Shown here: positions 1 through 64,000 of the stretch, piece after piece
Layout of the letters: each line of letters starts with the position of its first letter
Position numbering within the stretch: the first letter of the stretch is position 1
Source: Naegleria gruberi
Taxonomy: Eukaryota
Direction: 5' to 3' (one strand)
Length of the DNA: 64,000 nt
Assembly (NCBI GenBank): GCA_000004985.1
Contig: GG738919.1
Made by a program: the position numbers and the translations under genes
Notes under the pieces: model-generated
What the model was told of the DNA's origin: nothing
What the model saw: the letters and a program-made list of their open reading frames with translations, nothing else
The model's database searches: none

Positions 1-75
1 TAACGACTGAGAATGAAAAACAGCAAGTCATATGAGTACTTTAAACAGTTAGTATAAATGCAGAACTCTCAATAC

Positions 76-624
76 TTACATTATATCTCCTTCCTTCTTT
101 CCATAATCAATTTTGAGTGGGTTGGCATTGCTTTTGTGAGTTGAAGAGCTATAGACACTGAATTGACCATAATCATTAGCCCCAATTCCATACAATTCGT
201 CATTTCTAGTTGCAACAATGCTGTAAAATCCTCCACTCGATATCATTTTCACTGGTTTATCTTTGAGCTGATGTAAATAATAGACTGATCTTGTAGCAAA
301 TGAATCCAATGGTACAGTAGTAAGTCCCATATGAAAACACGTTCTATTAATTCCCATTGTGTAGAGTGAACCATCCGAGAGGAGAATGAGAAGAAAGTCT
401 GAACCAATTGATACTTGATCAATGTGTGATTCCAATGCTGAAAAGAAGACATCATAATCCTCGTTTCTGTAATTTCTACATTGGTTGGCAATATTGATTT
501 TTACAAAGTTAGGTTTCTCCCTATGAGTCAAAACTGGTGAATGATCAGGTGCAGTTTCTTGTAAATTCTCTGTCACCTTGTTAGTCAGATGTCTTCCAAG
601 AAGATATAACGTTGCTCCACTCAT
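76..624 (-). CDS. RCC1-like repeat protein, 182 aa. The ORF track 76..636 begins at TTG; the first ATG is at 624. Possibly the 3' exon(s) of a longer gene.
   Basis: RCC1-type repeat signatures GSDFLLILLSDGSLYTMG and SGGFYSIVATRNDELYGIGANDYGQ. Stop TAA at 76-78. An in-frame TAG lies just upstream of the TTG. Confidence 0.5.
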   Translation of the reverse strand: MSGATLYLLGRHLTNKVTENLQETAPDHSPVLTHREKPNFVKINIANQCRNYRNEDYDVFFSALESHIDQVSIGSDFLLILLSDGSLYTMGINRTCFHMGLTTVPLDSFATRSVYYLHQLKDKPVKMISSGGFYSIVATRNDELYGIGANDYGQFSVYSSSTHKSNANPLKIDYGKKEGDIM

Positions 625-1252
625 GATTCTCTTCAATTCTCTCTATTCTTGTTTTTTCCGGTTGTGAAAAGTGTGACAATTTTGATTATCTGAATAAATT
701 ATTATTACTAGTAATTCGCTATTAATTATAATAGTAGAAACCCAAAGATGAAGTATTGACAATCTTTTTGATTATTATTTGAATCCATTCTTCATCTTTG
801 GTTGACATTGAATTTGGTTAGTTTCCAAAAACCTCTTTGTGGAAAATTAAAAAGGCAACCCAGTGTTATGATGACAAGTAAAGATGTCTTCATCAATTAA
901 TGAAGAATTATTATTAATAATAATAATGCAATGTTATTATTCGGTTGAGAGAGGAATGTAGTGAATGAAAATTGTTTCATGATACTTTAATTTTGATTTT
1001 CCGAAGAATATCTAATATTGTTGTTGTAATTGTTAATGATGAGGAATTTAATAGCCAAAGAAGAACTATATCTTTAATATTAATAATCCAATCCAATATT
1101 CCAAATTATTCTAATGATGAAAGCTTCTTTGCTCTTTTTCTGGCTTGCAGATATTATGAGAGCATTTTTGCCATAGCAAACTTTGGTTGTAAAACGATGT
1201 AGTCAACGAATAATTAAAAAACTTGTTGAAAAAAAAATACGCAAAAGTCAAA

Positions 1253-1802
1253 ATGGTACGTACTGCAGTCACTCTCTTAAAAAATATTTACCTTCTCTTT
1301 TCTAATTAATACTTGCTTGGTATGAATTATTTACTTACTCTTGAACATATTATAGGCCACAACTAAGAAGAAGTGTAGAAAGATGAGAGGTCACGTCTCT
1401 CACGGTCACGGTCGTATCGGTAAGCACAGAAAGCACCCTGGTGGTCGTGGTATGGCTGGTGGTCAACACCATCACAGAATCTGGGTTGACAGATTCCATC
1501 CTGGTTATTTCGGTAAGATCGGTATCAGAAGATTCCACATGAATAAGAATCACTTCTTGACAAATTGTCTCAATGTTGACGAATTGTGGAAGGTTGCCGG
1601 ACAAGAAGTCTACCAACAAGCCAAGGAAGGTAAATTCGGTGGTAAGGCTGTCGTTATTGATGCTCACAAGGCTGGTTTCGACAAGATCATGGGTAGAGGT
1701 GACTTGCCAAAGATCCCAATCGTCGTCAGAGCTAGACTCTTCTCCAAGTCTGCTGAAGAAAAGATCAAGGCTATTGGTGGTGTCTGCGAACTCACTGCTT
1801 AA
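1253..1802 (+). CDS. RPL27A: 60S ribosomal protein L27a (uL15), join(1253..1255,1356..1802). The 100-nt intron 1256..1355 follows the ATG directly.
   Basis: [27 protein letters not shown] matches the L27a N-terminus. ATG|GTACGTAC donor and TATTATAG| acceptor. Exon 2 is in frame with the ORF 1383..1802. Confidence 0.85.
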
Positions 1803-1931
1803 ACTTCTTTCCAAACTATAAAAAAAATTATTTAAAATCATTATTCTTGTTGATTTTTGTTCATCTCCAAGAAATTCTAGCAAGTGTTTTACCAGTCAAT
1901 TTGGATATTGGAAGATTGAAAAAGGTTGAAT

Positions 1932-2711
1932 TTATTTTGACATGGCACTCCAATGTTTGTGAGTTTGGTTGATAATGTGCTTAGCATAGGCCTTATCTAA
2001 AACTGTGGTATTGAATCCAAAATGATTTTCAGGTTTTCCATCGGTAGTCTTGTACATTCTAAACCAATCAATGATATCATTAATCTTTCCCTTTGGAATA
2101 TCATAAATGTCCTGTAAATCTTCATCTGGTTGTTGTGTTGAGGTTTCAGATTCTGAAACAACTCTACCAATAACTTTCCAATCCATTTCACCTTCATCAA
2201 TCATTGCAAGAATTCCAAAAACTTTGATTTTATAAACTTCTCCCATTTCCAAAGCAACATCACTAATTTCCACAACATCAATTGGATCATTGTCACCTTG
2301 AACAGCAACAGTTGGTTGATAAACACCATCCTTAACTTGTCCAAAAGGAACATGAATTAATTTCTTTGGATCTTCCCAAGTTTGAGGAAGCATTCCGTAA
2401 TTGAAAGGAATTCCACCAGCATCAAGTCTATAAGTAAATTCTCTGAGTTTTCCCTTCTTTTCATCTTGAATTATTGGATTAAATTGCTCCTTTGTATTGA
2501 CTTCCATCTTTTTCAGAGTGTGCATTGGAATTTCATTAACAAAATAGTAATGATTAGCACTTGCTTGAAGTGGAATATCATGCCACGGAGAAATGAATGT
2601 ATTCTTATTGATGGATCGATACATGATTTTAAAGCCATGATTTCCGAGGGTTCCCTCCAAAACTTTAGAAATTGAAAGTTTGCCCATTTGCGAGCAAATT
2701 TGTGAAGCCAT
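1932..2711 (-). CDS. PPA1: Soluble inorganic pyrophosphatase (family I). First ATG at 2711; the ORF track starts at a TTG at 2726.
   Basis: Conserved PPase motifs: DPIDVVEISD, the EGEMDWKVIG region and the HFGF C-terminus. Stop TAA at 1932-1934. Confidence 0.9.
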   Translation of the reverse strand: MASQICSQMGKLSISKVLEGTLGNHGFKIMYRSINKNTFISPWHDIPLQASANHYYFVNEIPMHTLKKMEVNTKEQFNPIIQDEKKGKLREFTYRLDAGGIPFNYGMLPQTWEDPKKLIHVPFGQVKDGVYQPTVAVQGDNDPIDVVEISDVALEMGEVYKIKVFGILAMIDEGEMDWKVIGRVVSESETSTQQPDEDLQDIYDIPKGKINDIIDWFRMYKTTDGKPENHFGFNTTVLDKAYAKHIINQTHKHWSAMSK

Positions 2712-3016
2712 TTTTTTTTCAATCAATTTGGGAACTTTTAGAATTTTTTTATTTGAAAATTGAAATGTTATGAAATTAAATGTTTAATCATTAACATTAT
2801 TGAAATTTACAATTTTTTCATATGAAAAAACAAATAAATTAAAAAAATTGTTGTTTTTATGAAACTTAAAAATGGAAATTCTTAAATTTGGAAAAAGCGA
2901 AGGGTGTTTCTTTTTAATACTGATGATTACTGATGCCTAATTGTTTATGATATATCTCTCAACAATTGCCTTTGATTATTAGTTCTATCTCTTATCATTT
3001 CAAATCTCAAAAAGAA

Positions 3017-4290
3017 ATGCCACCTTTCAAACAATTAATCACCGAGCAGTTTCATCGACCTGCTAATCAGAACAACGACAATTGGAGTTTTTTTTCATTG
3101 TTAGAATCGAATATAAATTCATCTTCATATTCGAAATTTGATTTAATGGATACTAATGTTACACTTTCGAATTTGGATCCTATTCCTCAATCGATTGGAG
3201 CAATTACAATATCAAGTACATTTTTAGTATTATTTAATATCTTGATGATTGTTATTGCTTCGTCTTTTATTCGAACTAAAATACGAAAGGAAATGAAACG
3301 AAATCAAATTATAATGGTAGGAATGGTTTTTATTCTATCCATTGTTCAATGTATTGGAATACTTGGGAGGAATATTTATGATATCATTTCCATTATCATT
3401 AATAATCAATATAATACTTTCGTCCAAAATACCTATTCATCTGAATCTCAAGAATTCATTGACACTTTCGAATATCACAATTGCTCGATTACAACCACTC
3501 AAGCAGGCATCAAATTTTCCCATGTTGTAGCCATGCATCTAACAGGTTCAATTGAAGTTCTTTTCATTGTTGGAAATCTCATTACAATGGTTGTAATCAT
3601 GAGCTTTGTAGGACATGTCTTTCTAGAAACTGTCAAGATTGCAGGAAGTTTCGAAGAGGCAAACTCACGACTAACAAAACGACTCATGATTATCCAGAAT
3701 TCATTCACTATTTTTTTCTGCGTTTCATTTGGTTCGATTGTTGTGGCTATTGCAGTGCTTTTCTTTTTCATCAAGATTCACTTTATTGAGGATTATCAGT
3801 TTCTGCTATTTATGATTGGATATATTATTTACTTTTTGCAGATTGTCATTAATTTGGTCATTTCAATGGTAAGTTTAAAGTTTTCATTGGAGAAAAATTT
3901 ATTCGAAATATGAAGATTGTTGCTTTCAAGGTTTTGAAAACAATTAAAACAAGAGCAACTAAGACAAACAAACAACAATCACAAAGACCAATCATTAAGG
4001 TTATTACACTGCAGTTGGCTCTTGTTTTTTCTGCTCTGTCACAAATCATCGCGATCGGTTGTGCCACAGCTTTGGATGACTGGAGTTACATGACACTGTT
4101 CTATAATTTCATCAATTCTGCTGGAATTTTAACATTTGGAATTGTAACTGTTCTATTATATCAGCCAATATTTACAGAATCTGCAAGAGCAGTGAAAGAA
4201 TTGAATAATCAGAGTGAAACTTCTTCTGGAAGGAAAAAATCATTGTTTAAAAAAGCTCAAACAATTCCAACAGAAAATTCTAATGTTTGA
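3017..4290 (+). CDS. Multi-pass (about 7 TM) membrane protein, GPCR-like, join(3017..3868,3916..4290) with a 47-nt intron 3869..3915.
   Basis: The ORF 2966..3913 starts at TTG; the first ATG is at 3017. ATG|GTAAGT donor at 3869. Acceptor GAAG|ATT keeps the frame into ORF 3910..4290, and hydrophobic helices continue across the junction. Confidence 0.5.
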
Positions 4291-4373
4291 TTGAATTGAC
4301 CCCTTATTAATAAGTATATGAGTTAAATAACGTGAAAGAAGATATTTTGATTCAATAAGTTAATTTTATGTTT

Positions 4374-6104
4374 TTACTTAAGGTCAACTCCTTTATTGGA
4401 GTTTCTACCAACCTTGAACCTGTAAATAACATGGGCAATAATGAAACCGATAGAAATAATAAATAATGCAAAATTGAGAACTCCATAGAAAAGGAATGGA
4501 CCACTTGGTTTCCAATCATCGAATAAATATCCACCAACCTTTGTGGCCACTAAAATACCAGCAGCACCAAAGAGAGTAAAGATACCACTTACGCTACCTC
4601 TGACCTTACTTGGTGATTCAGCAGTGACAAGGATTTGAGAACAAATAATGACACCAATTTCACCAATACCAATCAATGCAATTGGTAAATAGACAAAACC
4701 ACCAGTGACATCAGTGAGGAAAGATAACATGGTATAACCAACACCTGAAATTGCAGAGACAATTGCCATAACAATCAATCTCGACATTTTTCTAACAAAA
4801 TCAGTCTTGAAATCATCCTCTTGTTCAGGTTGTTGTTCAACATCTTGATTCTTCTTTCTTCTAAATCTCAAGTCAGCAAAAATACCAACAAATGGAGCAG
4901 CAATGAGAGCAAAAGTTTGACAAATACCAGAAATAGTACCACCTCTAGCAGTAGCATCTGCCTTGGATGAATCATGAATGTCAATCATTTGTTGAGAGAC
5001 CCACAATGTAATAAAGGTAGTAATGAGAATAGAGTCACCTCTAGCAACGAAACCAGAAATGTAGGCAAGAATGAGAGATGGTCTCTTTGCTGGAGCAACA
5101 AATAAACCTTCCCAAATGATATTTTTGAATCTGATGAAGGATTTCTTAATGTTGAATCTTTCTTCATCATCCTCTTCTTCACAATCACTACTTTCAGCCA
5201 TTTCTCTTCTGGTTGCTTCACGTTCTTGTTTAGAGTCACAAATTGGGAAAATTCTTCCCTTGAAGAAGATCATTAAGGCACACATGGCAATAATACAGAA
5301 GAAGGCCATAATCATAAAGGCAATCATACCTGCTTGACCTGTTGAAATGGTTGGATCAGCACTTTGAATCCATAATGGAATCTTTAAACAAGCCAAAGCA
5401 GAGACAACAGCACCAAGACCAGATGCCAATCCCAACAAACCAGATGCTTTACCTCTATCCTTATTCTTGACATAGTCACCAACAATGGCAGTTAACATAC
5501 TACTTGTACTGGCAGCACCAATAGCAAAAATAATTCTGTAGATTATCAATTGCCAAATAGTTTCAGCAAATGTATAGAGGAACAATCCAATTCCCATAAA
5601 TAAGAAACCAATCATGTACACAAACTTTCTACCTCTCAAAATATCAGTCAGCACGCCCCAAATCAAGCCAAATGCCAAAATGCACAATTCATTGTAAAAC
5701 GACAAGTCACCAGCCAATTTACCTTGATCTTTTCTATTTACAGTACCTCTCAGATAAGCTTCGAAAACATAACTTGACATGGCATTAATAAATACGAACA
5801 TACTAAGCAAAATGACAACCAAAATATAGAAACAAGTAATATGAACCCACGTAATACCAGGTTTCAGTTCAATAAAACCCAAATATCTATCAGTTCGAAT
5901 ACAGCCACACAATAGTTTTGGTTTCTTTTTGGAAGGAGGACCGGTTGGAGAGGAAGGTTCGCTACCTGGTGATTGATAGGCAATATTATTCTGCACTTCT
6001 TGATTGTCATCTGTTTGATTGACAGAGGAAAGGCCAGCAAGAGGAGGAATTATAATTGCAGGTGATGAAGTTGAATCAGCAGTACTTTGATACGAATTTT
6101 CCAT
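4374..6104 (-). CDS. Major facilitator superfamily transporter, 12 predicted TM.
   Basis: MFS loop signature G-x-L-x-D-I-L-R-G-R-K, alternating hydrophobic helices. ATG verified at 6104..6102. Confidence 0.85.
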   Translation of the reverse strand: MENSYQSTADSTSSPAIIIPPLAGLSSVNQTDDNQEVQNNIAYQSPGSEPSSPTGPPSKKKPKLLCGCIRTDRYLGFIELKPGITWVHITCFYILVVILLSMFVFINAMSSYVFEAYLRGTVNRKDQGKLAGDLSFYNELCILAFGLIWGVLTDILRGRKFVYMIGFLFMGIGLFLYTFAETIWQLIIYRIIFAIGAASTSSMLTAIVGDYVKNKDRGKASGLLGLASGLGAVVSALACLKIPLWIQSADPTISTGQAGMIAFMIMAFFCIIAMCALMIFFKGRIFPICDSKQEREATRREMAESSDCEEEDDEERFNIKKSFIRFKNIIWEGLFVAPAKRPSLILAYISGFVARGDSILITTFITLWVSQQMIDIHDSSKADATARGGTISGICQTFALIAAPFVGIFADLRFRRKKNQDVEQQPEQEDDFKTDFVRKMSRLIVMAIVSAISGVGYTMLSFLTDVTGGFVYLPIALIGIGEIGVIICSQILVTAESPSKVRGSVSGIFTLFGAAGILVATKVGGYLFDDWKPSGPFLFYGVLNFALFIISIGFIIAHVIYRFKVGRNSNKGVDLK

Positions 6105-7085
6105 TTCTTCTTCTGTGTGCAGATGTTATATAAAATTGTTAGAAACAAACTAGTAACCTGAAACTCTTTAAAGTTTAAATAGTAGAGAGTTAATATAATA
6201 CGGATTGAACACAAATGTTTCCGATAATGTAGTACTCTTCAATCTATAATATGAATATATATTGATTGAACACTCCAATATTGTGTATTGTGTGTCCTTG
6301 TTCAAAGTTTATGAAAATGCCCAAAAGAGAGCCTTCTTGGAGGTGTGGTGTTCGGGTTTTTTGTTTGAAGAATTTTCTCGCCTCCAAACTTCTTCTCCAT
6401 CTCCTATCTTACGGAAAAGTGAAGAAGGGCAAATTTGCTCTGCAAACAATGTTGCTATTTGTTGAATTGGTCTCCTGAGTGTGGAGGTCAAACAACAATA
6501 ATATCTACTGTACAGTGGTGGTGGGCAAAGTTTGGCCGAGAGACTGAGGAATGTTCAATAAGCGTGGAAATGGAGCACATTGAAAAATGCTTGATATGGA
6601 CAATTGGTTGGCTCATTTAGATGAGGATGGAATGATCAGGAATGTGTAATGTGGAATTCATTGTTATTCATTGTTTGTGTGTGGAATGGTTGAGTAAATT
6701 GTTGATGTGAGTTGTTGTTGATCATGATGAATGAAAAAGATCTTGAAGAAAAGGATGAAAGCGCATTTTGTCTCGAGTAACAGTCCGGAAATGAGCGAAT
6801 CCGATCCAATCAAAGTCCAGTCAAGGAGTAACAGGACTAATTTGGTGAAAAGTACAGTAGATTGAAACTGTAAAGGAGACTTGGTTATATTAACATGTTT
6901 GTGGAAGGAATCATGATTACAATAATGTTGTAACCTTATCTACCTTAAACTTTTTCAAATGACAATAACGAATCAAACAAGATGAAGGAGTTTACCTTGT
7001 GGTAATACTTTGTTGGCACCTTAAAAGAGTTTTTAGGAATTAAATTGAACAATTCGGTACAAATAACAAGATTCCTTTTGAATTT

Positions 7086-7740
7086 TTATTCGCCCATATC
7101 CTTTCTGACACCTTCAGCTTGTTCTCTTTCTGCCAAATCAAATGGTCTTCCGTCCAGTTTCTTTAACGATGGTAATCTTCTCAATACTTCAATTCTCCAA
7201 TTTTCACCTGCATCCTTAGTATTCTTTTCCAATGGATTACCAGTCAGTAAAATTTCTTCCAAGTCAGGGAGATCTTTCAGTCTGTCAATTTCAGACCAAG
7301 AACTAATCTTGTTATTTCCACAATATAATACTTTGAGTTTCTTCAATTTTTCAACACCAGCTAACGATGTCAAGTTATTATAAGACAACCACAATTGTTC
7401 CAAAGTTGGTGCAACAGCGTCAAGATTTTCCAATCTCTTGATTTGATTTCTAGCCAGTGATAAAATTTCCAAAGATACCAATCCTTGCAAACCACCAATT
7501 CTGTCTATACAATTTGTTGAGAGAGCTAATCTTTTACAATTTTTCATTTGAGACACAGTAGTGTCCATCTTTTCAATTGGAGGAACCCATCCATATAATA
7601 ATACTTGTTCAGCTTCGGAAGCTTTTTGTCCACTCTTTTCTTCCCACGACTTTACAGCATCTCTCAAAAAGAAGACCTTTTATTCCGATTATTAAAATTC
7701 AACATTTGATCAATTTATTGTTCATTTCCAAACCTACCAT
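7086..7740 (-). CDS. DNAL1: Axonemal outer-arm dynein light chain 1 (LRR protein LC1). Probable join(7086..7676,7738..7740) with a roughly 61-nt intron right after the ATG. Coordinates +/-1.
   Basis: Strong identity to Chlamydomonas/human LC1 (ALSTNCIxxI..L..L..LSL.RN.IK...NLDAV..TLE.LW.SYN..., RLPSLKKLDG). The ORF track start is a TTG with an in-frame TAA upstream, so the real ATG must lie in an upstream exon. Candidate CAGG-ATG|GTAGGT ... AAAAG|GTC. Confidence 0.75.
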
Positions 7741-7919
7741 CCTGTTTGTATTTCCTCAGTTATTAATTATCCAAATTTACAGGCAAACCTGAATTGTATT
7801 TTTTTATTTTTAAAAACCAACTTTCCCATACAACCAAGTGATTTCCGTAGTGTACTAATTTTTGGCGCCAATCATACTATCCCTTTCCCTTTTATGAAAT
7901 ATTTTTTACTGATAATGTA

Positions 7920-8000
7920 GCAGACTTGGCCGAGTGGTTAAGGCGACAGACTTGAAATCTGTTGGGGAAACCTTCGTAGGTTCGAATCCTGCAGTCTGCG
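7920..8000 (+). tRNA. tRNA-Ser (anticodon TGA), class II with a long variable arm.
   Basis: Acceptor GCAGACT/AGTCTGC is perfect. D-loop GGCCGAGTGGTTAAGGC, anticodon loop CTTGAAA, T-arm GTAGGTTCGAATCCTGC. A T-run follows. Confidence 0.85.
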
Positions 8001-8321
8001 AATGAACTTTTTGATTTGAAACAAAAAAAAAGATACTTCTTGTTAAAAGGCAAGAAGATAGTGTTGTGTATAATTTTTGTGATGTGTGTTTTTTAAGCAT
8101 TTTGAAATGTTTTTGCTTGGAATCTCAATACGATTCTTTGAGCGCACCTAAAAAGCGCTTTTGAAACCGGACAATGAAAACTTGGACAAGAACTATTTAT
8201 CGCCATCAAAATGACATTTTCAAAAAAAATCAAAAGAAAGAGGTTCTCTACCCAGACTATTCGTTTATCAATATAATTCTTTGATTAGTTTGATTTCCCT
8301 AAACTTGCAACCGATACAAAC

Positions 8322-11300
8322 ATGTCTAGCCATCTATCAGATGGACACGATCACTATAATTCTGATTGCAATCAACCTTTGGAATCACATCAACAAAATC
8401 AACAACAATTAGATGATGATTCCAAACAAGACAATAATCTTCAAAAAACAACAATACCAACAACAACAACTACTGTTTTGGATCATCATTCATTATCAGA
8501 AAATCACATTGCACTATTAAATAATCATCATTCTCATCATCATCACATCATCCAAGAAGAATCATTGTATATAGATGGAGAGCAATTTGATGATGGTGAT
8601 GATTATGTGGTCAAGCAGGGTGATAGACAGTTGGTTGAGAGTGCACCTAGTAGTGTGGAGGAGATTCATGGTGGTGTTCAGGAGGAATCAATATCGTTGT
8701 TATCGAAAATGTATTGGAAAGTGAAGGATAAAATTGTGGACCTGATGTGCTATGTGATTAAAAAGAAACCACTTGGTGATGATTTTGAATTGGAGGAAAA
8801 GGAGCAAGAATTAAAAGAAGAAACTCAACAGGAAGTGGAACCAGTTGAAAAATCCAATTTTGCCTCAGAAGACGAAACTGAACGAAAGTTTGAAAAAATT
8901 TATATTAACAATCGAGAAGAAAATAGAAAATGCAGAAAACCCTTTCCCAAAAACTCTGTCACAACCACCAAATATTCAATACTGACCTTTATTCCAAAAA
9001 ATCTATTCGAACAATTCAGAAAGGCAATCAATGTTTATTTACTATTAACTGTTATTGCAGTTTTAATTCCAGATCTATCACCCATGTTTCCTCCAGCTGC
9101 TGTATTACCCATTACAATCATTGTCCTTGTCCAGATGGCCAAAGATGGATTCGAGGATTTTCAAAGATATCGTCAGGATCGAAAGGCAAACAATGAGAAA
9201 TGTCGAGTGATTAGAGATGGAATCTTACAGGAAATTCAAGTGAAAAATATAGAGATTGGTGATGTGGTTTCGATAAAGAAAGATGAGGTTTTCCCAGCTG
9301 ATTTGTTGTGTATACATTCGTCGAGAGAGGATGAGTTGTGTTATATTGAAACTGCAAATTTGGATGGAGAAACTAATCTAAAGAGTAGAAGACCTATTAA
9401 GGGATCTTCTAAAGTATTTCATCATGATGTTGCGGAGAATAATATTGGAGATTTTGCACAATTGAAAGGAAAGGTTCAAGTCGAGATGGCAAATAACAAT
9501 TTGGATGTGTTTGAGGGCATGCTGAAAATGCAAACTCAAGTGATGGGATATGGTGAATTAATCTCAATTAATGAACCACTCACAATGGAAAATCTATTGC
9601 TTAGAGGATGCACTCTGAGAAATACTCAACACATATTTGGAATTGCAATCTATCTCGGCAAGCACACAAAGATTTTTATGAATACGAAGGAGAATAAGGT
9701 GAAGAGAAATGAATTGTGGGTAACTCTGAATAAGATTTTGGTATTCTTGGTTTTATTTCAACAAGTGTTGTGTGCAATAGTTGCTGGACTGCAGGGAAAC
9801 TTTCATGACACATTCGAAAGCGGTGCATTCTATTTGGCTCCTCTTGATGATTCACCAGCTTCGTTTGTTTCTGTCATGTCAACTTGGGTCACTACGTTTA
9901 TATTGTTAAATTACATTGTCAATGAGACAATTATTATTGGATTTGAAGCTGTCAAGACATTCCAATCGTGGGATATTCAATCAGATGCTGAAATGAGATT
10001 TGGTGATATTAAAACTCAGGTCAGAACAGCAAATTTGAATCAAGCACTTTCATCACTTGATTTTATCTTCTCTGACAAGACTGGAACACTAACACAGAAT
10101 GAAATGAAGTATTCAGATTCATGGACAGATGGCATGTATTATTCAGAGAAAAGCAATCCTGGCTCAATGAAAGAGAAACTAGTGCAATATCATCAATTTG
10201 GTAAGATTGACATTGAAAATCAACCTCATCATCATCAACAAACATCTGTACATGGAGCAGAACATCATGCTAGCTGCATTAGAGAGTTTTTAACATGTCT
10301 CACCTTGAATAACAGTGTCATGCCAGAGAAGGATTTACAAAACCCTGAAAGAATTAATTACAATGGACCTTCCTCAGATGAAATTGCACTTTTGGAGGCT
10401 GCTACCAATAATGGATTCAAATTAATTCAGAGAACCAACGAAGGATTAGTAATTGATGAAATGGGAGAAACTAGATTTTATGAAATTATTGCAACCTTTC
10501 CATTTACATCTGATAGAAAAAGAATGACAGTTCTTGTGAAAACTCAAGAAGGAAGATATATTGCCTATGTGAAAGGTGCAGATAACGTCATGCTGAAGAG
10601 ATGTAGAGCTAGAAAGGAATATGTTCATGAATTGAAATCTGCTCTTCTCAATTTTTCAGTTCAGGGCTTGAGAACATTGGTAATTGGTAGGAGGGAGCTC
10701 TCAATGAGTGAATTTGAAACTTGGTTCGATGGTTATAATAAGGCCTCCATGTCAAGTAAGAATAGAGGAAAGATGATTGCTCAGAGTGCAAGTGATCTGG
10801 AAATTGATTTGGAGCTGGTTGGTTGTACAGCCATTGAAGATAAATTACAAGATGATGTGGCCAAGTCAATTGATTATCTTTCCAGAGCTGGTTTGAAGAT
10901 TTGGGTCTTGACAGGTGATAAGACAGAGACAGCAATTAATATTGCCTACTCAACCAATGTATTGGTGAAAGACAAGACCATTGAAATCAGAATCAGAGAT
11001 GCCAACACACATCAACAAGCCAAAAAGAAACTGAAGGAAGCACTAGAATTCTTACAAAACAATTCGAATAAGGGATTTGAATTTGGTCTCATTATCGACT
11101 CCAAATCTCTAGAGTTTATTCTCGACAAGTATGAGAAACGTTTCATTGAACTAGCTCGATATGTCCACTGTGCTGTCTGCTGTCGTTTAAAACCACTCCA
11201 AAAGTCCAGCATTGTAAAACTAATTGAAAGTAAGCTTCACAAGAAGGCCCTCTCCATTGGTGATGGTGTCAATGATGTGGCAATGATCCAAGCAGCATCC

Positions 11301-12185
11301 ATCGGTGTTGGAATTCAAGGAAAGGAAGGATCTCAAGCTTCTCGTTCCTCTGACTTTTCAATTCCTCGTTTTAAAAACCTGGTAAGATTATTGGCCGTTC
11401 ATGGAAGAAATTGCAGTGTGAGAAATGCCGACTTTTTACATTTGAGTTTCTACAAGAATTTTATATTGCTCCTTCCTCAATTTTTCAATATTTTCTATTG
11501 TGGATATTCTGGAACTTTAATATTCGATTCTTGGGAATTAATTGTCTATATTGGAATTTACTTCTTTTTTCAACCGATTGCATTTGGATCGTGTGAAAAG
11601 GATTTACCTGAGGAGGTGATTTTAGAGCATCCAGAACTCTATGATTCACTCAAAAAATCTGGAAATTTATTCAATCTCAGAACATTAATCATGTGGGGAA
11701 TTGCTGCCATCTATCATGCACTTGTCATTTTCTTTGGAATTATTCTGAGTGTGGATGGAGATTTTATGGAGAATGGACCTACTGACCTATATCATTTTGG
11801 TAAAATTATCATGACATGTATGGTTTGTGTGGTCACTTTGATATACATTTTGGAGATTAAAACATTGACAGTTCCAGTTTTAATCTTAATGCCACTTGGT
11901 TTTTTATTTTACTTTGCATTCAATGCTTGTTATTCTCCAATTGCAGATGAATTGGGAGATCCTGAGAGTTTATACATTTATTATGAAACTTTTGTGAGTG
12001 TACAAGCTACCTTGACTACGATTCTAGTAGTTGTAGTTGCAATTTTACCGAATATCATTTGGAAAGCTGCCAAGATTACCTTTTTCCCATCAGAGTCTCA
12101 ACGACTTTTATTGGAATATCTTGAAAAGAAGGAACACCAAACTCAAGAGGAAGCTAATAAGGGAAAGCAACCAAACTCAAAGTAG
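8322..12185 (+). CDS. P4-type phospholipid-translocating ATPase (flippase), 1287 aa, single exon.
   Basis: P-type motifs DKTGTLT, TGDKTETAINI, GDGVNDVAMIQAASIGVGI and a 10-TM topology. ATG at 8322. Confidence 0.9.
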   Translation: MSSHLSDGHDHYNSDCNQPLESHQQNQQQLDDDSKQDNNLQKTTIPTTTTTVLDHHSLSENHIALLNNHHSHHHHIIQEESLYIDGEQFDDGDDYVVKQGDRQLVESAPSSVEEIHGGVQEESISLLSKMYWKVKDKIVDLMCYVIKKKPLGDDFELEEKEQELKEETQQEVEPVEKSNFASEDETERKFEKIYINNREENRKCRKPFPKNSVTTTKYSILTFIPKNLFEQFRKAINVYLLLTVIAVLIPDLSPMFPPAAVLPITIIVLVQMAKDGFEDFQRYRQDRKANNEKCRVIRDGILQEIQVKNIEIGDVVSIKKDEVFPADLLCIHSSREDELCYIETANLDGETNLKSRRPIKGSSKVFHHDVAENNIGDFAQLKGKVQVEMANNNLDVFEGMLKMQTQVMGYGELISINEPLTMENLLLRGCTLRNTQHIFGIAIYLGKHTKIFMNTKENKVKRNELWVTLNKILVFLVLFQQVLCAIVAGLQGNFHDTFESGAFYLAPLDDSPASFVSVMSTWVTTFILLNYIVNETIIIGFEAVKTFQSWDIQSDAEMRFGDIKTQVRTANLNQALSSLDFIFSDKTGTLTQNEMKYSDSWTDGMYYSEKSNPGSMKEKLVQYHQFGKIDIENQPHHHQQTSVHGAEHHASCIREFLTCLTLNNSVMPEKDLQNPERINYNGPSSDEIALLEAATNNGFKLIQRTNEGLVIDEMGETRFYEIIATFPFTSDRKRMTVLVKTQEGRYIAYVKGADNVMLKRCRARKEYVHELKSALLNFSVQGLRTLVIGRRELSMSEFETWFDGYNKASMSSKNRGKMIAQSASDLEIDLELVGCTAIEDKLQDDVAKSIDYLSRAGLKIWVLTGDKTETAINIAYSTNVLVKDKTIEIRIRDANTHQQAKKKLKEALEFLQNNSNKGFEFGLIIDSKSLEFILDKYEKRFIELARYVHCAVCCRLKPLQKSSIVKLIESKLHKKALSIGDGVNDVAMIQAASIGVGIQGKEGSQASRSSDFSIPRFKNLVRLLAVHGRNCSVRNADFLHLSFYKNFILLLPQFFNIFYCGYSGTLIFDSWELIVYIGIYFFFQPIAFGSCEKDLPEEVILEHPELYDSLKKSGNLFNLRTLIMWGIAAIYHALVIFFGIILSVDGDFMENGPTDLYHFGKIIMTCMVCVVTLIYILEIKTLTVPVLILMPLGFLFYFAFNACYSPIADELGDPESLYIYYETFVSVQATLTTILVVVVAILPNIIWKAAKITFFPSESQRLLLEYLEKKEHQTQEEANKGKQPNSK

Positions 12186-12279
12186 TACTGAGGAATATTT
12201 TGAATGAATGATATTAAGGACAATTAAAGTTTTGGTTTACGATTTTCAAAGAGAAAGAAATTTCCAATGTCGACTGTTG

Positions 12280-12432
12280 GGTCGTTGGTCTAGAGGAATG
12301 CAATTTTAGAAAAGGTAAAATGATTCTCCCATGCCGGGAATTGAACCCGGACCTCCTGGGTGAAAGCCAGGTATCCTAGCCATTGGACTACACGGGAATC
12401 TTATTCATAATGAAAATATTCCCTTAATGAAT
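12280..12432 (-). repeat. tRNA-Glu repeat unit including conserved flanks (about 35 nt upstream, about 25 nt downstream), copy 1.
   Basis: Upstream flank ..GGAATATTTTCATTATGAATAAGAT and downstream flank GAGAATCATTTTACCTTTTCTAA are shared with the other two copies. Confidence 0.7.
12326..12397 (-). tRNA. tRNA-Glu (anticodon TTC), copy 1 of 3.
   Basis: Reverse complement is TCCCGTGTAGTCCAATGGCTAGGATACCTGGCTTTCACCCAGGAGGTCCGGGTTCAATTCCCGGCATGGGAG, identical to the copies at 15889 and 32740. Confidence 0.9.
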
Positions 12433-12543
12433 TTTAAATAACATGATCCTGTATCTTATTTCCTTTAGCATCAAAAGCTGTTTCTAATTGAAATTCAACT
12501 TACAACATCGAGTACACTATTATTTTGGTGTAATGGTAGTATT

Positions 12544-15500
12544 TTATTTGAGTTTTGAATAAATTTTTTCCAAATACTGTGTTATTTCTCTGAAGGAAGG
12601 CCTCTTACTTGGAATGGAATTCCAACATTGCTTCATCAATTCCACATAATCACTACACACGTTACAAACAGTTTCATGATCTAGAGAATTTTTCTTCTCA
12701 AATGGTTCAATAAACTCTCTCAACCACACCTCCAATTCTTCATTGTTATTCCAGGGAATTTTAGGACGTTCACCCCTCACCACCATCACTGGAACGGATA
12801 ATGCAAGTGAATCTTGATGTGGTGATTGAGAAAATTTGTGAATTTTAGGAGAATTGGAAAAAAATGGTTTCTCCTCAAAGAATAGTTCATACATAATGAT
12901 ACTGTAACTGTACACATCGAGTGCATTTCCAATTTCTTGTCCACTTCCAATTAATTCTGGAGCCATATATAGAATGGTACCTAAATTCATTGTCATTGAG
13001 AAACTTCCACTATTTGAGGTCAACTTGGACAAACCAAAATCACAAATTTTAGGTTTCAAATTGGCGTCCAGCAAAACATTTCCACATTTAAGATCTCTGT
13101 GAATTAAAGATAATGGCTTCAATGAGTGTAAATAGTCCATTCCTTTGGATACTCCCGATAAAATTTCAATCTTTTCCTTTAAATTCAACTTTTTTCGTCC
13201 TGATTTAGAGTTGGCAATTGCAGTTTCCAAACTCCCATTTTCCAAATATTCCACAACCATATATCTTGTATTTGAGCTGATAGATATTCCAAATAATCGA
13301 ACAATAGCTGGATGTCTAAGACTATTCAATAAACTTGCTTCATGCTCAAATTCATCCTCAAGTAATTCATCATCTGTTTTCAAGCTCTTCACAGCAACAT
13401 TAATACCATTCCATTGAGCTAAGTATACACTACCATGACTTCCTTCACCAATTCTCTTGCTTATTTCAATATCTTCAATTGGAATTAACAAATTATTGGA
13501 AGATTTCGTCTGAATATTTGTCAAGAGCGGGGTTGAAATCTCTCCAAATACAAACTTCTTGTCAATAATCTTTTTAGCAATTTGGGATTCACGTTTATCC
13601 TTTTTGTGGAGTCTAAATAATCTTTTTCCAATCTGAGTAGTCAAAAAAGCTCCAAATCCCAATAAGATTAACAGCAATATCACTCCAAATATTGTTGAAA
13701 CAGCAATGGCTGAATAATTCTTGAATTTACAAACTCTACTTGTTGGTAAACCTTCATATCCAAAATCGAATGGGCACTTCTCCACATTAATTCCAATTTC
13801 AAAGTTGTAGAGAAATTCTGATAACGAAACTTGAATATTAAAATTGCTTTCTCCTTCACACCATTCAAATGATAAATTCATAATGGTATTGTTGGCTTCC
13901 TTCTCGTGCATGATAATAATCGAAGATTTTGAATTAATGGAAGAAACAACAGGTAATGCTTGGAGTGATGTAAGAGTATTGTTGAACTCATCAATTATTT
14001 GAATAATTTCTAATGTTATTTGCTGACCTGGATAGAGAGATAGTTTTGGAATTGTATTGCTGGTGGAAGAATAAATGCTTTTAGAATTTGACGTTTTCCA
14101 CAACACTTGTTGGATGTGACTAGAACCACACTGTCCAGATAATGCACCATCAGATGAAACTACACAACTTTTCAAAAATCGATTATCCTGTGGAAAATAT
14201 ATGAAATTCCCTGAATAAGTAGCATCGTTTCCAATATTACTTGTTTGAAAAACTCTAACTTCCCCATAACAAGCACCTCCCTTAACAGCCAAGTTGTACT
14301 CAAAATTAGATCCTGAAAAGTAGAAAAAGCTGTTTGAGGAATAAATGGCACCACCATTTCCACAATCCTTAACACTCAAACATCCTTCAAAGTTTCCAAT
14401 AGCTTGATTGGAAATGAATTTTGAAAATCTATCTGTAATAAAAGACCTTTCAGAATAAATAGCACCTCCATTAGATGCCTTATTATTGATAAATAGACAA
14501 TTAGCAGTTGTAAGTTTTGCTTCATTCAAATAGAGCGCACCTCCTTGATTAGACCAATTGTCTCTAAACGTGCATTCAATGATCCTAATACGTTCACTAT
14601 CAAGTTTCTGTTTTCCATTATTATTAATTGACAGGGCATTTCTATTTCTTTCAAATATACAGCTTTCAATTGATAAATCGTTGACTTGTTGGAATGAGAG
14701 AGGTTCAACATTATCTGAAAAGTTCATAGATTCAAATTTGGCTTGAATATTTCCAATAACTTGAATACTTGAATTATTAGAAAGTGAAATTGCACTCACT
14801 AATATAGATTCGCTTCCAATCCACACATTATTAGTTTGTTCCATTTTACATTCTTTCATAATTATAGCCCTCACAGACATGATAAATAGTGTGGAACCTT
14901 CGAATTGATTTGAAGTAAAAATTATTTGCTCTGATGAGGTGATGGCTATAACGCTTTGTTTGAAAATGCTATCATTCATTCCAAAATCAATAATATTATC
15001 ATTATACACTTTAGATTTTCCTTGAATATTCGAATTTACAATTAATCCATTCTCAATTCTAATCTTTGCTGTTGAAAGTGAGCAATTCAATAATGTTGAA
15101 TTGTGAATAAGCGCTGGATATAAATAACTCCAAAGTGAACATTTATACATTGTCGATTTTTGAATAATTAGTAAATCTGCATAATAGTTAAGCTCTACAT
15201 TTTCCAAAATACAGGAATCGATCATCCAAAGTGGAATTTTAGACGAACTTGCACTATCAATTTTCAAATTAGATAATTTCACATTTGATAATATAAATTG
15301 ATCACATTGTTTCGATAGATAACTAATACTTTCAAGAACATCCCACTCACTTTGTGTAATATAATAGTAGTCCTTTCGGTTCCCAATAATTAATGAATTA
15401 GTTCCATTCTGAATATCTTCCAATAAATAGGACGAAATTGTTAAATTAATTAATTTTCTATTATTATTAATAAATGTTGGCTTTGTCAAATTACTCATCA

Positions 15501-15771
15501 AATAAATTTTAATATTCAATTCATCATCGGAAGAAGTTAAATTATTTGAAAGATAATTTCGAATTTGTTGTAATGAAGAACATGGACTGGAGGGAGATAG
15601 ACAAGGAAGATTCGACTCATTGTTATTTGTATTTTCATTATAGAAGAAGGTTAATTGGAGAGAAAGAGTGAAGGGAAGAATGGATAATAGAAAAAGAAAG
15701 GCAAGATTTGGATTCATTTTTTTAATATTGAAAAAGATGAAGATCCGATAACAATACAGCCCCATCGACAT
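12544..15771 (-). CDS. Receptor-like serine/threonine (TKL-like) protein kinase with a signal peptide, a right-handed beta-helix (pectin-lyase-like) ectodomain and one TM. The real start may be the second ATG at 15717.
   Basis: C-terminal kinase motifs HRDLKCGNVLLD, DFGLSK and GTILYMAPE. The N-terminus MNPNLAFLFLLSILPFTLS is a signal peptide. TM segment AVSTIFGVILLLILLGFGAFL. Repetitive beta-helix-like NxS/GGAIY segments. Confidence 0.8.
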   Translation of the reverse strand: MSMGLYCYRIFIFFNIKKMNPNLAFLFLLSILPFTLSLQLTFFYNENTNNNESNLPCLSPSSPCSSLQQIRNYLSNNLTSSDDELNIKIYLMSNLTKPTFINNNRKLINLTISSYLLEDIQNGTNSLIIGNRKDYYYITQSEWDVLESISYLSKQCDQFILSNVKLSNLKIDSASSSKIPLWMIDSCILENVELNYYADLLIIQKSTMYKCSLWSYLYPALIHNSTLLNCSLSTAKIRIENGLIVNSNIQGKSKVYNDNIIDFGMNDSIFKQSVIAITSSEQIIFTSNQFEGSTLFIMSVRAIIMKECKMEQTNNVWIGSESILVSAISLSNNSSIQVIGNIQAKFESMNFSDNVEPLSFQQVNDLSIESCIFERNRNALSINNNGKQKLDSERIRIIECTFRDNWSNQGGALYLNEAKLTTANCLFINNKASNGGAIYSERSFITDRFSKFISNQAIGNFEGCLSVKDCGNGGAIYSSNSFFYFSGSNFEYNLAVKGGACYGEVRVFQTSNIGNDATYSGNFIYFPQDNRFLKSCVVSSDGALSGQCGSSHIQQVLWKTSNSKSIYSSTSNTIPKLSLYPGQQITLEIIQIIDEFNNTLTSLQALPVVSSINSKSSIIIMHEKEANNTIMNLSFEWCEGESNFNIQVSLSEFLYNFEIGINVEKCPFDFGYEGLPTSRVCKFKNYSAIAVSTIFGVILLLILLGFGAFLTTQIGKRLFRLHKKDKRESQIAKKIIDKKFVFGEISTPLLTNIQTKSSNNLLIPIEDIEISKRIGEGSHGSVYLAQWNGINVAVKSLKTDDELLEDEFEHEASLLNSLRHPAIVRLFGISISSNTRYMVVEYLENGSLETAIANSKSGRKKLNLKEKIEILSGVSKGMDYLHSLKPLSLIHRDLKCGNVLLDANLKPKICDFGLSKLTSNSGSFSMTMNLGTILYMAPELIGSGQEIGNALDVYSYSIIMYELFFEEKPFFSNSPKIHKFSQSPHQDSLALSVPVMVVRGERPKIPWNNNEELEVWLREFIEPFEKKNSLDHETVCNVCSDYVELMKQCWNSIPSKRPSFREITQYLEKIYSKLK

Positions 15772-15854
15772 AAGGTAATCAATTTTCCTTGAATATGGTG
15801 AGTGAATTTAAATTCTAGGGTCAATATTCTTGGCTTTGTCATAATGTATGTTGA

Positions 15855-15985
15855 TTCATGGAAGGAATATTTTCATAATGAACAAGATTCCCGTGTAGTC
15901 CAATGGCTAGGATACCTGGCTTTCACCCAGGAGGTCCGGGTTCAATTCCCGGCATGGGAGAATCATTTTTACCTTTTCCAACTAA
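15855..15985 (+). repeat. tRNA-Glu repeat unit with conserved flanks, copy 2. Inverted relative to copy 1, so the pair brackets the kinase gene.
   Basis: GGAATATTTTCATAATGAACAAGAT upstream, GAGAATCATTTTTACCTTTTCCAA downstream. Confidence 0.7.
15889..15960 (+). tRNA. tRNA-Glu (TTC), copy 2.
   Basis: Identical 72-nt tRNA. Acceptor TCCCGTG/CATGGGA with a G-T wobble, anticodon loop CTTTCAC. Downstream flank has a TTTTT run. Confidence 0.9.
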
Positions 15986-16157
15986 TAATTCTTTCTTTTC
16001 ATAAACTAACTTTAATTGTCCTTATAATATCATTATTGCTTTTTTGATTCAAAAAGATTTTAAAAATTAGTTCTAGGAGAGAACTCTTTGTTCCTGCATA
16101 CACTCGAACTCTAAAAATTACTACTTTTTCATTGCAATAATAAATTCAAAAAGAAAA

Positions 16158-17417
16158 ATGCTTCCAAAATCCAAGTACAGTCCCAACAATTTTCGAAAAT
16201 ATCAAACCACACCCAAGAAACGTAAAACTTCATCCGATTCCAATCTGGCAAATGAAATTGTCGATTTAACTCTCGATGAAAATCATATCATTTCCATTGA
16301 TGATGATGAGGAGGAGCAAATTCATCACTCCGAGAGAGTAAAATGTATTTTAATTGATCATCATCATAACGAGTTTAATGATGAAGAAGAATTTGAACTG
16401 ATGAGTTTATTGATTGGTAAATTGAGAGGAAAGTTTATTCGGTCAGTTTCTCTGGAATTTGATTCGTGCTATCAGTTGAGTGTTAAAGCAATGAAGAAAC
16501 CATTTGATGTAAAGATTTCGTATAATCACAAATTGGTTGTTGTCTCTGATTATAATGCAAATTCATTGTTTCTTTTTGATTTGATAACAAAGAGATATTT
16601 GACGAAACTATATATTAAGAATCCACATTATATTGCCATAGAATCAAATGTGGATTATCGTGAAGGAACTGAAAATGATGCAATTATTGTAACAAGTGCT
16701 AGTAACCATGTTTACAAAATTGACATTAAATTGAGTGTGAAAAATGGAAAGAGTTCAGAAATTTGGAAAGTTGGTGGAACGAAACATTTCAATTCCCCAT
16801 GTGGAGTAGTTGTCTATCATAACAAGGCAATGGATAGAAGAGAATCCCATGAAAATTCATATTTCAGATTAAATCAACAAGAAAGAGATGAAAATCTTGT
16901 AATGGTTTGTGATTTTAATAATAATAGAATTCAAGTGTTGGGTTCAAAGTATGGAAATTTGATTTCTTCAATTACATTGATTCCTGGAATTGGATTACAA
17001 ACTCCGTGGATGATTGATGTGAATTCGTATGGAGATTTGGTTCTTTCTGAATTTTCGAATAGAGTTCAATTGATTAGATATGTTTCGAATGTGTACGATT
17101 ATATGGATATTGCAGAAAGGGAAGAGATGGATTCAGACGGATGGGTTTCTCTTCATCAATTCTCATCTGAATCAAATTCAAGAAATGTCAAGACCAAATG
17201 TTGTGGAATTGTAGTTGACAAGACCACTCAGAATGTAATAATATGTGATAGAGATTCGAATATCATTAGAATATTCAATGTGAATGGAATATTTATCAAG
17301 GAAGTGAGAGGAGTCATTAATAATCCGAGAGGAATCTGCATTGATGAAAGAAGTGGAGAATTACTCATTGTGGATTCGGAAAGAAAATGTGTTAAGGTAT
17401 TTGGACATGTTAATTGA
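16158..17417 (+). CDS. NHL-repeat (beta-propeller) protein with an acidic N-terminal region. TGA stop.
   Basis: NHL-like repeats (NNNRIQVLG, NIIRIFNVNGIFIKEV, RGICIDERSGELLIVDSERKCVKVF). ATG at 16158. Confidence 0.6.
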   Translation: MLPKSKYSPNNFRKYQTTPKKRKTSSDSNLANEIVDLTLDENHIISIDDDEEEQIHHSERVKCILIDHHHNEFNDEEEFELMSLLIGKLRGKFIRSVSLEFDSCYQLSVKAMKKPFDVKISYNHKLVVVSDYNANSLFLFDLITKRYLTKLYIKNPHYIAIESNVDYREGTENDAIIVTSASNHVYKIDIKLSVKNGKSSEIWKVGGTKHFNSPCGVVVYHNKAMDRRESHENSYFRLNQQERDENLVMVCDFNNNRIQVLGSKYGNLISSITLIPGIGLQTPWMIDVNSYGDLVLSEFSNRVQLIRYVSNVYDYMDIAEREEMDSDGWVSLHQFSSESNSRNVKTKCCGIVVDKTTQNVIICDRDSNIIRIFNVNGIFIKEVRGVINNPRGICIDERSGELLIVDSERKCVKVFGHVN

Positions 17418-17711
17418 TTAAATTTGTGTAATTTTAATTTCAAATATTAAACCATTCAAAATTAAAAACTATCGGAATCTAATTGCAAATAGTAAGGAAA
17501 GGAATTATCTTATCGGAATCTGAAGATTCAAATTCAAGTCAACCAAGGAAAGGAATTATCATTAAAGAAGGAAATGATCATAAAAGAAAAATAGACAATT
17601 CTCTCAACATTCCTTATGAGGAGATTGAAGTGATTGAGTATTAATTCCATCAAGGATTGACCTTATTATTCTCTAATATATTTTAGAAACAAAACACTCA
17701 ACAAGAACAAG

Positions 17712-18176
17712 ATGAAACGTTTGCTTACTAGCGTCTTAATAATTGCCTGCCTTTCGGTACTGATGATGGACATGACACTATGCTTCTTCCAACAACCATT
17801 CAATAACATGTTCAACAATAATTTCCAATTTCCTGGAGCTGCAACAACTGGTTTTCCAAATATGTGGATGAATAACAATTATGCATGGAACAATCCAGCG
17901 GCAACTTATGGAGCAGCAGGTTGGAACAATTACAATCCAGCAACAACCTACGGAACAGGTTTTGGCTACAATACTGGATTTAATGGTGCAGCAGCTTTCC
18001 CATACGGAAGCAATAACAACTTTATCAAGAGTGGAGCCATTCCATCGTCAGGTTATGGTGGTCATCAAGTCATCACAACACCAACAAGAGAAGGTTATGA
18101 TGTAGAGTATCAATTCCCAGGAGGAAGAGCTAAAAAGTACTATTCTTCTCAAAGCTTTGTGCAACAAGTACTTTAA
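17712..18176 (+). CDS. Small secreted N/G/Y-rich low-complexity protein.
   Basis: Signal peptide MKRLLTSVLIIACLSVLMM, then NxxxN/GYG-rich sequence. ATG at 17712. Confidence 0.45.
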   Translation: MKRLLTSVLIIACLSVLMMDMTLCFFQQPFNNMFNNNFQFPGAATTGFPNMWMNNNYAWNNPAATYGAAGWNNYNPATTYGTGFGYNTGFNGAAAFPYGSNNNFIKSGAIPSSGYGGHQVITTPTREGYDVEYQFPGGRAKKYYSSQSFVQQVL

Positions 18177-18212
18177 TAAAAGTTTTTTATTTTAGTAAGA
18201 ACGAATATTGGC

Positions 18213-18485
18213 TTACTTAGTCTTGGTGAAACCAATGAGAGCAGCGTTTTCTCTGAAGCATTGTCTGCAAATGTTAAGACCGTACTTTCTGATCATACCC
18301 TTTCTGTTACCGCAAACCTTGCATCTTCTAGCACCCTTTGAGTTATTCTTTGGGTGAGTGAACCAGATATTTTCGTAGCCCACTAGATATTGATGGTAAA
18401 GAACAAGTTGTTATGTTGGTTGAATCATGATGGTGAATTGTTTTGTCAGAGGTAAATTACCAAGTTGTTTAAAATGATACGTACT
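18213..18485 (-). CDS. RPS29: 40S ribosomal protein S29, join(18213..18382,18485). A 102-nt intron 18383..18484 splits the start codon as A|TG.
   Basis: Exon 2 encodes (M)[55 protein letters not shown], matching S29. Exon 2 begins TG GGC with no ATG. Upstream is AAACA|GTACGTAT...ATATCTAG|TG, giving A+TG. Confidence 0.8.
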
Positions 18486-19090
18486 GTTTATGTGGAGTAG
18501 TTAAGAATTTTTTTTTCAACAAAATTTTAGAGAGTTAACCAAGATGCCAATATTTTACAACGAAAGTTTTAAGCAGAGAATCACCAGCTGATGAAAAAAA
18601 TTGTCTTATTGTTGTAGAGCAATCATGAGCCTTATCATCATCAAAAGGATCATTAACTTCTCTCCAATGATGAAGATATTCGTTGGGAGATTTATTATGA
18701 AAGCATATTATTAATAATTCTAATTTTCGGAGAATATCATCATTATTTTGAATGGTTATTCTCAAGAATTAGAAATATCTTCATAATGAAGAACGAACAA
18801 TAATTCCTACTAATTATTATTTAACCTAATTGTGTAGTTTTACATTGACTAAGAACCCTCTACTATTTTACTTCTCTTGTTGACGCGTTAATATAATTTT
18901 GTTGGAACAAAGGCTTTGAATATTATAAACTCATCAATTCTATATAGGAACCAACCTTCAGGAACCGTTATCTTATAGTAAAAACATCCAACTACGGATT
19001 AGAGCTAAACACTAATGTCCAATTGTCGAGATATAATGATAACCATTGATAGCACGTCGTCTCACTCAAATAAATTACGCAAATAACATC

Positions 19091-21295
19091 ATGAACCTAT
19101 TTGCCATTCAGCAAGCTATCATCATAACAAGCCTCATCCTATTATTTAATCATGCTTCAGGAAGTAATGTCTGGCATCATTTAGATGAACAATTTCCAAC
19201 CAATGAATTTCATTTAAGAAGAACAAGACAAAACAATGATAGGAGTATTAGCTCATCCGTTTATTTATCAACTATTAAAAACACGTATCAGAAACAAGAT
19301 GCTTCCTTCCTGTCCTCTATCAAATTACTGTATGGAACTGGCCATTTGCTATTCTTCACCCTAAAGGAGAAGAACATTACAAGAGCTATTGATCTGAATG
19401 ATAGGAAAATAGCTGTAATTTCTCATGAGAATTTTGAAATGTATGATGCTGCTCTACAGTATTACTCACAGAGGAATAATGTAACAATTAGTCCTCAATT
19501 GGTTCATCAATTGGATTATCTTTCTAATGATTGTGTATGGGGAGATCCCATGAATTATTATGATGTTCTAGTAACAGATTTAGAGAGGTTACAATTTATC
19601 ATCCTCTACACCTCAACAAGCTTTACAAAAAAAGAAATAGGTCGATGGAGTGATTACCAAATGATTAGAGAGCTAACTGTACCAACTCTAGTCAAATATA
19701 TTGATAGAGGCATTAGTGACTTTTCTATCACTCTAAAAATGGATTATTTCATTAACAACATGTTAACAAACACAAAGAAAAGTGATTATTTTGATAGTAA
19801 TGTCTATCAGCTACAGTACCTGTATGGAAATGGAGGATTTCTTTCTAAGAATGATCAAGATTTTTTAAATTTCTACTTTCAAACTGGTCCTTTAAGATAC
19901 TATCAAAAGAATGAAACTTTTCAATTCAGTGCGAAATTTAATGGAACTTTGATTCCCCTCAATAATGTTTTCTGTTTTCTTCCAGAAGCGTCTTTTCATT
20001 CTGTTTGTGGTGATATTTCCTATTATAATTACCTTTTAGGTACCGAGGCAATTAATTATGTTGTGATTGTTGTTGGAGCTTTATATTATTTGAGCTTACT
20101 TACAGTTTGTAAAACCAATACTATCAAGAGAAGATTATTGACGCCTTACTTGATTCCAGTTCTTGTCATGTTCAATGCAGGTTTCTACTCTAGATATACT
20201 GACCGTGTATGCCATTCAATGAGAATGGTATTCTTACTAGCAAGCATAGCATTGTTAGTGGGTGTGTATGGCGTTACACTAATGAGATTCTACTATTTAA
20301 GAAATTTGTATTGCATATTGAAAAACATTCCTGAGAGATTTATCAAGTTGAATCGATTTTTATCATCAACTGGATTTGGAATTGTATCTTCACTTGTTTG
20401 TGGATGTGTCTTTGCAACAATTTCTATTATTTATGTTACTACTTACCATTTTACAAGAGAACAACTATTTTCGTATGGATCAGAGGTTGTTTTTACAAGC
20501 ACATTTATGGTCTTGTCATGTGCTTCTTGCCTCTGTGGAATAATAGTTTTTGGTATAGATATTATTGTAAATTGGAGAAAGATCAAAGCAAAAGGCATAA
20601 TACACTTTCTAACATTCGAGGATCCTTATCATGTTCGATTGGATATATTGACTTATGTTTGTGTTATTTTATGCATTTTGGCAATACTCTTTTTTAATGC
20701 TTTCTATAGAACTACGGAGTCATACATGATTCAGACACTTTTTAGATCAATAACCTTTATGTCAGTTTATTTCCTGTGTGGCTGGACAGCAATTATTATG
20801 GAGTGGATTAATTTCTTTAGAAGAAGGAAGAGAGGCCGCTCAACCAATAATTCCAGTGTTTCTCCAGATAAGAGGAGTGAATCAGGCGATGAATCTATCG
20901 AAGAGCTTGTAAAGATTGATGCCTTCTTTGAAATGTTTAAATCATTTAGTGAAAAGGAGTTTTCACTCGAGAATTCCCTACTCTTTGAAAGATTTAAACA
21001 ATTGGAAAGCTCTTCTATTGGTGGAGAAGCCATCCCACCTAGAGAGATTGAAGATCTTTATGATTCATTCTTTAGGCCCTACGCTATTTATGAAGTTAAC
21101 TTTTCATATAAAACAAGGAGGGATATTGAAGCCATTTTTCAGTCCAAGAAGGGCATTTCAATCAATGATTTGAAAGCCATTATTGAATTTGATCTATTGA
21201 TGAATATGAAAGATACATTTGAAAGATTGAGAATGACTGGCGAGTTTAAAAGATGGCATATTTCCAAATCAATTCAATCCATGCAAAGCATTTAA
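19091..21295 (+). CDS. 7TM receptor fused to a C-terminal RGS domain, with a signal peptide. The ORF track starts at a TTG at 19046; the first ATG is at 19091.
   Basis: N-terminal signal MNLFAIQQAIIITSLILLFNHASG. About 7 hydrophobic helices in the middle. C-terminus has RGS signatures FSEKEFSLENSLLFERFKQ ... YEVNFSYKTRRDIE. Confidence 0.75.
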   Translation: MNLFAIQQAIIITSLILLFNHASGSNVWHHLDEQFPTNEFHLRRTRQNNDRSISSSVYLSTIKNTYQKQDASFLSSIKLLYGTGHLLFFTLKEKNITRAIDLNDRKIAVISHENFEMYDAALQYYSQRNNVTISPQLVHQLDYLSNDCVWGDPMNYYDVLVTDLERLQFIILYTSTSFTKKEIGRWSDYQMIRELTVPTLVKYIDRGISDFSITLKMDYFINNMLTNTKKSDYFDSNVYQLQYLYGNGGFLSKNDQDFLNFYFQTGPLRYYQKNETFQFSAKFNGTLIPLNNVFCFLPEASFHSVCGDISYYNYLLGTEAINYVVIVVGALYYLSLLTVCKTNTIKRRLLTPYLIPVLVMFNAGFYSRYTDRVCHSMRMVFLLASIALLVGVYGVTLMRFYYLRNLYCILKNIPERFIKLNRFLSSTGFGIVSSLVCGCVFATISIIYVTTYHFTREQLFSYGSEVVFTSTFMVLSCASCLCGIIVFGIDIIVNWRKIKAKGIIHFLTFEDPYHVRLDILTYVCVILCILAILFFNAFYRTTESYMIQTLFRSITFMSVYFLCGWTAIIMEWINFFRRRKRGRSTNNSSVSPDKRSESGDESIEELVKIDAFFEMFKSFSEKEFSLENSLLFERFKQLESSSIGGEAIPPREIEDLYDSFFRPYAIYEVNFSYKTRRDIEAIFQSKKGISINDLKAIIEFDLLMNMKDTFERLRMTGEFKRWHISKSIQSMQSI

Positions 21296-21327
21296 TAATT
21301 TAACATTTCTTTGTAATTTACACTATT

Positions 21328-22218
21328 TTACAATTTCTTTTTTCTGAAAATTGAAATAAATATGATAATGACACACTTGAACAAACCAATCAACATGAAA
21401 CCATGTGAAATTGCAAAGTACAACATTCTAATCATTTTCATTGACATGTCACCAGTTCCATCATTCTTTCCTCCATAACTTGAAGTGCCTCCCCAAGTAT
21501 ACAGCTCAAATTCATGAATATTAGCTTTTGGATTTCTCTTAATAAAAGACAAGAATGATCCTGCCTTATAACAAAAAGCAGCCAATGCAAGAACAGCTCC
21601 AATTTCATAAATAATAAATCCAACATGAAACATTCCACTGCTCACCTTCTCACCAGTCATGACATAACTCAAAAAGAGCAAGACAACAAGTGTGAGAGGA
21701 ACAAAAACACCCAATGAGAAGAAATGGCCATGAATTAATGATCCCTGTTGATAGGCATAATCTCCAACCTTACTAAATGGAACACTATTCTTTGTCAATT
21801 CTCTAAAAACAAATCCCGATGAAATGGCACACAAAATCATGATACCAATAAACACAATCATATGTTTTCCAATCCTTAAATAATAAGCAGGTATTTGAGT
21901 GTGTAATTGTACCATATCCTTCTTATTGGAATCCGAACAAGATTGATTCTTAAAAGAAGAACAAGAACGTTGATTACTACTAGTAGTTGCTCCTTCCTTT
22001 AACAGCGAATTTTCTTCATCAGATTCCTCATCCAACAATATACTACTACTCTGCTCTGTTGCAGAAGTGTTATTAATACGATTATTCTTTTCTTCTCTTA
22101 TCATCATTAATTCTTCTCCTTCATCATGATCATCTTCAATAGGATTATTATTTGGGAAGGATTTCAAATTTTTAGAGAGTGGATCATCGAGAGTAACGGG
22201 AGAACATTGTTTCGACAT
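21328..22218 (-). CDS. Four-TM membrane protein of unknown function with an acidic, Ser-rich N-terminus.
   Basis: ATG at 22218. Four hydrophobic helices in the C-terminal half. Its stop is 32 bp from the converging 7TM-RGS gene's stop. Confidence 0.5.
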   Translation of the reverse strand: MSKQCSPVTLDDPLSKNLKSFPNNNPIEDDHDEGEELMMIREEKNNRINNTSATEQSSSILLDEESDEENSLLKEGATTSSNQRSCSSFKNQSCSDSNKKDMVQLHTQIPAYYLRIGKHMIVFIGIMILCAISSGFVFRELTKNSVPFSKVGDYAYQQGSLIHGHFFSLGVFVPLTLVVLLFLSYVMTGEKVSSGMFHVGFIIYEIGAVLALAAFCYKAGSFLSFIKRNPKANIHEFELYTWGGTSSYGGKNDGTGDMSMKMIRMLYFAISHGFMLIGLFKCVIIIFISIFRKKKL

Positions 22219-22484
22219 TTTTTTTTGTGGATCTTCTACTGAAAACGGAGTTTTTTTTATGGATTTCGCAGACTATTGTACAAATAAGGTAAAATTTAAA
22301 GTCAATATCATTTTGTTGTGAACAGTTGAGGGTTTACAAAAAACTAAAAAGTTGTAAACTTTTCAGTTGAAGGTAATGAGGTGGATTACGGTTCTTGACT
22401 TTTGTGCTACATGACTGTTTAAGAACCTGAAAGTGCCTTTAAAACCTGTCATTAATCCATTTACAAACAAAATGTCAGTTTTTG

Positions 22485-22874
22485 ATGGCACTGACATTTA
22501 TTATTATATGTCTGTTACTGTTCAATTATAATCCAACCGCTGCCCAGTCAAATGCCAACTTTACTGGAACATCACAGTTTATTCAAACCATTGATTCTGC
22601 CATGAACGAGTTAGCTCAAGACACAAGCTTCTCTTCCTATGTCAGTAACAATCATCCATTCAGTGTTCCAACATGTTTAGGTAAAGTCAACTATCCATCT
22701 AATCCATTCCCATCCACAATGACAGAAATTATCTATTGTACTCATATTCTTCCAGTAGATGAGGATATTTGGTCTCGTCTCTATAAGAAAGTAGGCGATG
22801 GATTGACAGCAAAGATCAATGCAAAGTATAAATTGAATTTAAAGGCTAAATACATTGGAATTTATACTTCCTAA
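22485..22874 (+). CDS. Small secreted protein, hypothetical. First ATG at 22485; the ORF track starts at a TTG at 22482.
   Basis: Signal peptide MALTFIIICLLLFNYNPTAAQ. Confidence 0.4.
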   Translation: MALTFIIICLLLFNYNPTAAQSNANFTGTSQFIQTIDSAMNELAQDTSFSSYVSNNHPFSVPTCLGKVNYPSNPFPSTMTEIIYCTHILPVDEDIWSRLYKKVGDGLTAKINAKYKLNLKAKYIGIYTS

Positions 22875-23285
22875 CAATCTTATCTTTCAATTTTGGATCA
22901 AAATAAATGGTTTTAACCAACTCCTCAATGAAATTATTTGAAATATTCACATCAACAAACGAACACTGTTGGATCATTTGAATACACTCCACAGAATGGA
23001 GATTAATGGTAAATGTTTTCAATTTTGGATACAAGTCGTGTATGGAATAAAGTATTTTCAACGAGTTCCTTAATAAATCTTCTGAAATCGAGAAATCTTT
23101 AACTTCTTGTAACGACACAACTAACCCACGTAATCAAGGTAGGAGAAAATTTCATGAAGAATTTCTTCAAGGTAGATTTGCAAGCATTTAATATGGCATA
23201 TTAATTTTGGCGGTAAAGTTTTTCATTGATTAAGGGAGACAAATTTGTGGAAATTAAAGAAGAATTTATTGAATAGAATGCATAT

Positions 23286-25667
23286 TTATTGTAATATTAA
23301 TATAAAATAAATAACAATCATGCCAATTGTCATTGCCATATTTGTAAATCCATTGTAAATACTCAATGCTGATCCAAGAACCATTGAATTGACTCCTCTC
23401 TTTGAGCTAAAAGTTGAAGGTTGAGGTAAAACTCTATCTCCACATCTCTCACCTCCAAATCCACTCTTACATGAACAAGTATTGATGGAAGTGCAATTTC
23501 CATTTCCGGAACATGCTAATGGATCATTGTAAAGAGTTCCAAAACAGAGTGGAAGACAAAAAGTGTTGGTTTCATCGGTGAGAGAGTTGGCTGGACAAGC
23601 TTGTTTGGAAATCTTGAGAATACGATTGGAGAAACCACCTGAAACTAACAAATCTCCTTTTGGAGTAAATGAAAGACCTGTAGCACTCATAAAAATGGTT
23701 GTTGCATCAGAATATGATTCAGGAATGCTACTGTTTTTGCTTCCAAAGATTGTTACCAGAATTCCCTTTGAAGTAATCTTTCGAATATTGTTTCCATCTG
23801 AGAAGAAAACTTCTCCCTCTTTTGAAACAGCAACCGATGAAGGATATCCAATTCCAGTACTTGTAGCAATTCCAAAATCTTCACCAACAGTGCTGTCTCC
23901 ATTACCTGCCACTGTTGTAATATTACCATTCTTAGAGAGCTTTCTAATGAGATAATTATCATAATCAGCAATATACAAATCACCATTTGGAGCCAGTGCG
24001 ATATCTTGTGGACCACTGAACTTTGTCTTTGTTGCCAATCCATCACCATTGAACCCACCATCTTCCAACACTCCAGCAATGATACTCATCACTCCATTTG
24101 TAGAAATCTTTCGAATAACATGACTCGATCTATCAGCCACCAACAACTCACCACTCTCTGTCAAAATTACAGCTTGAGGAGAACCCAAACCACTCACAAC
24201 TGTATCAACAGTTCCATTCGATGCAAAAATCCTTCTAATTGCTCCATTAAACAAATCTGCAATGAAAATATCACCATTTTTGGAACATGCAATTCTGGTT
24301 GGTTCGTTGAACTTGGCCAACTTGGCATCTGATCCATCACCACTATAGCCATGGTCACCTGTGCCGGCGTATTGTGAGATAATACCATTTGGGGAGATTT
24401 TTCTGATTTTGTGATAGGCACTTTCGGCTATGAAAGTTTCGTCTAGAATGTTTGTGCAGGCATGTTTAGGATAGTAGACAAAGGCTTGTTGGCTGTTGTA
24501 GCCATCTCCTGTAAACTTTTTAACATCTCCAGTAAAGTCTGGTTTGAGGGTGAGAGTGATACTATTTCCTTTAGTGTCAACCTTTCGAATATACAAGTTT
24601 CCATTATCTGCAATAAACATTTCGCCCAAGCTTGATAGAGCAACACTGGTTGGAGCAGAAAGAAGGGCTGAAGTTGCAGGAACGTTTTCATCTTCTCTGC
24701 TATAACCACTACTATTTGGGACTCCAGCAACTGTTGAAATAATTCCACTTTTCGAAACCTTTCGAATAAGGGAATTCAAAGTATCAGCAATATAGACCTC
24801 ACCAGTGGATTCATAAAAGAAAACACCATAAGGTGTGTTCAGTAGAGCTTGCTTTGCTTGAGAACCATCTCCTCCATAACCATTTATGGTTCCATTTCCA
24901 GCAAAAGTGGAAATTATTCCATTTGCATCAATCTTTCGAATAACGTGATTCTTTGAATCGGCAATATACAATTCACCAGTTGAACTAATTGACAAACCAA
25001 TTGGACTATTCAATTGTGCTGTTTTGGCATTTCCGCCATCACCAGAAAATCCTTCTTCACCATTTCCAGCTATTGTTGAAATATTACCATTTAGAGAAAT
25101 CTTTCTAATCACATGATTTGATTTATCAGCAATATAAACTTCACCATTCGATGCTACTGCAACACCAGTTGGAGTATTCAATCTTGCACGAGTTGCCAAA
25201 CCATTGTCTCCACTGTAACCCAAGTCACCCTTCATTCCTGCCACAATTGTTTGAATTCCCTTCGAATTTAATCTAACAATGACACCTCCTACTGGATCAC
25301 TAATGAGCAAATCATTGGAATTTGGATAGAGAGCAACACCTCCTGGTTGAAACTCCAAATCCTTCGTTAAAGTTGTAATTCCACTCACAGTATCCAACAT
25401 TCTAATCTTGGTCATGCTATCCTCAGTCATGTAGAGAATATTACTCGAGGCAGAGATGGCAAACATGTTGGGACGAGAGAATACGAAAGAGGATGGTATA
25501 TTACTTCCCTCCTTCTCACCAGCAACCACAACTGAAACATTGTACTTGATAGCTGTCAGTTGTGCATTCACTACTGCACAAAGGAGAAACAAGAGAATCG
25601 CAATATGACAGCAGACTTTGTGAATCTGATTGGTTTGCATGTTTTTTTTTGAAATGTGTCTTTCCAT
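23286..25667 (-). CDS. NHL-repeat / EGF-like / single-TM surface protein, 793 aa.
   Basis: Many NHL repeats (YIADxxNHVIRKI). C-terminal EGF-like CSGNGNCTSINTCSCKSGFGGERC, then TM MAMTIGMIVIYFILIL. Signal peptide after the second Met. Confidence 0.8.
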   Translation of the reverse strand: MERHISKKNMQTNQIHKVCCHIAILLFLLCAVVNAQLTAIKYNVSVVVAGEKEGSNIPSSFVFSRPNMFAISASSNILYMTEDSMTKIRMLDTVSGITTLTKDLEFQPGGVALYPNSNDLLISDPVGGVIVRLNSKGIQTIVAGMKGDLGYSGDNGLATRARLNTPTGVAVASNGEVYIADKSNHVIRKISLNGNISTIAGNGEEGFSGDGGNAKTAQLNSPIGLSISSTGELYIADSKNHVIRKIDANGIISTFAGNGTINGYGGDGSQAKQALLNTPYGVFFYESTGEVYIADTLNSLIRKVSKSGIISTVAGVPNSSGYSREDENVPATSALLSAPTSVALSSLGEMFIADNGNLYIRKVDTKGNSITLTLKPDFTGDVKKFTGDGYNSQQAFVYYPKHACTNILDETFIAESAYHKIRKISPNGIISQYAGTGDHGYSGDGSDAKLAKFNEPTRIACSKNGDIFIADLFNGAIRRIFASNGTVDTVVSGLGSPQAVILTESGELLVADRSSHVIRKISTNGVMSIIAGVLEDGGFNGDGLATKTKFSGPQDIALAPNGDLYIADYDNYLIRKLSKNGNITTVAGNGDSTVGEDFGIATSTGIGYPSSVAVSKEGEVFFSDGNNIRKITSKGILVTIFGSKNSSIPESYSDATTIFMSATGLSFTPKGDLLVSGGFSNRILKISKQACPANSLTDETNTFCLPLCFGTLYNDPLACSGNGNCTSINTCSCKSGFGGERCGDRVLPQPSTFSSKRGVNSMVLGSALSIYNGFTNMAMTIGMIVIYFILILQ

Positions 25668-25925
25668 TTTCTCTACCGGATTAGTATATCCGATGAAATG
25701 GAAAGCTTACTGTATGGTGGTAGTGTCACATTGAACGAATGCTTTTTTCCAAATAAGTATATGGACAAACCACAGTAGAATGTTTGAATCGTTCAATATT
25801 CACGCACTGGAAGTAAAGTCTTCATCTATCAGTAATGGATTCTAGTTTAAAATTTGAATGTTGATGAATGGTCTAGTTGACTATGTTGTGTTTTCATTTT
25901 ACAAGATTTAGACAAATATTAAAAA

Positions 25926-28391
25926 ATGAACAAATCTTGTGTAACAGTTGTGCTTTTTTACTGCATCTGTTTATTGGGTTTCTTATTGCATGTTAAAGCA
26001 GAGCAATACGAAACCTCTGAAAATCCAAATTTTTCTATTCGTTACAATCTCACACTTGTTACTGGAAATGGTGATAAGAGAGGAACAGGCGTTCCTTACA
26101 GTATTGTAATGACAAGACCTGTGGGATTGGCATATTCTCAAAAGAGGAACACTATTTATCTTTCTGAAGGTAATTTGATGAGAAAACTTGACTTGACAAC
26201 TGGCATGACTTATATATTTGCAAATGTTGAAAATCCTGGTTTGCTTGCTTTCTCTCCTAATGAAACAACTCTCTACGTATGCTTCCCACTCTCAAATAAG
26301 GTTCAAAGAATGGACTTTCTTCCAAATGGAACCGAAATCTTTTCAGATTTTGCTGGAAATGGAAATTCTGGAAATACAGGTGAAGGTGGCTTGGCTATTA
26401 ATGCTCAATTGAATCAACCAAGTGGTGTAGCAGTTGATTCAAATGGTGATGTTTACATTTCAGATTCTGGAAATGGTTTAATCAGAAAGGTTTCCATCTC
26501 TTCAGGAATAATTACAAAATTTGCTGGAACAAGTCAAGGATTTGCAGGAGATGGTGGTTTGGCAAAGAATGCCAAGTTGAGTAATCCAAGAGGATTGAAT
26601 TTTGGTCCAAATGGTGATTTGTACATTGCAGATTCTGATAATAATGTGGTGAGAAGAATTAATTCGAGTGGAATTATTACAACCATTGCAGGTGATACCA
26701 CATCAGGTTATTCTGGAGATGGAGGTGATGCTAAATTGGCAAAGATGAAAAATCCAATCAATGTTATTGTCTCAAAAACTAATGAAATATTCATTAGTGA
26801 TGCAGATAATAATGTTATTAGAAAGGTTTCCAATGGAAATATTTCAACAATTGCTGGTAATGAATTGGTGGGTTCTGGATTCAGTGGAGATGGAGGAGAT
26901 TCTAAAAACGCATTGATTTCCATGGTACAAGGATTTGTATGGATCAATGATGAGTTGGTATTTGGAGATTTGGTAAATTCTATTAGAAAGATCAGTAAGA
27001 GTGGAATCATTTCATCCCTCACACAAAAACTTCCATTCACTGGTGATGGTGTTAATGTAGATTTGAGTTTTATACTCTATCCTAAAGGTATTTGTGTGAA
27101 TGAGAATACAGGTGATATTATTTTTTCAGAAGCTTATGGAGATACTATTCGAAAGATTGCCAAGAATAGAATAATTACAAAAATAGCAGGTATTGGAAGT
27201 GCCAATAATTCTGCTGGAGTTGAAAATGGGCAAGCGCTCTCTGTTTCTCTTCATATGCCAAGTCTTATTCAATGTCAACCAAATGGTGATGTTTATGTTG
27301 CTGATTATTTCTCCAATCTCATTCGTTTAGTTTCGACCAATGGCAGTATAACGAATGTTGCTGGAACTGGTGTTGGGGGATACAGTGGAGATGGTGGTAA
27401 TGCTAAATTAGCCAAATTGAATGCACCTAATTCAGTCAAAGTTTCTTCCAGTGATGAAATTGTTATTGCAGACACTTCCAATAATGTTATTCGAAAGGTT
27501 TTCAAAAATGGAACAATTATTACAATTGCTGGTACTATTGGAAGTCAGGGATACAGTGGAGACAATGGTCTAGCAATTAGTTCAGTTCTTTCCAGCCCAT
27601 CAGATGTTGCTATTGCACCAAATGGTGAGGTATTCATTGCCGATTGGGGAAACCATGTTATTCGAAAGATTGATACTAAAGGTATCATTACAACAATTGT
27701 AGGCAATGGCACAGAAGGTAATGGTGGTGAGGGATTTAATAGACCTCTAACTGCTCAATTGAAATTTCCAAAATCAATCTCACTTTCGAAAGATGGAGAA
27801 TTGTTCATTTCAGATTACAATGGAATTAAGAAATTAACAGTGAAAGGAACAATTGCTCATATTGCTGGAGTTGGAGATGATAGATATGTTCCTCTAACTC
27901 AAAATTACCTCTCAGATGCCACAACTGCCTCAGTTTTCACAGATCAAATTCACATCATGTCAAATGGTGATTTGATTATTGGCATTGGAAATGGTTATGA
28001 CAATGGCAAGATCTACAAGCTATCCAAACTCACTTGCACCCAACCAAACTATTCTCCAGACAGCACCAACACTTTCTGTCTCCCTTCATGTTTTGGTTTG
28101 ATTGCTGACAGCAACAATATCTGCTCAGGAAATGGTTCATGCATTTCGACCAATACCTGCCAATGCAAGCCAGGATATACTGGAGCCCAATGTCAATCTC
28201 GTATTGAACCAACCATTTCCAAACAACCAGCCTACCCTCTCACAAGTAGCTCCTCAATTCTTCCTCAAAAATCGAAAGGAGTGATTGGAGGAAATTCCAA
28301 TCCACGTGGAGTTGCTTCGAGTGTTTGCGTTGGAATGAAAATTTCTGGAATTTTGTTGATTTTATGGGTCGTTCTGATGTTTTGCTTTTAA
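25926..28391 (+). CDS. NHL-repeat / EGF-like / single-TM surface protein, 821 aa. Paralog of 23286..25667, divergently transcribed.
   Basis: Signal peptide MNKSCVTVVLFYCICLLGFLLHVKA. Repeated DxxGxxYIxDxxNNxIRKV NHL motifs. EGF-like CSGNGSCISTNTCQCKPGYTGAQC. C-terminal TM GILLILWVVLMFCF. Confidence 0.8.
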   Translation: MNKSCVTVVLFYCICLLGFLLHVKAEQYETSENPNFSIRYNLTLVTGNGDKRGTGVPYSIVMTRPVGLAYSQKRNTIYLSEGNLMRKLDLTTGMTYIFANVENPGLLAFSPNETTLYVCFPLSNKVQRMDFLPNGTEIFSDFAGNGNSGNTGEGGLAINAQLNQPSGVAVDSNGDVYISDSGNGLIRKVSISSGIITKFAGTSQGFAGDGGLAKNAKLSNPRGLNFGPNGDLYIADSDNNVVRRINSSGIITTIAGDTTSGYSGDGGDAKLAKMKNPINVIVSKTNEIFISDADNNVIRKVSNGNISTIAGNELVGSGFSGDGGDSKNALISMVQGFVWINDELVFGDLVNSIRKISKSGIISSLTQKLPFTGDGVNVDLSFILYPKGICVNENTGDIIFSEAYGDTIRKIAKNRIITKIAGIGSANNSAGVENGQALSVSLHMPSLIQCQPNGDVYVADYFSNLIRLVSTNGSITNVAGTGVGGYSGDGGNAKLAKLNAPNSVKVSSSDEIVIADTSNNVIRKVFKNGTIITIAGTIGSQGYSGDNGLAISSVLSSPSDVAIAPNGEVFIADWGNHVIRKIDTKGIITTIVGNGTEGNGGEGFNRPLTAQLKFPKSISLSKDGELFISDYNGIKKLTVKGTIAHIAGVGDDRYVPLTQNYLSDATTASVFTDQIHIMSNGDLIIGIGNGYDNGKIYKLSKLTCTQPNYSPDSTNTFCLPSCFGLIADSNNICSGNGSCISTNTCQCKPGYTGAQCQSRIEPTISKQPAYPLTSSSSILPQKSKGVIGGNSNPRGVASSVCVGMKISGILLILWVVLMFCF

Positions 28392-29094
28392 TTGTGTTGA
28401 ATTTGCATGATAATAAAGAATTGTTGTAAGAATCTTGTTGTGGTTTACAATAGGTAGGAGTGACAGAGCTGTAATGATGAGGAGTTTAATTTGTCTTTAT
28501 AAGGCAATGTGGGACATATACAAACTTACAATATTTTGGTTATGAAATTGACACAATCAAGGAAATTTGTGTTCCAATTCATTACCTTTCTGTCTTTTCA
28601 CCTCAATAGAAAAATATCAAAATCAAATCTATTCGAAAGCTTATATTTTGTATAAACTTAACAACTTTCGTGTTGAGGTTCTTTCAGTGACTATGTTAAA
28701 AATCCGCAAAATATCCATTTCATCTGAGCTCCAACATATCTCTGTAATAAATTCTTCATTTTTATAGTTTTCACTTGGAAGAGGAATTGAAATTGGAATA
28801 ATTGCGCTTTCGAATGGTCTTTCGCAATAATTCATGTAAAATATTGGGTATTGAGCCTCTTAAACAAACTAAACACTGCAAGATATGATTCTACAGATCC
28901 AAACAATGTTTAAACATCTTTCGGCTAGAGTTTCGGGCAATGTTTTTATGTTCAATGTTGGAAACTCTCGAGTTCGACCTTCAGTTCGAAAGGTGAAAAA
29001 ACAACGCTTGTCAGTCCACTTCTAAATACCAACTTTAAAAAAAAGAAACTTCTTAACTACGCACAACCTATCTAGTTTCGTTTAGTGTTTAGTT

Positions 29095-30393
29095 ATGGTT
29101 GCCATCATTAATACGCCAACAATAGACGAAACGAAGAATAATTTCAATAATTCTTCATCAGTAGCAGCTGCCTCAGCTATTACAACATATTTCAACAATA
29201 ATAATATTGGAAACGTTTCGAATAACATGTTAGTGCCCAACAAAACAACAAAACATTGAATTAGTAACGGCTTCACAAGATGATAGTATTAATAACAATT
29301 CTTTACAAACAATAACACCGCTCTATCAACAACATGGAAATTCTTCGATAGGTGTGGAAAGTAACGTTTCGTCTACTTTAGTTCAACCAATTCAACAAGA
29401 AAGCGAGAGTATCCAACAAATGATTTCGAATTTTAAATTGCGCCCATTAAGAGTTTACCAACAAGAACAAGAAAGAATGGAAAATCGTCAAGTTTCGTCA
29501 CATGCTCCTCAAAATTCCTCATCGTCGAGCTCTAGATTACAATTAGTTTCGCCTTCCCCTAATAATAGCCTTCTAATGTTCCTTCACTTACAAATTCTCC
29601 GCAAGTTAATAGTATTTCAACTGTTATCATTCCATCTAATAATCATCAAACTCTAGTTTCGAATAATTCCTCAACAAATCAAGCTAATGAAAATCCAATT
29701 CAAGTAGTTTATAGTGAAACAAATCAGCAACAATTTGATGATTCACAAGGATTGTTGGGTTCTTTTGATATTTCCTCAGATTCTACTAGTGGAAAGAATG
29801 GTCAATCGAATATCAAGTCATTTGTCAAAGCTGCCTTATTAATTTTCCACATTATTTGTCAAATTGTAATGAGTGGCATGATTGGTATTTCATTCATTCT
29901 ATACGATTGGAAAACCATGATCATTTTCACTCCCAAAATTGTCATTGGATTTCTAATAATTTTGGCAGTTTACAAAAAGAAGAATGGTTTCTTACATTTT
30001 CTATTAGGAAGCATCCTTTTAGATTTGATTTACACCACCATTTTGGTTGGTCTGAGGTTTTATGTAACAGCCAGACCTGGACAAGTTACTTTTCTGACAC
30101 AGGAATCGAATAATGCATTTACTGAACTTTCTAAGAATCCAATAGAGTTAGCACCAAATCATGTGCTTGTCCACACTCCAGAATGGACACACTCAAGTGT
30201 TGAATGGATTAAGGCAGCTACCCCAATTCCAGAATCACCAAATGAGCACACTGATATGCAAGGAACAAGTGCTGCAACTGAAGCTCAAAGGAAAAAGCTT
30301 CCTGGCTTGTGGTTTCAATTCGGAATTCAAATTATGGGCGGATTTATTGTTCTCCTGACAATAATATGGACACTCATAGTTGGTCAACAGTAA
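29095..30393 (+). pseudogene. N/S/Q-rich low-complexity protein with a C-terminal 4-TM domain. The reading frame is interrupted by two compensating 1-nt frameshifts (near 29235-29256 and 29560-29575). A pseudogene, or sequence errors in homopolymer runs.
   Basis: Three protein-like segments: frame 1 from ATG 29095 to TGA 29257, frame 2 from 29234 to 29656, frame 1 from 29569 to 30393. The rare GTT-TCG (Val-Ser) codon pair recurs in frame in all three segments. The ORF 29752..30393 has no ATG before residue 40. Confidence 0.45.
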
Positions 30394-30486
30394 ATAACCA
30401 TTCAATATTATTAAACATTTATTACAAAAACTTATTATTATTGAATACATTCAAATATGTAAAAAATTATCTCCACAACTTAAAGA

Positions 30487-31610
30487 ATGGCCGTTCGTTT
30501 GCTGTTGAGTGATTTTACTGATCGTGATCATCATTATGATTTCACTCTGGAAAATATGCTCACCCGAAAACTCATGTTCCGATTTGATCTCAAGTTAATT
30601 CCGAAGAGTTTCATCTGTCCATTTTCTACAAAGCGATCATCATCAATTAATGATTTTAATCTCAATGTAATTATTTAATTATATTTAACTATAATTTAAA
30701 AATTTAATATTTAATATAAATATTTATAATAATATATTAATTAAATGGTATTCAACTTAAGAATACGGAATTAAAATTTAAAAAACCAGTCGATGTAAAA
30801 TTCTCTCCTCAATTTCAATGTCTCATCATTTCCGATGAGAATGGACTCTATTTTCTCAATCATAAGAATGCAAGTTTGATGAAATTTGTGGCGGGAAAAG
30901 ATTTTGGAAGTTTGTGTGTTGATTATTGTGCTTCTGATTGTGGAAAATCAAAGGATTATTTGATTGTTACGACACAGTTCATTACTACTCAGATTAGAAA
31001 GTATGATTTGGAGAAGATATTGTTTCATTTCAATGATCAATTGTGGAGGAGTGGTTTCGAATGGAGCAATTCTCAATTGTGTAGAATGAGTGGAATTGCC
31101 TTTTCGAGGAGGAATGCAAAGAGTGGATCTTTGTTTGTTTCAGATTGGACTTATTGTTACATGTTAAATGCAGGAAATGGAAAAGTAGTGACAAGATTTC
31201 ATATATTCGATAGCTCTCTACAATACGAAATGAGAAGACCCATTCATGGCATTGAGTTTTACAAAGGTAATTTATGGCTTGTGGAGACTACTAATGATAT
31301 TTGCCATATTCATCAATTTAAATGGGAAAATAGCAAGTGGAATAATTTCAAAATTCATCAATTTAAATGCAAAGGTGCCACCTGTCGTGATATCAAGGTC
31401 ATTAATGAAAAATACTTGGCAATCAGTGATTCTAAAGGTAGAATTCTCCTCTTTGATTTGGTTGATTTCAAATTCCTTAGAAAGAGTCAAATTACTAGTC
31501 AAGACAAAATTACAATGGATGTAGGTCTGCAAGGAATTTGTTTCAATCCACTTTTAAATGAAATGTATGCATGTGACTTTGAAACTGATAAAGTTCACAT
31601 TATTTTGTGA
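30487..31610 (+). CDS. NHL-like beta-propeller repeat protein, join(30487..30666,30762..31610) with a 95-nt AT-rich intron.
   Basis: The ORF 30876..31610 is open upstream to 30741 without an ATG and remains protein-like (KPVDVKFSPQFQCLIISDENGLYFLN). ORF 30487..30678 ends ..NLN|GTAATT. Acceptor CTTAAG|AAT restores the frame. Confidence 0.55.
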
Positions 31611-31756
31611 TCATTATTCAACAAGTACATTCTCATTGTAAAGCTGTTGTCATTTGACTTTTGATGGACAATTATTATCTCTTTAAGAGTTGTTTAATAC
31701 TACTACTTTATTTTTAGTGATTCGCAGTCAATTCGGTCGCTCAAGTTGTTAAAAAA

Positions 31757-32626
31757 ATGTTAAAACGACACCAAGCAAAGATAATCATTGCCATCACAGC
31801 TTTTGGAATTTTCAGCATTCTTTTTTGCTGTTTCCTGTTCATATCACATTCGAATGGATATTCATTCTTTCGGAAATTCTATCCTATCGATCGCACACGA
31901 ATGATTGTCGTTTCCAAATATACGGAAGATGTTTCATGGCTCGATACCTACCTTCCACACATTCCACATGCAGTCTACGATCGATTAAATCCACAGGCGC
32001 CATACATTGTCCATTCGAATAGAGGACACGAAGGATCCACCTATCTGAAATACATCATTGACCATTATGAAACTCTACCTGAAAATATTGTCTTTGTCCA
32101 TGGCCATAGGATTGCATGGCACTGTCGAGATATGGTCACAATTTTGGAAAATTTACATTGGGGAAAGTTTGATTATGTTTCGTTGAATCCAGCTTATTTT
32201 CAGGTTCTCAATTCGACCAGTAGTGATTATTTGGCTGTGTCCAAGTATTGGCCACGTCTTTTTGAGGACACACTCGGTCAAATGCCTCCTCTCATTAAGG
32301 ATTGGTGTTGTGCCTCATTTCATGTGAAAGGAAAACGAATTAGGAGACATCCAAAGAGTTTCTATCTGAGATTATATGAATGGTTACAATCTGGAGAGGA
32401 GGAAAATTATTGGTCGAGTAGAATTATGGAACATGTTTGGGTTTTGATGTTTGCCTCGAAAACACCTGAACCTGATGTGAATTTGTGTGACATTGCCAAT
32501 TGTAGAAATATTGTGGGACATAGGGCATTTTCATTCAAGACAGTGAATGGTGAATTGAGGGAATTAAATCAATTGGAACAGAAATTGTTGTATTTACAGA
32601 GGAATCCACATATTAAAGATATTTAG
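31757..32626 (+). CDS. Type II membrane protein (N-terminal signal anchor), possible glycosyltransferase-like / DUF-type domain.
   Basis: ATG at 31757. Single N-terminal TM IIIAITAFGIFSILFCCFLFI followed by a globular domain with conserved W/H/C residues. Confidence 0.55.
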   Translation: MLKRHQAKIIIAITAFGIFSILFCCFLFISHSNGYSFFRKFYPIDRTRMIVVSKYTEDVSWLDTYLPHIPHAVYDRLNPQAPYIVHSNRGHEGSTYLKYIIDHYETLPENIVFVHGHRIAWHCRDMVTILENLHWGKFDYVSLNPAYFQVLNSTSSDYLAVSKYWPRLFEDTLGQMPPLIKDWCCASFHVKGKRIRRHPKSFYLRLYEWLQSGEEENYWSSRIMEHVWVLMFASKTPEPDVNLCDIANCRNIVGHRAFSFKTVNGELRELNQLEQKLLYLQRNPHIKDI

Positions 32627-32705
32627 ATCAATAACTTTTCAAGTTAGTGGAACCAAACTGAAGAACCGATGTGCAAGAGTTTACGCAGAGAAGCCCCTTC
32701 TTAGT

Positions 32706-32836
32706 TTTATGAAAGGAATATTTTCATGATGAATAAGATTCCCGTGTAGTCCAATGGCTAGGATACCTGGCTTTCACCCAGGAGGTCCGGGTTCAATTCC
32801 CGGCATGGGAGAATCATTTTACCTTTTCTAAAAATA
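32706..32836 (+). repeat. tRNA-Glu repeat unit with conserved flanks, copy 3.
   Basis: Same flank conservation as copies 1 and 2. Confidence 0.7.
32740..32811 (+). tRNA. tRNA-Glu (TTC), copy 3.
   Basis: Identical 72-nt sequence with the same conserved flanks (GGAATATTTTCATGATGAATAAGAT / GAGAATCATTTTACCTTTTCTAA). Confidence 0.9.
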
Positions 32837-33213
32837 ACAATTAAAGAAATAAGTATTTTCCTTCCACCCAATTCTTTATCTGGAGTTGAAGAATACAATT
32901 ATTTAAGGCTTCATTCTTAAATGTTTCATGCATTTATTAATTTGCAATTTTACACACTCTATCAAGAAATAATTAGAATAAAGCCATGGCTTGGTACAGT
33001 TTCTCAAATGCTTGCTACATAATGTTTAGATATTGCAGGCTCAGTCGCTGCACCACCTTAATAGTGAAGCAACAGTAATCCAATTTTTATGAGAATGAAA
33101 GGTTCTTAATAAAATTATTAGAAGTAAAATCGAAAACCCAAAAACGGAAGGAAGATCATACCCTTAACTTTATTGTTGTGTGAGCCTCGTGCCTTAATAT
33201 AAGTAGATGTAAC

Positions 33214-33287
33214 GCCGTCATAGCTCAGTTGGATAGAGCACAGGACTTCTAATCCTGGGGTCGTGGGTTCGAGCCCCATTGTCGGTA
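33214..33287 (+). tRNA. tRNA-Arg (anticodon TCT).
   Basis: GCCGTCATAGCTCAGTTGGATAGAGCACAGGACTTCTAATCCTGGGGTCGTGGGTTCGAGCCCCATTGTCGGTA. Anticodon loop CTTCTAA, T-arm GTGGGTTCGAGCCCCAT. One T-T mismatch and one G-T in the acceptor stem. A T-run terminator follows. Confidence 0.7.
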
Positions 33288-33486
33288 TCATATTTTTTCT
33301 TAAACACACATGGAGACATGATGTTTAAGAAAATATTGATTGACAATTTTAGCATTTATTAATACCATAAATTACATAAAAGGAAAGTCAATTAAATATA
33401 TTGGAACAAATGAATCGAACAATCTTTTGATTTGTGACTGAACGTCCCGACTATTCATCCTTTCAAAAGCTTACTCATCAAAAAAA

Positions 33487-35329
33487 ATGCACACCACAGC
33501 TGTTTTCGTTCTCTTTCTAATCCTCTCGGTAATTGTTTCGTTTAACACGCAAGGAGTTTCTTCACTCGTTACTCCAAAGCAATCCTATTTCTTGTGGCCA
33601 AACACTACCACAGGTGATGCAACAGTCTTTTTCAAGGTAAGATGATTTTTTCATTCGCTCACAAATATTATTGGAAATATTTAGGATGGCAGTTCGAAAC
33701 CAATTGTCACTTTATGGGTAGGTTACGCTGCCTATGATGATATTGCAGGAGTAAAAACAAGTATTGCCAACATTATCTCTTCAGGTTCCATTCCATACAT
33801 GTAAGTATTTAATTCAATACACTTTACAAGTTTATTAACTATTTAACACAGCCAATCTTACAGTTTTGGTGATAATGGACTTCGTGGGAATTACAATCTC
33901 TCCGTTGAATTTGATAAACAAGTTGCCATTGCCCTTGGATCAAATTTTGCCTTTGTCAACTTGGAAACTGAATGGGATGTCGAAGAAGTTTTGACACTTT
34001 TCCAAACAGCTGAAGGAACTCAATGTTTGAAAGATAGAGTCAACATGTTCAGAACCTATGCTCCTAATACTATCGTTGTGAGCTCTCCTGGATTATGGAA
34101 GTCAACCAGTAGTTATACTTTCTTTTCTTCAATTGATGCTACGTTGAATGCTCGTGCCATTTTGACACATATTGTCAATATTGGAAACACAACATGTTCT
34201 TTGAAATATGATGGTAGTTATTGGACAAGTGGAGCAAATTCATTGAGTGATGCTCTTGTTTTATTGGACGATACCATTACTTCTGATTTGCAAAAGATGA
34301 ATGATGCTTGGGGAACAGTTTCACCAATGGAATGGATTATTGCTGACTCTGGAGTGACTTCATGTGGTTGGGGAGAAAGTGGACAAGCAACAATTTTGAA
34401 TATTCTTGTGAAGGTAAGTTTACAATTTTTTTCACATTGTAATCAAAATTGATTTTCAAAAAAATTTCAATGAACAGAATCTTGATTGTTTATATAAAGG
34501 AGGTTTCAGAGGATTCATCCTACGTAACTCTGGTCCATCCCTCTCTGAACGTGCCATGGGTATCAATAACGAAGGCATGTTCACTTACACAACTTCACCT
34601 TCCTCAGTTACTGTCTTGAACACTGGATTGACAAGAGCAAGGCAATTATTTGTCAATAATCAAACACCTAATTGTGTCCAAGCTGATACTGTCTATACTG
34701 TTACCATTAATTCAAATTCTAATGCTTATTGGGCTCAGATTAGTGTCCTTCCATATTCAACCATTCAAAATGTTACCTTTACATGTTCTGGAATTAGTTC
34801 ATTGTTGGCTACCTCCGCATGGTCTAGTTCTGTCTTTGTAAAGAGTTTGTCTCCAGGGTGTCCATTGGATTCTTCCATAACTGTTACTATAAACGGAAAT
34901 GCCAAAGTGTCAATGAATTTTACAGTGGGAACAAGCGCCACTTCTGCATCATCCTCATCAAATGGAGGAAGTAGTTCTGGAAATAACACAAATACCAATA
35001 ATGGAACTGTCATTAATCCAAGCAATGGAAATAACACCAACACCAATAATGGAACTAGCTCAAATAATGGAACAGTCATTACTCCTACCACTTCCACTGT
35101 AAAACCTACCACCTCAACAGTCGTACCAAAGACTTCATCAACCAATAGTGGAAGTTCCTCATCCAACTCAACCACAAATCCAACAAGCTCAGGAAATTCC
35201 AATAGAAATGGAACTGTAATAAGCTCTGCCAATTCATTCAAGAGTTCCACTAGTGCTCTATTCACTCTCTGTCTACTCTCTTTCCTATTCTTGTTAGACT
35301 TTTCAAAGTTGATATGTGTTAACAATTAA
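33487..35329 (+). CDS. Secreted, probably GPI-anchored Ser/Thr/Asn-rich surface glycoprotein, join(33487..33636,33685..33800,33852..34413,34478..35329). Three introns of 48, 51 and 64 nt.
   Basis: Signal peptide MHTTAVFVLFLILSVIVSF. Donors GTAAGA/GTAAGT/GTAAGT and acceptors TTTAG/CACAG/AACAG keep ORFs 33961..34452 and 34556..35329 in frame. S/T/N-rich stalk (NGTVINPSNGNNTNTNNGTSS...) and a hydrophobic C-terminus typical of a GPI signal. Confidence 0.6.
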
Positions 35330-35539
35330 CAACTTTACAAAGTTAGTAAAGTTAATTGACTGAATTTTTATCAACCTCTTTTTTATTCATGAAAATGGAA
35401 ATTTCTGAGCAATTTCGAAAACAAAACAGAAATGACCTTTTATCTATAAACTTGTTGAATGCAAATTAATGAATTTATGAATCAAATAATTAAATAATTT
35501 CAACAATTTGAATAAAAATTTAAAAATTCAAAAAAAAAA

Positions 35540-36556
35540 ATGTCCAATAAACTCTTATCCAATCTTCCACCACTTCCATCACTCCGAGAAATTCTCAAAA
35601 TGTATGGCCTTCAAGCCAGTAAACAACTCTCACAAAACTTTTTATTAAATCTTCATGTAACGGATAAAATTGTGCGAGTATGTGGTGATATTTCTAATAA
35701 GACTGTGATTGAAATTGGACCTGGACCAGGTTGTTTAACCCGATCGATTCTTCAGGCTAATCCTAAACGATTAATTGTTGTTGAGAAGGATGAACGATTT
35801 ATGCCTGCTCTTCAAAATCTTCAACAAAGTGTGGATGATGGTAAAATGCATATTGTTCAAGGAGATATATTAAAAGTGGATCAATTTAAATTAGTGGATC
35901 ACTTTTTGGAGAAGGATGAAAAGGTTTTAAAGAATTCGGATGAATTGGCCAATGTAGTATTTATTGGTAATTTACCTTTCGGAATTGCAACACCATTATT
36001 GATTAATTGGTTGAAGGATTGTGCTAATGGAACTGGTGCTTTTGCATTTGGAAAGAAAATTCCGATGGTTTTAATGTTTCAAAAGGAGGTTGGATTGAGA
36101 ATGAGTGCAAAAAATTCTACAAAGGAATTTGGTAGACTTTCAGTTTCTTCACAGAGTGTGTGTGATGTTGAACACATGTTTGTAGTGAATGCCAAGAGTT
36201 TCGTACCTGCTCCTAAAGTGGATGCAAGTGTAATGAGATTGATACCAAAGACAACACCACTCATTGATAATTCACTCGTTCAATTTGAGGATTTGGAACA
36301 ATTTTGTAGAATTATTTTCAATGGTAAACGTAAACAATTGAATACTAATTTGAGTTCATACTTTTCTCCCAAGCAATGTGCTTATATTGCTGCAGGTGCA
36401 GTTGAGGGTGGTTCAAAGAATATGGATAGTGTCAATGCTGTTCTTTCACAACGTTCTCAAGACTTGACAGTTGAGGAAATTACTTCAATGGCCAGAAGAT
36501 TTGTCAGACTGCGTGAAAGTGATCCAGCTATTAAGGATTTATTAAAGAGAGCTTAA
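35540..36556 (+). CDS. TFB1M: Mitochondrial rRNA adenine dimethyltransferase / mitochondrial transcription factor B1 (KsgA/Dim1 family).
   Basis: LPPLPSLREILKMYGLQASKQLSQNFLLNLHVTDKIVRVCGDISNKTVIEIGPGPGCLTRSIL aligns closely with human TFB1M (LPPLPTIREIIKL..AKQLSQNFLLDLRLTDKIV, GPGPGGITRSIL). Confidence 0.85.
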   Translation: MSNKLLSNLPPLPSLREILKMYGLQASKQLSQNFLLNLHVTDKIVRVCGDISNKTVIEIGPGPGCLTRSILQANPKRLIVVEKDERFMPALQNLQQSVDDGKMHIVQGDILKVDQFKLVDHFLEKDEKVLKNSDELANVVFIGNLPFGIATPLLINWLKDCANGTGAFAFGKKIPMVLMFQKEVGLRMSAKNSTKEFGRLSVSSQSVCDVEHMFVVNAKSFVPAPKVDASVMRLIPKTTPLIDNSLVQFEDLEQFCRIIFNGKRKQLNTNLSSYFSPKQCAYIAAGAVEGGSKNMDSVNAVLSQRSQDLTVEEITSMARRFVRLRESDPAIKDLLKRA

Positions 36557-36701
36557 ATTGTTTCCTTCTAAATATTGTTTCAATGAGTGCAAAAAGTTAT
36601 GAAAAAGGAAAGATTCATGATAATCTCTAGCCTTAAAATTATTGAAATATTTCACAAATTAAAAATAAATATTTATAATAGTATTATTAATATAAATTAA
36701 T

Positions 36702-37709
36702 TTATTCCTCGTCTAATCCAACTTCTGGAGTATCTTCCATGCTCAAATATTGTCTATCCAATTGATATAACCTCACATAACCGTCTTCTCCTCCAGAGGC
36801 ATATGATTTACCATCTGGTGAAAATGCCAAAAAGTGGATTGGACCAAAGTGACCTCTAACAGTTCCTATTTCTTCTTCAAAAACTTGATGGAAAAAGTGA
36901 GTATCGAAATATGTTTGCTTCTTAACAGTAGTTGTAACATCTTGAGCAGCTGTACCACCACCCAAAATTACGTGGCGTTTGATTGGTGAAATGGCAGCAG
37001 TGTTGACTGGATCAGAGTGTTTATAGACCTTAAGGAGTTCCAGTGTTTGACTTTCAAAGAGTTTAGCAGTTTTATCGGTAGAAGCAGACATGAAAAGCAT
37101 TCTATCCTTTGAGAATGACAATCTAACAACAGTATGAGTGTGTTCTCTAGTTGATCCTAATTGCTTACCACTCTCGGCATCGAATGTTCTAATAGTACCA
37201 TCATCAAATCCACAAATAATGGTCTTGTTCAAAGGTCCCCAAGCAGCAGATGTAATTTTATCCTTTTGTTCAATTTTTCTTGATGGAATTAATTTTCCAC
37301 TTCTAGATTCCGTTCCTTCTTCTGGGAGTTTAAAGATTTGAATGGATGGAGTTTGTTTGAATGAAGAGTCGGTAACGGCAAGGAATTGTTTATCACCTTC
37401 ACTGAATTGAACAACCTTTGTTGGTGTAGCAAAATCTACAGATAATAATTGAGCACCAGTTTGAACATCCCACAAGGTAACCTTCATATCAGCGGAAGCA
37501 CACAACAATCTAGTACAAGCAGCATTAACATCAATACAATTGACAGCACCGCTATGTTTAAAGGTACCAAGCAATTGTCCATTGTGAGTATACCACACTG
37601 AAACACTTTGGTCTTTTGATGATGCGAACAACAAATCGCCTTCTCTGCTATATTTTAACCAAGAAATTGGTTTCAAGTGAACGTGGAGATTCAAAGGTTT
37701 GATGGTCAT
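36702..37709 (-). CDS. EIF3I: Eukaryotic translation initiation factor 3 subunit I (WD40).
   Basis: YSREGDLLFASSKDQSVSVWY, LWDVQTG, TSAAWGPL, DKTAKLFESQTLELLK, VRGHFGPIHFLAFSPDGKSYASGGEDGYVRLY. Collinear with human EIF3I. Confidence 0.9.
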   Translation of the reverse strand: MTIKPLNLHVHLKPISWLKYSREGDLLFASSKDQSVSVWYTHNGQLLGTFKHSGAVNCIDVNAACTRLLCASADMKVTLWDVQTGAQLLSVDFATPTKVVQFSEGDKQFLAVTDSSFKQTPSIQIFKLPEEGTESRSGKLIPSRKIEQKDKITSAAWGPLNKTIICGFDDGTIRTFDAESGKQLGSTREHTHTVVRLSFSKDRMLFMSASTDKTAKLFESQTLELLKVYKHSDPVNTAAISPIKRHVILGGGTAAQDVTTTVKKQTYFDTHFFHQVFEEEIGTVRGHFGPIHFLAFSPDGKSYASGGEDGYVRLYQLDRQYLSMEDTPEVGLDEE

Positions 37710-38258
37710 TTTTTATCTTCTTCAAATTTTTAATAATAAATTAATAATTTTGAATAAATTTTATTGAATCATTTCTTCTAAAGCCTTTCTAGCTTGCTTT
37801 CTGGGAATATTCATCAACTCTGAAAAGAACAAATTGTAGGGTTGGATGTGATAAGAATAGAGTGTAAGCTTGTTTCTATATTTTGCTTTAAATCAATAAT
37901 GAAATTGAATTATTATTTGTTTTTGGATTGTATTGATGAATAAAGCGATCAAAGAAGGCAAACCTACCAGTAGCAAGACGTCATTTAGATTATCGGTACT
38001 ACCTTCCGTAATTCATCACAGCAGCTGGATTGTCATCACGAATAAACTATTATAAGAACATCTTCATAAGCTGGCTGTTGAAACCCATGATGATGTCATT
38101 GCGATTTTACCCTTAAATTTTGTTAGTTGCAAATTTTTCAATTTTTAAATTATTTAAAAAAAACAACAACACATCATCCACAAACTTTACTTGTTGGTAG
38201 TATTATCGGAGTTGTGATTTATTAAACCTGAACAGAAAAAAACTTGTACAAATAGAAG

Positions 38259-40295
38259 ATGATTGATAATTTTACAATTCTTACAAAAGGAGGATTGGTA
38301 CTTTATAGTTTTACTGGATTTGCATTGAATGGAAATCCTATCAATGAATTAATTCGATCAGTATTGTTGGAAGATCGTCTCTCCGATAAGACATTTAACT
38401 ATCAAAATGAATATTTGCTGACATGGCTTCAAGAAAATGAATTTGATCTTATTTTCGTAGTTGTTCATCAAATTGCAATTCAAATTACATTTATTGATAC
38501 TCTCTTGGAAAATATTAAAAACAAATTCACTTCAACATTTAAGAAAGTACTTCAAGATGCTAAAGGAAAAGGAAAGGGTATGTCAGTCCTCAGTGAACAC
38601 GAATTTTCCTTTGATAAGGAATTTACAAAGATTTTGAACAATCTTGAAGAAAGATCGCGAGAAGAAAAACAATTGCAAAAGGAAGGTTTGCTCATCAGAC
38701 AATATAGAAAGAAGGACGACGAAAAGAAGGATGAATCGACAAATAATGAAGAGGAAAAGAAAAAGACAACCTTTATTGAAAAGCAAATTCAAAAAGGTGA
38801 AGAAATGCTCCAAACAAGTTCACCAAAACAAATGTCCAAATATGAAAAGAAGAAGGATAAGAAAGCAGCCACACCAACCACCACCCAAATCGAAGAAAGT
38901 GATTCGGAAGAGGAGGATGATGAAGCTCAAACACCAAAATCAGCCACAGAAATGAATGAAAATGTTAAGGCCAATATTGAACAAATGAAGAAACGTTTCG
39001 GAAAATTCAAGGGAGTCAACATGGCAAAGAAGGGTTCCAAGAAGAATGTTACAGAACCATCCACTCCTGAAGATGAAAATTCCATCCCAACAGTTCAAAT
39101 GAAGGAAAAGCCAAAGAAGGTTGCCACCAACTGGGATCAATTTGATACCACCTACACTAAGAAGAAGGCCGAAAATATTGACTTTTCAAAGAAGACAAAA
39201 ACTGGTGATGAAAATGGCTCACCAGAAGATGATCTTCAACGTCACAAGGAAAAGTACATGCCAAATCCAAATCAAATGACTGATATTGATGCCGATATTT
39301 ATGATTCAAGCAGTGAAGAAGAAGAGGAAATTGATGAAAAACCAAAGAAGGGTAACATTTTCTCTACCTTCTTCTCCAATTTGACTAATGGTAGAACTCT
39401 TACAAAGGAAGATCTTGATCCTGTCATGGAAGATTTCAAACAATCACTCATGAAGAAGAACGTTGCTCAAGAAATTGCAGTTAGCATTTGTGATTCAGTC
39501 TCTGAAAATTTGGTTGGTAAAAAGTTGGGTACCTTCTCCTCCATTAAGAGTGAAGTCACTAAGGCTATGGAAGAAGCCCTCACAAGAATCTTGACTCCAA
39601 GCAGAACTATTAACATTCTCAAGGAAGCCTCAACTGTCAGAGAACAAGGCAGACCATATGTTATTGTCATGTGTGGTGTCAATGGTGTTGGTAAGAGTAC
39701 CACCTTGTCAAAGATTTGCTATTGGTTACTTCAAAAGGAATTCTCTTGTTTGATTGCTGCTTGTGATACTTTTAGATCTGGTGCTGTTGAACAACTTCAA
39801 GTCCATGCTAGATGTTTGAATGTACCAGTATTCCAAAAGGGTTATGGTAAGAATGCTGCCTCTCTTGCTAAGGAAGCTATCAACCATGCAAAGAAGAATG
39901 GTTTTGATATTGTACTTGTAGATACAGCTGGTAGAATGCAAGATAACGAACCATTGATGAAATCTCTCATTGAATTGATTCAAGTCAATACTCCAGATCT
40001 TGTCTTGTTCGTTGGTGAAGCTCTCGTTGGTAATGACGGTATTGACCAATTGCAAAAGTTCAACTCTTCACTCAAGGTTTTGGCTAGCTCTGAAAATGCT
40101 GCCACCAAGCAAACTAAGGATTTAATTGATGGTATCGTCTTGACCAAGTTTGATACTATTGATGAGAAGGTGGGAGCTGCAGTTTCAATGGTTCACAAAA
40201 CTGGTCACCCAATTGTATTTGTTGGTGTTGGTCAAACTTATACCGATTTGAGAACACTCAAGGTTGAATCAGTAGTGAAATCCCTCCTTAAATAA
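38259..40295 (+). CDS. SRPRA: Signal recognition particle receptor subunit alpha (SRX domain, charged linker, NG GTPase domain).
   Basis: VIVMCGVNGVGKSTTLSKI, DTFRSGAVEQL, DTAGRMQDN, LTKFDTIDEKVGAAVSMVHKTGHPIVFVGVGQ. Confidence 0.9.
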   Translation: MIDNFTILTKGGLVLYSFTGFALNGNPINELIRSVLLEDRLSDKTFNYQNEYLLTWLQENEFDLIFVVVHQIAIQITFIDTLLENIKNKFTSTFKKVLQDAKGKGKGMSVLSEHEFSFDKEFTKILNNLEERSREEKQLQKEGLLIRQYRKKDDEKKDESTNNEEEKKKTTFIEKQIQKGEEMLQTSSPKQMSKYEKKKDKKAATPTTTQIEESDSEEEDDEAQTPKSATEMNENVKANIEQMKKRFGKFKGVNMAKKGSKKNVTEPSTPEDENSIPTVQMKEKPKKVATNWDQFDTTYTKKKAENIDFSKKTKTGDENGSPEDDLQRHKEKYMPNPNQMTDIDADIYDSSSEEEEEIDEKPKKGNIFSTFFSNLTNGRTLTKEDLDPVMEDFKQSLMKKNVAQEIAVSICDSVSENLVGKKLGTFSSIKSEVTKAMEEALTRILTPSRTINILKEASTVREQGRPYVIVMCGVNGVGKSTTLSKICYWLLQKEFSCLIAACDTFRSGAVEQLQVHARCLNVPVFQKGYGKNAASLAKEAINHAKKNGFDIVLVDTAGRMQDNEPLMKSLIELIQVNTPDLVLFVGEALVGNDGIDQLQKFNSSLKVLASSENAATKQTKDLIDGIVLTKFDTIDEKVGAAVSMVHKTGHPIVFVGVGQTYTDLRTLKVESVVKSLLK

Positions 40296-40506
40296 TGTAA
40301 ATAAAATTAGTGATGGATTGAGTTGTGCATGATTAATTGAATGAGAAACTTTCTGAAATTTTATTAATTCCAAAGAAAATGCAAGTTTACAATTTCAGAA
40401 CCTTCATGATGAACTCTCCTATTTTTATCATTTTGTTCAACTCCAAGTTGGAAAAAATATCATAACATAAAGACTCAATATCACGTCACAACCCCAATAT
40501 TTCAAG

Positions 40507-42444
40507 ATGGACATTACCGTGAAAGAATCAAAGTCTACCTGGAGCCATACCTTCCCACAATTAGACACCTCGCTGACTGTTCTCAAATTTCGTGAATTAA
40601 TTGTAGAGAATCACAACCAAGCACTTCCTTCCGATGTGTGGCTTTTATCAGAAGTAACCATCATTAACGGAGGTAAATTTCTCAAGAATGATGATGAAAC
40701 TCTTGCCGATGCTAAAGTAAAAGCAAGCGTGTTAGTCTATTTGAAAAAACAACCTGCTTCATCATCAGCAGCTAGTTCTACTTCCACAACAGCAACAACC
40801 ATCACATCAAACTCTACCTCTTCAAATACTGTAAATAATAATAGCACAACCAATAGTACTGTTGGTAATAATTCACCTCCTCCTGTACAACAACAACAAT
40901 CAATTGTCGATAAACAATTGGAACAAGCACGTCGTCTTGAAAAGATCAAGTTGGCTGCTTTGGAAATGGCTAAACGATCCAATGGTGGAGATAGTCGATA
41001 TGAACAATACCACTTTGTTTTGGAAGATCAGAATGGAAATAAGATTAGATTACCAGAATCTGAAAGAGAAGCTCTCGTGGTAGGAATGATTTTGCAACAA
41101 AAGAGTGAAGAATTTATCAAGAAGAAGCAATACAGAGAAGCATTCGATTGTTTGCAAGTAGCAGATGAAGCATTCAAAAAGTTACCAATTGAATTACTTT
41201 CCATGATTGATAATTATGCAACCTTATTGATTGATATTGTTTGGGTAATGTACAAATTAAAGGATCCAACAATGCTATTTGATGCTATTCAAAGATTGCA
41301 ATTGGCTGAAAAGATTCTCAAGGCCTCACATGGTGAAAATTTGGAAAGATTAATGACAATTCAAGGTGGCAAATTTGCACAATTCCCTCTCTATTGTAAA
41401 CTATCATTATTGAAGGGAATTATTTGTTTGGAGGTTGATGATAAGAGTTCAGCAAAAGTTTATCTCGAAAAGGCCAATCAAGATTACAAAAAATTAGTTC
41501 TCGATCCAACCCTTATTGAACAAGTTGTTGGTATGGGATTTACCTATAAGGAGGCTAGAAAGGCTTTGAAAGAATGTCAAGGAAATGTGGAAAATGCACT
41601 CACTGCAATTATTGAAAAGAGAGAACTTGCCAAGAGAAGAGAAATGGAAGAATTCGAAAGAAAACAAGATAGAAAAAAGCAACTTGCATTTGGAAACACT
41701 AAGAATGGAAAGCTTGTTGATATGAAACTCTTAAAGGCTTTGCATTCTGTATTCTCTCAATTGGATGAAGAGACTATTGCTGAGGCAATCAAGATGGCTG
41801 ACAATGATGAACTTGTTTCAACCCAACTATTGTGTGATCCACAAACTTTGGAAGAGTTAGCCTATAAGGTTGAGGAAAATATTCATCACAGATATGTAGA
41901 TTATGAACAAGTTTATAACTTGTGCATGCTGGGTTTTGAAATGCAAAGTGTTGTCTTTGCTCTCAAGAAAGCACAAGGTATGGGAAATAGAGGTAAAATT
42001 GAAGAAATTGCTGTCGACATGATTATTAATGGTAAGGCAAAACCAAAGATTCAATCCAAAGATTTGGATGATATTGCTGCTTACATTATCAAAAAGTCAA
42101 CTTCTGGAACTCTCCTCTCACAACCAGCCACTACTGGTGAAAGTGCAAGCAGTGAAGTACCAAACAGCCAAGACTCGATGCTCGATGAAGGAGAGGATGA
42201 TCAACAATTTCCACCTGAAGGTGCTAGCTCTATAAATGCTCAAGAGGACGACGAATATAGCGAGGAAGATGATGAGGATGAACAAGAACCAAACACACCA
42301 CTCGATGATGTCTTTAAGAAGAAACAAGAAATGGAAGATATCATTGATGAAGAAATTGTTGAATCATTCTACAATTCTCAACAAGACGATGACTATGCAG
42401 ATGAAATGGAAGCATTGAATTTGTATCTTTCAAAGTTAAATTAA
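40507..42444 (+). CDS. NUB1-like protein: N-terminal ubiquitin-like region, central helical region, two or three UBA domains and an acidic tail.
   Basis: UBA-like segments IEQVVGMGFTYKEARKALKECQGNVENALTAII and YNLCMLGFEMQSVVFALKKAQGMGNRGKIEEIAVDMII. ATG at 40507. Confidence 0.55.
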   Translation: MDITVKESKSTWSHTFPQLDTSLTVLKFRELIVENHNQALPSDVWLLSEVTIINGGKFLKNDDETLADAKVKASVLVYLKKQPASSSAASSTSTTATTITSNSTSSNTVNNNSTTNSTVGNNSPPPVQQQQSIVDKQLEQARRLEKIKLAALEMAKRSNGGDSRYEQYHFVLEDQNGNKIRLPESEREALVVGMILQQKSEEFIKKKQYREAFDCLQVADEAFKKLPIELLSMIDNYATLLIDIVWVMYKLKDPTMLFDAIQRLQLAEKILKASHGENLERLMTIQGGKFAQFPLYCKLSLLKGIICLEVDDKSSAKVYLEKANQDYKKLVLDPTLIEQVVGMGFTYKEARKALKECQGNVENALTAIIEKRELAKRREMEEFERKQDRKKQLAFGNTKNGKLVDMKLLKALHSVFSQLDEETIAEAIKMADNDELVSTQLLCDPQTLEELAYKVEENIHHRYVDYEQVYNLCMLGFEMQSVVFALKKAQGMGNRGKIEEIAVDMIINGKAKPKIQSKDLDDIAAYIIKKSTSGTLLSQPATTGESASSEVPNSQDSMLDEGEDDQQFPPEGASSINAQEDDEYSEEDDEDEQEPNTPLDDVFKKKQEMEDIIDEEIVESFYNSQQDDDYADEMEALNLYLSKLN

Positions 42445-42501
42445 ATAATTCTTTAAAAGTAAATCAAAATATTAATGGAAAAATAATTTGGAAAAATAGA
42501 T

Positions 42502-43944
42502 TTATTTAATTAGAACATCTGATAAAGTTGAATTATTAATTATTAATTTTAACTTTTTAAACATTTCTTTGAGTTGTTTGGTTTCGTTTTCATCTTTTTT
42601 AAAAGCAATTAAAAAGTAGCCACCTGCATAAATAGAATTAACCAGATTAAATAAATTATCATCACAATGTAATGGTTGTGGAATTTTCTTATTGTCTCCA
42701 ACAATTTTCCATTTAGATCCACATATCATAACTTGATTACTTCTAGTTAAAAAGCTTGTAAAATAAAATCCACATGAAATATCTTTAAATTTCAAGTTAT
42801 TGGATTCAACCAATTTAAATACTGGCGATGCTTGATTGGTATTTATACCTAATTCACCATTTTCATTATATCCTGCACCATATACATTTCCTAACTCTGT
42901 TAATACCATTGTATGATGTATGCCTAGTGATACTTTAATTGCCTTTTCAGGAAAATCAACTTTGGTAAATACCATTAAATTAGAATCTGATCTACCCAAT
43001 TTACCATTGTCATTTCTTCCTGCAGTCCATACTTGTCCTTCCATATCTATTATCACTGAATGAGAATATGAAAAATCTGCATCCATTACCTTGTTAAATA
43101 TTAATTCAAATTTGTATAATAATTCATTTGGTTTACCTCTATTTAAATATTATTAATCAAACAATTATAGAAATAATAAACACATACAATTCACCACTTG
43201 AATTATTACCTGCAGCATATAAATTTCTATCTTTGGTAATAATAGCACAAGTATTAAATCTAGAAATTAATCTTTCAATTTGATTTAAAGGAATATGATC
43301 TGTATTTGCTTTCACAAATGTATTTGTAGATGATGCATTACCAACACCCAATTGTCCATGATTATTAAATCCAGATCCAAGGAGAGCTAATTCTCTATTA
43401 TTATAAATATTATCAATATTACTGTCAATACTATTATCATCAGTATCATATTCAACGAGAATCATACTATGATTCCATCCACATTGTGCTTGTAATATTT
43501 TAATGTTCTTTCTTTTAATATGTTCTATTATTGGATCAGTAATATCACGTAATTCACAACTACTACCACTATTAGTTGGTACTCCTTGTTCTCCTATTAT
43601 AATATTGGATTATTATGAATATTAAATAGTTTGTGATGATTACAAAGTTTACAAAATATTAACAATATATGAATTGATAATAACATACCAGTGCCATTAT
43701 AACCTGCAGAGAATAATCGATTTTGCAAAGTTACTTTATCTTGTAATAATAAAAACAAAAAATCACCACCACAACTAATACTAATAACTTTATACTTTGA
43801 ATACTTGCTTGGATCGATGATCAAATGTGTTGAATTGGATTCCTTTAAAATTTGATAACTGGTGCTCTCACCAACTCCGAATATGATTGGATCATCGTTT
43901 GCGTAAGAAGATTCCTTTGATGATGAAGAAGTTGATCGCTTCAT
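42502..43944 (-). CDS. RCC1-repeat protein, join(42502..43138,43188..43593,43689..43944). Introns of 49 and 95 nt.
   Basis: Three minus-strand ORFs joined by ACTG|GTATGT...TATAATAG|GA and GAATT|GTATGTG...AAATAG|A. Phases are consistent. RCC1 signatures GRNDNGKLG, GYNENGELG, GFNNHGQLGVG. Confidence 0.65.
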
Positions 43945-44154
43945 TTTTTTGGTTTTGATTACAATAAAATTGTTGTGCTATTTTTAAAATACATAAAGTT
44001 CATCTGTGTGGAATAATGAGCTTGTTTGAGGTCAATTACATGAAAGATGCTTAAAAAAATGATAAGATAAATGTGTAATGTTTGAAAAAAGCAAATGGCA
44101 CCGTGTTCGGAATTGTTTTATATAATTTTGCATCATAAGATAATAATATTAATA

Positions 44155-44415
44155 ATGGAATTAATTGGAATAATTAGAACAAGTAGCAAGGCTGTTAAAG
44201 CTGTATGAGCTCCAAAACTTGGAGGTGCTTTCACTCTTGTTAATACTAAAGGAGAAGTTGTTACAGATTCTGAATTTAGAGGAAAATTCATGGTCATGTA
44301 TTTTGGATTTTCTAATTGTCCTGATGTTTGTCTAACTTGAAATGAAAAAGATGAGCTCTTCAAAGAATTGAAAAGGAAAATCCAGAGTTGGCAGCCAAGA
44401 TTGTTGCAATTTTAA
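44155..44415 (+). pseudogene. SCO1: SCO1/SenC-like (cytochrome oxidase copper chaperone, thioredoxin fold) fragment with two in-frame TGA codons and a truncated C-terminus. Probable pseudogene.
   Basis: APKLGGAFTLVNTKGEVVTDSEFRGKFMVMYFGFSNCPDVC matches the SCO1 core (GGPFxLxxxxGxxxTDxxxxGKxxxxYFGFxxCPDxC). TGA at 44206-08 and 44338-40, in frame. Only weak DYLV remnants downstream. Confidence 0.5.
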
Positions 44416-44464
44416 GTAATGAATATAATATCTAGCTTTTCTAGTGGGAGAATTCTTGCTGTGA

Positions 44465-45749
44465 CTATCTGGTAACGTTTTTTGTGACATTGAACCACTG
44501 CTCAAAGAATTGTTGTACAATTCGATTTTGGAAAGAGAGTCTGTAGGGGTCATCCTTATACAACCCTTTCCTTATTATGTTCGATTTGTAAATTACTTCT
44601 GATAATTCTGTTTGAAAATCGAGTGGAAGCATAAGATGTTCAAAAGGTGTTTCAATTAATTTCTTAGCCCATTCCAATACAATCGACCTAATTGTTGAAT
44701 CTAAATTATCTATTTTTTTCAATATCAGATCATTGATTGAACCTTGCAATTGTTCAATATCAACAGAACCATCACTCTTCACAGTTTCTAATACATAACC
44801 TAAATAAACAGGCTTCATTCCAGTTACTAGAAGTATCCTGTCAATTTCATAAGTATCTGTAATATTTAGAGCTTGAAGATATTTGACACCAAAATCGCGA
44901 GAAGGTTCGAATAACTCTACAGACCTAAGCCTATCACCAGCTGATTGCAACTCTTTGGCATAACCGTCAGAAGATATGACCAACAAACCAATTCCAGTTG
45001 GGAAATTCTCTTACCATGCTAATGAACCTATTGGCTATTGGCGCGTTTCGATTAGCATTGTCAATTATGAATAAAGGACAATGCATAGATCTGAGGTTTT
45101 TAGAATGTAAGTCAATATATTTCTTGACAGTAAATTCAATATCCGACCAAGATGTTTCCTTCTCAAGCATATTCATTTGAGCTGCTATTTCTGCAATGGT
45201 TGTGGTTTCACTCAAGCTGATCAACATATAGGGATGAGGATTTAGTAATCTTATAGAATCCTCTAACATGGTGGTTTTTCCAATTCCACTCTCACCATGA
45301 AAGCCTTTCATATGTAGTTTACAATTATGCATCAACGTTAGGGTTTTTGAAAATATGTTAGAGTACTCATCATTTGGAATTAGGTTTGGATGTTCTGCAA
45401 TCTCACTCGAATACAATGTAGAATTCAGGGATACGATCCTATCTTGAATTGGATGAACCAATTCAATCTTTGTTACGCCTCCTGAATACAAGTAGCTGTA
45501 CAAACAGGCTGTGATAGCGCAGAATATGGCAACAGCATTAAGGATATTACTACAAGAAAAATCACAACAAGCAAGGTAGCTGGTTTTCCTTGCCTCCTTT
45601 TTTTTCTCTTCGTCCTTTTCAATACGGTAGTTGGAAGAAGACCCTTTGATGATAACGGAAGAATCAACGGATGTTGTTTGTTGGTCCTCAACATCCCTGC
45701 TGTTGTAAGGGAATACAGTGCTTTTAGATTGCAAGCTGTGTGTGGCCAT
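44465..45749 (-). CDS. Membrane-anchored P-loop NTPase of unknown function, join(44465..44950,45015..45749) with a 64-nt intron.
   Basis: Walker A GESGIGKTT. N-terminal TM ILNAVAIFCAITACLYSYLY. ..ISM|GTAAGA donor at 45014 and AAAGAG| acceptor link ORF 44967..45749 to ORF 44465..44986 in frame. Confidence 0.55.
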
Positions 45750-45965
45750 TTTTTTTTTGATGTAAAATCAGCCCTGTAAACAAACGGCGGTAGAGACAAC
45801 TTTCACAACCGAATAAATATTATTAATTTTGGAATTTATTAAATGGTTCTCTCTGGACGGTGACTCCTTAATATTTGAGTGGCATTCACATTCTCCCTTA
45901 ATTTTGCACTCTCCATGACCAGTGCAATTAATACTGCTATCGCAAAAAGTTGGCGTTATTTCCAA

Positions 45966-46202
45966 TTAGTCCTCAAAACCACTCGAACAAGAACAGTTAT
46001 TCAATGATATGCATGCTCCTCTCCCCGAACAAGCACTCGTATCATTTGCTCTCATTCCCTCACATATTATAATTTCCTCACCTAGCTTATTCAATTTACA
46101 TTCAATCCAAGAAGAATTTAATAAAACAAGCAGCACAGCCATCAAAGTTAAAATTATCGTAAATTTCATGGTATTGTAACATTGTTTGGTGATGCTGGGC
46201 AT
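45966..46202 (-). CDS. Small secreted EGF-like Cys-rich protein. An in-frame TAA at 45966-68 is followed by a further in-frame EGF-like ORF down to 45768.
   Basis: Signal peptide MKFTIILTLMAVLLVLL. CSGRGACISLNNCSCSSGF. After the TAA: CDSSINCTGHGECKIKGECECH in the same frame. Confidence 0.45.
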   Translation of the reverse strand: MPSITKQCYNTMKFTIILTLMAVLLVLLNSSWIECKLNKLGEEIIICEGMRANDTSACSGRGACISLNNCSCSSGFED

Positions 46203-46667
46203 CGCCACTAATTGGTGCTCAGAAAAATTCTATCCAAAATTTGTCTATTTGTGACCATCCTTATCTACACCACTTGAGTTTCATTCTCATTTGTTCGGCA
46301 TTGAGTGGTAAGAAGCATTTGGTCTTTTTTCATAAGTCTCCTGAATTCTGGAAGTGTAACTGTTTCACAATTAGAAAGAAATTTAATTGCACCTAAGCAA
46401 GAAATTACGACCACAAGGTTCTTGTGCTACTGATCTAGACCAGCTACGGATCAACTTTTGAAGAAATTTATTTTGAGGGTCAAAATCAGCTTTAAAATCA
46501 TTTAAGACTCCAAATGATTTTGATTATTCATTAACTCGAATTGCCACTTGTGTTTCTGTTCAGGAACATTTTAATATTGGCTTTCAATACGACAATAATA
46601 TAATACTTTTTTCTGATAAAAGTACCGTAGTTGGTTCACCAAAGTTCAAACAAAAAACTCAAAAAAA

Positions 46668-47897
46668 ATGTTCTCACATTCAAACGATGTTGTCGATCGG
46701 CTAAATCCTGAAGAGCAATTAGCCTTGGTCACCTACCTCATCAATACAAAATTCAATTATGAGCAAAAGAAACACCTCCGACAATTATTGAATGCCTACA
46801 CTCTCTTGGCTGAATCAGATGTTATCTATGAGGTGTTTTCCTTCATTGATTTTAAAGAATTGATCAATTTGAGATTGTGTAGCCGAAAATTCAATCAATT
46901 CATCATGAGTGATGATTATTGGAGTCGAGTGTTTAATAGATATTTTAGCAATCAAGTGGCTCCTCAATCAGGAGGAATATTTAACAGATTTATTGAAGGT
47001 TAGTATTCGTAATATTTCACAACATGAAAGATTACATAAATATTTAAAGAATTGAAGAAATCACTCAGATTCAGGTTGGAACCTCTTCATGGACAGTACA
47101 TGTGGAACAAAACTTGGACCTTCCCAGATGATAATCCTTTGAAAATTGTCACATTCCAAGCAAAAGCTCAAAATGATATTCACATTAGTTTGGCAACTTC
47201 TCCACTCGTTACTAGTCCAATGTATGAGATTGTGATTGGTGGTTGGGGAAATGGTCAAAGTGTTATTAGAAGAGAAGCTCAGGGAGGAGCTTGGGCAAGT
47301 ATTGGACATCATCCCTGTAATCCTGATCAATTTTTGGATTATTGGGTCTGTCTCAACTCTGATTCTGGATGCATTTCTTGTGGAGCTGGTAAAACAGTTG
47401 GAGAACAACAATTTATGATTTTATCAGATAGTAATGTCTTGAATGTCAAGTGTGTTGGATTTACCACTTGGGATAAGCCTATTGAATACAGAAATGTGAA
47501 AACTAACTCAATTACACCATCAAGTTATGAATTTTACCTGCAATTTGGAAGTCTATTATGGCTACCAATGGTAGTCAATTCTGATGTCTTGGTTTTCAAC
47601 GTGAAACAGGGACGACACAATCTCACAATTCAATTCTCATCATTGTACAGTACCACTGAGATTTCATTTCCTACAAAATCAAAACAGAAGAAAGGAAATT
47701 GGATCAGATATTATCTTGTCTGTAGTGGAAATAGAGTTGCGAGTTATGTTGGAGAAGATGATGATAAATCAATTCCAAAACTTTATGAAACTAAACAAAT
47801 TCCAAACAATTGTTCTCAATTTGGGTTCAATTGTGATGTGGTCAATTTTAATAGAATATCATTGGAAGATTTCGGAAAACAACTCAATAAAAAGTAA
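46668..47897 (+). CDS. F-box protein, join(46668..46998,47050..47897) with a 51-nt intron.
   Basis: F-box VIYEVFSFIDFKELINLRLCSRKFNQFIMSDDYWSRVF. ..GAAG|GTTAGT donor and TTTAAAG| acceptor keep the frame into ORF 47052..47897 (whose M is a TTG). Confidence 0.6.
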
Positions 47898-48275
47898 GAT
47901 TCGCAGGTTGACCATATTATTACTGTAGTCATTGTATAAAAAACATAGTTCAAAGATAACAATAGCATCATTTACAATAGGAACTGTCACGCTATTAAGT
48001 TCTTTACCAACCAAACTTCCACATCCACGTATTGAGTGTTTCTATCTCTCCTATCGAACAACCATTCAAATAACAATTATTCTCACCATAAAAGTCAATC
48101 ACGATGAAATCATTAAATAACATAGCAAAAAAATAGCACAACTTGTCCCTTCATTTTCCCTCCAAAAATAATAAGCGCTCCGAGTAGTATTTTGAGCGTT
48201 TTTGGATCGTTATTGATCATCATAAGATCTTTGAAAAAACAATTAAACAAGGAAGATCAGAGTGTGTGAGAGAAA

Positions 48276-49280
48276 ATGGGTATGTTCCACAGTACGAGTG
48301 GAAAGTGGGGTTATAATCTGCACCAGAAGAAAACTTCCTATGAGTTGAGCAAGGAAGTGGCCATTCAATTGTTGAAGGAAGAACAACGTCTTCGGAGATT
48401 GTCCTCTACTCAACAGTCATACACGGAAGCTGATACGAATTTTAGAATGCTCGAGAATATTACCTATGATTTGCAAGAGAAGGCTTTGCAGAATGTATTG
48501 GGCATTGATCATTCGGATCCAATGTGGCATGAAGCATTGATTGCCTTTAGAAATTTGAGAGCAATTTATCAAAATGATCCTGATGTGAATCAATTAACAG
48601 ATTATTTCAAGTATGACATGTCTAGAGATTTCTTTGTTCAAAAGGTTAATTTGGAAACTATCAAGATTGTAGACTTGCTTGGTTATTATGATTTTGAGAA
48701 GGAGATTAATAATTTTGATCAAATGCCTAGCTCTGAAGAATTAGTTGCAAATAATACGAAAACATTGGCTCAATTTTTAACAGAAAGAAATACCAATAAC
48801 TTACCAGTTGCAATTATTGGAAGCTCATACTCCTGACCACCGTTTAGACAACACCAGCAATATCTCTTTGAAAGTATCTTCCAAGAATTCAAAGAGAAGG
48901 TGTTTGTCATTACCATTTATATTAAGGAAGCCCACGCTTGTGACCAATGGAAATTAGGAAACAGAATTAATATCAAACAACATCAAACAAGTGAAGATAG
49001 AGTAGATGCCACTAGATTAATGATGAAGGAAATGAATTTCAGAATTCCAACCATTGTCGATTCTATTGAGAATGGTTATGAGGAAGCTTTTGCAGTTTGG
49101 CCTGAAAAGTTTGTCATTATGAACAATAATGGAATAGTCGAGTATCAATCCAAACCAGAAACATATGGACATTCTCCAACAAAATTCCGTGAATTGATTG
49201 AACTTTATTTGAGTCGTACTAATCCTCCTTCTGATAAGGCTAGTACAACTACTCCTTCTGATCTTGGTCAAGTTTTGTAA
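48276..49280 (+). CDS. Iodothyronine-deiodinase-like selenoprotein (thioredoxin fold), 334 aa. The in-frame TGA at 48834-48836 is a selenocysteine codon.
   Basis: ORFs 48276..48836 and 48900..49280 share one frame and are separated only by the TGA. ..PVAIIGSSYS-U-PPF.. then ..VFVITIYIKEAHACDQW.. matches the deiodinase active site (NFGSCT-U-PPF ... YIEEAHxxDGW). Confidence 0.7.
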
Positions 49281-49288
49281 CTTGCATG

Positions 49289-49364
49289 CTTGTTAGAGTG
49301 TGTGACATTGACTCAAACAAATCACACGAATGTGAATCCAAGTCAATTGAAATTCTCTTACAAC
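49289..49364 (+). promoter_or_regulatory. Candidate type-II SECIS element in the 3'UTR of the deiodinase-like gene.
   Basis: Helix I CTTGTTAGAG / CTCTTACAA. Quartet (G)UGAC opposite UGAA. Helix II ATTGACT / AGTCAAT. Unpaired AAA at 49315-17. Helix III TCACA-cgaa-TGTGA. Non-canonical G instead of A before the UGA. Confidence 0.4.
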
Positions 49365-49481
49365 ATCCATTTACTAACCTTGTGTCAAGAAATAAATGTA
49401 CATTTGATAATATTTATTTAACATTGAGGATTATTTACATTATGTATTTTGTTTATACTACTAGAATAAAGATTTCAATCT

Positions 49482-49727
49482 TTAATTTTGAGATTTGGAA
49501 TCCTTATCTGGTTTTCTATATTGTTGTTCGAAAGATTTAATCTTATTCCACACTTGCTCAGTTGACCATTTATTTCCTTCTTCCTTTTCTTCACTTGATT
49601 TATTCAATTCCTCTTCTTTATGATTTGTTGAACAAGATGAGGGTTTCACATCTTCTACAAATTTCTCAACATCATACTTGTGGTAAATGTACATTCCAGA
49701 TGCAACTCCTGCCATAAAACTGAACAT
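49482..49727 (-). CDS. Small (81 aa) protein with an N-terminal hydrophobic segment, hypothetical.
   Basis: ATG at 49727. MFSFMAGVASGMYIYHKY then a charged tail. The ORF track starts at an upstream TTG. Confidence 0.35.
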   Translation of the reverse strand: MFSFMAGVASGMYIYHKYDVEKFVEDVKPSSCSTNHKEEELNKSSEEKEEGNKWSTEQVWNKIKSFEQQYRKPDKDSKSQN

Positions 49728-50512
49728 TTTCAATATGATGTTTTGTTGTTGTTATTAAATTTAACTTGTATTTGTTTTTTTTTGTTGAGATTATTGGAAT
49801 ATTCAAGTTTACTCTATTTATAGTCAACTTTGTAAAATTGATTGAATAAAAAGAAATATTGTCAAGTTGATGATTCAAATCAAAATGGTTGTTGTTTGTT
49901 TGTCTGTTCACTAGTACATGTAGTTGATTGAATAATTTTAGGAACATGTGTTTTGATTAAATGTTTTTTTGATTATAGCATTTAACCATTTTCAAATAAT
50001 ATATATTGTTGGATTTTTGCAACTTTGAAGAAAGATTGCAAATATTTAACCAATGAGAAACAGTACATGAGCAGGACACTTGACAATTATCATGAATTTA
50101 AGTTATGTTTAAATGATTGTAAAATTTCAGAATTATTCATTCAATTAGGGTTTAATATGTTTGTTTTAGAATTGTGCATGATGTGAACTCATGTCTCCCA
50201 ATAAACACCTCTGAAAGTTTATTCTAGTAAGTAAACATGAATTTGGAAGCAACAAAATGGTTTCGTATACTTTTTATTCCGCCACTTTTTTGTCATTTCA
50301 ATGATAATGAAAGTAAACTGCACATTGACAAAGATTTGGTACATTAATGTATGGTAATTTCGAGTTTCCATAAATGTATTTTTCAAAACCGAAAGTTGAT
50401 TGGAGAGATAATATTGAAACCTAACAAAATACAAAACTAGCAATTTTTAAGAACGCAGTCATCGTATTGAGATACGTAGTAGGACTAAAAAGATTAGAAA
50501 AAACATCTCAAC

Positions 50513-51070
50513 ATGTATTCGAATGCAAACTACTGTCGTGTCACTATCAGACAAGATGTACCTGCTTCATCTTACAATGACAATTGGCAACCATGTATAC
50601 CAGATCCAGTTATTGTTCCACAACAAAGAAATCAACAATACTTGGTTTCTACAAGTGCTGCTAATGGACTTTCGAATAATGATGAGTTTCTTTCAATGTT
50701 TGCAACACTTCAACTTGATTCACAAGAGAAATTAATTAGATTGTATACCTTGATCTTTCAATTACAACAACAAGCAAACATTGCTACTAGTCCTGCTTAT
50801 CAACAAGATAAAGTTTCTACAGACGAAACCATTCCTCCAGTTTCTTCCATTTCACAAAACCCCCAAACAAATGAAAGCAGCACCAGCACCTTCTCCTCAT
50901 GCTTTACAACATCCACCTCTCCAATCATCCAACATTCCAATCAAGTTTCCTCCAAAATCACCAAGCCATCCAAAATGAAAAACCAAAACCCTCAAAAACT
51001 CTCAAAACCACAAAAATCTCAAAAACCAGAAAAATACACAGAATTGTGTTCTTCATTTCGATCTATTTAA
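50513..51070 (+). CDS. Hypothetical S/T/Q-rich low-complexity protein.
   Basis: ATG at 50513. An overlapping downstream ORF in another frame (50899..51186) carries an AT-hook KRKRGRPRKG. Confidence 0.35.
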   Translation: MYSNANYCRVTIRQDVPASSYNDNWQPCIPDPVIVPQQRNQQYLVSTSAANGLSNNDEFLSMFATLQLDSQEKLIRLYTLIFQLQQQANIATSPAYQQDKVSTDETIPPVSSISQNPQTNESSTSTFSSCFTTSTSPIIQHSNQVSSKITKPSKMKNQNPQKLSKPQKSQKPEKYTELCSSFRSI

Positions 51071-51238
51071 AGTTCGAGATGAAAACGATTGAATCCTATC
51101 AGAGAGAATTGGACTTGAAGAATAGTCAACCAAAGAGAAAAAGGGGAAGACCAAGAAAGGGATTTTATCAAGATGAAAGGGAGTGATGTTTTCCTGAAAG
51201 TTTAGGGCAATAAAAAAAAATTTATTCGAAACTTATTC

Positions 51239-51478
51239 TTAATCTTTCTTCTTCATATAGGAATTATTAAACAAGGTCAAATGACTCTGATAAATACGAA
51301 ATCCAAGTTTATCTACAAACTTGTTCAAAACCTTCTTGTAATCATCGTGGGATTTAATGCAAAAATGGAAAGAATTAGTTACAAGTGAGAGAAAGTAGAA
51401 ACAATTCAAATCAGTTGTGTGATCCAAAGTGGAGAGTCTTTCCAATACTTGTTTCAACATTTCGTCCAAGAATTTCAT
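51239..51478 (-). CDS. 79-aa ORF directly abutting the upstream gene in the -1 frame. Either a separate small gene or a frameshifted C-terminal extension.
   Basis: MKFLDEMLKQVLERLSTLDHTTDLNCFYFLSLV.. is protein-like. There is no GT in the junction, so an intron is excluded. Confidence 0.3.
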   Translation of the reverse strand: MKFLDEMLKQVLERLSTLDHTTDLNCFYFLSLVTNSFHFCIKSHDDYKKVLNKFVDKLGFRIYQSHLTLFNNSYMKKKD

Positions 51479-53289
51479 ATCTTCTTTTGGGTAAATTCCA
51501 TCTCGATTTGAATTTGTAAAATTCGTTCAGTTGTAATGGAAGATTCCAAATCTAGACTGTTTCGAATAATGAGCAATACAATCTTACTAACCACTGAATA
51601 GATTTGAGTATTGAACCCATAAGTTAAACTGGAAATTGTCTTGAAAAAGAAAAATGGAAAGTAATGACTGGCAGTTTCGTTCCAATTAGTTGAGAAGGAA
51701 GAAACTTTTTCCTCAAATTTGAAATCTTGCAAAAAGCTCACAACCAATTCATTCTCCATTTCTGAATCGATTAATGAAAATAAAAAGGAAATTTGTTCAA
51801 TTTCAATTTGATAATAATTTTCAGGTTGACCAAACAATTTTTCTCCTCCACGACCACTTCCAGATTCCAATCTTTCAAAATTATCATTCGGCTCCACATA
51901 GACACTATTAAATTCAATCTTCTTATCACAATTCCAAAAGTGATTTTCATATTGATTGTCAGCTCTTACAGAGCTAGAGCAGAGTAAATGATGGAGAGCG
52001 AATTGACAAGCAAACATGAGAAATTGTTTGTCTTTTTGGAGGTTGACTGGTTGAGATTTCAACTTTTTAAAACCGAGATTGAATAAAATTTCACAATATT
52101 TTCTCCACTTGTTGAGTTTGATGTCGATTTGGATTTCTTCTGGAAGAGTTGACTTGGATTTTGATTCGTCTGGCTTATTTTCTTGTTGGAATTTTGAGTT
52201 GGATTGATAATTGTAAGATAATTCAGCAATGTTTTCAAATGGAACAGTCTTATTGTCATGAGTTACAATAGTTGTTGGATTAGTTTCACTTTCAGAAATA
52301 TTGGAAACTATTGAACTGCCACAAGTACAACTACTCGAACAACTAATGCAACTTCCTGACCTTCCAGAAATAGTTTCACTATTGGCTAACCCACCACTAT
52401 TTACAGAACTTTCGTCTGAAATCTCATAATTGTTAGTTCTAAATCTAACAATACTTTGCAACATTTCAAAGCACTGTTGTGCATCATATTCATCTTCCAT
52501 TAGAAACAACTCAACTAAAATGGCCTCAATCTTATCAACGGCTACACCCAATTCATCCAACTTTCCAATATCACATGGTAAGAATCTCAAGAATTCCCTC
52601 TTAAATCCATTCTTAAATTCAATGAATTCTCGATCATGGAGAGATCTCACAATTTCTTCTTTCTCTTCTTCTTTTTTCTCTTCAATCTTGCCACCATTTG
52701 CTTCATAATCTTTAATTTCTCGATTCAATTTCATGCCTAATTGCCTCTCCTCTTCACATCTCTTTGCATCTTTTCCATGTTCTTCAATTTCTTTTCTTCT
52801 CTTTTTTAAGTTTTCTTCAAAACTCAGTGTTAGTGGTATGTTTGTGGTTGTGGATTTTGATTTTGAGACAAACATTGAAACATCTAAATTAAATAAATCT
52901 TCATCATCATCTTCTGTTGGGATTGGATTCAGAGTGGAAGAGGTAGGAATAGGAATCATTGGAATGAGTGCGCCATTTGATTGTAGTGCAAATGTTGATA
53001 AAGATGGATCAGAATTGGAGCTGTCAATTTGTTCATTTGCTTGTTCTTCATCTGTTGTGTTAAGAGGTACAGAAGAAATTGGAGCAGATGAAGATATAGA
53101 AGGGACATCAGCAGATGAGGATTGTTCTGTTGATGATGAACAAGATTGGTAAATTAATTGATCAATCTTTGCATCATGTTCGGAGGTGGAAATTTCCTTG
53201 ATTTTCTTGACTGAATTTTCCTCTTCACTTGCCAAAGTGCTTTCCTTTCTCTTCTTGCCAGTATCTTCGATCGAATGAATAACAGTCAT
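51475..53289 (-). CDS. Hypothetical 604-aa protein with a charged coiled-coil segment and a Ser/Cys-rich region.
   Basis: ATG at 53289, long ORF with no recognisable domain. Followed immediately by ORF 51239..51478, whose start codon overlaps the stop (ATATGA). Confidence 0.5.
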   Translation of the reverse strand: MTVIHSIEDTGKKRKESTLASEEENSVKKIKEISTSEHDAKIDQLIYQSCSSSTEQSSSADVPSISSSAPISSVPLNTTDEEQANEQIDSSNSDPSLSTFALQSNGALIPMIPIPTSSTLNPIPTEDDDEDLFNLDVSMFVSKSKSTTTNIPLTLSFEENLKKRRKEIEEHGKDAKRCEEERQLGMKLNREIKDYEANGGKIEEKKEEEKEEIVRSLHDREFIEFKNGFKREFLRFLPCDIGKLDELGVAVDKIEAILVELFLMEDEYDAQQCFEMLQSIVRFRTNNYEISDESSVNSGGLANSETISGRSGSCISCSSSCTCGSSIVSNISESETNPTTIVTHDNKTVPFENIAELSYNYQSNSKFQQENKPDESKSKSTLPEEIQIDIKLNKWRKYCEILFNLGFKKLKSQPVNLQKDKQFLMFACQFALHHLLCSSSVRADNQYENHFWNCDKKIEFNSVYVEPNDNFERLESGSGRGGEKLFGQPENYYQIEIEQISFLFSLIDSEMENELVVSFLQDFKFEEKVSSFSTNWNETASHYFPFFFFKTISSLTYGFNTQIYSVVSKIVLLIIRNSLDLESSITTERILQIQIEMEFTQKKI

Positions 53290-53689
53290 TCTTGAGTATT
53301 GTTTTTTTTTGCTTGTAAATTGTGCTAAATTTAATAGAGATTTTTACCGAGAAAACAAAAAGAACAAAAATATTTGTTAGGTGACGAGTTGAAAGACAAG
53401 CTTTTTAGTATGTGATTTGTTTTCACTGTTGAACATTGAAAATTGAAAGATCCTTATTCTCTTTGGACCATAGAAATTTTTGTAAATTTGATACAATGAA
53501 GCAAATCAAATGTTTCAAGTCAAAAATATTGAAAAAAATGGGCACGAATCTGAGATTATTATCTCAGTGAATACAATTATTGAATAGTTGAAATTTGAGA
53601 ATTTTATACCCGTGTGAGTTTACTTTGAGTGATATAAAAATAAAATTGTGAACTAGAGCACGAAGAAAAAATAAAGTGCTTCCTTGATT

Positions 53690-54415
53690 CTATAGCTTTG
53701 TGATTGTAAACCGTCCATTCAATTCTCCAACATTAATATCTGTTCCATTTGAGCGTACAGAGTACTTCTTTTCCTTCCCAATACGTTCAATTTGGTCATT
53801 TACTGGTTGTATTTGTTTTATCTTACCAAAAACTCCAGCCACTACACTAACAGCAGACGTCAAACCACTTGTAATAGCAACAGAAGCTCCAGTAGCAGCA
53901 GTGACAGAAGTAGTTGTTACCACAGCTGTTCCCAATCCAATTCCTTTGGTAACAGCAACACCACTACCAATTCCAAGTCCTGTTGAGGCAGCAAGTCCTG
54001 TACCAATACCAACACCACTACCAACACCAGAAGAGCCAGCAATTATTCCAGTACCACTCACAGTTGACCCAACCACAACACCACTTCCAACAGTAATACC
54101 ACTTCCTGCACCAACTCCAAGAAGAGGCAATGCAAGACTTCCAAGCACAGCTAATCCAGCAATTACAACTGCAGTTCCACCCACACTGCCCAATACTGTT
54201 GCAACAATTGGGAGGGCAATTTCACTGGTTCTTAGTGTTTTAGTTTCATCCAAGCATTCTTCTACAGAAACAGTAAAGAAAACATTGCCAATGCCATCAA
54301 AATGAAAGGATTGTCCTGTTTGAATGATGGCTTCATACAAGGGTCCAACGTGGGACAATCGAACACGAATTACTTTTTCAGTTTGGTTGTTGACTCTGAT
54401 ACCTGAGTGGGACAT
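53690..54415 (-). CDS. Glycine/alanine/serine/threonine/valine-rich low-complexity protein with a short globular N-terminal domain.
   Basis: ATG at 54415. Long G-x-G/VAxT repeats. Confidence 0.45.
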   Translation of the reverse strand: MSHSGIRVNNQTEKVIRVRLSHVGPLYEAIIQTGQSFHFDGIGNVFFTVSVEECLDETKTLRTSEIALPIVATVLGSVGGTAVVIAGLAVLGSLALPLLGVGAGSGITVGSGVVVGSTVSGTGIIAGSSGVGSGVGIGTGLAASTGLGIGSGVAVTKGIGLGTAVVTTTSVTAATGASVAITSGLTSAVSVVAGVFGKIKQIQPVNDQIERIGKEKKYSVRSNGTDINVGELNGRFTITKL

Positions 54416-54557
54416 TTTTTTTCAGAAGAAACTGAAATTTCAAAGAAGGGGATTTTCTGTTAGTAGTAATTTGGTTTATCCTTCAATCTAGATCAAGAAT
54501 TCCTTTCTCGAATTTAAAGTCGTTACACTTGTGATAAACAAGTTCTATGAACAAGAA

Positions 54558-54628
54558 GCGTCGATGGTATAGTGGTAGAATACGGCGTTGCCATCGCCGT
54601 GACCCGGGTTCAATTCCCGGTCGACGCA
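54558..54628 (+). tRNA. tRNA-Gly (anticodon GCC).
   Basis: GCGTCGATGGTATAGTGGTAGAATACGGCGTTGCCATCGCCGTGACCCGGGTTCAATTCCCGGTCGACGCA. Perfect acceptor stem GCGTCGA/TCGACGC, anticodon loop TTGCCAT. Confidence 0.9.
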
Positions 54629-54889
54629 TTCAGGAATTACCTTTTTACATTCATATTGCTCATGTTCACAATTTTATTTTTATACCGCTAAAAGTAAACT
54701 CACACATCTACAAAATTCTCAAATTTCAAGCATCCAATACTTGTATTCACTGAGATAATAGTCTCAGTTTCATGACCAAATTTTTTTCCAAAATTTTTTC
54801 CTCACTGAACTTGAACTTCTCCTCCTTTTTGAATGCTTTTGTGTTGCATCGATTTGTTATGAACTTTTCATTTTAAACATCAAAAAAAA

Positions 54890-55777
54890 ATGACAAATAT
54901 CGAATCACACCAAGACCCTTTTCCACAAGATGACATTTTACTGCCATTTACAAACGAATCCAACAAGGAAAACTCCCCAACACCATCACTTGGTCAATTG
55001 GAAGACTTTCCTTTCGAATTATTAATTTCCATTGCAACCCATTTGAACGGAAAGGACATTTATTCATTGTCAAAAGTCAATTCAGTGTTTTTAAAATTAT
55101 TGTTCAATCAGACAAGTTCTAGAATTGCAAAAGTGTTGCTTCCATACAAGATAGAAGGAAGAAATCAAAAATTAAATTCATTTTCCATTCTAAGACAAAG
55201 ATCAACAGCTTTCGAATATAGAAAAGATGAGCTAGATCAGCAACTCTTCAACATGGTCCAAGAAAGAATTTGGAAACCACTTGTTTGTTATTATTTTCCA
55301 AGATTTAACATTGGACTTGATGTCAAAAATTGGATGCACTTATTAAGGAGAAGAATTGCTCATTTGCAAGTCAACTCGCCACATTATTTACCTCTGACTA
55401 AACATGAACCTATTAAGAGACCTCTAAAAGAGGGAGAAACTAAACCTCCAGTCAAATTTAATCCGTATATGGATCCTTTCGAATGGGCAACAAAAATGGA
55501 AGAACGAAACCCATACGAAATTGATGGAATTGAAAATTGTGAGTGGGTCTATAAGTGTCCAATGGATTATGATTCCATGATTGAAGATGATCCAGAGAAG
55601 AGGTTTTGTACTAATTGTGGAAAACATGTTTATAAGGTTTATTCTCAGGACGATGTGGAATCTCATTCGAAATTGGGACATTGTATTGTAATGATGAAAT
55701 TGGAAATGCCTCCTATTCCACCAGTTCTTGGAATGCCTGTTTTCCTGCCTCCTACTCCTCCACCACCAGCTCAGTAA
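54890..55777 (+). CDS. F-box protein with a C-terminal Cys/His-rich (zinc-binding-like) region and a Pro-rich tail.
   Basis: F-box FPFELLISIATHLNGKDIYSLSKVNSVFLKLLF. CPMDY...CTNCGKHVY...HC. ATG at 54890. Confidence 0.5.
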   Translation: MTNIESHQDPFPQDDILLPFTNESNKENSPTPSLGQLEDFPFELLISIATHLNGKDIYSLSKVNSVFLKLLFNQTSSRIAKVLLPYKIEGRNQKLNSFSILRQRSTAFEYRKDELDQQLFNMVQERIWKPLVCYYFPRFNIGLDVKNWMHLLRRRIAHLQVNSPHYLPLTKHEPIKRPLKEGETKPPVKFNPYMDPFEWATKMEERNPYEIDGIENCEWVYKCPMDYDSMIEDDPEKRFCTNCGKHVYKVYSQDDVESHSKLGHCIVMMKLEMPPIPPVLGMPVFLPPTPPPPAQ

Positions 55778-55867
55778 TTAGTTTATCATTCTAATAAATT
55801 TCAGATACATATTTATTCTATTTCGAATCCATTCGAATCATACAAATTTTTATGGAGAATTATAAAG

Positions 55868-56946
55868 TTATGGCTTTAAGCAACAGGTTGGAATTTGGAA
55901 AGTAACTTGTTTGACTTCAACTTGACCAATTGAGCTTTCCTTAAATTCACCATAATGAAATTCTCTCTTATTTGGAAATTGGACGAAATGATTCGAAAGC
56001 CAAGCACTTTCCTCTATGGCAGAAGCAACATTTCCACTAACACTTGTTGGCTTTCCACTCTCAAACTCCAACTTGTTATCAAACTTGTAACAAGTTGGAT
56101 AACCTTCAATACTACCTTTATAGGTAATGACATTTCCGTAATCCTCTTCGGTCAACTCTGAATTCTTGAGTTTGAATAAACGATAGGTAATACTAAAGAA
56201 TTTTGCATTTCCAACAATTAATTTTGCATATCTGGATTGGAAGCAACAATTTCAACACGGTTGACTTCTCTAATAACATCAAAACCAATCTTTCTGCAAG
56301 TATTCAAGAAATCATTGACATAGTAAACAGTTCCAATACATGAACCAAGTATGGAAAGTTTCTCACGAGCTGCTGGATGAATCTTCCTGTCAGAATAAAT
56401 GTCAGAAAAGACAAATTCACCGCCAAACTTTAAAACTTTGTAAACTTGACGAAGGACTTGTTCTTTCTTAGGGGACAAGTTGATGACACAATTGGAAGTG
56501 ATCAAATCGATGGATTCACTGGTAACACCTGGAATTTGATCCAATTCTTCAATTAGACCTTCATGGAATTCAATCTTGGCAATATTCATATTTGCATTCT
56601 TGATTGACTCGATGAATTTTGGAGTAAACTCTCTAGCTTGCTCCACTTGACTCTTGGTCATGTCCACGCCAATAACCTTTCCTTGCTCACCAACAATGAT
56701 CGATGCAAGAAAAACATCCCTTCCAATGCCACTTCCCAAATCAAGAACTGTCAATCCCTTAATACCAAGTGGGACAGCTGAACCACAACCATAAAACTTT
56801 TCATGAACCTCAGCTGGAATCAATCCAAGATACTTTTGAATTAACAAGTGAGGTTTTGAAGCTAGGAAACAACTATTGGAAATCAAAGCTTCATTACTTT
56901 GCTTGTTGGAGTAGTGTTCTTTAATAGAGTCATAGATGGATTCCAT
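55868..56946 (-). CDS. AS3MT: Arsenite (As-III) S-adenosylmethionine methyltransferase. The reading frame is broken by a 1-nt shift in an A4 run near 56222-56225; the C-terminal third continues in ORF 55868..56155.
   Basis: YGCGSAVPLGIKGLTVLDLGSGIGRDVFLASIIVGEQGKVIGVDMTKSQVEQAR (SAM-binding). SNCVINL..KVLKFGGEFVFSDIY. The downstream frame gives GNAKFFSITYRLFK, matching human AS3MT GDCRFVSATFRLFK. Confidence 0.7.
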
Positions 56947-57368
56947 ATTATTATTTTGAAAATTGAGAGAATTGAGATAATTTCACAGAAAGCAATTAAG
57001 ATTTTGTTTTTTGAATTGGTTTTTAGATGAATTGCTGATGAATACAGTAGAATTTATACCAATTTAAATGCACAGAGATGAATAGATGAATGAAATTGCG
57101 TGCGTTCTAAAGCATAGGTCTTCCTGGATGCGTGCGGATTTTGATCGAATAGTTCAATCCAAAGTTTAATTTTGTAAGTAGGGCACTTTATGCGCACGCA
57201 AAACTGAACTGTATTTGATACACGTCTTGTTGAAGATTTGTTTTTCATTAAGATGATACACAACAGTGGATATTATTATTGCATGGTTCAAATTAATTGA
57301 GAATTAAGTTAAATTTGTGAATTGTTTAATAATAGTTTAATAATATAAATGTACAAATTTGAGAGAGC

Positions 57369-58261
57369 TTATTTCCTCTTCTTCTTGTGAATGGCTTCTA
57401 CGAGGGCCATGAAAGCATCACTATTTAAATGTTGTTAAATATTATATTTGAAGAAAATACTTACTTGACATTTTGTCCTGATTTGGCACTAACCTCAAAA
57501 ACTATTTCACCACAACATATTAGATCTATTTCCATAATTATTATAAAACTAAATACATACCTCTATCCACTACACATGAAGTATTTTTACAGAATGCATT
57601 GGCTTCTTCAGTTTTAACCATTCTTTCATCAGCCAAGTCAGCCTTATTACCAACAAGCAATACTGTAATATCATCTTGAGGTGAAGTATTCTTTTCAATA
57701 TTAGTAATCCACTTTTGAACATTTTGGAATGATTCAGAATCTGTCATGTCATAAACAACCAACACTCCAGCACATCCACGATAATAAGTAGCTTGAATAG
57801 TATTATACCTTTCCTGAAAGAAATGTGTCAGAGAAATTCTTTCAAAAACTTACTTGACCTGCTGTATCCCAAATTTGTAACTTTATCATTTGATTGTCAA
57901 TTGTAACATCCTTCTTTTTAAAATCAACACCAATAGTTGCAATATAATTTTCCTGGAATGATCCATCAACCCACTTGATTGCCAAAGAAGTTTTTCCGAC
58001 GCCAGCATCACCTATTGTTGTTATTATTTTCCAATATTTAATTCATTAATCCAATATTATTGTCATTCCAATAATATTATTATTATTATTATTACACAGT
58101 TGATGATGATGATCAGCAACATCAACACACTTACCTAACAGAAGAATTTTGTAGGTAACTTTTTGCTCCACCACTTCACCATGTCCATGAACATTCAACT
58201 TGTTATTTCGGGATGAACCTGATGATGATGATGAATTTGATTTTGAATTATTACAACCCAT
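57369..58261 (-). CDS. Rab-family small GTPase with an N-terminal MGC acylation motif and no C-terminal Cys (ARA6-like), join(57369..57420,57465..57501,57561..57813,57854..58011,58135..58261). Four introns of 123, 40, 59 and 44 nt.
   Basis: Spliced product: MGCNNSKS...YKILLLGDAGVGKTSL...TIGVDF...IWDTAGQERY...YYRG...LLVGNKADL...FEVSAK...DAFMALVEAIHKKKRK*. All donors are GTAAGT/GTATGT and acceptors AATAG/TTCAG. Confidence 0.7.
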
Positions 58262-58787
58262 TTTCTCCTCTTTTATATTAATTCCAAATCCGCAATCTCG
58301 CTCTATTTAATAATAATAATTTAATAAATCAAACTCTAATGATCAAAGACGGTTTGTTCCTTTGTTCTCCTTTATTTTTTCCAACAACTCTGAAGAGGTT
58401 AAAGTTTGTTGCTTTTTTTGTTGTTGTTCCTTCTTCTCATCCATCATCAATCACAAAACAAGCGTAATTTGATGATGAGGAAGGGAAAAAGCAAATGGAA
58501 ATCGAAAATCAAGAAAGATATTATTGATTTGATTGTTAGTAAGATTGCTGTGCCGTGTTGATGTTGGTGATCGAAGTATTTTTCTATTTGAGTTGAGAAT
58601 GTAAATGCTCTTACGGAGAAAAAAACCTTAATTGGTTGGATCACTCAGACTAAAGAGTGAAATAATGAATTGTTTGGATCAATTTCAAAACTTACGAATT
58701 AATTTGCTTCAATTCTTCATCATCAAAAAAAGCTGAAAATGAATTAAAATTTTAAAAATTAATTTTTTCATCTCAAAATTTAAAAAA

Positions 58788-59546
58788 ATGGCACCAAAGA
58801 AAAAACCAATTAACAAGAAACCAGAAAGACCAGACAGAAACAAGCAAACAAAGCTTGAAGTCCTTGCTGAAGATCTTGAAAAACTTGATTTGGAAAACAA
58901 ATTGAGAGAAGAGGAAGAAGATTCTGATGAAGAAGAAGAAATTGTTGTTAGCCGAGTTGAAGCCAAAAAAGTTGATTACTGTGCCGAATGTTCATTCCCA
59001 ATTGAATATTGCGAATTTTCTGATAAATGGCCATTGTGCGAAAAGTGGCTTGAAACTAGATTCCCAGAAAAATTAAAAGAATTAATTGAATTGAGAGAAG
59101 GTGATAAAAACAAGAATAAGAAAATTGATAAAAAAGTCGCCAGAGAAGTCAAGGAAATTGTGGAAGGTACCGAAGAAAAGAGAGTTGCAACCAAATCAAA
59201 TAGAGAATTACTTATTCGTATCGATAAAAGAAGCAAGAGAAAACGTTTGACACTCATTACAGGAATTGAAGCTTTTATGGAGGATGCATTCAGAGGTGAT
59301 GAAAAGTTTTTCAAGGATGTTGTCAAAATTTTCGGAAAGAAATTTGCTTGTGGATGTAGTATTGTGAAAAAACCAGAACTTTCTATTGAAATTCAAGGTA
59401 ATGTTCCTGGCAAAGTTGCCAAGTACTTTACTAAAGAATTGGGTGTTGACATTAATCAAATCTATGTCCTCGAAGATAAGAAAAAGACGAAAGCCTCTGA
59501 TTATGTTTTCGACAGTGATGAAGAGGAAGATGATTCAGATGAATAA
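58788..59546 (+). CDS. DENR: Density-regulated protein (DENR): zinc-binding N-terminal region and a C-terminal SUI1 domain.
   Basis: VDYCAECSFPIEYCEFSDKWPLCEKWL and the SUI1 domain LTLITGIEAFMEDAFRGDEKFFKDVVKIFGKKFACGCSIVKK...IQGNV. ATG at 58788. Confidence 0.85.
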   Translation: MAPKKKPINKKPERPDRNKQTKLEVLAEDLEKLDLENKLREEEEDSDEEEEIVVSRVEAKKVDYCAECSFPIEYCEFSDKWPLCEKWLETRFPEKLKELIELREGDKNKNKKIDKKVAREVKEIVEGTEEKRVATKSNRELLIRIDKRSKRKRLTLITGIEAFMEDAFRGDEKFFKDVVKIFGKKFACGCSIVKKPELSIEIQGNVPGKVAKYFTKELGVDINQIYVLEDKKKTKASDYVFDSDEEEDDSDE

Positions 59547-59710
59547 ACATTTCTATTATCTCAACAACTGTTTCAATTATTATCAAAAATCAATTTAAAA
59601 TACTGATTCAGTACTTCACACAAATTCTTCAGATTCACTATTGAAATAATCAAATCAGGAAAAAAGAAATAAATGATTTGAAAAACTAATAAATTAAATT
59701 TACAAAGAAC

Positions 59711-61004
59711 TTATTGTTGCTTGCATTCTTGTTGGCCAGCAGCAGGTTGTTCACCACCTTCTCCTTGTGGTTGAGTAAGACCAGCTTGGATTTGAGTGAG
59801 CATGTCAGCAACTTCTGGGACAGTTGAGAAATCACCTTCCTTTGGCAAAGCAACGTTCAAGAAGTAATCAACAGCGTTTGGAATAATTCTTTCCTTGAGA
59901 ATGTCTCCGATTTCAGCATCAGCTTCCAACAATTCTTGCAAGATCATGTTTTCTTCATTTTCTTCCTTTTGAATTTCTTCATCGAGATTCTTGAAGAAGT
60001 TGAAGAAAGAGTCCTTTGGTTCCTTAACTTGAATAGTTCTGGTTCTGTTTCCAGACTTGTGCTTTTGCTTCTTGGTGGTAACCTTGACAGTCAAATCCTT
60101 ACCTTCAGCCCAGGTAATTTCAGTACCTTCAGAAGTGGCAATATCTTCACTATCGGCTTCTTCGTAATAGTATGACTTGACGAGTTGAGTGTTGGTGAAG
60201 AATGGATTTTCATTGAATTGGAAGATAATTCTGAAACCTGGATTATGCTTGTAATCAATTTCTTCTTCTTCTTCTTCTTCCTTCTTTTCAGCAGATTCTT
60301 CCTTTGGCTTGGCTGGGAATTCTTCCATGACAACATTCTTCAAGAACTTCAAAGCTTCCAAATCATCTTCTTGGATCAATTCAGCCTTGATTTCAGAGTG
60401 GAGCAAAACCTTGTACCAGAAATCTGGAACACCCTTCAAATCTTCAGTCTTTTCAGTGGTAACTTCGGACAAAGCAACAGTAGACAATTCTTCAGAGGTA
60501 GCTTCAACTTCACCAGTAACAATTTCGTTTCTTCTAATAATAACTGGAGCATAGAGAGCAGCATACTTTTCTCTGAGCTTCAAGTATTCTTCTTCGAATT
60601 GCTTTTCCAAATCAGAGTACTTTTGTTGGAGGTTCTTCAAAACACCAATAACCTTTTGAGTCTTGGCTGGATATTCAGCAAGTTGCTTCTTTTCAATCTT
60701 TTCGAGTTCTTCTGGGGTAGCCTTTCTCATGAGCATTGGGTGCTATTATTATTGTTAGATTAATTGTTGTTGTCAATAGTTATAAAGTACATCAGCAGAG
60801 AGGGAATGTTCAATAATATCAAGTTGTTTCCACATCATCGTCGGTTAAAATTATTATTATTAATAAATTTCATAGATTAACTTCCTCAACATTCTAACCA
60901 GCAAAACTACTTACACCATACATTTCTTCTTCGATATCTTCTTCTTCATCGAAGTCTTCTTCTTCAGCAGGAGCAAAGTTAAAGTTGAACTTTTGTGGAG
61001 GCAT
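59711..61004 (-). CDS. NAP1: Nucleosome assembly protein 1, join(59711..60742,60915..61004) with a 172-nt intron. C-terminal CKQQ CaaX box.
   Basis: Exon 1 MPPQKFNFNFAPAEEEDFDEEEDIEEEMYG|GTAAGT. Acceptor AATAATAG|CAC is in frame with ORF 59711..60736. NAP signatures VIGVLKNLQ..LE..F..EY..LREKY, DFWYKVL, PGFRIIFQFNENPFFTN. Ends ...ECKQQ. Confidence 0.8.
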
Positions 61005-61841
61005 GGTTAGTTATTGGTGATTTTGTTATTTTTTTTAAGACCGGATTTTTGAATCTCAAACTTGGCTTGCACCTTCATGGTTTAAAATTGCAAGCTGCTT
61101 AGGTGTGTGAAGTTGTTTGCATTGGCTTTGAAGAAAAAAACAAGGATTGATGTTGGTTGAAGATGGTGTTTGTTGGAATGATGGTTGGATTGGCAGGGTA
61201 TGGATTGGGTGGTTAACGGTTAAGATACTAGTATTCGAAAGAACAATTGTGAAGAGAAACAACAGTTCAACAAAAAAGATGATTTGCTATTATTGGATCA
61301 AGCTTATTGGAAAGATTGAATTGTTTCGAAAGATCTTGATTCAATTTGATTCAGTGCACTATTTTTACCGTAATGGCTTGAATTGGATGCATTCTGGATT
61401 GTGTTCAGTTAAGTGTTGGATTTGACAATAGATTACAATATCCATCACAATTTTAACACTACTTTAGAACAATATGAAAATCTCCAAACGAATAAAATTA
61501 AAGATCATTTTCATATCAAATATTTGAGTTCTTTTCTCAAGAAGTAGGATCAATAATTAGTTAGTAAATTATTCCATGGATCATGACAACCAAACTCTTG
61601 AAATCTTTCAGAAGGAAGAAATTTCAATGTGTTCAATGATTGTTAGGACTTATTTGCACAAATTCCATTCTTCTTTTCATCATGTTAAATTATTATTAAA
61701 TTTAAATAATATTCGTTTAATATTTTACACATATTTACATAAAATCATCATTACTCTCTAGCATTCCAGATTCAGATATTCTCTATCTGGAATTGAATAA
61801 ACTCAATTATATGAAAATTTCAAATTCTTTTTCCAATATTA

Positions 61842-62345
61842 TTATTGAAAGGAAGGAACAGGAGCTTGAACTGGTCTCGTTTGTTTTCTCTTCTTGGCAC
61901 CTATTAATACACAACTCGTTGAATTATTGGATTGTTTCAAATGTGATTTTTTGAAATTTTCATCTTGTTGGTGCACAATCGAGACAATTGAACGTTTCCT
62001 TGAGGAATTAATTTCCTTTCCGAAAAGAATTGAATTTTCAGAAAAACAATTATCCAAATCATTAACATGCCCATTCAGTTTCATCATTCCCATTTCCTTC
62101 TTAATGTGTTGGGGTGTAATGAATGGAATTGAATTTCTCATATCCTCATCATTATATTTCTGATCTGCTGCTACTGCTAAATTAGCTCGAGTGGATTTCT
62201 TTGAAGAGGATGAGGATGAGGCTGAGGAGGTGGATTGTTTCAATTTTGGTGAATTATTTTCTTCACTCGATGAAGGAGTTGGCGAGGAAGAAGGTGAATC
62301 TGGTTTATTCCTTTTCGTGGAAGCTCTTCTCTTTCTCGAAGTCAT
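61842..62345 (-). CDS. Hypothetical basic/Ser-rich (nuclear-type) protein, 167 aa. The ORF track extends to 62576, but that upstream part overlaps the AMZ gene's 3' end.
   Basis: Internal ATG at 62345 with an A-rich context. MTSRKRRASTKRNKPDSPSSSPTPSSS... Confidence 0.35.
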   Translation of the reverse strand: MTSRKRRASTKRNKPDSPSSSPTPSSSEENNSPKLKQSTSSASSSSSSKKSTRANLAVAADQKYNDEDMRNSIPFITPQHIKKEMGMMKLNGHVNDLDNCFSENSILFGKEINSSRKRSIVSIVHQQDENFKKSHLKQSNNSTSCVLIGAKKRKQTRPVQAPVPSFQ

Positions 62346-62523
62346 TTTTTTTTGTGTTTTTGTAATGAAATTATTTAATATTTCGAAGTGTGGTGATTGG
62401 ATGGAAAATTGTCCTACCAGTTTTTTTGTGTTTTGCATGATGGGATGATGAATTAATTGTGAATTAATTGGATGTATGAGTACATATTGTGAATTGAAAT
62501 TGTTTTGGAATATTGTGTGTGAA

Positions 62524-63901
62524 TTATTTTCGTTTTTTATTGGGTGAAGAAATAATGTCTTCGTTGAGAATGTCATCAGTGTGGTCGCTTTCCTCGTCCT
62601 CTACTTGGTCCTCCTCATCATCGAGATTGATAATTTCACTCTCGTCATTGTGAGATCTCTTTGTGATATATTGAATCATGTCTTGGGTCCAGCTAGCTGC
62701 TTCCTTCATGTGATAGGACTCGTAGAAGTTTAAAAGTGCTCTATATCTTTGTGCAATGTCGAATCCTATCAAGTATTGGAATTTTCTCAAATCTACAGGA
62801 CACAAATGAATAGATTGTCTAAAATCTTCTTCCAAATGACCAGATCCGTTCATGATACAATCAAAAACTGTGAAATAAAAGTAAAATTGAATTTAAATAT
62901 TAATTCAAATAATTTCCACAATATTATAGTCAATAGTTTTGTAGTGGTAATGGCATGAAATAAAAACGCAAAAGAAAATCAATTATTAAAATTATTAATT
63001 AAATCAACATGTAACAATTCAACTTACAGACACAATGCCCAACTTGAACCATATGAGCAATTTCATGAACTACAATCTTACAACATCTCTCCAAAATAAC
63101 AAGATCATTCTCTGTGAGAGTATCCTCATTGATAATTCCATCCTCTTCCCAAGAGACTGTAATTTTCTTATTTCTCTTCTTTGGAGCTGATTTTCTAAAT
63201 AATGGATCATATCTACACATTGAAAATACTCCAATAGAGTCACCTCCCTGAGCTAGGCCACAAGTGAAACTATCCTTTGCTCCAATATACAAATCATCCA
63301 TTGTCACACCACAAACACATGATACCTCATCCTGTAAATGTTTTCTGAGCTTATTCAATGGTACAATGACATCAGCTGCTCTGAATTGAATTTCATCCTC
63401 TCCAGCTTTATCTTCATCATATTCGTGACATCTTCTCGATTTGATTCTATAAATGATATCCTCAGATTCCACAAAATGACCATGTTTATCCTTCTTTATA
63501 TGTACACTATCCAATATCGTTACATTAATTCCATAATAAAAAGCCTCAACAAATCTCTTCAAATGTGTCAAATACTTTCTCCTATCATTCGAATCTCCAT
63601 CCTTCTCAATCCACAACAGGCCAATATTCTTCTTCAAATGAAAATTCTTTCCAGCAATTTTCTTCCTCAGCCCATTCCACTCATCAAACGTATCGCGATC
63701 CTCCACATATTGTGCCAACCAATCATCAATACTTGTAGGATCCGGAACTGGACAATAAAAATTAGTTTCATCATCGGAAGGCCTTTTCATTTCAAAGTGA
63801 TAGTGTCTCTCATTGTGACAATCGCCAATTGCTTCACGAATCTCCTCTGGAGTGGCGTGTTTGAAACCTTGTGCGAATTTGATCTTCTTTTGTCGTGGCA
63901 T
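62524..63901 (-). CDS. AMZ: Archaemetzincin-type zinc metallopeptidase, join(62524..62867,63028..63901) with a 160-nt intron inside the catalytic motif.
   Basis: HEIAHMVQVGHCV|GTAAGT ... TTTCACAG|FFDCIMNGSGHLEE..HLCPVDLRKFQ reconstructs the archaemetzincin signature HExxHxxGxxHCxxxxCxMxGS..LC..CLRK. ATG at 63901. Confidence 0.8.
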
Positions 63902-64000
63902 TTTTTTTTATTGATTTTGCCGCCAAATTTTCAAGCTTGGTTAATAAAGAATAGAATTTGATTCGAAAAATTTGGTAATATTCAACAATTTTCATTGACT

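Follow-up and report, generated by a model that had tools for sequence, protein, structure and literature searches.

Studies of gene structure have established that introns lying in phase 0 between codons 1 and 2, the start-codon introns, are enriched among ribosomal protein genes (Nielsen & Wernersson 2006, PMC1626468), the human ribosomal protein genes being those of Yoshihama et al. 2002 as quoted there; Heterolobosea, and with them Naegleria, fall outside that survey. In other genes, the start codon itself is interrupted. For ribosomal protein L19, a split start codon is described in the microsporidia Nosema ceranae and Encephalitozoon cuniculi (PMC2685015, Fig. 1 legend), and vertebrate VAMP1 carries one divided as AT^G (bioRxiv 10.64898/2026.06.30.735536), the caret marking a splice junction here and below. 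On intron sliding, the short-distance migration of a splice site, the review by Rogozin et al. (2012, PMC3488318) sees good support for shifts of 1 bp only, and the introns of yeast ribosomal protein genes, in the account that PMC3488318 gives citing Parenteau et al. 2011, are 5'-proximal with strong consensus signals. Our literature search found no relevant Naegleria-specific report on start-codon introns or intron signals.

Three genes in a 64-kb stretch of Naegleria gruberi DNA (the window) can be set beside these systems. In one of them, RPS29, which encodes cytosolic S29 (uS14), the AUG very probably exists only after removal of a 102-nt intron (A^TG), as judged from the genomic letters and from orthologous loci. 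Like a start-codon intron, this intron is found right at the ATG of a ribosomal protein that is short and lysine-rich, but it lies inside the codon, after base 1, and, being in phase 1, it falls outside the phase-0 class; RPL27A and DNAL1 are typical members of that class, with their ATG^GT arrangement and their short conserved proteins, one of them ribosomal. RPS29 has in common with L19 and VAMP1 an initiation codon made by splicing alone, exon 1 giving one or two coding bases, and a proneness to be missed by annotation tools, and it differs from them in gene and in lineage. The donor of RPS29 is orthologous and its acceptor displaced by 16 nt, counted along the mature mRNA, between close species, as in intron sliding; unlike the 1-bp cases, the shift is longer and runs mostly across untranslated sequence free of reading-frame constraint. 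RPS29 and RPL27A also recall yeast in having 5'-proximal introns in highly expressed ribosomal genes of an intron-poor genome, with a strong uniform donor, GTACGTA, whereas the branch-like matches in RPS29 are loose, unlike the yeast TACTAAC. Neither start-codon introns of ribosomal protein genes nor split start codons are new; RPS29 is a new instance and not a new kind, and the case leaves the understanding of splicing and translation unchanged.

Reading frame and predicted start codon of RPS29

The RPS29 reading frame occupies 18383..18213 on the minus strand of the window, where it reads (G)TG GGC TAC GAA AAT ATC TGG ... AAG TAA and encodes a product of 56 aa. This product scores 52.6 bits against Pfam PF00253 (Ribosomal_S14/S29e; cut-off 27 bits; E=3.6e-14), the match covering residues 8-54, and it has both sets of zinc-knuckle cysteines, CKVC and CRQC, that are a feature of S29e/uS14. 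A homology search returned 305 homologues at E<=1e-5, named S29, the closest of which, from a cryptomonad nucleomorph, is 73% identical. The homologues inspected are 56 aa long, or longer only by annotated C-terminal extensions, and start with MG, MA, MT or MS at the matching residue.

The frame has no usable ATG, and a bacterial-code ORF lister gives it a GTG start instead. As the first-pass annotation had noticed, the exon opens TG GGC TAC and the frame is closed upstream by an in-frame stop, which proved to be the TAA at 18413-18411, 30 nt before the frame start. The sole in-frame ATG upstream (18428-18426) ends at this same TAA (ATG ATT CAA CCA ACA TAA) and lies within the proposed intron. 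The next internal Met is residue 30; a start there would lose the first CxxC of the zinc knuckle and is therefore no alternative.

A donor 102 nt upstream with A as its last exonic base, and a Met-Gly created by splicing in agreement with the S29 N-terminus, had been proposed in that annotation, and both stand on closer reading. The donor is AAACA^GTACGTAT, where exon 1 closes with A at 18485 and the intron opens with G at 18484; the acceptor, TCTAG, has its last base at 18383 (...ATATCTAG at 18384-18383) and is followed by TGGGC. The proposed intron (18383..18484, minus strand; 102 nt, GT-AG, phase 1; GTACGTAT...CTCTGAC...CTTTACCATCAATATCTAG) would split the start codon after base 1, with A at 18485 on one side and TG at 18382-18381 on the other, in a frame shut upstream by the TAA and with the Met fixed by orthologues. 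Its GT donor with a consensus extension and its AG acceptor are those of an ordinary U2-type GT-AG intron. Excision would join a short, essentially non-coding exon 1, placed at a minimum of 18485..18506 on the minus strand (...TTCTTAACTACTCCACATAAACA^GT) and contributing the A at 18485 as its one coding base, to exon 2 (18213..18382, minus strand), which opens TG GGC and consists of TG, 55 codons and TAA. Removal of the 102 nt gives AAACATGGGC / AAACATGGGCTAC, that is M-G-Y-E-N-I-W, in a good initiation context, the predicted mRNA reading AAACA^UGGGC with A at -3 and G at +4. Across the predicted junction, 18485^18382, the spliced form would read ...CATAAACATGGGCTAC, and the unspliced form would carry CTAGTGGGC. 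Direct reading finds no ATG within ~115 nt upstream of the donor. Unspliced RPS29 RNA, having no usable in-frame AUG and a short upstream frame, would be unable to yield S29.

On both strands of the window, GTACGTA occurs at two loci only, the proposed donors of RPS29 and RPL27A, against a mean of 0.62 in shuffled sequences; a third listed match is the palindromic overlap at RPL27A. The RPS29 intron is free of AG save for its last two bases, the AG before that being the one at the exon-intron junction, so that splicing from this donor must take the AG before TG. The resulting 101-nt gap ranks 70th among the 6782 AG gaps of the window (top 1%). The branch-like matches are loose ones, CTGAC at ~60 nt and TTTAC (YTNAY) at ~16 nt from the acceptor. 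The intron matches no Rfam family at E<=1 and has no stable fold (z = +0.89), and it seemingly hosts no snoRNA or structured element on that account.

RPL27A, DNAL1 and a common upstream box

The window was compared with 12.7-kb loci of N. fowleri (L085) and N. lovaniensis (L086), both of which contain RPS29, DNAL1 and RPL27A. For RPL27A and DNAL1, introns directly after the start codon had been claimed at first pass, and the comparison gives both introns an identical placement in N. gruberi, N. fowleri and N. lovaniensis. The RPL27A start codon (1253..1255, plus strand) forms the last three bases of exon 1 and is followed at once by a phase-0 intron of 100 nt (1256..1355, plus strand; GTACGTAC...TTATAG) and by exon 2 (1356..1802, plus strand), which begins GCC ACA ACT AAG and has 148 codons and TAA. 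The spliced product is identical to the public model XP_002668579.1 (149 aa), which validates the GTACGTA donor of this gene. The public models of N. fowleri and N. lovaniensis are likewise 149 aa long, and their introns measure 105 and 85 nt. All three species read ...TTGTTGAAAAAAAA(A)TACG.CAAAA.TCAAA ATG^GT..., and then ...AG^GCC ACA AC. AAG AAG AA.

In DNAL1, encoding axonemal dynein light chain 1, the start codon at the end of exon 1 (7738..7740, minus strand) was placed by direct reading and by orthologues. A phase-0 intron of 61 nt follows directly (7677..7737, minus strand; GTAGGT...ATAAAAG), and exon 2 (7086..7676, minus strand) begins GTC TTC TTT TTG and has 196 codons and a stop, giving with the ATG a protein of 197 aa that starts MVFFLRDAVKSWEEK. 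The corresponding introns are 107 nt long in N. fowleri and 101 nt in N. lovaniensis, whose models are also of 197 aa; in each species ATG^GTAGGT or ATG^GTATGT is followed by ...AG^GT(C/G) TTC TT. TTG (A/C)GA GA., that is MVFFLRDAVK.

On the broader suggestion of a yeast-like 5' bias in intron placement, a small sample bears lightly, the five annotated or implied introns of the syntenic N. fowleri stretch. Three of the five lie at or beside a start codon, one falls near codon 134 of 579, and one near codon 376 of 984. A brute-force scan for ATG-adjacent donors with long frames was too noisy to give a frequency of start-codon introns.

The block of RPL27A, a pyrophosphatase-like gene, an MFS transporter gene and DNAL1 is syntenic in the three Naegleria (window 1-8000; 6000-12700 of L085 and L086). 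In its MFS transporter gene, an intron interrupts the frame near codon 134 in N. fowleri (75 nt, L085 7557-7631) and N. lovaniensis (58 nt, L086 7543-7600), and N. gruberi has a single unbroken frame of 576 codons (window 4374-6104, minus strand), which suggests that this intron was lost or gained within Naegleria. Elsewhere in the window, CAATG^GTAAGTTT (3866-3930, plus strand) stands close to where the 2966-3913 frame ends, with another frame of at least 120 codons beyond it; it is probably an internal intron of the 2966-3913 gene and not a start-codon intron. The distance between RPS29 and DNAL1 is ~1.2 kb in the two congeners and ~10 kb in N. gruberi, where tRNA-Ser, P4-ATPase, kinase and NHL-repeat genes come in between. 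In the window, RPS29 adjoins a gene for a 734-aa protein with 100% identity to an NCBI predicted protein of Naegleria gruberi from a 216-kb scaffold. The window also carries tRNA-Glu(UUC) three times, at 12325-12398 (minus strand), 15888-15961 (plus strand) and 32739-32812 (plus strand), besides tRNA-Ser(UGA), tRNA-Arg(UCU) and tRNA-Gly(GCC).

RPS29 and RPL27A have an upstream box in common. The exact 16-mer TTGTTGAAAAAAAAAT occurs twice in the window, each time on the coding strand: upstream of RPS29 (18507..18522, minus strand), ending 22 nt before the donor, and upstream of RPL27A (1223..1238, plus strand), ending 14 nt before the ATG. In a relaxed form, the box is found upstream of these two genes only, in the window as in the N. 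fowleri and N. lovaniensis loci. It belongs to an upstream architecture present at both genes in the three species, TTGTAAA followed by GGTT(G/A)AC and after it TTG(T)TGAAAAAAA(A)T(A/T)C, located at 1186-1238 (plus strand) and 18561-18507 (minus strand) of the window, at 4528-4590 and 12292-12235 of L085, and at 4636-4695 and 12142-12085 of L086. From the end of the final box to the ATG or donor there are 14-23 nt; relative to the donor, the box stands 18-23 nt upstream in both genes of all three species, which supports the proposed placement of RPS29 exon 1. The box is a candidate element, promoter or initiator, of ribosomal protein genes in Naegleria; the literature searched holds no description of it or of Naegleria ribosomal-protein promoter motifs.

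RPS29 in related species and competing explanations

The RPS29 genes of N. fowleri and N. lovaniensis have an unbroken ATG, reading ...AACAAC ATG GGC TAC GAA AAT ATC TGG TTC, and from this contiguous ATG they read MGYENIWFSHPK; the MGYENIW of these congeners is the N-terminus predicted for N. gruberi. By tblastn, the N. gruberi protein is 91% identical to that of N. fowleri and 89% identical to that of N. lovaniensis. Over the 56 codons, N. gruberi and N. fowleri differ by eight synonymous and five non-synonymous changes, a pattern consistent with a coding sequence under purifying selection. It is very unlikely, for this reason among others, that the window holds a decaying pseudogene while the functional RPS29 resides elsewhere in the genome. 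The start codon is not contiguous, the gene neighbourhood is unlike that of the two congeners, and the window covers only part of the N. gruberi genome, leaving room for a second copy with an intact ATG; but the 56-codon frame is intact at about 90% protein identity to both congeners, synonymous changes outnumber non-synonymous ones, the upstream boxes in common with RPL27A are conserved, the splice signals are coherent, and the protein collections hold no other N. gruberi S29.

Both congeners also have a short intron in RPS29, the 3' end of which lies 15 nt before the ATG. The N. fowleri intron reads AAG^GTTTGTGTCATTTT...CTGAC...CCAACAG^TGAAACAATAACAAC and that of N. lovaniensis AAG^GTTAGTGTCATTTT...CATCAG^TGAAACAAAGACAAC; in N. 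fowleri, the annotated exons of FDP41_005530 (18964-19064 and 19125-19230 of L082) flank exactly 60 nt of RPS29 intron, so that the annotation, though in a wrong frame, lends this intron independent support. In a three-way alignment, the N. gruberi donor, ACA^GTACGTATCATTTT, occupies the same columns as the donors of both relatives. The upstream boxes and the upstream exon align as well, the intron interiors diverge, the coding sequence is near-identical, and the acceptor is displaced. Exon 1 closes with A in N. gruberi and with G in the two relatives, and on the exon side the N. gruberi donor context, ACA^, departs from their AAG^. With donors aligned and acceptor displaced, the N. gruberi intron looks like the relatives' intron with a moved 3' boundary. 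By this alignment, the 5' intron of RPS29 is conserved among the three Naegleria, and the predicted N. gruberi acceptor is located 16 nt further along the mature mRNA.

Non-AUG initiation occurs in eukaryotes, and a GTG is found precisely at the position of the Met codon. Translation of S29 from this GUG (18383-18381), or from another near-cognate codon, with the mRNA unspliced here or spliced elsewhere, is nonetheless even less probable than a pseudogene: the GUG would stand in a poor context, with C at -3, behind an unspliced leader that carries an in-frame upstream ATG followed by TAA, and weak initiation would be unexpected for a highly expressed ribosomal protein. Against it, too, is a strong donor 102 nt upstream that is homologous to the relatives' donor, and the sole usable AG downstream of that donor precedes TG in such a way that its use automatically makes an AUG in good context. 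Least probable of all is a wrong base at 18383, introduced by sequencing or assembly, or a mutation private to the strain, in a gene whose true ATG is contiguous as in N. fowleri. Acrasis and both congeners do have such an ATG, and one G-to-A change would restore it; but with A at 18383 no AG acceptor would be left for the conserved donor ahead of the coding sequence, the leader would keep the in-frame upstream ATG, and it would be an odd coincidence that exon 1 ends in A, the base needed, in N. gruberi only. Pseudogene, GUG and base error, taken together, are unlikely explanations of the locus.

Splicing of an RPS29 intron that makes the AUG is thus the reading retained, and this intron is homologous to the one that both congeners carry in the 5' untranslated region. 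The most likely history is a downstream shift of the 3' splice site in the N. gruberi lineage, to an AG that had arisen directly before TG. Both splicing at these sites in vivo and the direction of the shift are what we infer from sequence comparison. The split state is regarded as derived because the ATG is contiguous in both congeners and in the S29 gene of Acrasis kona, the latter also indicating that a split start is not general to Heterolobosea. We are about evenly divided on a more specific scenario, according to which the N. gruberi state is recent: an ancestral 5' untranslated region intron would have lost its old acceptor and taken a new AG at the first base of the former ATG, with the A at the end of exon 1 compensating. 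The congeners' intron ends within the 5' untranslated region, so that intermediate states of such a boundary shift would be visible. A Willaertia magna locus, reached via the gene for the SRP receptor, contains none of S29, L27A and DNAL1 and thus provides no close outgroup for RPS29; the SRP receptor encoded in the window has 75% identity with the Naegleria fowleri protein and 63% with the one from Willaertia magna. A scan of metagenomes for relatives of S29 gave 80 loci, none above 63% identity and none from Naegleria.

State of annotation and meaning of the split start

The first-pass annotation held that naive ORF finding misses the true starts of all three genes, and the public record of N. 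gruberi bears this out. The RPL27A model on the present scaffold, XP_002670063.1, has 139 aa in place of 149 and starts at an internal Met that is Leu in N. fowleri and N. lovaniensis, and the DNAL1 model, XP_002670112.1, has 160 aa in place of 197 and starts MDTTV; both are truncated N-terminally because the intron after the ATG was missed. A second scaffold of 11.6 kb carries duplicate RPL27A and DNAL1 entries and is probably an allelic haplotig.

S29 is unannotated in N. gruberi, and its absence from the Naegleria protein sets queried is attributed to a start codon that only splicing would make. A collection of ~15 billion proteins lacks the exact S29 of both N. gruberi and N. fowleri, and contig-index look-ups of the exact 56-aa S29, the MFS transporter, the 734-aa neighbour and the 149-aa L27A returned no match. 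No gene is called at the N. lovaniensis RPS29 locus (L086 4782-4952), and the true N. fowleri S29 (L085 4683-4853) is unannotated. In N. fowleri, FDP41_005530 (68 aa, 'Secreted protein' in UniRef; VFQX01000044.1, L082 18964-19230, corresponding to L085 4507-4773) is a spurious frame that spans the 5' exon of RPS29, its real intron of 60 nt and some of the codons for S29. In Acrasis kona, the gene for S29 (L001 1501-1766, JAOPGA020000309.1) is annotated with 72 aa and an odd C-terminal tail. An acceptor 5 nt upstream (intron 1663-1704, not 1663-1709) yields ...GFQKFR and a stop, a family-like protein of 56 aa, and the annotated acceptor was probably mis-chosen.

The value of these observations is chiefly practical. 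A universal ribosomal protein stands unannotated, and comparative or completeness analyses may take gaps of this kind for lost genes; such gaps favour splice-aware start finding in intron-poor protists. The three-species comparison of RPS29 also supplies, on a small scale, a clean example in which the boundary of an intron moves with respect to the start codon. If the proposed history is true, it would be an unusually clear natural case of multi-base splice-site migration into a start codon. S29 synthesis in N. gruberi would then be strictly dependent on splicing, which could in principle act as a quality-control or regulatory step.

What the first reader, a model, noticed from the sequence alone, without database searches (positions are those of the whole stretch)
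29095..30393. N/S-rich 4-TM gene read in three successive frames; the rare GTT-TCG codon pair tracks the local frame
Three contiguous protein-like segments lie in frames 1, 2 and 1. The switch points are near 29235-29256 (a CAAAACAACAAAAC run) and near 29560-29575. In each segment the hexamer GTTTCG, heavily over-represented here, is read as Val-Ser in that segment's own open frame. This argues that all three segments are, or recently were, coding. The central 330-nt segment is out of frame through +1 and -1 events. Options are a young pseudogene, homopolymer sequencing errors in a real gene, or (least likely) recoding.
Basis: seen in the sequence. Interest (0 to 1): 0.55.

Follow-up and report, generated by a model that had tools for sequence, protein, structure and literature searches.

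The report
Frame-broken Naegleria membrane-protein gene
A single-exon gene for a Naegleria-specific four-helix membrane protein is split into three reading frames in the N. gruberi NEG-M reference by two small extra stretches of DNA (4 and 8 bases). This is most likely a freshly inactivated allele or, less likely, an assembly fault, and it is not a recoding signal.

Summary
The window is Naegleria gruberi NEG-M. Three stop-free stretches lie in frames 0, 1 and 0: 29095-29259, 29234-29656 and 29569-30393.

A 98%-identical genomic contig from an environmental Naegleria (metagenome ERZ929261) carries the same gene as one uninterrupted 429-codon ORF. Against it, NEG-M has +4 nt inside a perfect (CAACAAAA)2 tandem at 29238-29255 and +8 nt (TAGCCTTC) at 29566-29573. 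These are exactly the two frame switches.

The N. fowleri ortholog is also a single ORF with the same build: a low-complexity N-terminal half followed by 4 TM helices.

The deposited model (EFC37326, 316 aa) starts at an internal ATG and skips 29546-29568 as a 23-nt "intron". That is a frame patch, not biology.

In 11.4 kb of neighbouring sequence, all 7 clear in-ORF indels between the two genomes are multiples of 3. Intergenic indels are mostly not.

Best reading: real recent frameshifts, giving a young pseudogene allele (~0.6). Consensus error comes next (~0.3). Introns or recoding are each a few percent or less.

All five in-gene GTTTCG copies are in phase as Val-Ser. Two more copies lie upstream of the ATG. 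The cluster sits in the most CpG-rich stretch of the window and is absent from the N. fowleri ortholog.

Ordinary overall; the practical value is a corrected gene model.

The parts
29095..29244 (+). Segment 1 (frame 0). It holds the start codon and the first ~50 codons of the N/S/Q-rich N-terminal region. The frame closes at TGA 29257-29259.
   Evidence: It is collinear and in frame with codons 1-49 of the intact relative P0009.
29238..29255 (+). First frame break. This is a perfect tandem (CAACAAAA)x2.2. NEG-M is 4 nt longer here than the intact ORF (the alignment places the extra bases at 29246-29249), which shifts reading from frame 0 to frame 1.
   Evidence: Tandem Repeats Finder and alignment A1.
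29246..29568 (+). Segment 2 (frame 1), about 108 codons of the same N/S/Q-rich region. It is out of frame with both flanks in NEG-M and in frame in the relative.
29566..29573 (+). Second frame break. Eight extra bases (TAGCCTTC) are present relative to the intact ORF, returning reading to frame 0. They also create the third of three frame-0 stops (TAA TAA TAG).
   Evidence: Alignment A1.
29569..30393 (+). Segment 3 (frame 0). It holds the end of the low-complexity region, the 4-TM core and the stop codon.
   Evidence: It is identical to residues 43-316 of the deposited protein EFC37326.
29833..30069 (+). TM helices 1-3, including the conserved FxPKIxIG and LHFLLGxxLLDLIY motifs.
   Evidence: Hydropathy scan. 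Conserved with the N. fowleri ortholog (36% identity over 86 aa, E = 6e-18; alignment).
30325..30381 (+). TM helix 4. It follows a cysteine-free loop of about 85 residues.
29546..29568 (+). The 23-nt stretch (GTTTCGCCTTCCCCTAATAATAG) that the deposited gene model skips as an intron. It is judged a frame-patching artefact.
   Evidence: Translating 29420-29545 plus 29569-30390 reproduces EFC37326 exactly. The relative lacks the 3' AG and reads straight through. The mean N. gruberi intron is 203 bp (PMC8296547).
29420..29545 (+). Exon 1 of the deposited model. It begins at an internal ATG in frame 1 and drops about 108 upstream codons of the real ORF.
28930..29661 (+). Cluster of seven + strand GTTTCG hexamers at 28930, 29075, 29215, 29366, 29492, 29546 and 29656, plus one on the - strand at 29127. 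The five inside the gene are in phase as Val-Ser.
   Evidence: All are conserved in the 98% relative. None occurs in the N. fowleri ortholog.
28801..29600 (.). The most CpG-rich stretch of the window. CpG observed/expected is 1.23-1.25, against a window mean of 0.47. It covers the 5' flank and the N-terminal half of the gene.

Best explanation
The locus is one ancestral single-exon gene of about 430 codons. It encodes a Naegleria-specific membrane protein with a disordered N/S/Q-rich N-terminal half of about 215-235 residues, then three closely spaced TM helices, an ~85-residue loop and a fourth TM helix. Its biochemical function is unknown.

In the NEG-M reference sequence two small length changes break the ORF. 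A +4 nt change inside a perfect (CAACAAAA)2 tandem at 29238-29255 moves reading from frame 0 to frame 1. A +8 nt change (TAGCCTTC, 29566-29573) moves it back. The 322 nt between them is therefore out of frame, and standard translation stops at TGA 29257 after 54 residues.

I infer that these are genuine, recent slippage-type mutations. The assembled NEG-M haplotype would then carry a young pseudogene allele. The deposited model EFC37326 (internal ATG plus a 23-nt 'intron') would be an automated patch around the second break.

Shown: the single ancestral ORF, the exact positions and sizes of the two breaks, and the artificial nature of the model.

Inferred: that the breaks exist in the organism's DNA rather than only in the consensus, and that no product containing the TM core is made from this allele.
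For: **Identity of the window.** Four neighbouring ORFs match N. gruberi NEG-M proteins exactly.

**Intact relative.** P0009 (429 aa) sits in the same 90% cluster as EFC37326. It is encoded as one ORF on two independent assemblies of run ERR1078381 (L001, L002). These are genomic DNA, because L001 continues into the next gene's intron.

**Alignment.** There are 17 substitutions in 1299 nt. NEG-M has +4 and +8 nt exactly at the two frame switches. A separate in-frame 3-nt difference lies at about 30131.

**First break.** It lies in a 100% tandem of period 8. That is a slippage product, not a base-calling slip.

**Baseline between the same two genomes.** The comparison covers 11.4 kb of neighbouring sequence. 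The 7 indels inside the ORFs 25926-28391, 38259-40295 and 40507-42444 are all multiples of 3. Sixteen intergenic indels of 1-31 nt are mostly not. Real 4- and 8-nt indels are therefore normal wherever frame constraint is absent, and the reference is frame-clean in the neighbours.

**No sign of a low-quality read.** There is no excess of substitutions around the breaks (segment 2: 4/324; segment 3: 9/825).

**Constraint.** pN/pS is about 0.3-0.5, so constraint held for most of the divergence time and the breaks are recent.

**N. fowleri ortholog.** FDP41_005534 / P0010 is a single ORF of 387-409 aa with the same architecture. It lies next to the SRP receptor alpha gene, which is 8 kb away in this window.

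**Downstream expression.** The first frame-0 ATG downstream of the breaks is at 29869, inside TM1.
Against: - No NEG-M reads could be examined, so a consensus error is not excluded.
- Each difference can be decomposed as an in-frame polymorphism plus a single base in a short run. The first would be 3 nt plus one A. The second would be AGC CCT TCT, a repeat of the upstream Ser-Pro-Ser, minus one C.
- The +4 and +8 sum to 12, restoring the frame. That has about a 1-in-2 chance for two random non-3n indels, but it is also what a pair of opposite errors would give.
- All three segments are still stop-free in their own frames. At 1.3% divergence this carries little information.
- NEG-M may be heterozygous or polyploid, so an intact allele may coexist with the assembled one.
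Confidence: 0.6

Rival explanations
1. Assembly or consensus artefact. The NEG-M genome really has one intact ORF. The reference consensus is off by +1 and -1 at two low-complexity spots, possibly where haplotypes differ by in-frame indels of 3 and 9 nt.
For: - Both breaks sit in repetitive, low-complexity sequence: an A-rich AAC run and a CCTTC/TAAT context.
- Each break can be written as 3n plus or minus 1.
- The two offsets cancel exactly.
- The gene otherwise looks constrained (pN/pS about 0.3-0.5).
- All segments remain open.
Against: - The differences from the intact ORF are 4 and 8 nt, not single bases.
- One break is a perfect 8-nt tandem duplication.
- This reading needs two independent errors within 330 nt, each coinciding with a real in-frame polymorphism.
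- Substitutions are not elevated nearby.
- No unambiguous frame-breaking indel is seen in about 7.4 kb of neighbouring ORF sequence compared with the same relative. The one in-ORF non-3n indel, at 25642, lies in the first 9 codons of an ORF that the relative's gene call starts later.
Confidence: 0.3
2. The frame changes are bridged by splicing. Either two short introns are removed (for example 29229-29286, 58 nt, and 29524-29612, 89 nt, each containing one of the indels). Or one cryptic 384-nt intron (29229 GTTAGT ... TAATAG 29612) removes the whole out-of-frame block.
For: - GT..AG pairs of the right length class exist.
- Non-3n indels are what introns tolerate.
- GTTAGT at 29229 resembles a canonical donor, and its T at 29230 is specific to NEG-M.
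- A 384-nt removal gives an intact ORF from ATG 29095.
Against: - The relative reads through every candidate in frame and without stops, with the same N/S/Q-rich composition.
- Its equivalent of the 29229 donor is GC.
- The candidates have 36-38% GC, like the coding sequence. The one well-supported neighbouring intron (30667-30761) has 7% GC.
- The N. fowleri ortholog is intronless.
- GTTTCG at 29546 is in phase inside candidate B.
- GT..AG pairs are expected by chance in this composition: 456 two-intron solutions were found.
Confidence: 0.04
3. Programmed ribosomal frameshifting. A +1 shift occurs in the CAAAACAACAAAAC run and a -1 shift occurs just after 29569, yielding the full-length protein from the genomic sequence.
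For: All three frames are open and in-phase Val-Ser codon pairs continue across them. The A-rich run could in principle be slippery.
Against: - A 98%-identical relative and the N. fowleri ortholog encode the protein without any shift.
- The shifts coincide with 4- and 8-nt indels.
- No X XXY YYZ heptamer exists in the interval where the second shift must occur.
- The first interval does not end in a known +1 context: it reads AAA CAT TGA.
- Two opposite programmed shifts in one gene would be without precedent.
Confidence: 0.02
4. The deposited model is right. Translation starts at ATG 29420 and a 23-nt intron (29546-29568) is spliced out, giving the 316-aa protein EFC37326.
For: GT and AG bound the 23 nt, and the model gives an open frame.
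Against: - 23 nt is far below the species' mean intron length of 203 bp. A 30-bp minimum was used for read mapping in N. fowleri (PMC8296547).
- The relative lacks the AG and codes through the stretch.
- The model discards 108 upstream codons that are conserved and open in the relative.
- GC is 43%.
Confidence: 0.01

Closest known systems
Young (unitary or allele-specific) pseudogene with frameshifting indels
   Same: An ORF that is intact in close relatives is interrupted by small non-3n indels of slippage type. The rest of the sequence is still nearly undegraded and each piece is open in its own frame.
   Different: It is not shown that the breaks are in the organism rather than in the consensus. 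It is also not shown that no intact allele remains in NEG-M. Loss of expression was not tested.
Gene models patched with implausibly short 'introns' by automated predictors to step over frameshifts
   Same: EFC37326 is reproduced exactly by skipping 23 nt bounded by GT..AG at the second break and by starting at an internal ATG downstream of the first break.
   Different: That this is a known habit of the pipeline used rests on my general knowledge. Only this one model was examined.
Programmed frameshift genes (antizyme +1; Euplotes +1 at AAA-TAA/TAG; viral -1 at X XXY YYZ)
   Same: Successive open frames must be joined to make the full protein.
   Different: There is no slippery motif, and the shift is not conserved because relatives have one frame. 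The shifts coincide with indels.
N. fowleri FDP41_005534 (XP_044560253) and its 409-aa variant P0010: the orthologous Naegleria-specific 4-TM protein family
   Same: The architecture matches: a low-complexity N-terminal half, TM1-3, a cysteine-free loop and TM4. The motifs FxPKIxIG and LHFLLGxxLLDLIY are shared. The TM core is 36% identical. Both lie close to the SRP receptor alpha gene.
   Different: The N-terminal halves are barely alignable (E = 0.03-0.08). The ortholog has no GTTTCG hexamers. Neither has a Pfam family or a known function.
Tetraspanin-type 4-TM topology (short loop TM1-2, tight TM2-3, large loop TM3-4)
   Same: The spacing of the four helices is similar.
   Different: There is no Pfam match. 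The large loop has no cysteines, so the CCG motif and disulfides that define tetraspanins are absent. The long N-terminal low-complexity region is also atypical.

Membership tests
Frameshift-disrupted gene (pseudogene allele) | The ORF is interrupted relative to an intact ortholog by indels that are not multiples of 3. | tested here: met
   NEG-M has +4 nt and +8 nt against the intact 429-codon ORF of the relative. The N. fowleri ortholog is intact.
Frameshift-disrupted gene (pseudogene allele) | The disruption is present in the organism's DNA, not only in the assembly. | not testable with these tools
   No NEG-M reads or second NEG-M assembly were reachable. Scans of metagenome and genome collections found nothing further.
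Frameshift-disrupted gene (pseudogene allele) | Relaxed selective constraint (dN/dS near 1) or loss of expression. | tested here: inconclusive
   pN/pS is about 0.3-0.5 from only 19 differences, and the lineages cannot be separated. Expression was not testable.
Programmed ribosomal frameshifting | A slippery site in the zero frame at the shift point: X XXY YYZ for -1, or a shift-prone codon plus a slow or stop codon for +1. | tested here: not met
   No heptamer lies in 29540-29656. The first interval ends AAA CAT TGA, which is not a known +1 context.
Programmed ribosomal frameshifting | The frameshift requirement is conserved in relatives. | tested here: not met
   The relative and the N. fowleri ortholog each use a single frame.
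Spliceosomal intron (for the 23-nt gap in the model and the other GT..AG candidates) | GT..AG boundaries. | tested here: met
   Boundaries fit for 29546-29568, 29229-29286, 29524-29612 and 29229-29612. Such pairs are abundant by chance: 456 two-intron solutions were found.
Spliceosomal intron (for the 23-nt gap in the model and the other GT..AG candidates) | Length and composition typical of the species' introns. | tested here: not met
   The model's gap is 23 nt against a mean of 203 bp (PMC8296547). The candidates have 36-43% GC against 7% for the neighbouring intron, which is only one comparison intron.
Spliceosomal intron (for the 23-nt gap in the model and the other GT..AG candidates) | Splice sites are conserved and the stretch is not read as coding in close relatives. 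| tested here: not met
   The relative lacks the AG at 29567-29568, has GC instead of GT at 29229-29230, and reads through all candidates in frame.
Tetraspanin | A Pfam tetraspanin profile match and a Cys-rich large loop with the CCG motif. | tested here: not met
   There are no Pfam hits even at E <= 5. The TM3-TM4 loop has no cysteine.
Naegleria FDP41_005534-like 4-TM protein (unnamed family) | A four-TM core with the FxPKIxIG and LHFLLGxxLLDLIY motifs after a long low-complexity N-terminus. | tested here: met
   Exhaustive phmmer search: P0010 at E = 1.9e-7. BLASTP: E = 6e-18. Alignment and hydropathy agree.

The most novel reading that the evidence does not exclude
The reference sequence is correct, and NEG-M still makes the full-length membrane protein from it. 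It would do so either by two opposite ribosomal frameshifts or by using a newly created GTTAGT donor (T at 29230 is specific to NEG-M) to splice out the 384-nt out-of-frame block. A related open point is the phase-locked GTTTCG cluster in the window's strongest CpG-rich stretch. It could be a lineage-specific cis element rather than a relic of internal duplication.
Probability: 0.04. Interest if true: 0.6.

Novelty: new member of a known kind. Interest (0 to 1): 0.15.

Why it matters
The main value is practical. The deposited protein EFC37326 / XP_002670070 / D2W0P4 is a mis-modelled, N-terminally truncated product with a fictitious 23-nt intron. The true gene is a ~430-codon single exon.

If the breaks are real, NEG-M has lost, on at least one haplotype, a membrane protein conserved across the genus Naegleria. 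NEG-M is an axenic laboratory strain, so this would be a small example of gene decay in a culture-adapted reference strain. It would also be a caution for pangenome presence/absence calls.

The finding does not bear on any open question about recoding.

Tried and rejected
- **Contig look-up for window proteins.** Neither the window's own proteins nor the deposited model are on record, so no annotated gene table was available.
- **Collection scans for more alleles.** The JGI metagenome collection gave nothing with a protein query or with a DNA pattern spanning the second break. The prokaryotic genome collection also gave nothing.
- **Protein searches.** The word-indexed search returned only the gene's own cluster. 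The exhaustive search added only the N. fowleri-type ortholog and one spurious repeat protein, P0011.
- **Pfam.** No family was found, even at E <= 5.
- **Structure prediction.** AlphaFold on the 4-sequence alignment gave pLDDT 42 and pTM 0.20. This is too poor for a fold search, so none was run.
- **Literature.** Nothing was found on PRJEB11402, ERR1078381 or ERZ929261, so the nature of the sample holding the intact relative is unknown. The 2010 genome paper is not held.
- **Methylation and CpG.** The N. gruberi methylation paper reports sparse methylation with no CpG preference. It therefore gives no ready explanation for the CpG pattern.
- **Extended motif around GTTTCG.** Only 10-13-nt partial repeats were found. 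No longer shared unit appeared, and the spacing is not periodic.
- **N-terminal similarity to N. fowleri.** This would have been an independent check on frame 1, but it is too weak to use (E = 0.03-0.08).

Full report
**What the window is.** Four long ORFs near the finding are exact matches to Naegleria gruberi NEG-M proteins (EFC37321, EFC37325, EFC37331, EFC37332) on a 216,243-nt scaffold. Their domains are eukaryotic: P4-ATPase, teneurin-type NHL/EGF, SRP receptor alpha and UBA. The bacterial-code ORF list is therefore only a mechanical aid here.

**Checking the observation.**
- Translation of 28880-30460 in three frames shows frame 0 open from ATG 29095 to TGA 29257-29259.
- Frame 1 is open from 29234 to TAG 29654-29656.
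- Frame 0 is open again from 29569, after TAA TAA TAG at 29560-29568, to the stop at 30391-30393.
- The 140-codon middle stretch is not open by chance. Only 18 of 200,000 shuffles are stop-free. With the off-frame stop rate of real genes in this window, P is about 1e-5.
- GTTTCG occurs 38 times in the window against 13.8 expected. Seven + strand copies fall in 28930-29661, against 0.22 expected there (P about 4e-9).
- The five copies inside the gene are all in phase as GTT-TCG in the locally open frame. They account for all five Val-Ser dipeptides of the protein. Only 6 of 61 Val-Ser pairs in 27 other long ORFs use this pair (Fisher P = 5e-5).

**What is annotated.** A search with the frame-joined conceptual protein (432 aa) returned a single cluster. 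Its representative is EFC37326 / NAEGRDRAFT_81946, 316 aa. Translating 29420-29545 and 29569-30390 and joining them reproduces that protein exactly. The deposited model thus starts at an internal frame-1 ATG. It skips the 23 nt GTTTCGCCTTCCCCTAATAATAG (29546-29568) as an intron.

**The decisive comparison.**
- The same 90% cluster contains a second member, P0009 (429 aa).
- It is encoded as one uninterrupted ORF on two independent assemblies of run ERR1078381, which is labelled as a metagenome. These are ENA ERZ929261 k127_83542 (locus L001) and a Logan contig (locus L002).
- The DNA is genomic, because L001 runs into the intron of the next gene.
- Aligned to the window, it differs by 17 substitutions over the 1299-nt gene and by three length differences.
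- The first: NEG-M has 4 extra bases in CCCAACAAAACAACAAAACATT, against CCCAACAACAATAACATT in the relative.
- The second: NEG-M has 8 extra bases (TAGCCTTC) in CCTAATAATAGCCTTCTAATG, against CCTAATAATAATG.
- The third: NEG-M has 3 fewer bases at about 30131, which is in frame.

The first two sit exactly in the intervals where the frame must change. They amount to +1 and -1 modulo 3. All three NEG-M segments are therefore pieces of one ancestral ORF.

**A more distant relative.** The exhaustive search with the TM domain found P0010 (409 aa). Its cluster contains N. fowleri FDP41_005534. It shares the architecture and the TM-core motifs at 36% identity (E = 6e-18). It is a single ORF on its contig and lies beside the SRP receptor alpha gene, which is 8 kb downstream in this window. 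Pfam has no family for any of these proteins. AlphaFold on the shallow alignment gave pLDDT 42, so no fold comparison was attempted. The protein can only be described as a Naegleria-specific 4-TM membrane protein with a long disordered N/S/Q-rich N-terminal half (51% N+S+Q+T).

**Real mutation or assembly fault?** I could not reach NEG-M reads. The indirect evidence leans towards real.
- The first break is a perfect tandem (CAACAAAA)x2.2. The second is a unique 8-mer. Neither is a one-base homopolymer slip.
- I aligned two further contigs from the same environmental Naegleria (L004, L005) to 11.4 kb of the window. The seven indels inside the ORFs 25926-28391, 38259-40295 and 40507-42444 are all 3 nt.
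- Sixteen intergenic indels range from 1 to 31 nt and are mostly not multiples of 3. Real 4- and 8-nt indels are thus the normal currency between these genomes wherever the frame is not protected.
- The reference shows no unambiguous frame error in the neighbouring ORFs. The one other in-ORF non-3n indel, at 25642, lies in the first 9 codons of an ORF that the relative's gene call starts later.
- Substitutions are not elevated around the breaks.
- pN/pS is about 0.3-0.5. The gene was constrained for most of the divergence, so the breaks are recent if real.

Against this, each difference can be written as an in-frame polymorphism plus or minus one base. The two offsets cancel, and both lie in low-complexity sequence. 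I put a real young pseudogene allele at about 0.6 and a consensus artefact at about 0.3.

**Other mechanisms.**
- *Introns.* GT..AG pairs that would mend the frames exist: 58 nt at 29229-29286, 89 nt at 29524-29612, 384 nt at 29229-29612, and the model's 23 nt. Such pairs are abundant by chance, with 456 two-intron solutions found.
- The relative reads through every one of them in frame with the same amino-acid composition. It has GC instead of GT at 29229-29230 and lacks the AG at 29567-29568.
- These candidates have 36-43% GC, like the exons. The neighbouring well-supported intron (30667-30761) has 7% GC. The mean N. gruberi intron is 203 bp (PMC8296547).
- *Recoding.* There is no X XXY YYZ heptamer where the -1 shift would have to occur. 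The first interval offers no known +1 context. The need for shifting is absent from both relatives.

**The GTTTCG cluster.** The phase-locking is real and supports coding in all three frames. The hexamer is not only a codon pair, however.
- Two more + strand copies lie upstream of the ATG, at 28930 and 29075.
- The whole stretch 28801-29600 has the highest CpG observed/expected ratio of the window (1.23-1.25, against a mean of 0.47 and sd of 0.22). The 3' half of the gene has 0.22.
- TCG makes up 11 of 54 Ser codons here, against 82 of 1144 elsewhere (P = 0.002).
- Other CpG peaks in the window also lie at gene 5' ends.
- The N. fowleri ortholog has no GTTTCG at all.
- Only short 10-13-nt internal repeats surround the copies.

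I read the cluster as a lineage-specific by-product. It would come from small internal duplications in a fast-evolving low-complexity region that happens to lie in a CpG-retaining 5' zone. Its cause is not established.

**Verdict.** The feature is a frame-broken, mis-annotated, otherwise ordinary gene. Interest is low. The useful outputs are the corrected gene structure (single exon, about 430 codons, 29095-30393 minus the two insertions) and a specific read-level test.

Noticed in passing
window-wide; peaks at 2801-3400, 7801-8400, 15001-15800, 16001-16600, 28801-29600, 30401-31000, 31601-32200, 38201-38800, 54401-55000, 63401-64000: CpG observed/expected averages 0.47 over the window but rises to 0.8-1.25 in 600-nt stretches. 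These mostly coincide with the 5' ends of long ORFs, like CpG-island-type gene starts. The published N. gruberi methylome reports sparse methylation with no CpG preference (PMC12344493), so the cause is unclear.
   Followed up: partly
window 30487-31610 (+): The small ORF 30487-30678 looks like exon 1 of the next gene. It is conserved in the relative, with an in-frame 6-nt indel. Removing a 95-nt, 7% GC stretch (30667 GTAATT ... TTAAG 30761) joins it to the ORF ending at 31610 and gives a 342-aa product.
   Followed up: partly
window 23286-25667 (-) and 25926-28391 (+): Two divergently oriented paralogs encode teneurin-type NHL-repeat proteins, and the second also has an EGF domain and a C-terminal TM. 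A 1-nt indel against the environmental relative lies at 25642, within the first 9 codons of the minus-strand ORF. The true start is therefore probably a downstream ATG (the relative's gene call is 784 aa, against 793 aa here).
   Followed up: no
window 28885-29025 (+): A 46-codon upstream ORF in frame 0 also reads its GTTTCG (28930) as Val-Ser. It contains AATGTTGGAAAC (NVGN), a near-copy of AATATTGGAAAC (NIGN) at 29203. It may be a remnant of duplicated N-terminal coding sequence or an upstream ORF.
   Followed up: no
L002:1-19 and L002:1682-1702: The Logan contig carrying the intact relative has Illumina adapter sequence at both ends (GACGTGTGCTCTTCCGATC ... AGATCGGAAGAGCGTCGTGTA). Its ends are therefore not genomic.
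   Followed up: no
L003:6001-9356 versus window 29095-40295: In the N. fowleri-type contig the ortholog lies directly beside the SRP receptor alpha gene, in convergent orientation. In N. gruberi the two genes are on the same strand, 8 kb apart, with several genes between them. Local synteny is thus kept but rearranged.
   Followed up: partly
window 44465-45749 (-): Two long minus-strand ORFs (44967-45749 and 44465-44986) overlap by 20 nt in different frames. This is another junction that could be a short intron or a frame break. It was not examined.
   Followed up: no

What the first reader, a model, noticed from the sequence alone, without database searches (positions are those of the whole stretch)
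44155..44500. SCO1/SenC-like relic with two in-frame TGA codons between two minus-strand genes
A plus-strand ORF in the 520-bp gap between the RCC1 gene start and the P-loop NTPase stop encodes the SCO1 core, including the CPDVC copper-binding motif, with about 45 percent identity to yeast and human SCO1. It contains TGA at 44206 and 44338 within otherwise well-aligned sequence. It lacks the C-terminal His-containing half; only a DYLV remnant overlaps the neighbouring gene's 3' end. I read it as a decaying duplicate. The non-random survival of the metal-binding core is notable. The ORF track shows only antisense ORFs here.
Basis: partly seen in the sequence, partly recalled or inferred. Interest (0 to 1): 0.5.

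Follow-up and report, generated by a model that had tools for sequence, protein, structure and literature searches.

The report
Dead SCO1 gene fragment in Naegleria
This is a broken, roughly 310-base leftover copy of the amoeba Naegleria gruberi's own SCO1 copper-chaperone gene; the working gene sits on another scaffold, so the fragment is an ordinary pseudogene rather than a recoded or hidden gene.

Summary
The window is a Naegleria gruberi NEG-M nuclear scaffold. The plus strand at 44103-44411 carries SCO1/SenC-homologous sequence (Pfam PF02630, E=7e-14), including CPDVC (44317-44331) and TGA codons at 44206 and 44338.

It is a pseudogene fragment:
- It is collinear with residues 399-503 of N. 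gruberi's intact SCO1, XP_002673616.1. That gene lies on a different 348-kb scaffold and was detected by mass spectrometry in mitochondria.
- 80 of 89 aligned residues are identical to the parent, more than to any other relative.
- It carries a TAA (Tyr410), a TGA (Gly434), a Pro-to-Leu change after CxxxC, a scrambled 34-nt stretch (net -2), a +1 insertion that creates the second TGA, and a 5-nt deletion.
- It has no N-terminus and no His-bearing C-terminal half.

TGA recoding is excluded. Neither TGA aligns with Cys, no SECIS element was found, and TGA acts as a stop elsewhere in the window. The "DYLV remnant" and the "non-random survival of the core" are not supported statistically.

One new point: an intron conserved in three relatives is missing from the fragment, which hints at an RNA-derived copy.

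Verdict: ordinary, low interest, useful only for annotation.

The parts
44103..44141 (+). Pseudogene segment A. Remnant of the SCO1 transmembrane anchor, VFGIVLYNFAS*D, matching residues 399-411 of XP_002673616.1. TAA at 44136-44138 replaces Tyr410.
   Evidence: tblastn gives 12/13 identical. DNA aligns to L003 and L005 exon 1.
44142..44175 (+). Scrambled AT-rich linker (AATAATATTAATAATGGAATTAATTGGAATAATT) corresponding to residues 412-423. Net -2 nt relative to spliced parent-type cDNA, which shifts the frame. It spans the position of a phase-1 intron conserved in relatives; no intron-sized insert is present here.
   Evidence: The intron is 40 nt in L003, 174 nt in L005 and 143 nt in Willaertia L004.
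44176..44337 (+). Pseudogene segment B, the SCO1 core: RTSSKAVKAV*APKLGGAFTLVNTKGEVVTDSEFRGKFMVMYFGFSNCPDVCLT. TGA at 44206-44208 replaces Gly434. CPDVC lies at 44317-44331. CTA at 44332-44334 is Leu in place of the conserved Pro476.
   Evidence: Pfam E=7e-14. tblastn to P0279. Identity counts.
44338..44338 (+). One-base insertion (T) relative to orthologous cDNAs. It shifts the frame and creates the second 'in-frame' TGA at 44338-44340.
   Evidence: DNA alignment to L003 and L004 cDNAs.
44339..44353 (+). Pseudogene segment C: EMKKM (residues 478-482), in the second frame.
44354..44354 (+). Site of a 5-nt deletion. A single A remains of the Thr483-Lys484 codons, giving a second frameshift.
   Evidence: DNA alignment.
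44355..44411 (+). Pseudogene segment D: ALQRIEKENPELAAKIVAI (residues 485-503), in the third frame. Detectable homology ends here.
   Evidence: tblastn. Shuffle test shows no significant similarity beyond 44411.
44463..44474 (+). It overlaps the stop of minus-strand ORF 44465-44986. It is not demonstrably part of the pseudogene.
   Evidence: It is the only DYLV in the six-frame translation of the window. There is no flanking similarity, and the match is not significant after allowing for about 100 possible 4-mers.
42502..43944 (-). Flanking gene: RCC1-repeat protein XP_002670117.1 (NAEGRDRAFT_74940). Three exons, with introns 43594-43688 and 43139-43187. The start codon is at 43944.
   Evidence: My spliced 432-aa model matches the database protein exactly. 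Pfam RCC1 hits.
44465..45749 (-). Flanking gene: P-loop/AAA-like protein. The annotated protein XP_002670118.1 covers 44967-45749. A 173-aa ORF at 44465-44986 continues it in another frame, through either a frameshift or an unannotated 64-nt intron.

Best explanation
The feature is a non-functional fragment of a gene duplicate. About 315 nt of the coding sequence of N. gruberi's own mitochondrial SCO1 (XP_002673616.1, residues 399-503) was copied into the intergenic region between an RCC1-repeat gene and a P-loop gene on another scaffold. The copied part runs from the transmembrane anchor through the CxxxC copper site to the start of the third beta-strand region. The copy arose within the N. 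gruberi lineage, after its split from the closest sequenced relatives.

The copy has no start codon, no targeting sequence, no promoter of its own and no distal-His half. It was therefore probably dead on arrival, and it has since accumulated neutral damage: two nonsense codons, loss of the conserved CxxxCP proline, and at least three frameshifting indels. It makes no SCO1 protein. Copper delivery to cytochrome c oxidase is done by the intact parent gene.

**Shown:** homology, collinearity, the lesions, the existence and expression of the intact parent, and the different genomic context.

**Inferred:** dead on arrival, neutrality, and the mode of copying. The copy may be RNA/cDNA-derived, because the intron conserved in relatives is absent.
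For: - **Organism.** The window is N. gruberi: six ORFs match N. gruberi proteins exactly, and three more do so.
- **Homology.** Pfam SCO1-SenC scores E=7e-14. A three-frame composite raises the score to 60.5 bits over profile positions 1-63.
- **Parent gene.** P0279 was retrieved and lies on a 348,446-bp contig, against 216,243 bp for the window's contig. tblastn of its SCO1 part hits only 44103-44141, 44176-44403 and 44325-44414, in three frames.
- **Relationship.** The fragment is identical to N. gruberi SCO1 at 80/89 residues, against 75 (L005), 71 (L003) and 72 (Willaertia). It shares two derived states with N. gruberi. Polarised changes are 7 fragment-specific against 1 parent-specific (binomial p=0.035).
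- **Lesions.** DNA alignment to orthologous spliced cDNAs shows the +1 and -5 indels and the collapse of homology after 44411. Flanks are not above shuffled controls.
- **Genomic context.** Intact orthologues always sit downstream of an ankyrin-repeat gene. No ankyrin or other parent-locus fragment is in the window.
- **Expression of the parent.** The parent protein was detected in mitochondrial fractions (PMC8134430, supplementary file 4).
- **Genetic code.** Six confirmed window genes (4,301 codons) have no in-frame TGA, and one ends in TGA.
Against: - The parent's genomic DNA could not be obtained (metagenome scans were empty). Synonymous divergence, the age of the copy and the presence of the intron in the N. 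gruberi parent are therefore untested.
- No transcript data were available, so transcription of the fragment cannot be excluded. It could, for example, be transcribed antisense within the 3' UTR of the P-loop gene.
- The relative-rate asymmetry rests on only 8 polarised changes.
Confidence: 0.9

Rival explanations
1. Recoded gene. The two TGA codons are read through or decoded as selenocysteine, giving a functional short SCO1-like thiol/selenol protein. From my own knowledge, not checked here, Naegleria has selenocysteine machinery.
For: The two TGAs lie in otherwise well-conserved sequence.
Against: - The first TGA aligns with an invariant Gly434, not with Cys.
- The second TGA exists only because of a +1 insertion, and the downstream homology continues in the other two frames.
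- A TAA at 44136 and a net -2 shift lie upstream, and there is no start codon linked to the transmembrane segment.
- No SECIS or other Rfam family was found within 43500-45500, even at E<=10.
- TGA terminates XP_002670119 and is never in-frame in 4,301 confirmed codons.
- The distal His half needed for copper binding is absent.
Confidence: 0.01
2. A real but unannotated second SCO1 gene, whose apparent stops and frameshifts are introns or sequencing/assembly errors.
For: Gene models in this assembly are imperfect. XP_002673616.1 looks like a fusion of two genes, and XP_002670118.1 is truncated at a frame change.
Against: - There are at least six independent lesions in 309 nt, while neighbouring genes translate exactly to database proteins.
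- The stops lie inside conserved blocks with no GT..AG pair that could remove them without deleting invariant residues such as APKLGG or the second Cys.
- The two frameshifts are 16 nt apart, too close to be separated by introns.
- About 100 C-terminal residues and the whole N-terminus are undetectable.
- The fragment differs from the parent at about 10% of residues, so it is not a mis-assembled read of the parent.
Confidence: 0.03
3. The fragment is not merely junk. Because it lies antisense to the likely 3' UTR of the P-loop gene, the antisense SCO1 sequence is transcribed and feeds an RNAi-type pathway, or acts as an antisense regulator of the parent SCO1 mRNA. This would be a pseudogene-derived regulatory RNA.
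For: - Geometry only. The fragment begins 54 nt downstream of the stop of the minus-strand ORF 44465-44986, on the opposite strand.
The fragment matches the parent at 47 of 52 residues over 44182-44337, and its DNA is 86% identical to the L005 orthologue over those 156 nt.
Against: No expression or small-RNA data are available. The fragment is decaying at sites that would matter equally for RNA pairing. There is no conservation evidence, because no second N. gruberi-like genome holding this locus could be found.
Confidence: 0.04
4. Chance similarity, or a low-complexity artefact in AT-rich intergenic DNA.
For: None beyond the AT-rich context. GC is 31% in the fragment.
Against: Pfam E=7e-14. 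phmmer finds 2,986 SCO hits at E<=1e-3 in 1.8 billion proteins. The fragment is 90% identical to the species' own SCO1. The core DNA alignment scores 179, against 18.8 +/- 2.1 for shuffles.
Confidence: 0

Closest known systems
N. gruberi SCO1 (XP_002673616.1 / NAEGR D2V-series 'predicted protein', 605-aa model), the parent gene
   Same: The fragment is collinear with residues 399-503 and identical at 80/89 aligned residues. It shares lineage-specific residues (Val at EVVTD, Asn at EKEN). It has the same transmembrane anchor sequence and the same CPDVC motif.
   Different: The fragment has two stop codons, a Pro476-to-Leu change, and -2, +1 and -5 frame changes. It lacks the N-terminal 398 residues of the model and the C-terminal 102 residues, which include DYLVDHS with the copper-ligand His. 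It lies on a different scaffold without the ankyrin-gene neighbour.
Processed (retro-)pseudogenes and cDNA-fragment insertions
   Same: The fragment lies at an unlinked locus, contains only coding sequence, and lacks an intron-sized insert at a position where three relatives have a phase-1 intron. It was dead on arrival, without a promoter.
   Different: There is no poly(A) tract and no target-site duplication. The fragment is truncated at the 3' end rather than only at the 5' end. About 6 extra nt (AATTAG) sit at the exon-exon junction. The intron in the N. gruberi parent itself is not verified.
Duplicated (non-processed) pseudogene fragments from segmental or ectopic DNA repair
   Same: It is a short internal gene fragment inserted between unrelated genes, decaying by point mutations and small indels.
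   Different: A DNA-level copy should carry the intron, which is 40-174 nt in relatives. Here it would have to have been deleted almost exactly afterwards.
Human SCO1 P174L (PDB 2hrf/2hrn)
   Same: The best PDB match is this pathogenic mutant, because the fragment also has Leu at the proline following CxxxC (CPDVCL).
   Different: This is a coincidence of a neutral substitution in a dead copy and has no functional implication.

Membership tests
SCO1/SenC family (Pfam PF02630), functional member | Significant sequence match to the family profile | tested here: met
   E=7.2e-14, 52.3 bits against a cutoff of 22.8. Human and yeast SCO1 structures match at E about 1e-10.
SCO1/SenC family (Pfam PF02630), functional member | CxxxC copper/redox motif | tested here: met
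   CPDVC at 44317-44331. The following conserved Pro is Leu.
SCO1/SenC family (Pfam PF02630), functional member | Complete thioredoxin-like domain including the distal copper-ligand His (DHS motif) | tested here: not met
   Only profile positions 1-63 of 134 are covered. There is no significant match to parent residues 504-605 anywhere in the window.
SCO1/SenC family (Pfam PF02630), functional member | Uninterrupted reading frame with start codon, targeting sequence and transmembrane anchor | tested here: not met
   TAA at 44136, TGA at 44206, and frame changes at 44142-44175, 44338 and 44354. No homology 5' of 44103.
Duplicated pseudogene of a gene in the same genome | An intact, expressed parent exists elsewhere in the same genome and is the closest relative | tested here: met
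   P0279 lies on a different contig. The fragment matches it at 80/89 residues, more than any other relative. Mass-spectrometry detection is reported in PMC8134430, supplementary file 4.
Duplicated pseudogene of a gene in the same genome | Disabling mutations and relaxed constraint on the copy | tested here: met
   Two nonsense codons and at least 3 indel events. Polarised residue changes are 7 fragment-specific against 1 parent-specific, p=0.035.
Processed (RNA-derived) pseudogene | Absence of the parent gene's introns | tested here: inconclusive
   The phase-1 intron at codon 423 is present in L003 (40 nt), L005/L006 (174 nt) and Willaertia (143 nt). The fragment has 49 nt where spliced cDNA has 51. 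The N. gruberi parent's DNA was not obtainable.
Processed (RNA-derived) pseudogene | 3' poly(A) tract and flanking target-site duplications | tested here: not met
   There is no A-run after 44411. Only short repeats at chance level flank the fragment.
Selenoprotein gene / programmed TGA recoding | TGA aligned with Cys/Sec of homologues, a SECIS element in the 3' region, and an otherwise open frame | tested here: not met
   The TGAs align with Gly434 and with a frameshift site. No SECIS was found at E<=10. Additional TAA and indels are present.

The most novel reading that the evidence does not exclude
The fragment may be an RNA-derived (cDNA) copy of part of the SCO1 mRNA, captured at a chromosomal break in an organism where retrocopies have hardly been described. 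Its antisense transcription within the neighbouring P-loop gene's 3' UTR could yield small or antisense RNAs that modulate the parent SCO1. That would link a pseudogene to the control of cytochrome-oxidase copper loading in Naegleria.
Probability: 0.04. Interest if true: 0.5.

Novelty: new member of a known kind. Interest (0 to 1): 0.12.

Why it matters
The main value is annotation hygiene.
- The fragment should be labelled as an SCO1 pseudogene fragment, so that it is not counted as a second SCO gene or mistaken for a selenoprotein or recoding candidate in N. gruberi.
- Finding the parent showed that the real N. gruberi SCO1 is hidden inside a probably chimeric ankyrin-SCO1 gene model (XP_002673616.1). 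That matters to anyone cataloguing copper chaperones or mitochondrial assembly factors in Naegleria.
- If the copy is RNA-derived, as the missing conserved intron hints, it would be a small data point on RNA-mediated duplication in Heterolobosea.

Tried and rejected
- **Word-indexed protein search** with the frame-corrected 80-aa composite found no candidate. This was uninformative: the index is sparse, since P0171 shares long identical runs with the query.
- **Exact look-ups of N. gruberi proteins** in the contig index failed. The N. gruberi assembly is not in that index, so the parent's DNA and introns could not be read.
- **Metagenome scans** found nothing, either with the parent SCO1 protein or with a degenerate 54-nt pattern for VFGIVxYNFAxYDVRQKK.
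- **Profile search** with three heterolobosean SCOs did not list the N. gruberi protein among the best 120. It was found instead through a proteomics supplement.
- **L001 and L002**, the loci of the SCO paralogue types P0013 and P0022, are not syntenic and not the closest type, so I dropped them.
- **Splicing out the stops.** No GT..AG pair removes them without deleting invariant residues.
- **TGA=Trp/Cys alternative code** was rejected on the window's own genes.
- **Extending homology** 5' of 44103 and 3' of 44411 with shuffle controls gave nothing significant.
- **Target-site duplications, poly(A) and inverted repeats.** Only chance-level short repeats were found.
- **Rfam scan** for SECIS or other RNAs found nothing near threshold.
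- **Pfam scan** could not decide whether the P-loop gene's frame change is a frameshift or a 64-nt intron.

Full report
**Source of the window.** Six long ORFs translate exactly to annotated Naegleria gruberi NEG-M proteins on a 216,243-bp contig, for example XP_002670065 at 8322-12185 and XP_002670075 at 38259-40295. Three more do so. The sequence is therefore N. gruberi nuclear DNA, 34% GC. The genetic code is standard: 4,301 codons of confirmed genes contain no in-frame TGA, and one gene (51475-53289) ends in TGA.

**Check of the observation.** TGA lies at 44206-44208 and 44338-44340, and CPDVC at 44317-44331. Pfam SCO1-SenC (PF02630) matches at E=7.2e-14 over profile positions 1-56 of 134. 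Human SCO1 and yeast Sco1 structures match at E about 1e-10. Counting identities in the printed alignments gives 22/47 and 23/55, so 'about 45%' is right. A full phmmer scan of 1.84 billion representatives found 2,986 SCO-type hits. The similarity is not chance.

**Closest relatives.**
- The best matches are heterolobosean SCO1 proteins. These include an Acrasis kona Sco1, Willaertia magna ABK040_006384 (P0170) and an environmental Naegleria-like protein, P0171.
- No N. gruberi protein appeared in the top 120 of the profile search.
- A proteomics supplement (Horváthová et al. 2021, PMC8134430, supplementary file 4) lists XP_002673616.1, a 68.9-kDa 'predicted protein' whose best hit is Sco1p, detected in N. 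gruberi mitochondrial fractions.
- Searching with its printed N-terminal 399 residues retrieved the full 605-aa protein, P0279. It lies on a different, 348,446-bp contig.
- Its C-terminal 225 residues are a complete SCO1 with transmembrane anchor, CPDVCP and DYLVDHS. Its N-terminal part is an ankyrin-repeat protein.
- In Willaertia (L004), L003 and L005/L006 the ankyrin gene and SCO1 are separate, adjacent, same-strand genes. The N. gruberi model is therefore probably a fusion artefact. The conserved position of the intact gene is downstream of the ankyrin gene, which is not the context seen in this window.

**Anatomy of the fragment.** tblastn of the parent's SCO1 part against the window gives only three significant pieces, in three different frames:

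| Window | Parent residues | Translation |
|---|---|---|
| 44103-44141 | 399-411 | VFGIVLYNFAS*D |
| 44176-44337 | 424-477 | core with CPDVC |
| 44355-44411 | 485-503 | ALQRIEKENPELAAKIVAI |

EMKKM (residues 478-482) lies at 44339-44353 between the last two pieces. DNA alignment to spliced orthologous cDNAs localises the lesions:
- TAA for Tyr410 at 44136-44138.
- A scrambled AT-rich 34 nt at 44142-44175, net -2.
- TGA for Gly434 at 44206-44208.
- CTA (Leu) for the conserved Pro476.
- An extra T at 44338, which is what creates the second TGA.
- A 5-nt deletion after 44353.

The indels sum to 309 nt against 315 nt of cDNA. Beyond 44411 and before 44103, similarity to the orthologous cDNAs is no better than for shuffled sequence. 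The core scores 179 against 18.8 +/- 2.1 for shuffles. No other piece of the parent locus (ankyrin gene, downstream gene) is in the window.

**Relationship and direction of decay.**
- Over 89 aligned residues the fragment is identical to N. gruberi SCO1 at 80. It matches L005 at 75, Willaertia at 72 and L003 at 71.
- It shares two derived residues with N. gruberi only.
- Of the changes that can be polarised with three outgroups, 7 are on the fragment and 1 on the parent (binomial p=0.035).
- The copy therefore arose in the N. gruberi lineage and has evolved without the constraint that holds the parent.

**Mode of copying.** L003, L005/L006 and Willaertia all have a phase-1 intron in the codon before Gln424, of 40, 174 and 143 nt.
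- The fragment has 49 nt between Asp411 and Lys428, where spliced cDNA has 51. No intron-sized insert is present. About 6 extra nt (AATTAG) sit exactly at the junction, offset by small deletions on either side. One of these looks like slippage loss of one unit of a CAAGCAAG repeat.
- This fits an RNA/cDNA-derived copy, possibly from a transcript spliced at a cryptic acceptor.
- Against that reading, there is no poly(A) and no target-site duplication. The 3' half rather than the 5' half is missing. I could not read the N. gruberi parent's DNA.
- I rate RNA-mediated origin at about even odds.

**Alternatives.**
- *Selenocysteine or readthrough.* Excluded. The TGAs align with Gly and with a frameshift, not with Cys. 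There is also a TAA and there are indels. No SECIS was found at E<=10. The His half is missing.
- *Hidden introns.* They cannot rescue the frame. The two downstream frameshifts are 16 nt apart and the stops lie inside invariant blocks.
- *Assembly error.* Unlikely. It would need at least six lesions in 309 nt beside genes that translate perfectly. The fragment also differs from the parent at about 10% of residues, so it is not a misplaced read of the parent.

**The two side claims.**
- *DYLV.* The tetrapeptide at 44463-44474 is the only DYLV in the six-frame translation of the window. However, it is four residues chosen after the fact from about 100 possible 4-mers of the missing half. Comparable chance 4-mer hits (HSIF, GSQD, FMYF) occur nearby, and there is no flanking similarity.
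- *Non-random survival of the core.* This is not supported. The core carries a nonsense codon and the Pro-to-Leu change. With about three indel events in 309 nt, one indel-free 162-nt stretch is expected fairly often (about 0.1 on my rough estimate).

**Context.**
- The RCC1-repeat gene (42502-43944, minus strand, three exons) is XP_002670117.1. My spliced 432-aa model matches it exactly.
- The annotated P-loop protein XP_002670118.1 is only the 260-aa ORF 44967-45749. The cause is either a 1-nt frameshift or an unannotated 64-nt GTAAGA..GAG intron, and Pfam could not decide between them.
- Nothing is annotated over the fragment.

**Verdict.** This is an ordinary, lineage-specific pseudogene fragment of SCO1. 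Interest is low, and the practical outcome is three annotation notes:
1. An SCO1 pseudogene fragment at 44103-44411.
2. A probably chimeric parent gene model, XP_002673616.1.
3. A truncated or frameshifted P-loop gene model, XP_002670118.1.

Noticed in passing
not in window: N. gruberi XP_002673616.1 (P0279); compare L004:7976-11175, L003:968-3355, L005:4689-8171: The only annotated N. gruberi SCO1 is a 605-aa model that fuses an ankyrin-repeat protein to SCO1. In Willaertia and two Naegleria-like contigs these are two separate, adjacent, same-strand genes. The N. gruberi model is therefore probably chimeric, which hides SCO1 from simple searches.
   Followed up: partly
window 44465-45749 (-), junction near 44967-45012: The annotated P-loop protein XP_002670118.1 ends at a TGA at 44967. 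A 173-aa ORF with no Pfam match continues in another frame and overlaps it by 20 nt. Removing one T from ATGGTAAGAG would give ...RFISMEENFPTGIGLLVISSDGY.... Alternatively, a 64-nt GTAAGA...GAG intron joins the two frames. The cause may be a real frameshift, a sequencing error or a missed intron.
   Followed up: partly
window 4374-6104 (-): The 576-aa protein encoded here is listed under two N. gruberi accessions on two contigs (EFC35832.1 and EFC37367.1). This suggests a duplicated or allelic scaffold in the assembly.
   Followed up: no
window 44142-44160: The stretch AATAATATTAATAAT replaces GTTCGTCAAAAGAAACG, which is identical in L003 and L005. It is about 50% identical, against about 90% for the rest of the fragment. 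This suggests a local (AAT)n-type slippage or replacement event at the former exon-exon junction region.
   Followed up: partly
L001:8201-8788, L002:10001-10897, and proteins P0013, P0022, P0167, P0168, P0173, P0174, P0030: Heterolobosean-like sequences carry at least three distinct SCO types. These are the Naegleria/Willaertia type found here, a 'GFHERFVGLTGT' type and a 'DYNIDHS' type. Acrasis kona has two. I did not determine whether N. gruberi has the other types.
   Followed up: no
PDB 2hrf/2hrn: The top solved-structure match is the human SCO1 P174L disease mutant, because the fragment also has Leu at the proline after CxxxC. This is a coincidence of neutral decay, but it could mislead automated annotation.
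   Followed up: yes

What the first reader, a model, noticed from the sequence alone, without database searches (positions are those of the whole stretch)
48276..49364. UGA-encoded selenocysteine in a deiodinase-like gene, with a candidate SECIS element just after the stop
Two ORF-track entries (48276..48836 and 48900..49280) share one frame and are separated by a single TGA. The flanking sequence ...AIIGSSYS-TGA-PPF... sits exactly at the catalytic Sec position of iodothyronine deiodinases (GSCT-U-PPF). Downstream it continues with the conserved YI(K/E)EAHxxDxW motif. TGA is otherwise used as a normal stop in this window (for example the genes ending at 17417 and 4290), so this is specific recoding. 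Nine nt after the TAA there is a hairpin with the hallmarks of a type-II SECIS. It has UGA/UGA tandem G-A quartet strands, a 7-bp helix II, an unpaired AAA and a mini helix III. It carries GUGA rather than the canonical AUGA.
Basis: partly seen in the sequence, partly recalled or inferred. Interest (0 to 1): 0.85.

Follow-up and report, generated by a model that had tools for sequence, protein, structure and literature searches.

The report
Unannotated deiodinase-like selenoprotein gene in Naegleria
The in-frame TGA is very probably a real selenocysteine codon in a deiodinase-family gene of the amoeba Naegleria gruberi, served by a conserved SECIS hairpin just after the stop codon; genome annotations miss or split this gene, but it belongs to an already known kind.

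Summary
The window is Naegleria gruberi NEG-M. Positions 48276-49280 (+) form one 334-codon reading frame with a single in-frame TGA (48834-48836, residue 187). That TGA lies at the catalytic selenocysteine position of iodothyronine deiodinases (Pfam T4_deiodinase 84.5 bits; mouse Dio3 structure 4TR3, E 3.6e-12).

The same TGA is present in all 11 relatives read at DNA level. These include N. lovaniensis, N. fowleri and two Willaertia magna paralogs. No cysteine form was found. Sequence downstream of the TGA evolves like coding sequence. TGA is otherwise a normal stop in this window.

The hairpin at 49288-49363 is a type II SECIS with a GUGA/UGAA core, an invariant AAA and a mini-stem. Across seven Naegleria-type species helix II stays 94.5% paired, and 5 of its 8 pairs change on both sides. 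Rfam's SECIS models do not detect it. They also miss the canonical AUGA SECIS of Willaertia, so that negative result is weak.

GUGA SECIS cores, deiodinase-like selenoproteins in protists and the Naegleria selenocysteine machinery are all published. This is therefore a new, unannotated member of a known kind.

One further point may be undescribed: a conserved N-terminal domain of about 120 residues with an N-myristoylation motif, shared by dozens of uncultured eukaryote lineages.

The parts
48276..49280 (+). Complete intron-less coding sequence of a deiodinase-like selenoprotein: 334 residues with Sec at 187, then TAA at 49278-49280.
   Evidence: Searches show one frame. An upstream in-frame stop lies at 48267. 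The start MGMFHSTSGK is conserved in orthologs.
48276..48644 (+). N-terminal domain, residues 1-123. It begins with MGMFHS, which fits the N-myristoylation pattern, and contains the conserved LTDYFKYDMSR motif. There is no Pfam match and no transmembrane helix.
   Evidence: Pfam finds nothing. 57 representative clusters share the domain (alignment A4).
48645..49205 (+). T4_deiodinase (thioredoxin-fold) catalytic domain, residues 124-310. It holds the motifs GSSYS-U-PPF, YIKEAHACDQW and KQH.
   Evidence: Pfam PF00837, E 8.8e-24. 4TR3, E 3.6e-12, and 9H48, E 2e-7.
48834..48836 (+). UGA codon read as selenocysteine (residue 187). It is followed by C (UGA-C).
   Evidence: The same column is TGA in 11 of 11 relatives, always followed by C.
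49288..49363 (+). [quoted passage not shown]
   Evidence: Minimum-free-energy fold. Covariation counts. The covariance model R1 scores it at 88 bits.
49302..49306 (+). 5' strand of the SECIS core, GUGAC (G before the UGA-N quartet strand).
   Evidence: Invariant in 7 of 7 Naegleria-type sequences.
49348..49351 (+). 3' strand of the SECIS core, UGAA (the K-G-A-W consensus).
   Evidence: U-G-A is invariant. The UGAN/KGAW consensus is from PMC3753652.
49307..49347 (+). Helix II (49307-49313 pairs with 49341-49347) enclosing the apical part: invariant AAA at 49319-49321 and mini-stem helix III (49322-49326 pairs with 49331-49335, loop CGAA).
   Evidence: Helix II is 94.5% paired, and 5 of its 8 pairs change on both sides. 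Helix III is invariant.
49391..49396 (+). First AATAAA after the SECIS, a candidate polyadenylation signal. A second lies at 49465-49470. This is inferred only.
   Evidence: The convergent DUF4535 gene on the minus strand ends at 49482.

Best explanation
Positions 48276-49280 encode one 334-residue selenoprotein of the iodothyronine-deiodinase (T4_deiodinase, thioredoxin-fold) family in Naegleria gruberi.

Recoding. The UGA at 48834-48836 is decoded as selenocysteine, not as a stop. The mRNA carries a type II SECIS element at 49288-49363 in its 3'UTR. By analogy with all eukaryotic selenoprotein mRNAs, SBP2 binds the G.A/A.G kink-turn core. It recruits eEFSec carrying Sec-tRNA(Sec) to the ribosome paused at UGA-C.

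Status of each claim:
- Shown here: the single frame, the family membership, the position of the UGA, its conservation, coding constraint beyond it, and a conserved, covarying SECIS-shaped hairpin.
- Taken from the literature: N. gruberi has the Sec machinery.
- Inferred: actual selenium insertion.

Enzyme. Sec187 sits in S-Y-S-U-P-P-F. The proton-relay residues shared by all vertebrate deiodinases are kept: Ser184, Ser186 (Thr in Dio3), Tyr215, Glu218, His220, Trp225 and His236. I therefore commit to a Sec-dependent reductive dehalogenase or closely related redox reaction on a small aromatic substrate. That substrate is probably not thyroid hormone.

Membrane attachment. The protein has no N-terminal membrane helix. 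It has instead a conserved N-terminal domain of about 120 residues beginning MGxxHS. I infer that this is N-myristoylated and tethers the enzyme to a membrane.

My confidence is about 0.9 for the recoding, about 0.5 for the chemistry and about 0.55 for the lipid anchor.
For: Organism. Six window ORFs are identical to N. gruberi NEG-M proteins.

Family. PF00837 scores 84.5 bits against a cutoff of 27. 4TR3 and 9H48 align across the Sec column and the EAH..D.W and QH motifs. The roles of those residues are described in PMC11592359.

Conservation of the TGA.
- Present at the same column in N. lovaniensis, N. fowleri, two W. magna paralogs and four metagenomic Naegleria-like lineages.
- Also present in two distant members with 41% and 67% GC.
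- All 11 read TGA-C.

Coding constraint beyond the TGA. Against L010, differences by codon position 1/2/3 are 19/17/43 downstream and 40/21/69 upstream.

TGA as a normal stop.

SECIS.
- Minimum-free-energy folds of most orthologs give the same architecture.
- 84% of cells are paired, against 35-47% when the partner columns are slid.
- Helix II is 94.5% paired, and 5 of its 8 pairs change on both sides.
- GUGAC, AAA and UGA are invariant.
- The core fits UGAN/KGAW (PMC3753652).
- GUGA_AA is a known working variant (PMC3473315).
- The SECIS of the distant member L015 scores 23.4 bits (E 0.012) with Rfam SECIS_1.

Sec machinery. It is reported in N. gruberi by da Silva 2013, cited in PMC4561486 and PMC8038987.

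N-terminal domain and lipid motif.
Against: - No Rfam SECIS family matches the window element, even at E up to 10 on 90 nt.
- The fold's free-energy z-score is only -1.45.
- Helix II is short at 7 bp, and the nucleotide before UGA is G rather than A.
- No Sec-machinery gene and no tRNA-Sec lies in this window. The rest of the genome could not be searched here.
- No protein-level or selenium-labelling evidence exists.
- For the chemistry: the Arg that clamps the substrate in Dio3 (Arg275) matches Arg305 in N. gruberi but is not conserved among the orthologs. Cys168 of Dio3 is Tyr here. Thyroid hormones are not known in amoebae.
Confidence: 0.88

Rival explanations
1. The TGA is a true stop. On this reading the locus is a pseudogene, an assembly error, or two separate small genes, and only the 186-residue N-terminal product is made.
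For: Gene callers split the locus this way in every genome and metagenome. Rfam finds no SECIS.
Against: - The same TGA is kept in 11 independent lineages and in dozens of truncated clusters.
- The downstream part has no conserved start codon of its own, yet it is under coding constraint in the same frame.
- The split falls in the middle of one thioredoxin-fold domain, at its catalytic residue.
- A covarying SECIS follows the stop codon.
Confidence: 0.03
2. The UGA is read through or reassigned without selenium. Either it is decoded by a near-cognate tRNA as Trp, Cys or Arg, or the organism uses a variant genetic code.
For: - UGA-C is generally the leakiest termination context (my own knowledge, not tested here).
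- Two metagenomic gene calls show W at this position (P0046 and P0119).
Against: - Those W residues are what a TGA=Trp translation table would print.
- TGA ends verified N. gruberi genes.
- The position is the catalytic Sec of the family.
- A SECIS is conserved, and the organism has the Sec machinery according to the literature.
Confidence: 0.04
3. Recoding is real, but the enzyme is not a dehalogenase. It acts instead as a peroxiredoxin-like or other thiol/selenol oxidoreductase, for example on peroxides or on an unrelated substrate.
For: - Deiodinases have a peroxiredoxin-like fold and mechanism (PMC11592359).
- Amoebae are not known to have thyroid hormones (PMC2375036).
- The Arg that clamps the substrate in Dio3 is not conserved among the orthologs.
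Against: - The residues shared by all deiodinase isoforms are conserved: Ser, Ser/Thr, Tyr, Glu, His, Trp and His.
- The deiodinase-type loop between EAH and QH is present and has nearly the same length as in Dio3.
Confidence: 0.4

Closest known systems
Vertebrate iodothyronine deiodinases Dio1-3 (structures 4TR3/4TR4 for Dio3, 9H48 for Dio2)
   Same: Same Pfam family, PF00837. Sec lies at the same position before PPF. The conserved residues are kept: Ser, Ser/Thr, Tyr, Glu, His, Trp and His. Sec is specified by a type II SECIS in the 3'UTR.
   Different: - About 25-30% identity, estimated by eye from the HMMER alignment.
- No N-terminal transmembrane helix. A soluble conserved domain of about 120 residues with an MGxxxS motif takes its place.
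- Cys168 of Dio3 is Tyr here, and the Arg275 equivalent is not conserved.
- The host has no known thyroid hormone.
Dictyostelium discoideum deiodinase-like selenoprotein (Lobanov et al. 2007, PMC2375036)
   Same: A Sec-containing deiodinase homolog in a free-living amoeboid protist. Its SECIS is type II with an unpaired AAA and a mini-stem.
   Different: - It comes from a different supergroup, Amoebozoa rather than Heterolobosea.
- The Dictyostelium SECIS has a very long mini-stem. The paper's description of a conserved UGUA before the core is not the GUGA seen here.
GUGA_AA-type SECIS elements of green algae (Chlamydomonas, Ostreococcus) and sponge (PMC3473315)
   Same: G instead of A directly before the UGA of the core, with AA in the apical region.
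   Different: In those organisms GUGA is common across many selenoprotein genes. Here only one gene family could be examined. The sister genus Willaertia uses AUGA for the orthologous gene.
Naegleria thioredoxin reductase selenoprotein (da Silva et al. 2013, as cited in PMC8038987)
   Same: Same organism and the same recoding machinery. It is the only Naegleria selenoprotein discussed in the papers I could search.
   Different: An unrelated protein family, with Sec as the penultimate residue. Its SECIS could not be fetched for comparison.

Membership tests
Iodothyronine deiodinase family (Pfam PF00837 T4_deiodinase) | Match to the family HMM above the curated threshold | tested here: met
   84.5 bits against a cutoff of 27, E 8.8e-24, residues 124-310 on profile positions 53-235 of 237.
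Iodothyronine deiodinase family (Pfam PF00837 T4_deiodinase) | Catalytic Sec (UGA) in the S-x-[ST]-U-P-P-F motif | tested here: met
   GSSYS-TGA-PPF aligns with GSCT-C-PPF of 4TR3 and 9H48. It is TGA in 11 of 11 relatives.
Iodothyronine deiodinase family (Pfam PF00837 T4_deiodinase) | Residues shared by all Dio isoforms: the proton relay Ser/Thr/Tyr/Glu/His/His, plus Trp of the loop | tested here: met
   Ser184, Ser186, Tyr215, Glu218, His220, Trp225 and His236 align with Dio3 Ser167, Thr169, Tyr197, Glu200, His202, Trp207 and His219. They are conserved in the orthologs. Their roles are taken from PMC11592359, with the Dio3 numbering partly from my own knowledge.
Iodothyronine deiodinase family (Pfam PF00837 T4_deiodinase) | N-terminal transmembrane anchor | tested here: not met
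   The highest 19-residue hydropathy is 0.76, so there is no transmembrane segment. An MGMFHS myristoylation-type motif is present instead.
Iodothyronine deiodinase family (Pfam PF00837 T4_deiodinase) | Substrate clamp Arg (Dio3 Arg275) and reductive deiodination of iodothyronines | tested here: inconclusive
   Arg305 aligns in N. gruberi, but the position varies among orthologs: R in 4 of 9, otherwise N, C, K or L. Enzyme activity cannot be tested with these tools.
Eukaryotic SECIS element, type II | Location in the 3'UTR, more than about 50-110 nt downstream of the UGA | tested here: met
   The core starts 465 nt after the UGA and 21 nt after the stop codon. The minimum spacing is from PMC3753652.
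Eukaryotic SECIS element, type II | Kink-turn core UGAN / KGAW | tested here: met
   UGAC at 49303-49306 opposite UGAA at 49348-49351. It is invariant across 7 species.
Eukaryotic SECIS element, type II | A directly 5' of the core UGA (AUGA) | tested here: not met
   G in all 7 Naegleria-type sequences, and A in the Willaertia, L014 and L015 relatives. GUGA is a documented functional variant (PMC3473315).
Eukaryotic SECIS element, type II | Unpaired AA(A) in the apical bulge followed by a mini-stem | tested here: met
   AAA at 49319-49321 is invariant. The 5-bp helix III is invariant.
Eukaryotic SECIS element, type II | Helices I and II maintained by compensatory change | tested here: met
   Helix II is 94.5% paired, with both-side changes in 5 of 8 pairs. 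Helix I is 70% paired, with 6 of 10. Slid controls give 35-47%.
Eukaryotic SECIS element, type II | Score with a curated SECIS covariance model (Rfam RF00031 and related) | tested here: not met
   No hit at E up to 10. The model also misses the Willaertia AUGA SECIS. It gives only 23.4 bits, against a threshold of 35, on the GC-rich relative L015. SECISearch3 was not available.
Eukaryotic SECIS element, type II | Binds SBP2 and directs Sec insertion; the organism has tRNA-Sec, eEFSec, SBP2, PSTK, SepSecS and SPS2 | not testable with these tools
   None of these genes is in the window. Their presence in N. gruberi rests on da Silva 2013, as cited in PMC4561486 and PMC8038987.

The most novel reading that the evidence does not exclude
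The N. gruberi gene may be the first genome-anchored representative of an undescribed, apparently obligately Sec-containing subfamily of deiodinase-like enzymes.

- The subfamily is defined by a conserved N-terminal domain of about 120 residues (MGMxHSTSGKxG ... LR.S ... LT.Y.R.D.SR) with an N-myristoylation signal. This domain would replace the transmembrane anchor of animal deiodinases.
- It is spread across many uncultured or marine microbial eukaryotes, with GC content from 33% to 67%.
- No Cys form was seen in more than 50 sequence clusters.
- Such enzymes would act on a non-thyroid halogenated or redox substrate at a membrane.
Probability: 0.4. Interest if true: 0.45.

Novelty: new member of a known kind. 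Interest (0 to 1): 0.35.

Why it matters
Annotation. The collection I searched holds no N. gruberi NCBI protein for this locus. In N. fowleri, N. lovaniensis and W. magna the gene is split into two 'hypothetical proteins', or has the Sec region spliced out of the model.

Selenoproteome. The only Naegleria selenoprotein discussed in the papers I could search is thioredoxin reductase. This gene adds a second one. It matters because the relative N. fowleri is a lethal pathogen for which selenoenzyme-targeting drugs such as auranofin are under discussion.

Method. It shows that Rfam's SECIS model is blind to AT-rich heterolobosean SECIS elements.

Biology. It offers a further protist setting in which to ask what deiodinase-family enzymes do in organisms without thyroid hormone.

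None of this changes the known picture of Sec recoding.

Tried and rejected
- Rfam on the whole window, on 501 nt and on 90 nt found no SECIS family. It found none in five ortholog loci either. Calibration showed that the model is insensitive here.
- A metagenome scan with the conserved SECIS pattern GTGACATN{6,12}CAAATCACACGNATGTGA returned 0 loci.
- The covariance model R1, built from the seven SECIS elements, found no second element of this kind in the window. The best other hit scored 15 bits, E 0.16.
- A second pair of long frames separated by a TGA, at 60173(+), was examined and rejected. It is the antisense shadow of a NAP gene at 59711-60736(-) and has no Pfam match of its own.
- Two other hits of my crude SECIS grammar, at 37848 and 62476, lie in a 5' intergenic region and antisense to a gene. 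They are at the level expected by chance.
There is therefore no 3-D model and no fold search.
- Three paper searches were run: Naegleria + selenoprotein + deiodinase (0 papers), Naegleria + selenoproteome and N. fowleri + selenoprotein. None of the listed papers deals with this gene.
- da Silva 2013 itself is not held.
- I considered comparing the SECIS with that of the Naegleria thioredoxin reductase gene. No query or genome access allowed it.

Full report
**What is in the sequence.** Positions 48276-49280 (+) translate as one frame of 334 codons with a single internal stop, TGA at 48834-48836. The frame ends in TAA at 49278-49280. An in-frame stop lies 9 nt before the ATG. With Cys written at the TGA, the protein matches Pfam T4_deiodinase at 84.5 bits against a cutoff of 27, over residues 124-310. 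It also matches the solved catalytic domains of mouse Dio3 (4TR3, E 3.6e-12) and Dio2 (9H48, E 2e-7). In those alignments the TGA column falls on the catalytic Sec position, which is Cys in the crystallised proteins: GSSYS-U-PPF against GSCT-C-PPF. Residues 215-225 are YIKEAHACDQW and residues 234-236 are KQH. These correspond to Tyr197, Glu200, His202, Trp207 and His219 of Dio3, the residues described as shared by all isoforms (PMC11592359).

**Organism and genetic code.** Six long ORFs of the window are identical, from first to last residue, to Naegleria gruberi NEG-M proteins such as XP_002670065, XP_002670075 and XP_002670119, on a 216,243-bp contig. TGA is an ordinary stop in this window.
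- The verified gene 51475-53289(-) ends in TGA.
- 12 of 43 open frames of at least 150 codons end in TGA.
- Only one other place in the window has two long same-frame segments separated by one stop, at 60173. That place is the antisense shadow of a NAP gene.

Neither half of the deiodinase-like gene has an N. gruberi NCBI record in the protein collection. The identical fragments P0001 and P0003 come only from a metagenome.

**Comparative evidence for recoding.** Homolog searches and contig look-ups gave the orthologous loci listed below.
- N. lovaniensis (L001).
- N. fowleri (L004, L005).
- Two Willaertia magna paralogs (L006, L007).
- Four Naegleria-like metagenomic lineages (L008/L009, L010, L011, L012/L013).

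In every one the gene is called as two pieces. Read in one frame, each has TGA at exactly this column: G-x-S-Y-S-TGA-P-P-F-R. Two distant relatives, with 41% and 67% GC, show the same (L014 and L015). All 11 sequences read TGA-C, and none has TGT or TGC.

The sequence after the TGA evolves as coding sequence in the same frame. Against L010, differences at codon positions 1/2/3 are 19/17/43 downstream and 40/21/69 upstream. The other comparisons show the same pattern. A pseudogene, two independent genes and an assembly error are therefore excluded for practical purposes.

**The SECIS element.**
- Helix I: 49290-49301 with 49352-49363.
- Core: GUGAC at 49302-49306 opposite UGAA at 49348-49351.
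- Helix II: 7 bp, 49307-49313 with 49341-49347.
- Bulge: ends in AAA at 49319-49321.
- Mini-stem: 5 bp, 49322-49326 with 49331-49335.

The core fits the published consensus UGAN/KGAW (PMC3753652). It lies 465 nt from the UGA.

The same element lies 21-69 nt after the stop codon in all seven Naegleria-type species. GUGAC, the AAA, the mini-stem and the 3' UGA are invariant. On that alignment 84% of pair cells are standard pairs, against 35-47% when the 3' partners are slid by 1-3 columns. Helix II is 94.5% paired, and 5 of its 8 pairs change on both sides. Helix I has 6 of 10 such pairs. Independent minimum-free-energy folds of most orthologs recover the architecture. Both Willaertia paralogs, L014 and L015 carry canonical AUGA elements with longer mini-stems.

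Rfam does not recognise the window element at any threshold I could set. It also misses the Willaertia AUGA element. It reaches only 23.4 bits (E 0.012, threshold 35) on the GC-rich L015 element. I therefore treat the negative as a limit of the model. GUGA_AA cores are documented in Chlamydomonas, Ostreococcus and a sponge (PMC3473315).

A crude SECIS grammar finds 3 candidates in both strands of the window, against about 1 in shuffles. One of them is this element, placed directly behind the only TGA-interrupted gene.

**How it most likely works.** The SECIS kink-turn is bound by SBP2, which delivers eEFSec with Sec-tRNA(Sec) to the UGA-C codon. This yields a 334-residue protein with Sec187. 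That step is inferred from the established eukaryotic mechanism and from the reported Sec machinery of N. gruberi: PSTK, SepSecS, SPS2, EFSec, SBP2 and tRNA-Sec. Those reports come from da Silva et al. 2013, which I recall from memory and which is cited in PMC4561486 and PMC8038987. The paper itself is not held. No part of that machinery is in this window. Its six tRNA genes are Glu x3, Ser, Arg and Gly.

The conserved deiodinase residues argue for deiodinase-type selenol chemistry. The substrate-clamp arginine of Dio3 is not conserved among the orthologs, and Cys168 of Dio3 is Tyr here. The natural substrate is therefore probably not an iodothyronine.

**The N-terminal domain.** Residues 1-123 have no Pfam match and no transmembrane segment; the highest 19-residue hydropathy is 0.76. 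They are nevertheless conserved.
- An exhaustive HMMER search with the N-terminal half found 57 clusters at 50% identity. A profile search found 54 proteins.
- Nearly all are 155-200 residues long and end in ...G-S-x-S/T, that is, they are cut at the Sec codon.
- Two full-length calls print W there, as a TGA=Trp translation table would.
- Almost all begin MGM(F/Y)HSTSGK, which fits the N-myristoylation pattern G-{EDRKHPFYW}-x(2)-[STAGCN]-{P} (the pattern is from my own knowledge).

I infer a lipid anchor in place of the transmembrane helix of animal deiodinases. Named sources are only Naegleria and Willaertia. The rest are metagenomes, MMETSP and EukProt.

**Comparison with what is known, and verdict.** All of the following are published:
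- a Sec-containing deiodinase homolog in a protist (Dictyostelium; PMC2375036);
- GUGA SECIS cores;
- Sec use by Naegleria.

N. gruberi was also among the genomes analysed in the Mariotti et al. 2015 study, so the gene may already sit in unpublished prediction tables. Paper searches combining Naegleria with selenoprotein and deiodinase found nothing, and the related searches listed no paper on this gene.

The finding is correct and well read, but it is a new, mis-annotated member of a known kind. The subfamily-level N-terminal domain is the only part that may be new. Interest 0.35.

Noticed in passing
window 48276-48644; alignment A4; loci L014 and L015: The first ~120 residues form a conserved domain with no Pfam match. 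It begins MGMxHSTSGK, an N-myristoylation-type motif. It is shared by more than 50 clusters, mostly from metagenomes and marine-protist transcriptomes. Nearly all are truncated exactly at the Sec codon, and no Cys form was seen.
   Followed up: partly
L006, L007 and protein P0045 (Willaertia magna KAL9645640): W. magna has at least three paralogs of this gene. Two are split at the TGA into adjacent 'hypothetical proteins'. In the third, the gene model skips the Sec region (the stretch around ...GGSYS-U-PPFRKH), apparently through an artificial intron.
   Followed up: partly
proteins P0046 and P0119 (Logan assemblies): Two full-length gene calls show Trp at the Sec position (GSYS-W-PPL and GSIT-W-PPF). 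The likely cause is that the contigs were translated with a TGA=Trp table.
   Followed up: no
window 48819-48848 and the orthologous positions: Synonymous sites around the Sec codon are unusually constant among the nine heterolobosean sequences: TCC TGA CCA CCG TTT AGA. The base after TGA is C in 11 of 11. This could reflect a local recoding context, which was not tested.
   Followed up: no
window 12326-12397 (-), 15889-15960 (+), 32740-32811 (+): Three tRNA-Glu(UUC) genes with identical Rfam scores lie within 20 kb. The window also has tRNA-Ser(UGA) at 7920-8000, tRNA-Arg(UCU) at 33214-33287 and tRNA-Gly(GCC) at 54558-54628. There is no tRNA-Sec.
   Followed up: no
window 59828-60760 (+) and 59711-60736 (-): A second pair of long same-frame open segments is separated by one TGA at 60173. 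It lies antisense to a nucleosome assembly protein gene (PF00956, 246 bits) and has no family match, so it is a shadow frame and not a second selenoprotein.
   Followed up: yes
window 46668-47897, compared with L001 3621-4622 and L004 462-1463: Gene order is not conserved. GAPDH lies upstream of the deiodinase-like gene in N. lovaniensis and N. fowleri. In N. gruberi the upstream genes are an F-box gene and a Methyltransf_FA-domain gene.
   Followed up: no
L002, L003 (metagenome ERR1078381, PRJEB11402): Contigs that encode both halves of this protein, identical to the N. gruberi window sequence, occur in a public 'metagenome' assembly. N. gruberi or a near-identical strain was therefore in that sample.
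   Followed up: no
window 49482-49733 (-): A convergent small gene (83 aa, DUF4535 match at 31.6 bits) ends about 120 nt from the SECIS. The two 3'UTRs must lie very close or overlap. AATAAA motifs are at 49391 and 49465.
   Followed up: no

What the first reader, a model, noticed from the sequence alone, without database searches (positions are those of the whole stretch)
55868..56946. Arsenite methyltransferase gene broken by a single-base shift in an A4 run
The AS3MT homology continues perfectly from ORF 56218..56946 into ORF 55868..56155 (GNAKFFSITYRLFK versus human GDCRFVSATFRLFK), but only if one base is added in the AAAA run at about 56222-56225. There is no GT/AG pair there, so it is not an intron. 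Together with the N/S-rich gene this makes several homopolymer-associated frame breaks in 64 kb. That points to either systematic indel errors in the assembly or a genuine tendency to pseudogenize.
Basis: partly seen in the sequence, partly recalled or inferred. Interest (0 to 1): 0.5.

Follow-up and report, generated by a model that had tools for sequence, protein, structure and literature searches.

The report
Frameshifted second arsenite methyltransferase gene
An unannotated second arsenic-detoxifying methyltransferase gene of the amoeba Naegleria gruberi is perfect except for one missing A, which is either a base-calling slip in the draft genome or a very recent knockout, so it is an ordinary finding.

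Summary
The window is Naegleria gruberi NEG-M, from the JGI Sanger assembly. On the minus strand, 56946..55868 is a full-length arsenite SAM-methyltransferase (ArsM/AS3MT) gene. A premature TAA at 56220..56218 cuts it after codon 242. Adding one base to the A4 run at 56222-56225 gives a 359-aa protein. That protein is 86% identical and the same length as an intact ortholog in a related Naegleria, 64-66% identical to N. fowleri and N. lovaniensis ArsM, and matches solved ArsM structures at E 4.5e-75. The DNA alignment to the ortholog has exactly one gap, at this run (A4 versus A5). It is not an intron, and nothing supports programmed frameshifting. The part after the break is still under purifying selection (dN/dS 0.15) and has no other damage, so the lesion is of essentially zero age. 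It is either a consensus error or a very young, possibly heterozygous, null allele. These tools cannot separate the two. The wider claim of several homopolymer frame breaks is not supported. Most of the other frame switches I examined have canonical intron donors, one is a probable selenocysteine TGA, and the N/S-rich case is ambiguous. An intact paralog (D2VS40) exists.

The parts
56221..56946 (-). N-terminal 242 codons of the type-A ArsM gene, from the ATG at 56946. Contains the SAM-binding Rossmann domain and all four conserved cysteines (C26, C54, C153, C203).
   Evidence: ORF listing and translation. Pfam Methyltransf_31 at E 8.3e-27 over residues 63-198. Cysteines invariant or nearly invariant in alignment A2.
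56222..56225 (-). A4 run (TTTT on the + strand) where one base is missing relative to the A5 run of the closest ortholog. Affects codon 242 (Lys in the repaired reading).
   Evidence: Single 1-nt gap in the window/L001 alignment. Repair restores a 359-aa ORF.
56218..56220 (-). Premature TAA stop created by the frame shift.
55868..56224 (-). C-terminal 118 codons plus stop, in the -1 frame: strand beta7 of the methyltransferase fold (FFSITYRLF) and the whole C-terminal domain. There is no Met codon anywhere in this frame segment.
   Evidence: Translation. dN/dS 0.147 against L001, with differences concentrated at third codon positions (45 of 73). 21 invariant family residues retained. AF2 secondary structure.

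Best explanation
The locus is a real, unannotated, second ('type A') arsenite S-adenosylmethionine methyltransferase gene of Naegleria gruberi NEG-M. It is orthologous to the only ArsM I found for N. fowleri and N. lovaniensis. It was kept by purifying selection up to the present. The deposited sequence has four A's where five are needed.

My single most likely reading is that the missing A is a consensus or base-calling error, or a mis-resolved allele, in the draft Sanger assembly. On that reading the organism makes a normal 359-aa enzyme that methylates As(III) using SAM and its four conserved cysteines.

Shown: the identity of the gene, the exact position and the uniqueness of the lesion, the absence of an intron, and the absence of any decay after the break. 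Inferred: that the lesion is in the sequence record rather than in the DNA.
For: - The window is N. gruberi NEG-M. Twelve window ORFs are exact matches to EFC373xx / XP_00267xxxx proteins.
- Exactly one indel separates the window CDS from the intact 359-aa ortholog across 1,080 nt, even though dS is about 1.
- After the break, dN/dS is 0.147 (0.069 before it), and 45 of 73 differences are at third codon positions in the repaired frame.
- Lineage-specific replacements, polarised with N. lovaniensis, N. fowleri and Willaertia, are 7 (window) versus 4 (L001) after the break and 6 versus 4 before it. The window lineage shows no acceleration.
- All invariant residues are kept, and the repaired protein gives a confident fold (pLDDT 82.5, pTM 0.83).
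- A lesion with no other trace of decay is what every sequencing error looks like, but only the youngest minority of real pseudogenes.
- A one-base length miscall in an A run followed by T's is a typical error of low-quality Sanger read ends (general knowledge).
- My rough estimate, not a measurement: at 1e-5 to 1e-4 consensus errors per base, a draft of this kind should carry hundreds of such coding frameshifts genome-wide.
Against: - Sanger assemblies do not have systematic homopolymer errors (technology).
- The 64-kb window has no N gaps, which suggests decent local coverage.
- No other convincing error-type frame break was found among the roughly 30 genes of the window.
- No protein model exists for this locus in the public collections.
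- An intact paralog makes a real loss tolerable.
- NEG-M is a long-cultured axenic laboratory clone, and Naegleria is described as a heterozygous diploid (PMC9928731). A true null allele is therefore nearly as likely.
- No independent sequence of this locus from the same species could be found.
Confidence: 0.5

Rival explanations
1. The one-base deletion (A5->A4) is real: a very young loss-of-function allele, heterozygous or fixed, in the NEG-M laboratory clone. The allele would give a 242-aa product lacking strand beta7 and the C-terminal domain, which is presumably misfolded and inactive. Arsenic methylation would be left to the intact type-B paralog D2VS40.
For: - The assembly is Sanger and the window is gap-free.
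- An intact, cysteine-complete paralog exists in the same genome.
- The paralog distribution suggests differential loss. Willaertia has both types. For N. fowleri and N. lovaniensis only type A appears among the top 120 hits. N. gruberi has type B plus this broken type A.
- A wild N. gruberi-like metagenome strain yields a type-B protein (P0158) but no type-A protein. This is weak evidence because that assembly is fragmentary.
- Slippage in A5 runs is the commonest spontaneous indel (general knowledge).
- The break lies in helix 238-245, between beta6 (224-235) and beta7 (250-258), so the truncation removes part of the core fold.
Against: - There is no second lesion, no rise in lineage-specific replacements and low dN/dS after the break. 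By rough estimate the mutation would have to fall in about the last few percent of the lineage's history.
- There is no read-level or second-assembly confirmation.
Confidence: 0.42
2. The four-A sequence is real, and full-length ArsM is still made by -1 ribosomal slippage next to the stop codon (CAA AAU UAA, tRNA re-pairing on AAA) or by transcriptional slippage.
For: - The required shift is -1.
- It occurs in an A-rich stretch directly before a stop codon.
- The downstream frame is perfectly preserved.
Against: - There is no X XXY YYZ heptamer; the site reads G CAA AAU.
- The 133 nt downstream fold no better than shuffles (z -0.39, 58 of 200 shuffles at least as stable).
- Four A's are far too few for polymerase slippage (general knowledge).
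- All orthologs (L001, N. lovaniensis, N. fowleri, Willaertia) are in one frame here, so there is no conserved recoding site.
Confidence: 0.02
3. The two frames are joined by a spliceosomal intron.
For: N. gruberi has short GT-AG introns, several of them in this window.
Against: - The alignment to the intronless ortholog is colinear through the junction.
- The shortest frame-correcting GT-AG pair is 83 nt (GTTGCT...CTCAAG) and would delete 28 residues, including the invariant GNAKFFSITYRLFK block.
- The only shorter option is a 35-nt GC-AG that deletes 12 residues.
- The best donor match near the junction is 4 of 6 to GTAAGT, against 5-6 of 6 at real introns in the window.
Confidence: 0.01
4. 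This is an old, decaying pseudogene, or two separately expressed half-genes.
For: Two ORFs in different frames and no annotated gene model.
Against: - dN/dS is 0.07-0.15, there is a single lesion and all invariant residues are kept.
- The downstream frame contains no Met codon at all, so it cannot be translated on its own from an AUG.
Confidence: 0.01

Closest known systems
Arsenite S-adenosylmethionine methyltransferase, ArsM/AS3MT (solved structures: Chlamydomonas 5evj; Cyanidioschyzon CmArsM 4fr0/4kw7; 8xt7)
   Same: - Full-length colinear similarity: E 4.5e-75 to 5evj over residues 4-338.
- Methyltransf_31 SAM-binding domain.
- The four conserved cysteines and the C-terminal domain.
   Different: - The reading frame is interrupted after codon 242 in the deposited sequence.
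- The third-cysteine motif is LGSCIG rather than the usual GEC(L/I)(A/G)G.
- There is a one-residue insertion before IVGNAKF that is shared only with the heterolobosean type-A clade.
Type-A ArsM of other Heterolobosea: N. lovaniensis C9374_011254, N. fowleri FDP41_005737, Willaertia magna ABK040_006629, and the Logan contig SRR32051688_353312 (P0001)
   Same: Orthologs: 86%, 66-67%, 64-65% and 59-60% identity, the same length and the same clade-specific features.
   Different: All of these are intact single ORFs. Only the N. gruberi NEG-M copy has the 1-nt gap.
N. gruberi annotated ArsM, NAEGRDRAFT_51817 / EFC40357 / D2VS40 (type B), the copy used in published ArsM phylogenies (PMC5552862, PMC5398495)
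   Same: Same family, same genome, same four cysteines.
   Different: - Only 44-45% identical, and on a different scaffold.
- It has a Cys-rich N-terminal extension and a Cys-rich tail.
- It is intact and annotated.
- Published analyses place this copy with green algae (PMC5552862) and do not mention the copy studied here.
Programmed ribosomal frameshift sites (viral -1 X XXY YYZ sites; stop-adjacent shifts in Euplotes)
   Same: A frame change next to an A-rich stretch and a stop codon.
   Different: - No slippery heptamer.
- No downstream structure.
- Not conserved in orthologs.
- The direction and context differ from the Euplotes AAA-UAA +1 sites (Euplotes from general knowledge).

Membership tests
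ArsM/AS3MT arsenite methyltransferase | Class I SAM-dependent methyltransferase domain with the glycine-rich SAM motif (VLDLGSGxGxD) | tested here: met
   Pfam Methyltransf_31 at E 8.3e-27 over residues 63-198. V67 L68 D69 L70 G71 G73 G75 D77 are invariant in A2.
ArsM/AS3MT arsenite methyltransferase | Four conserved cysteines, which bind As(III) and form the regulatory disulfide (human C32/C61/C156/C206; numbering from memory) | tested here: met
   C26, C54 and C153 are invariant and C203 is nearly invariant in the 10-sequence alignment. All four lie before the break.
ArsM/AS3MT arsenite methyltransferase | Full-length colinear similarity to experimentally solved ArsM, including the C-terminal domain | tested here: met
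   5evj at E 4.5e-75, query 4-338 against chain 23-353. 4fr0 and 4kw7 at E 9e-63. This holds only after adding the missing base.
ArsM/AS3MT arsenite methyltransferase | Uninterrupted reading frame encoding the whole enzyme | tested here: not met
   A TAA at 56220..56218 follows codon 242, and the rest is in the -1 frame.
ArsM/AS3MT arsenite methyltransferase | As(III) methylation activity | not testable with these tools
   Requires an enzyme assay or arsenic speciation in vivo.
Programmed -1 ribosomal frameshift site | Slippery heptamer X XXY YYZ in the zero frame | tested here: not met
   The sequence is G CAA AAU UAA.
Programmed -1 ribosomal frameshift site | Stable downstream stimulatory structure | tested here: not met
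   MFE -21.6 kcal/mol against a shuffle mean of -20.3, z -0.39.
Programmed -1 ribosomal frameshift site | Frameshift conserved in orthologs | tested here: not met
   L001, N. lovaniensis, N. fowleri and Willaertia are in a single frame.
Spliceosomal intron (N. gruberi type) | GT-AG boundaries with a GTAAGT-like donor, and removal that leaves the homologous protein intact | tested here: not met
   The shortest frame-correcting GT-AG is 83 nt and deletes 28 conserved residues. The best donor match is 4 of 6. The alignment with the intronless ortholog is colinear.
Established (old) unitary pseudogene | Several disabling lesions and relaxed constraint (dN/dS approaching 1) | tested here: not met
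   One lesion only. dN/dS after the break is 0.147. Lineage-specific replacements are 7 versus 4.

The most novel reading that the evidence does not exclude
The four-A sequence is genuine, and NEG-M still produces some full-length ArsM-A by a stop-adjacent -1 ribosomal slip at CAA-AAU-UAA. That would be a newly arisen, unconserved recoding event rescuing a fresh frameshift in a heterolobosean. A tamer version is that the deletion is genuine and shows reciprocal paralog loss in progress: N. gruberi losing type A while N. fowleri and N. lovaniensis lost type B.
Probability: 0.02. Interest if true: 0.5.

Novelty: new member of a known kind. Interest (0 to 1): 0.15.

Why it matters
The main value is for annotation. 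N. gruberi NEG-M carries a second ArsM locus with no protein model in the public collections I searched. It is the ortholog of the only ArsM I found for N. fowleri and N. lovaniensis.

The published ArsM/AS3MT phylogenies I consulted (PMC5552862, PMC5398495) list one N. gruberi ArsM, and PMC5552862 argues from it for an algal-related horizontal transfer. I infer that this is the type-B copy, the only one annotated. A second, divergent heterolobosean clade (type A) would need to be added to that picture.

If the deletion is real, it shows a redundant detoxification gene being lost in a laboratory clone. If it is an error, it is one more draft-assembly frameshift to correct. Neither outcome would surprise a specialist.

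Tried and rejected
**Independent sequence of the locus**
- An exact look-up of the 242-aa ORF found nothing. The same was true of the repaired 359-aa protein and three intron-bridged models.
- The look-up of encoding contigs does not index the NCBI N. gruberi record (one search fails for a protein that one search shows is in the collection). Its negatives say nothing about NCBI annotation.
- The homology search with the repaired protein gave no hit above 86% identity.
- A search with the C-terminal 179 aa returned only 48 candidates and did not relist even P0001. I do not treat it as a reliable negative.
- An exact-pattern scan of JGI metagenome contigs across the junction, allowing A4 or A5, gave 0 hits.
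- A search with the neighbouring F-box gene, meant to find a wild-strain contig reaching into ArsM, found only the NEG-M protein itself.
- The 98.2%-identical wild-strain contig L002 stops at window 57900, about 950 nt short of the gene.

**Alternative mechanisms for crossing the break**
- Intron: all frame-correcting GT/GC-AG pairs were enumerated and rejected.
- Programmed frameshift: the downstream RNA fold is not significant.
- Repeats and promoter or terminator scans around the locus showed nothing relevant.

**Systematic assembly errors**
- Codon-usage scoring of all ORFs and inspection of same-strand frame switches showed introns with strong donors at most of them, a probable Sec codon at one, and one ambiguous orphan-gene case.

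**Literature**
- The N. gruberi genome paper is not held in the library. The sequencing technology is taken from PMC9928731.

Full report
**Source of the window.** Twelve ORFs of the window are letter-for-letter identical to GenBank/RefSeq proteins of Naegleria gruberi on a 216,243-bp scaffold. Examples are EFC37321, EFC37325, EFC37331, EFC37332, EFC37372, EFC37375 and NAEGRDRAFT_53783. The window has 34% G+C and no N's. The NEG-M genome was sequenced by Sanger technology (PMC9928731, Table 1).

**The observation.**
- On the minus strand an ATG at 56946 opens a 242-codon ORF that ends ...NPDMQN-TAA at 56220..56218.
- The -1 frame is open from 56251 to a stop at 55870..55868.
- Adding one base to the AAAA run at 56225..56222 yields a 359-aa protein.
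- The protein has a Methyltransf_31 domain (E 8.3e-27).
- It matches solved arsenite methyltransferases over its whole length and straight through the junction: Chlamydomonas 5evj at E 4.5e-75 over residues 4-338, and Cyanidioschyzon 4fr0/4kw7 at E 9e-63.
- Its best database relatives are heterolobosean: P0001 (a Logan contig of run SRR32051688, 86% identity, also exactly 359 aa), N. lovaniensis 66%, N. fowleri 64% and Willaertia magna 59%.

The DNA alignment of the window with the P0001 contig (L001) is colinear through the coding region. It has a single 1-nt gap, exactly at the run: window ATGC-AAAATTAATT against L001 ATGCAAAAACTCATT.

**Not an intron.**
- I enumerated every GT/GC...AG pair that would remove the stop and restore the frame.
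- The shortest GT-AG is 83 nt and would delete 28 residues, including the GNAKFFSITYRLFK block.
- A 35-nt GC-AG would delete 12 residues.
- No donor near the junction matches the GTAAGT consensus better than 4 of 6.
- Real introns in this window have donors such as GTAAGT, GTATGT, GTAAGA or GTTAGT (5-6 of 6) and candidate lengths from about 40 nt.
- The ortholog has no intron here.

**Not programmed recoding, as far as sequence can tell.**
- The shift needed is -1, at G CAA AAU UAA. This is not an X XXY YYZ heptamer.
- The 133 nt from the site onward fold no better than shuffled controls (z -0.39).
- All four orthologs read through in one frame.
- The downstream frame contains no Met codon, so it cannot be an independent gene.

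**Age of the lesion.** I compared the window with L001 by the Nei-Gojobori method.

| Region | dN/dS | Differences by codon position (1/2/3) |
|---|---|---|
| Before the break | 0.069 | 22 / 11 / 91 |
| After the break, repaired frame | 0.147 | 17 / 11 / 45 |

- dS is about 1.0 between the two sequences.
- I polarised amino-acid differences with N. lovaniensis, N. fowleri and Willaertia. The window lineage has 7 private replacements after the break against 4 in L001, and 6 against 4 before it. Most are conservative I/V-type changes.
- All 21 post-break residues that are invariant among ten ArsM homologs are retained.
- There is thus no sign of relaxed constraint. The gene was under selection until essentially now.

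**Consequence if the sequence is right.** An AlphaFold2 model of the repaired protein is confident (pLDDT 82.5, pTM 0.83). It places the break in a short helix (238-245) between strands 224-235 and 250-258, followed by the C-terminal domain. The 242-aa product would keep the SAM site and all four cysteines (C26, C54, C153, C203). It would lose the last strand of the methyltransferase sheet and the whole C-terminal domain. I infer that it would be non-functional.

**Error or mutation?** I could not obtain an independent sequence of this locus.
- The collection holds no protein from this locus, whether truncated, repaired or intron-bridged.
- A junction pattern allowing A4 or A5 has no match in JGI metagenome contigs.
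- A wild N. gruberi-like strain exists in ENA metagenome ERZ929261. Its contig L002 is 98.2% identical to window 57900-60062, but it ends about 950 nt before the gene. No neighbouring contig could be reached.

For an artefact:
- A lesion with no accompanying decay is what every error looks like.
- A5 to A4 miscalls occur at low-quality Sanger read ends.

For a real mutation:
- Sanger drafts do not have systematic homopolymer errors.
- The window is gap-free.
- NEG-M is a long-cultured axenic clone of an organism described as a heterozygous diploid (PMC9928731).
- An intact paralog is present.

I put the two at roughly 0.5 and 0.4 and cannot do better without reads.

**Second copy.** N. gruberi has an intact, annotated ArsM on another scaffold: NAEGRDRAFT_51817 / EFC40357 / D2VS40, 423 aa. 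It is only 44-45% identical and has all four cysteines. I infer that this is the copy behind the single N. gruberi entry in the published ArsM phylogenies (PMC5552862, PMC5398495). Willaertia magna has both types (P0004 type A, P0007 type B). For N. fowleri and N. lovaniensis only type A appears among the top 120 hits. This pattern is compatible with differential paralog loss, but it rests on annotation completeness.

**The wider claim.** I scored all ORFs by codon usage and inspected same-strand frame switches.
- The switches at 3869, 34414-34477, 43688, 43187-43139, 45014, 46999, 51587, 57853-57814 and 58134 have strong canonical donors and are ordinary introns.
- The junctions at 50498-51183 and 61845-62892 had no strong donor. 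I did not resolve them.
- The apparent break at 48834-48836 is an in-frame TGA in the same frame. Pfam T4_deiodinase (E 8.8e-24) spans it, and it sits at the active-site position (GSSYS-U-PPF). It is a probable selenocysteine codon.
- The N/S-rich gene does change frame near 29568. Its database model P0159 joins 29420-29545 to 29569-30390 across a 23-nt 'intron' (GTTTCG...AATAG), which looks like a predictor's patch.
- In that gene the switch must lie after the TAA TAA TAG at 29560-29568, at a CC dinucleotide and not in a long homopolymer. The gene has no informative homologs (3 hits in 1.84 billion representatives), so whether the upstream frame is coding cannot be checked.
- Against the wild-strain contig, the 9 indels in 2.2 kb are all intergenic except one in-frame 3-nt change in a His-repeat.

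There is no evidence for systematic homopolymer errors or for a general tendency to pseudogenize.

**Verdict.** This is a real but ordinary feature. It is an unannotated ArsM paralog with a single-base frame disruption of zero apparent age. The practical outcome is an annotation note and a one-PCR experiment.

Noticed in passing
window 48276-49280 (+), TGA at 48834-48836: A deiodinase-like gene with an in-frame TGA at the active-site position (..IGSSYS-TGA-PPFRQ..). Pfam T4_deiodinase (E 8.8e-24) spans the TGA, so this is a probable selenoprotein. The NCBI model EFC37333 is 445 aa, against 334 codons for the Sec-readthrough ORF, so it is probably mis-modelled around the TGA. No Rfam SECIS match at E<=1 in 49200-49800.
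   Followed up: partly
window 29420-30390 (+), junction 29546-29568: The database model for the N/S-rich orphan gene (P0159, 316 aa) joins two frames across a 23-nt GT-AG 'intron'. That is shorter than any of the candidate introns with strong donors in the window (40 nt or more). It may be a predictor's patch over a frame break at a CC dinucleotide, or the upstream exon may not be coding at all.
   Followed up: partly
L002 (ENA ERZ929261, run ERR1078381, contig k127_317631) against window 57900-60062: An environmental metagenome contains a strain 98.2% identical to NEG-M. Its 9 indels in 2.2 kb are intergenic apart from one in-frame 3-nt change in a His-repeat of the Rab-like gene. Several other window proteins have ENA or Logan cluster mates at 90% identity or more.
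   Followed up: partly
proteins P0002-P0004, P0007, P0013: Heterolobosea carry two divergent ArsM types, about 45% identical. Willaertia has both. For N. fowleri and N. lovaniensis only type A appears among the top hits. N. gruberi has an intact type B plus the broken type A. This suggests differential paralog loss, and the published ArsM phylogenies I consulted list only one N. gruberi ArsM, which I infer is type B.
   Followed up: partly
window 12325-12398 (-), 15888-15961 (+), 32739-32812 (+); also 7920-8000, 33214-33287, 54558-54628: Six tRNA genes lie in 64 kb. Three are tRNA-Glu(TTC) copies with identical Rfam scores, scattered between protein genes.
   Followed up: no
window 4377-6104 (-): This 576-aa protein has two separate NCBI accessions on two scaffolds (EFC37367/NAEGRDRAFT_54721 and EFC35832/NAEGRDRAFT_81944). 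The NEG-M assembly therefore contains a duplicated or allelic scaffold for this end of the region.
   Followed up: no
window 63002-63907 and 62527-62892 (-): The ORF ends with HEIAHMVQVGHC and the next exon has HLCPVDLRKF, which looks like an archaemetzincin-type zinc protease motif. This was read by eye only and not tested with any tool.
   Followed up: no
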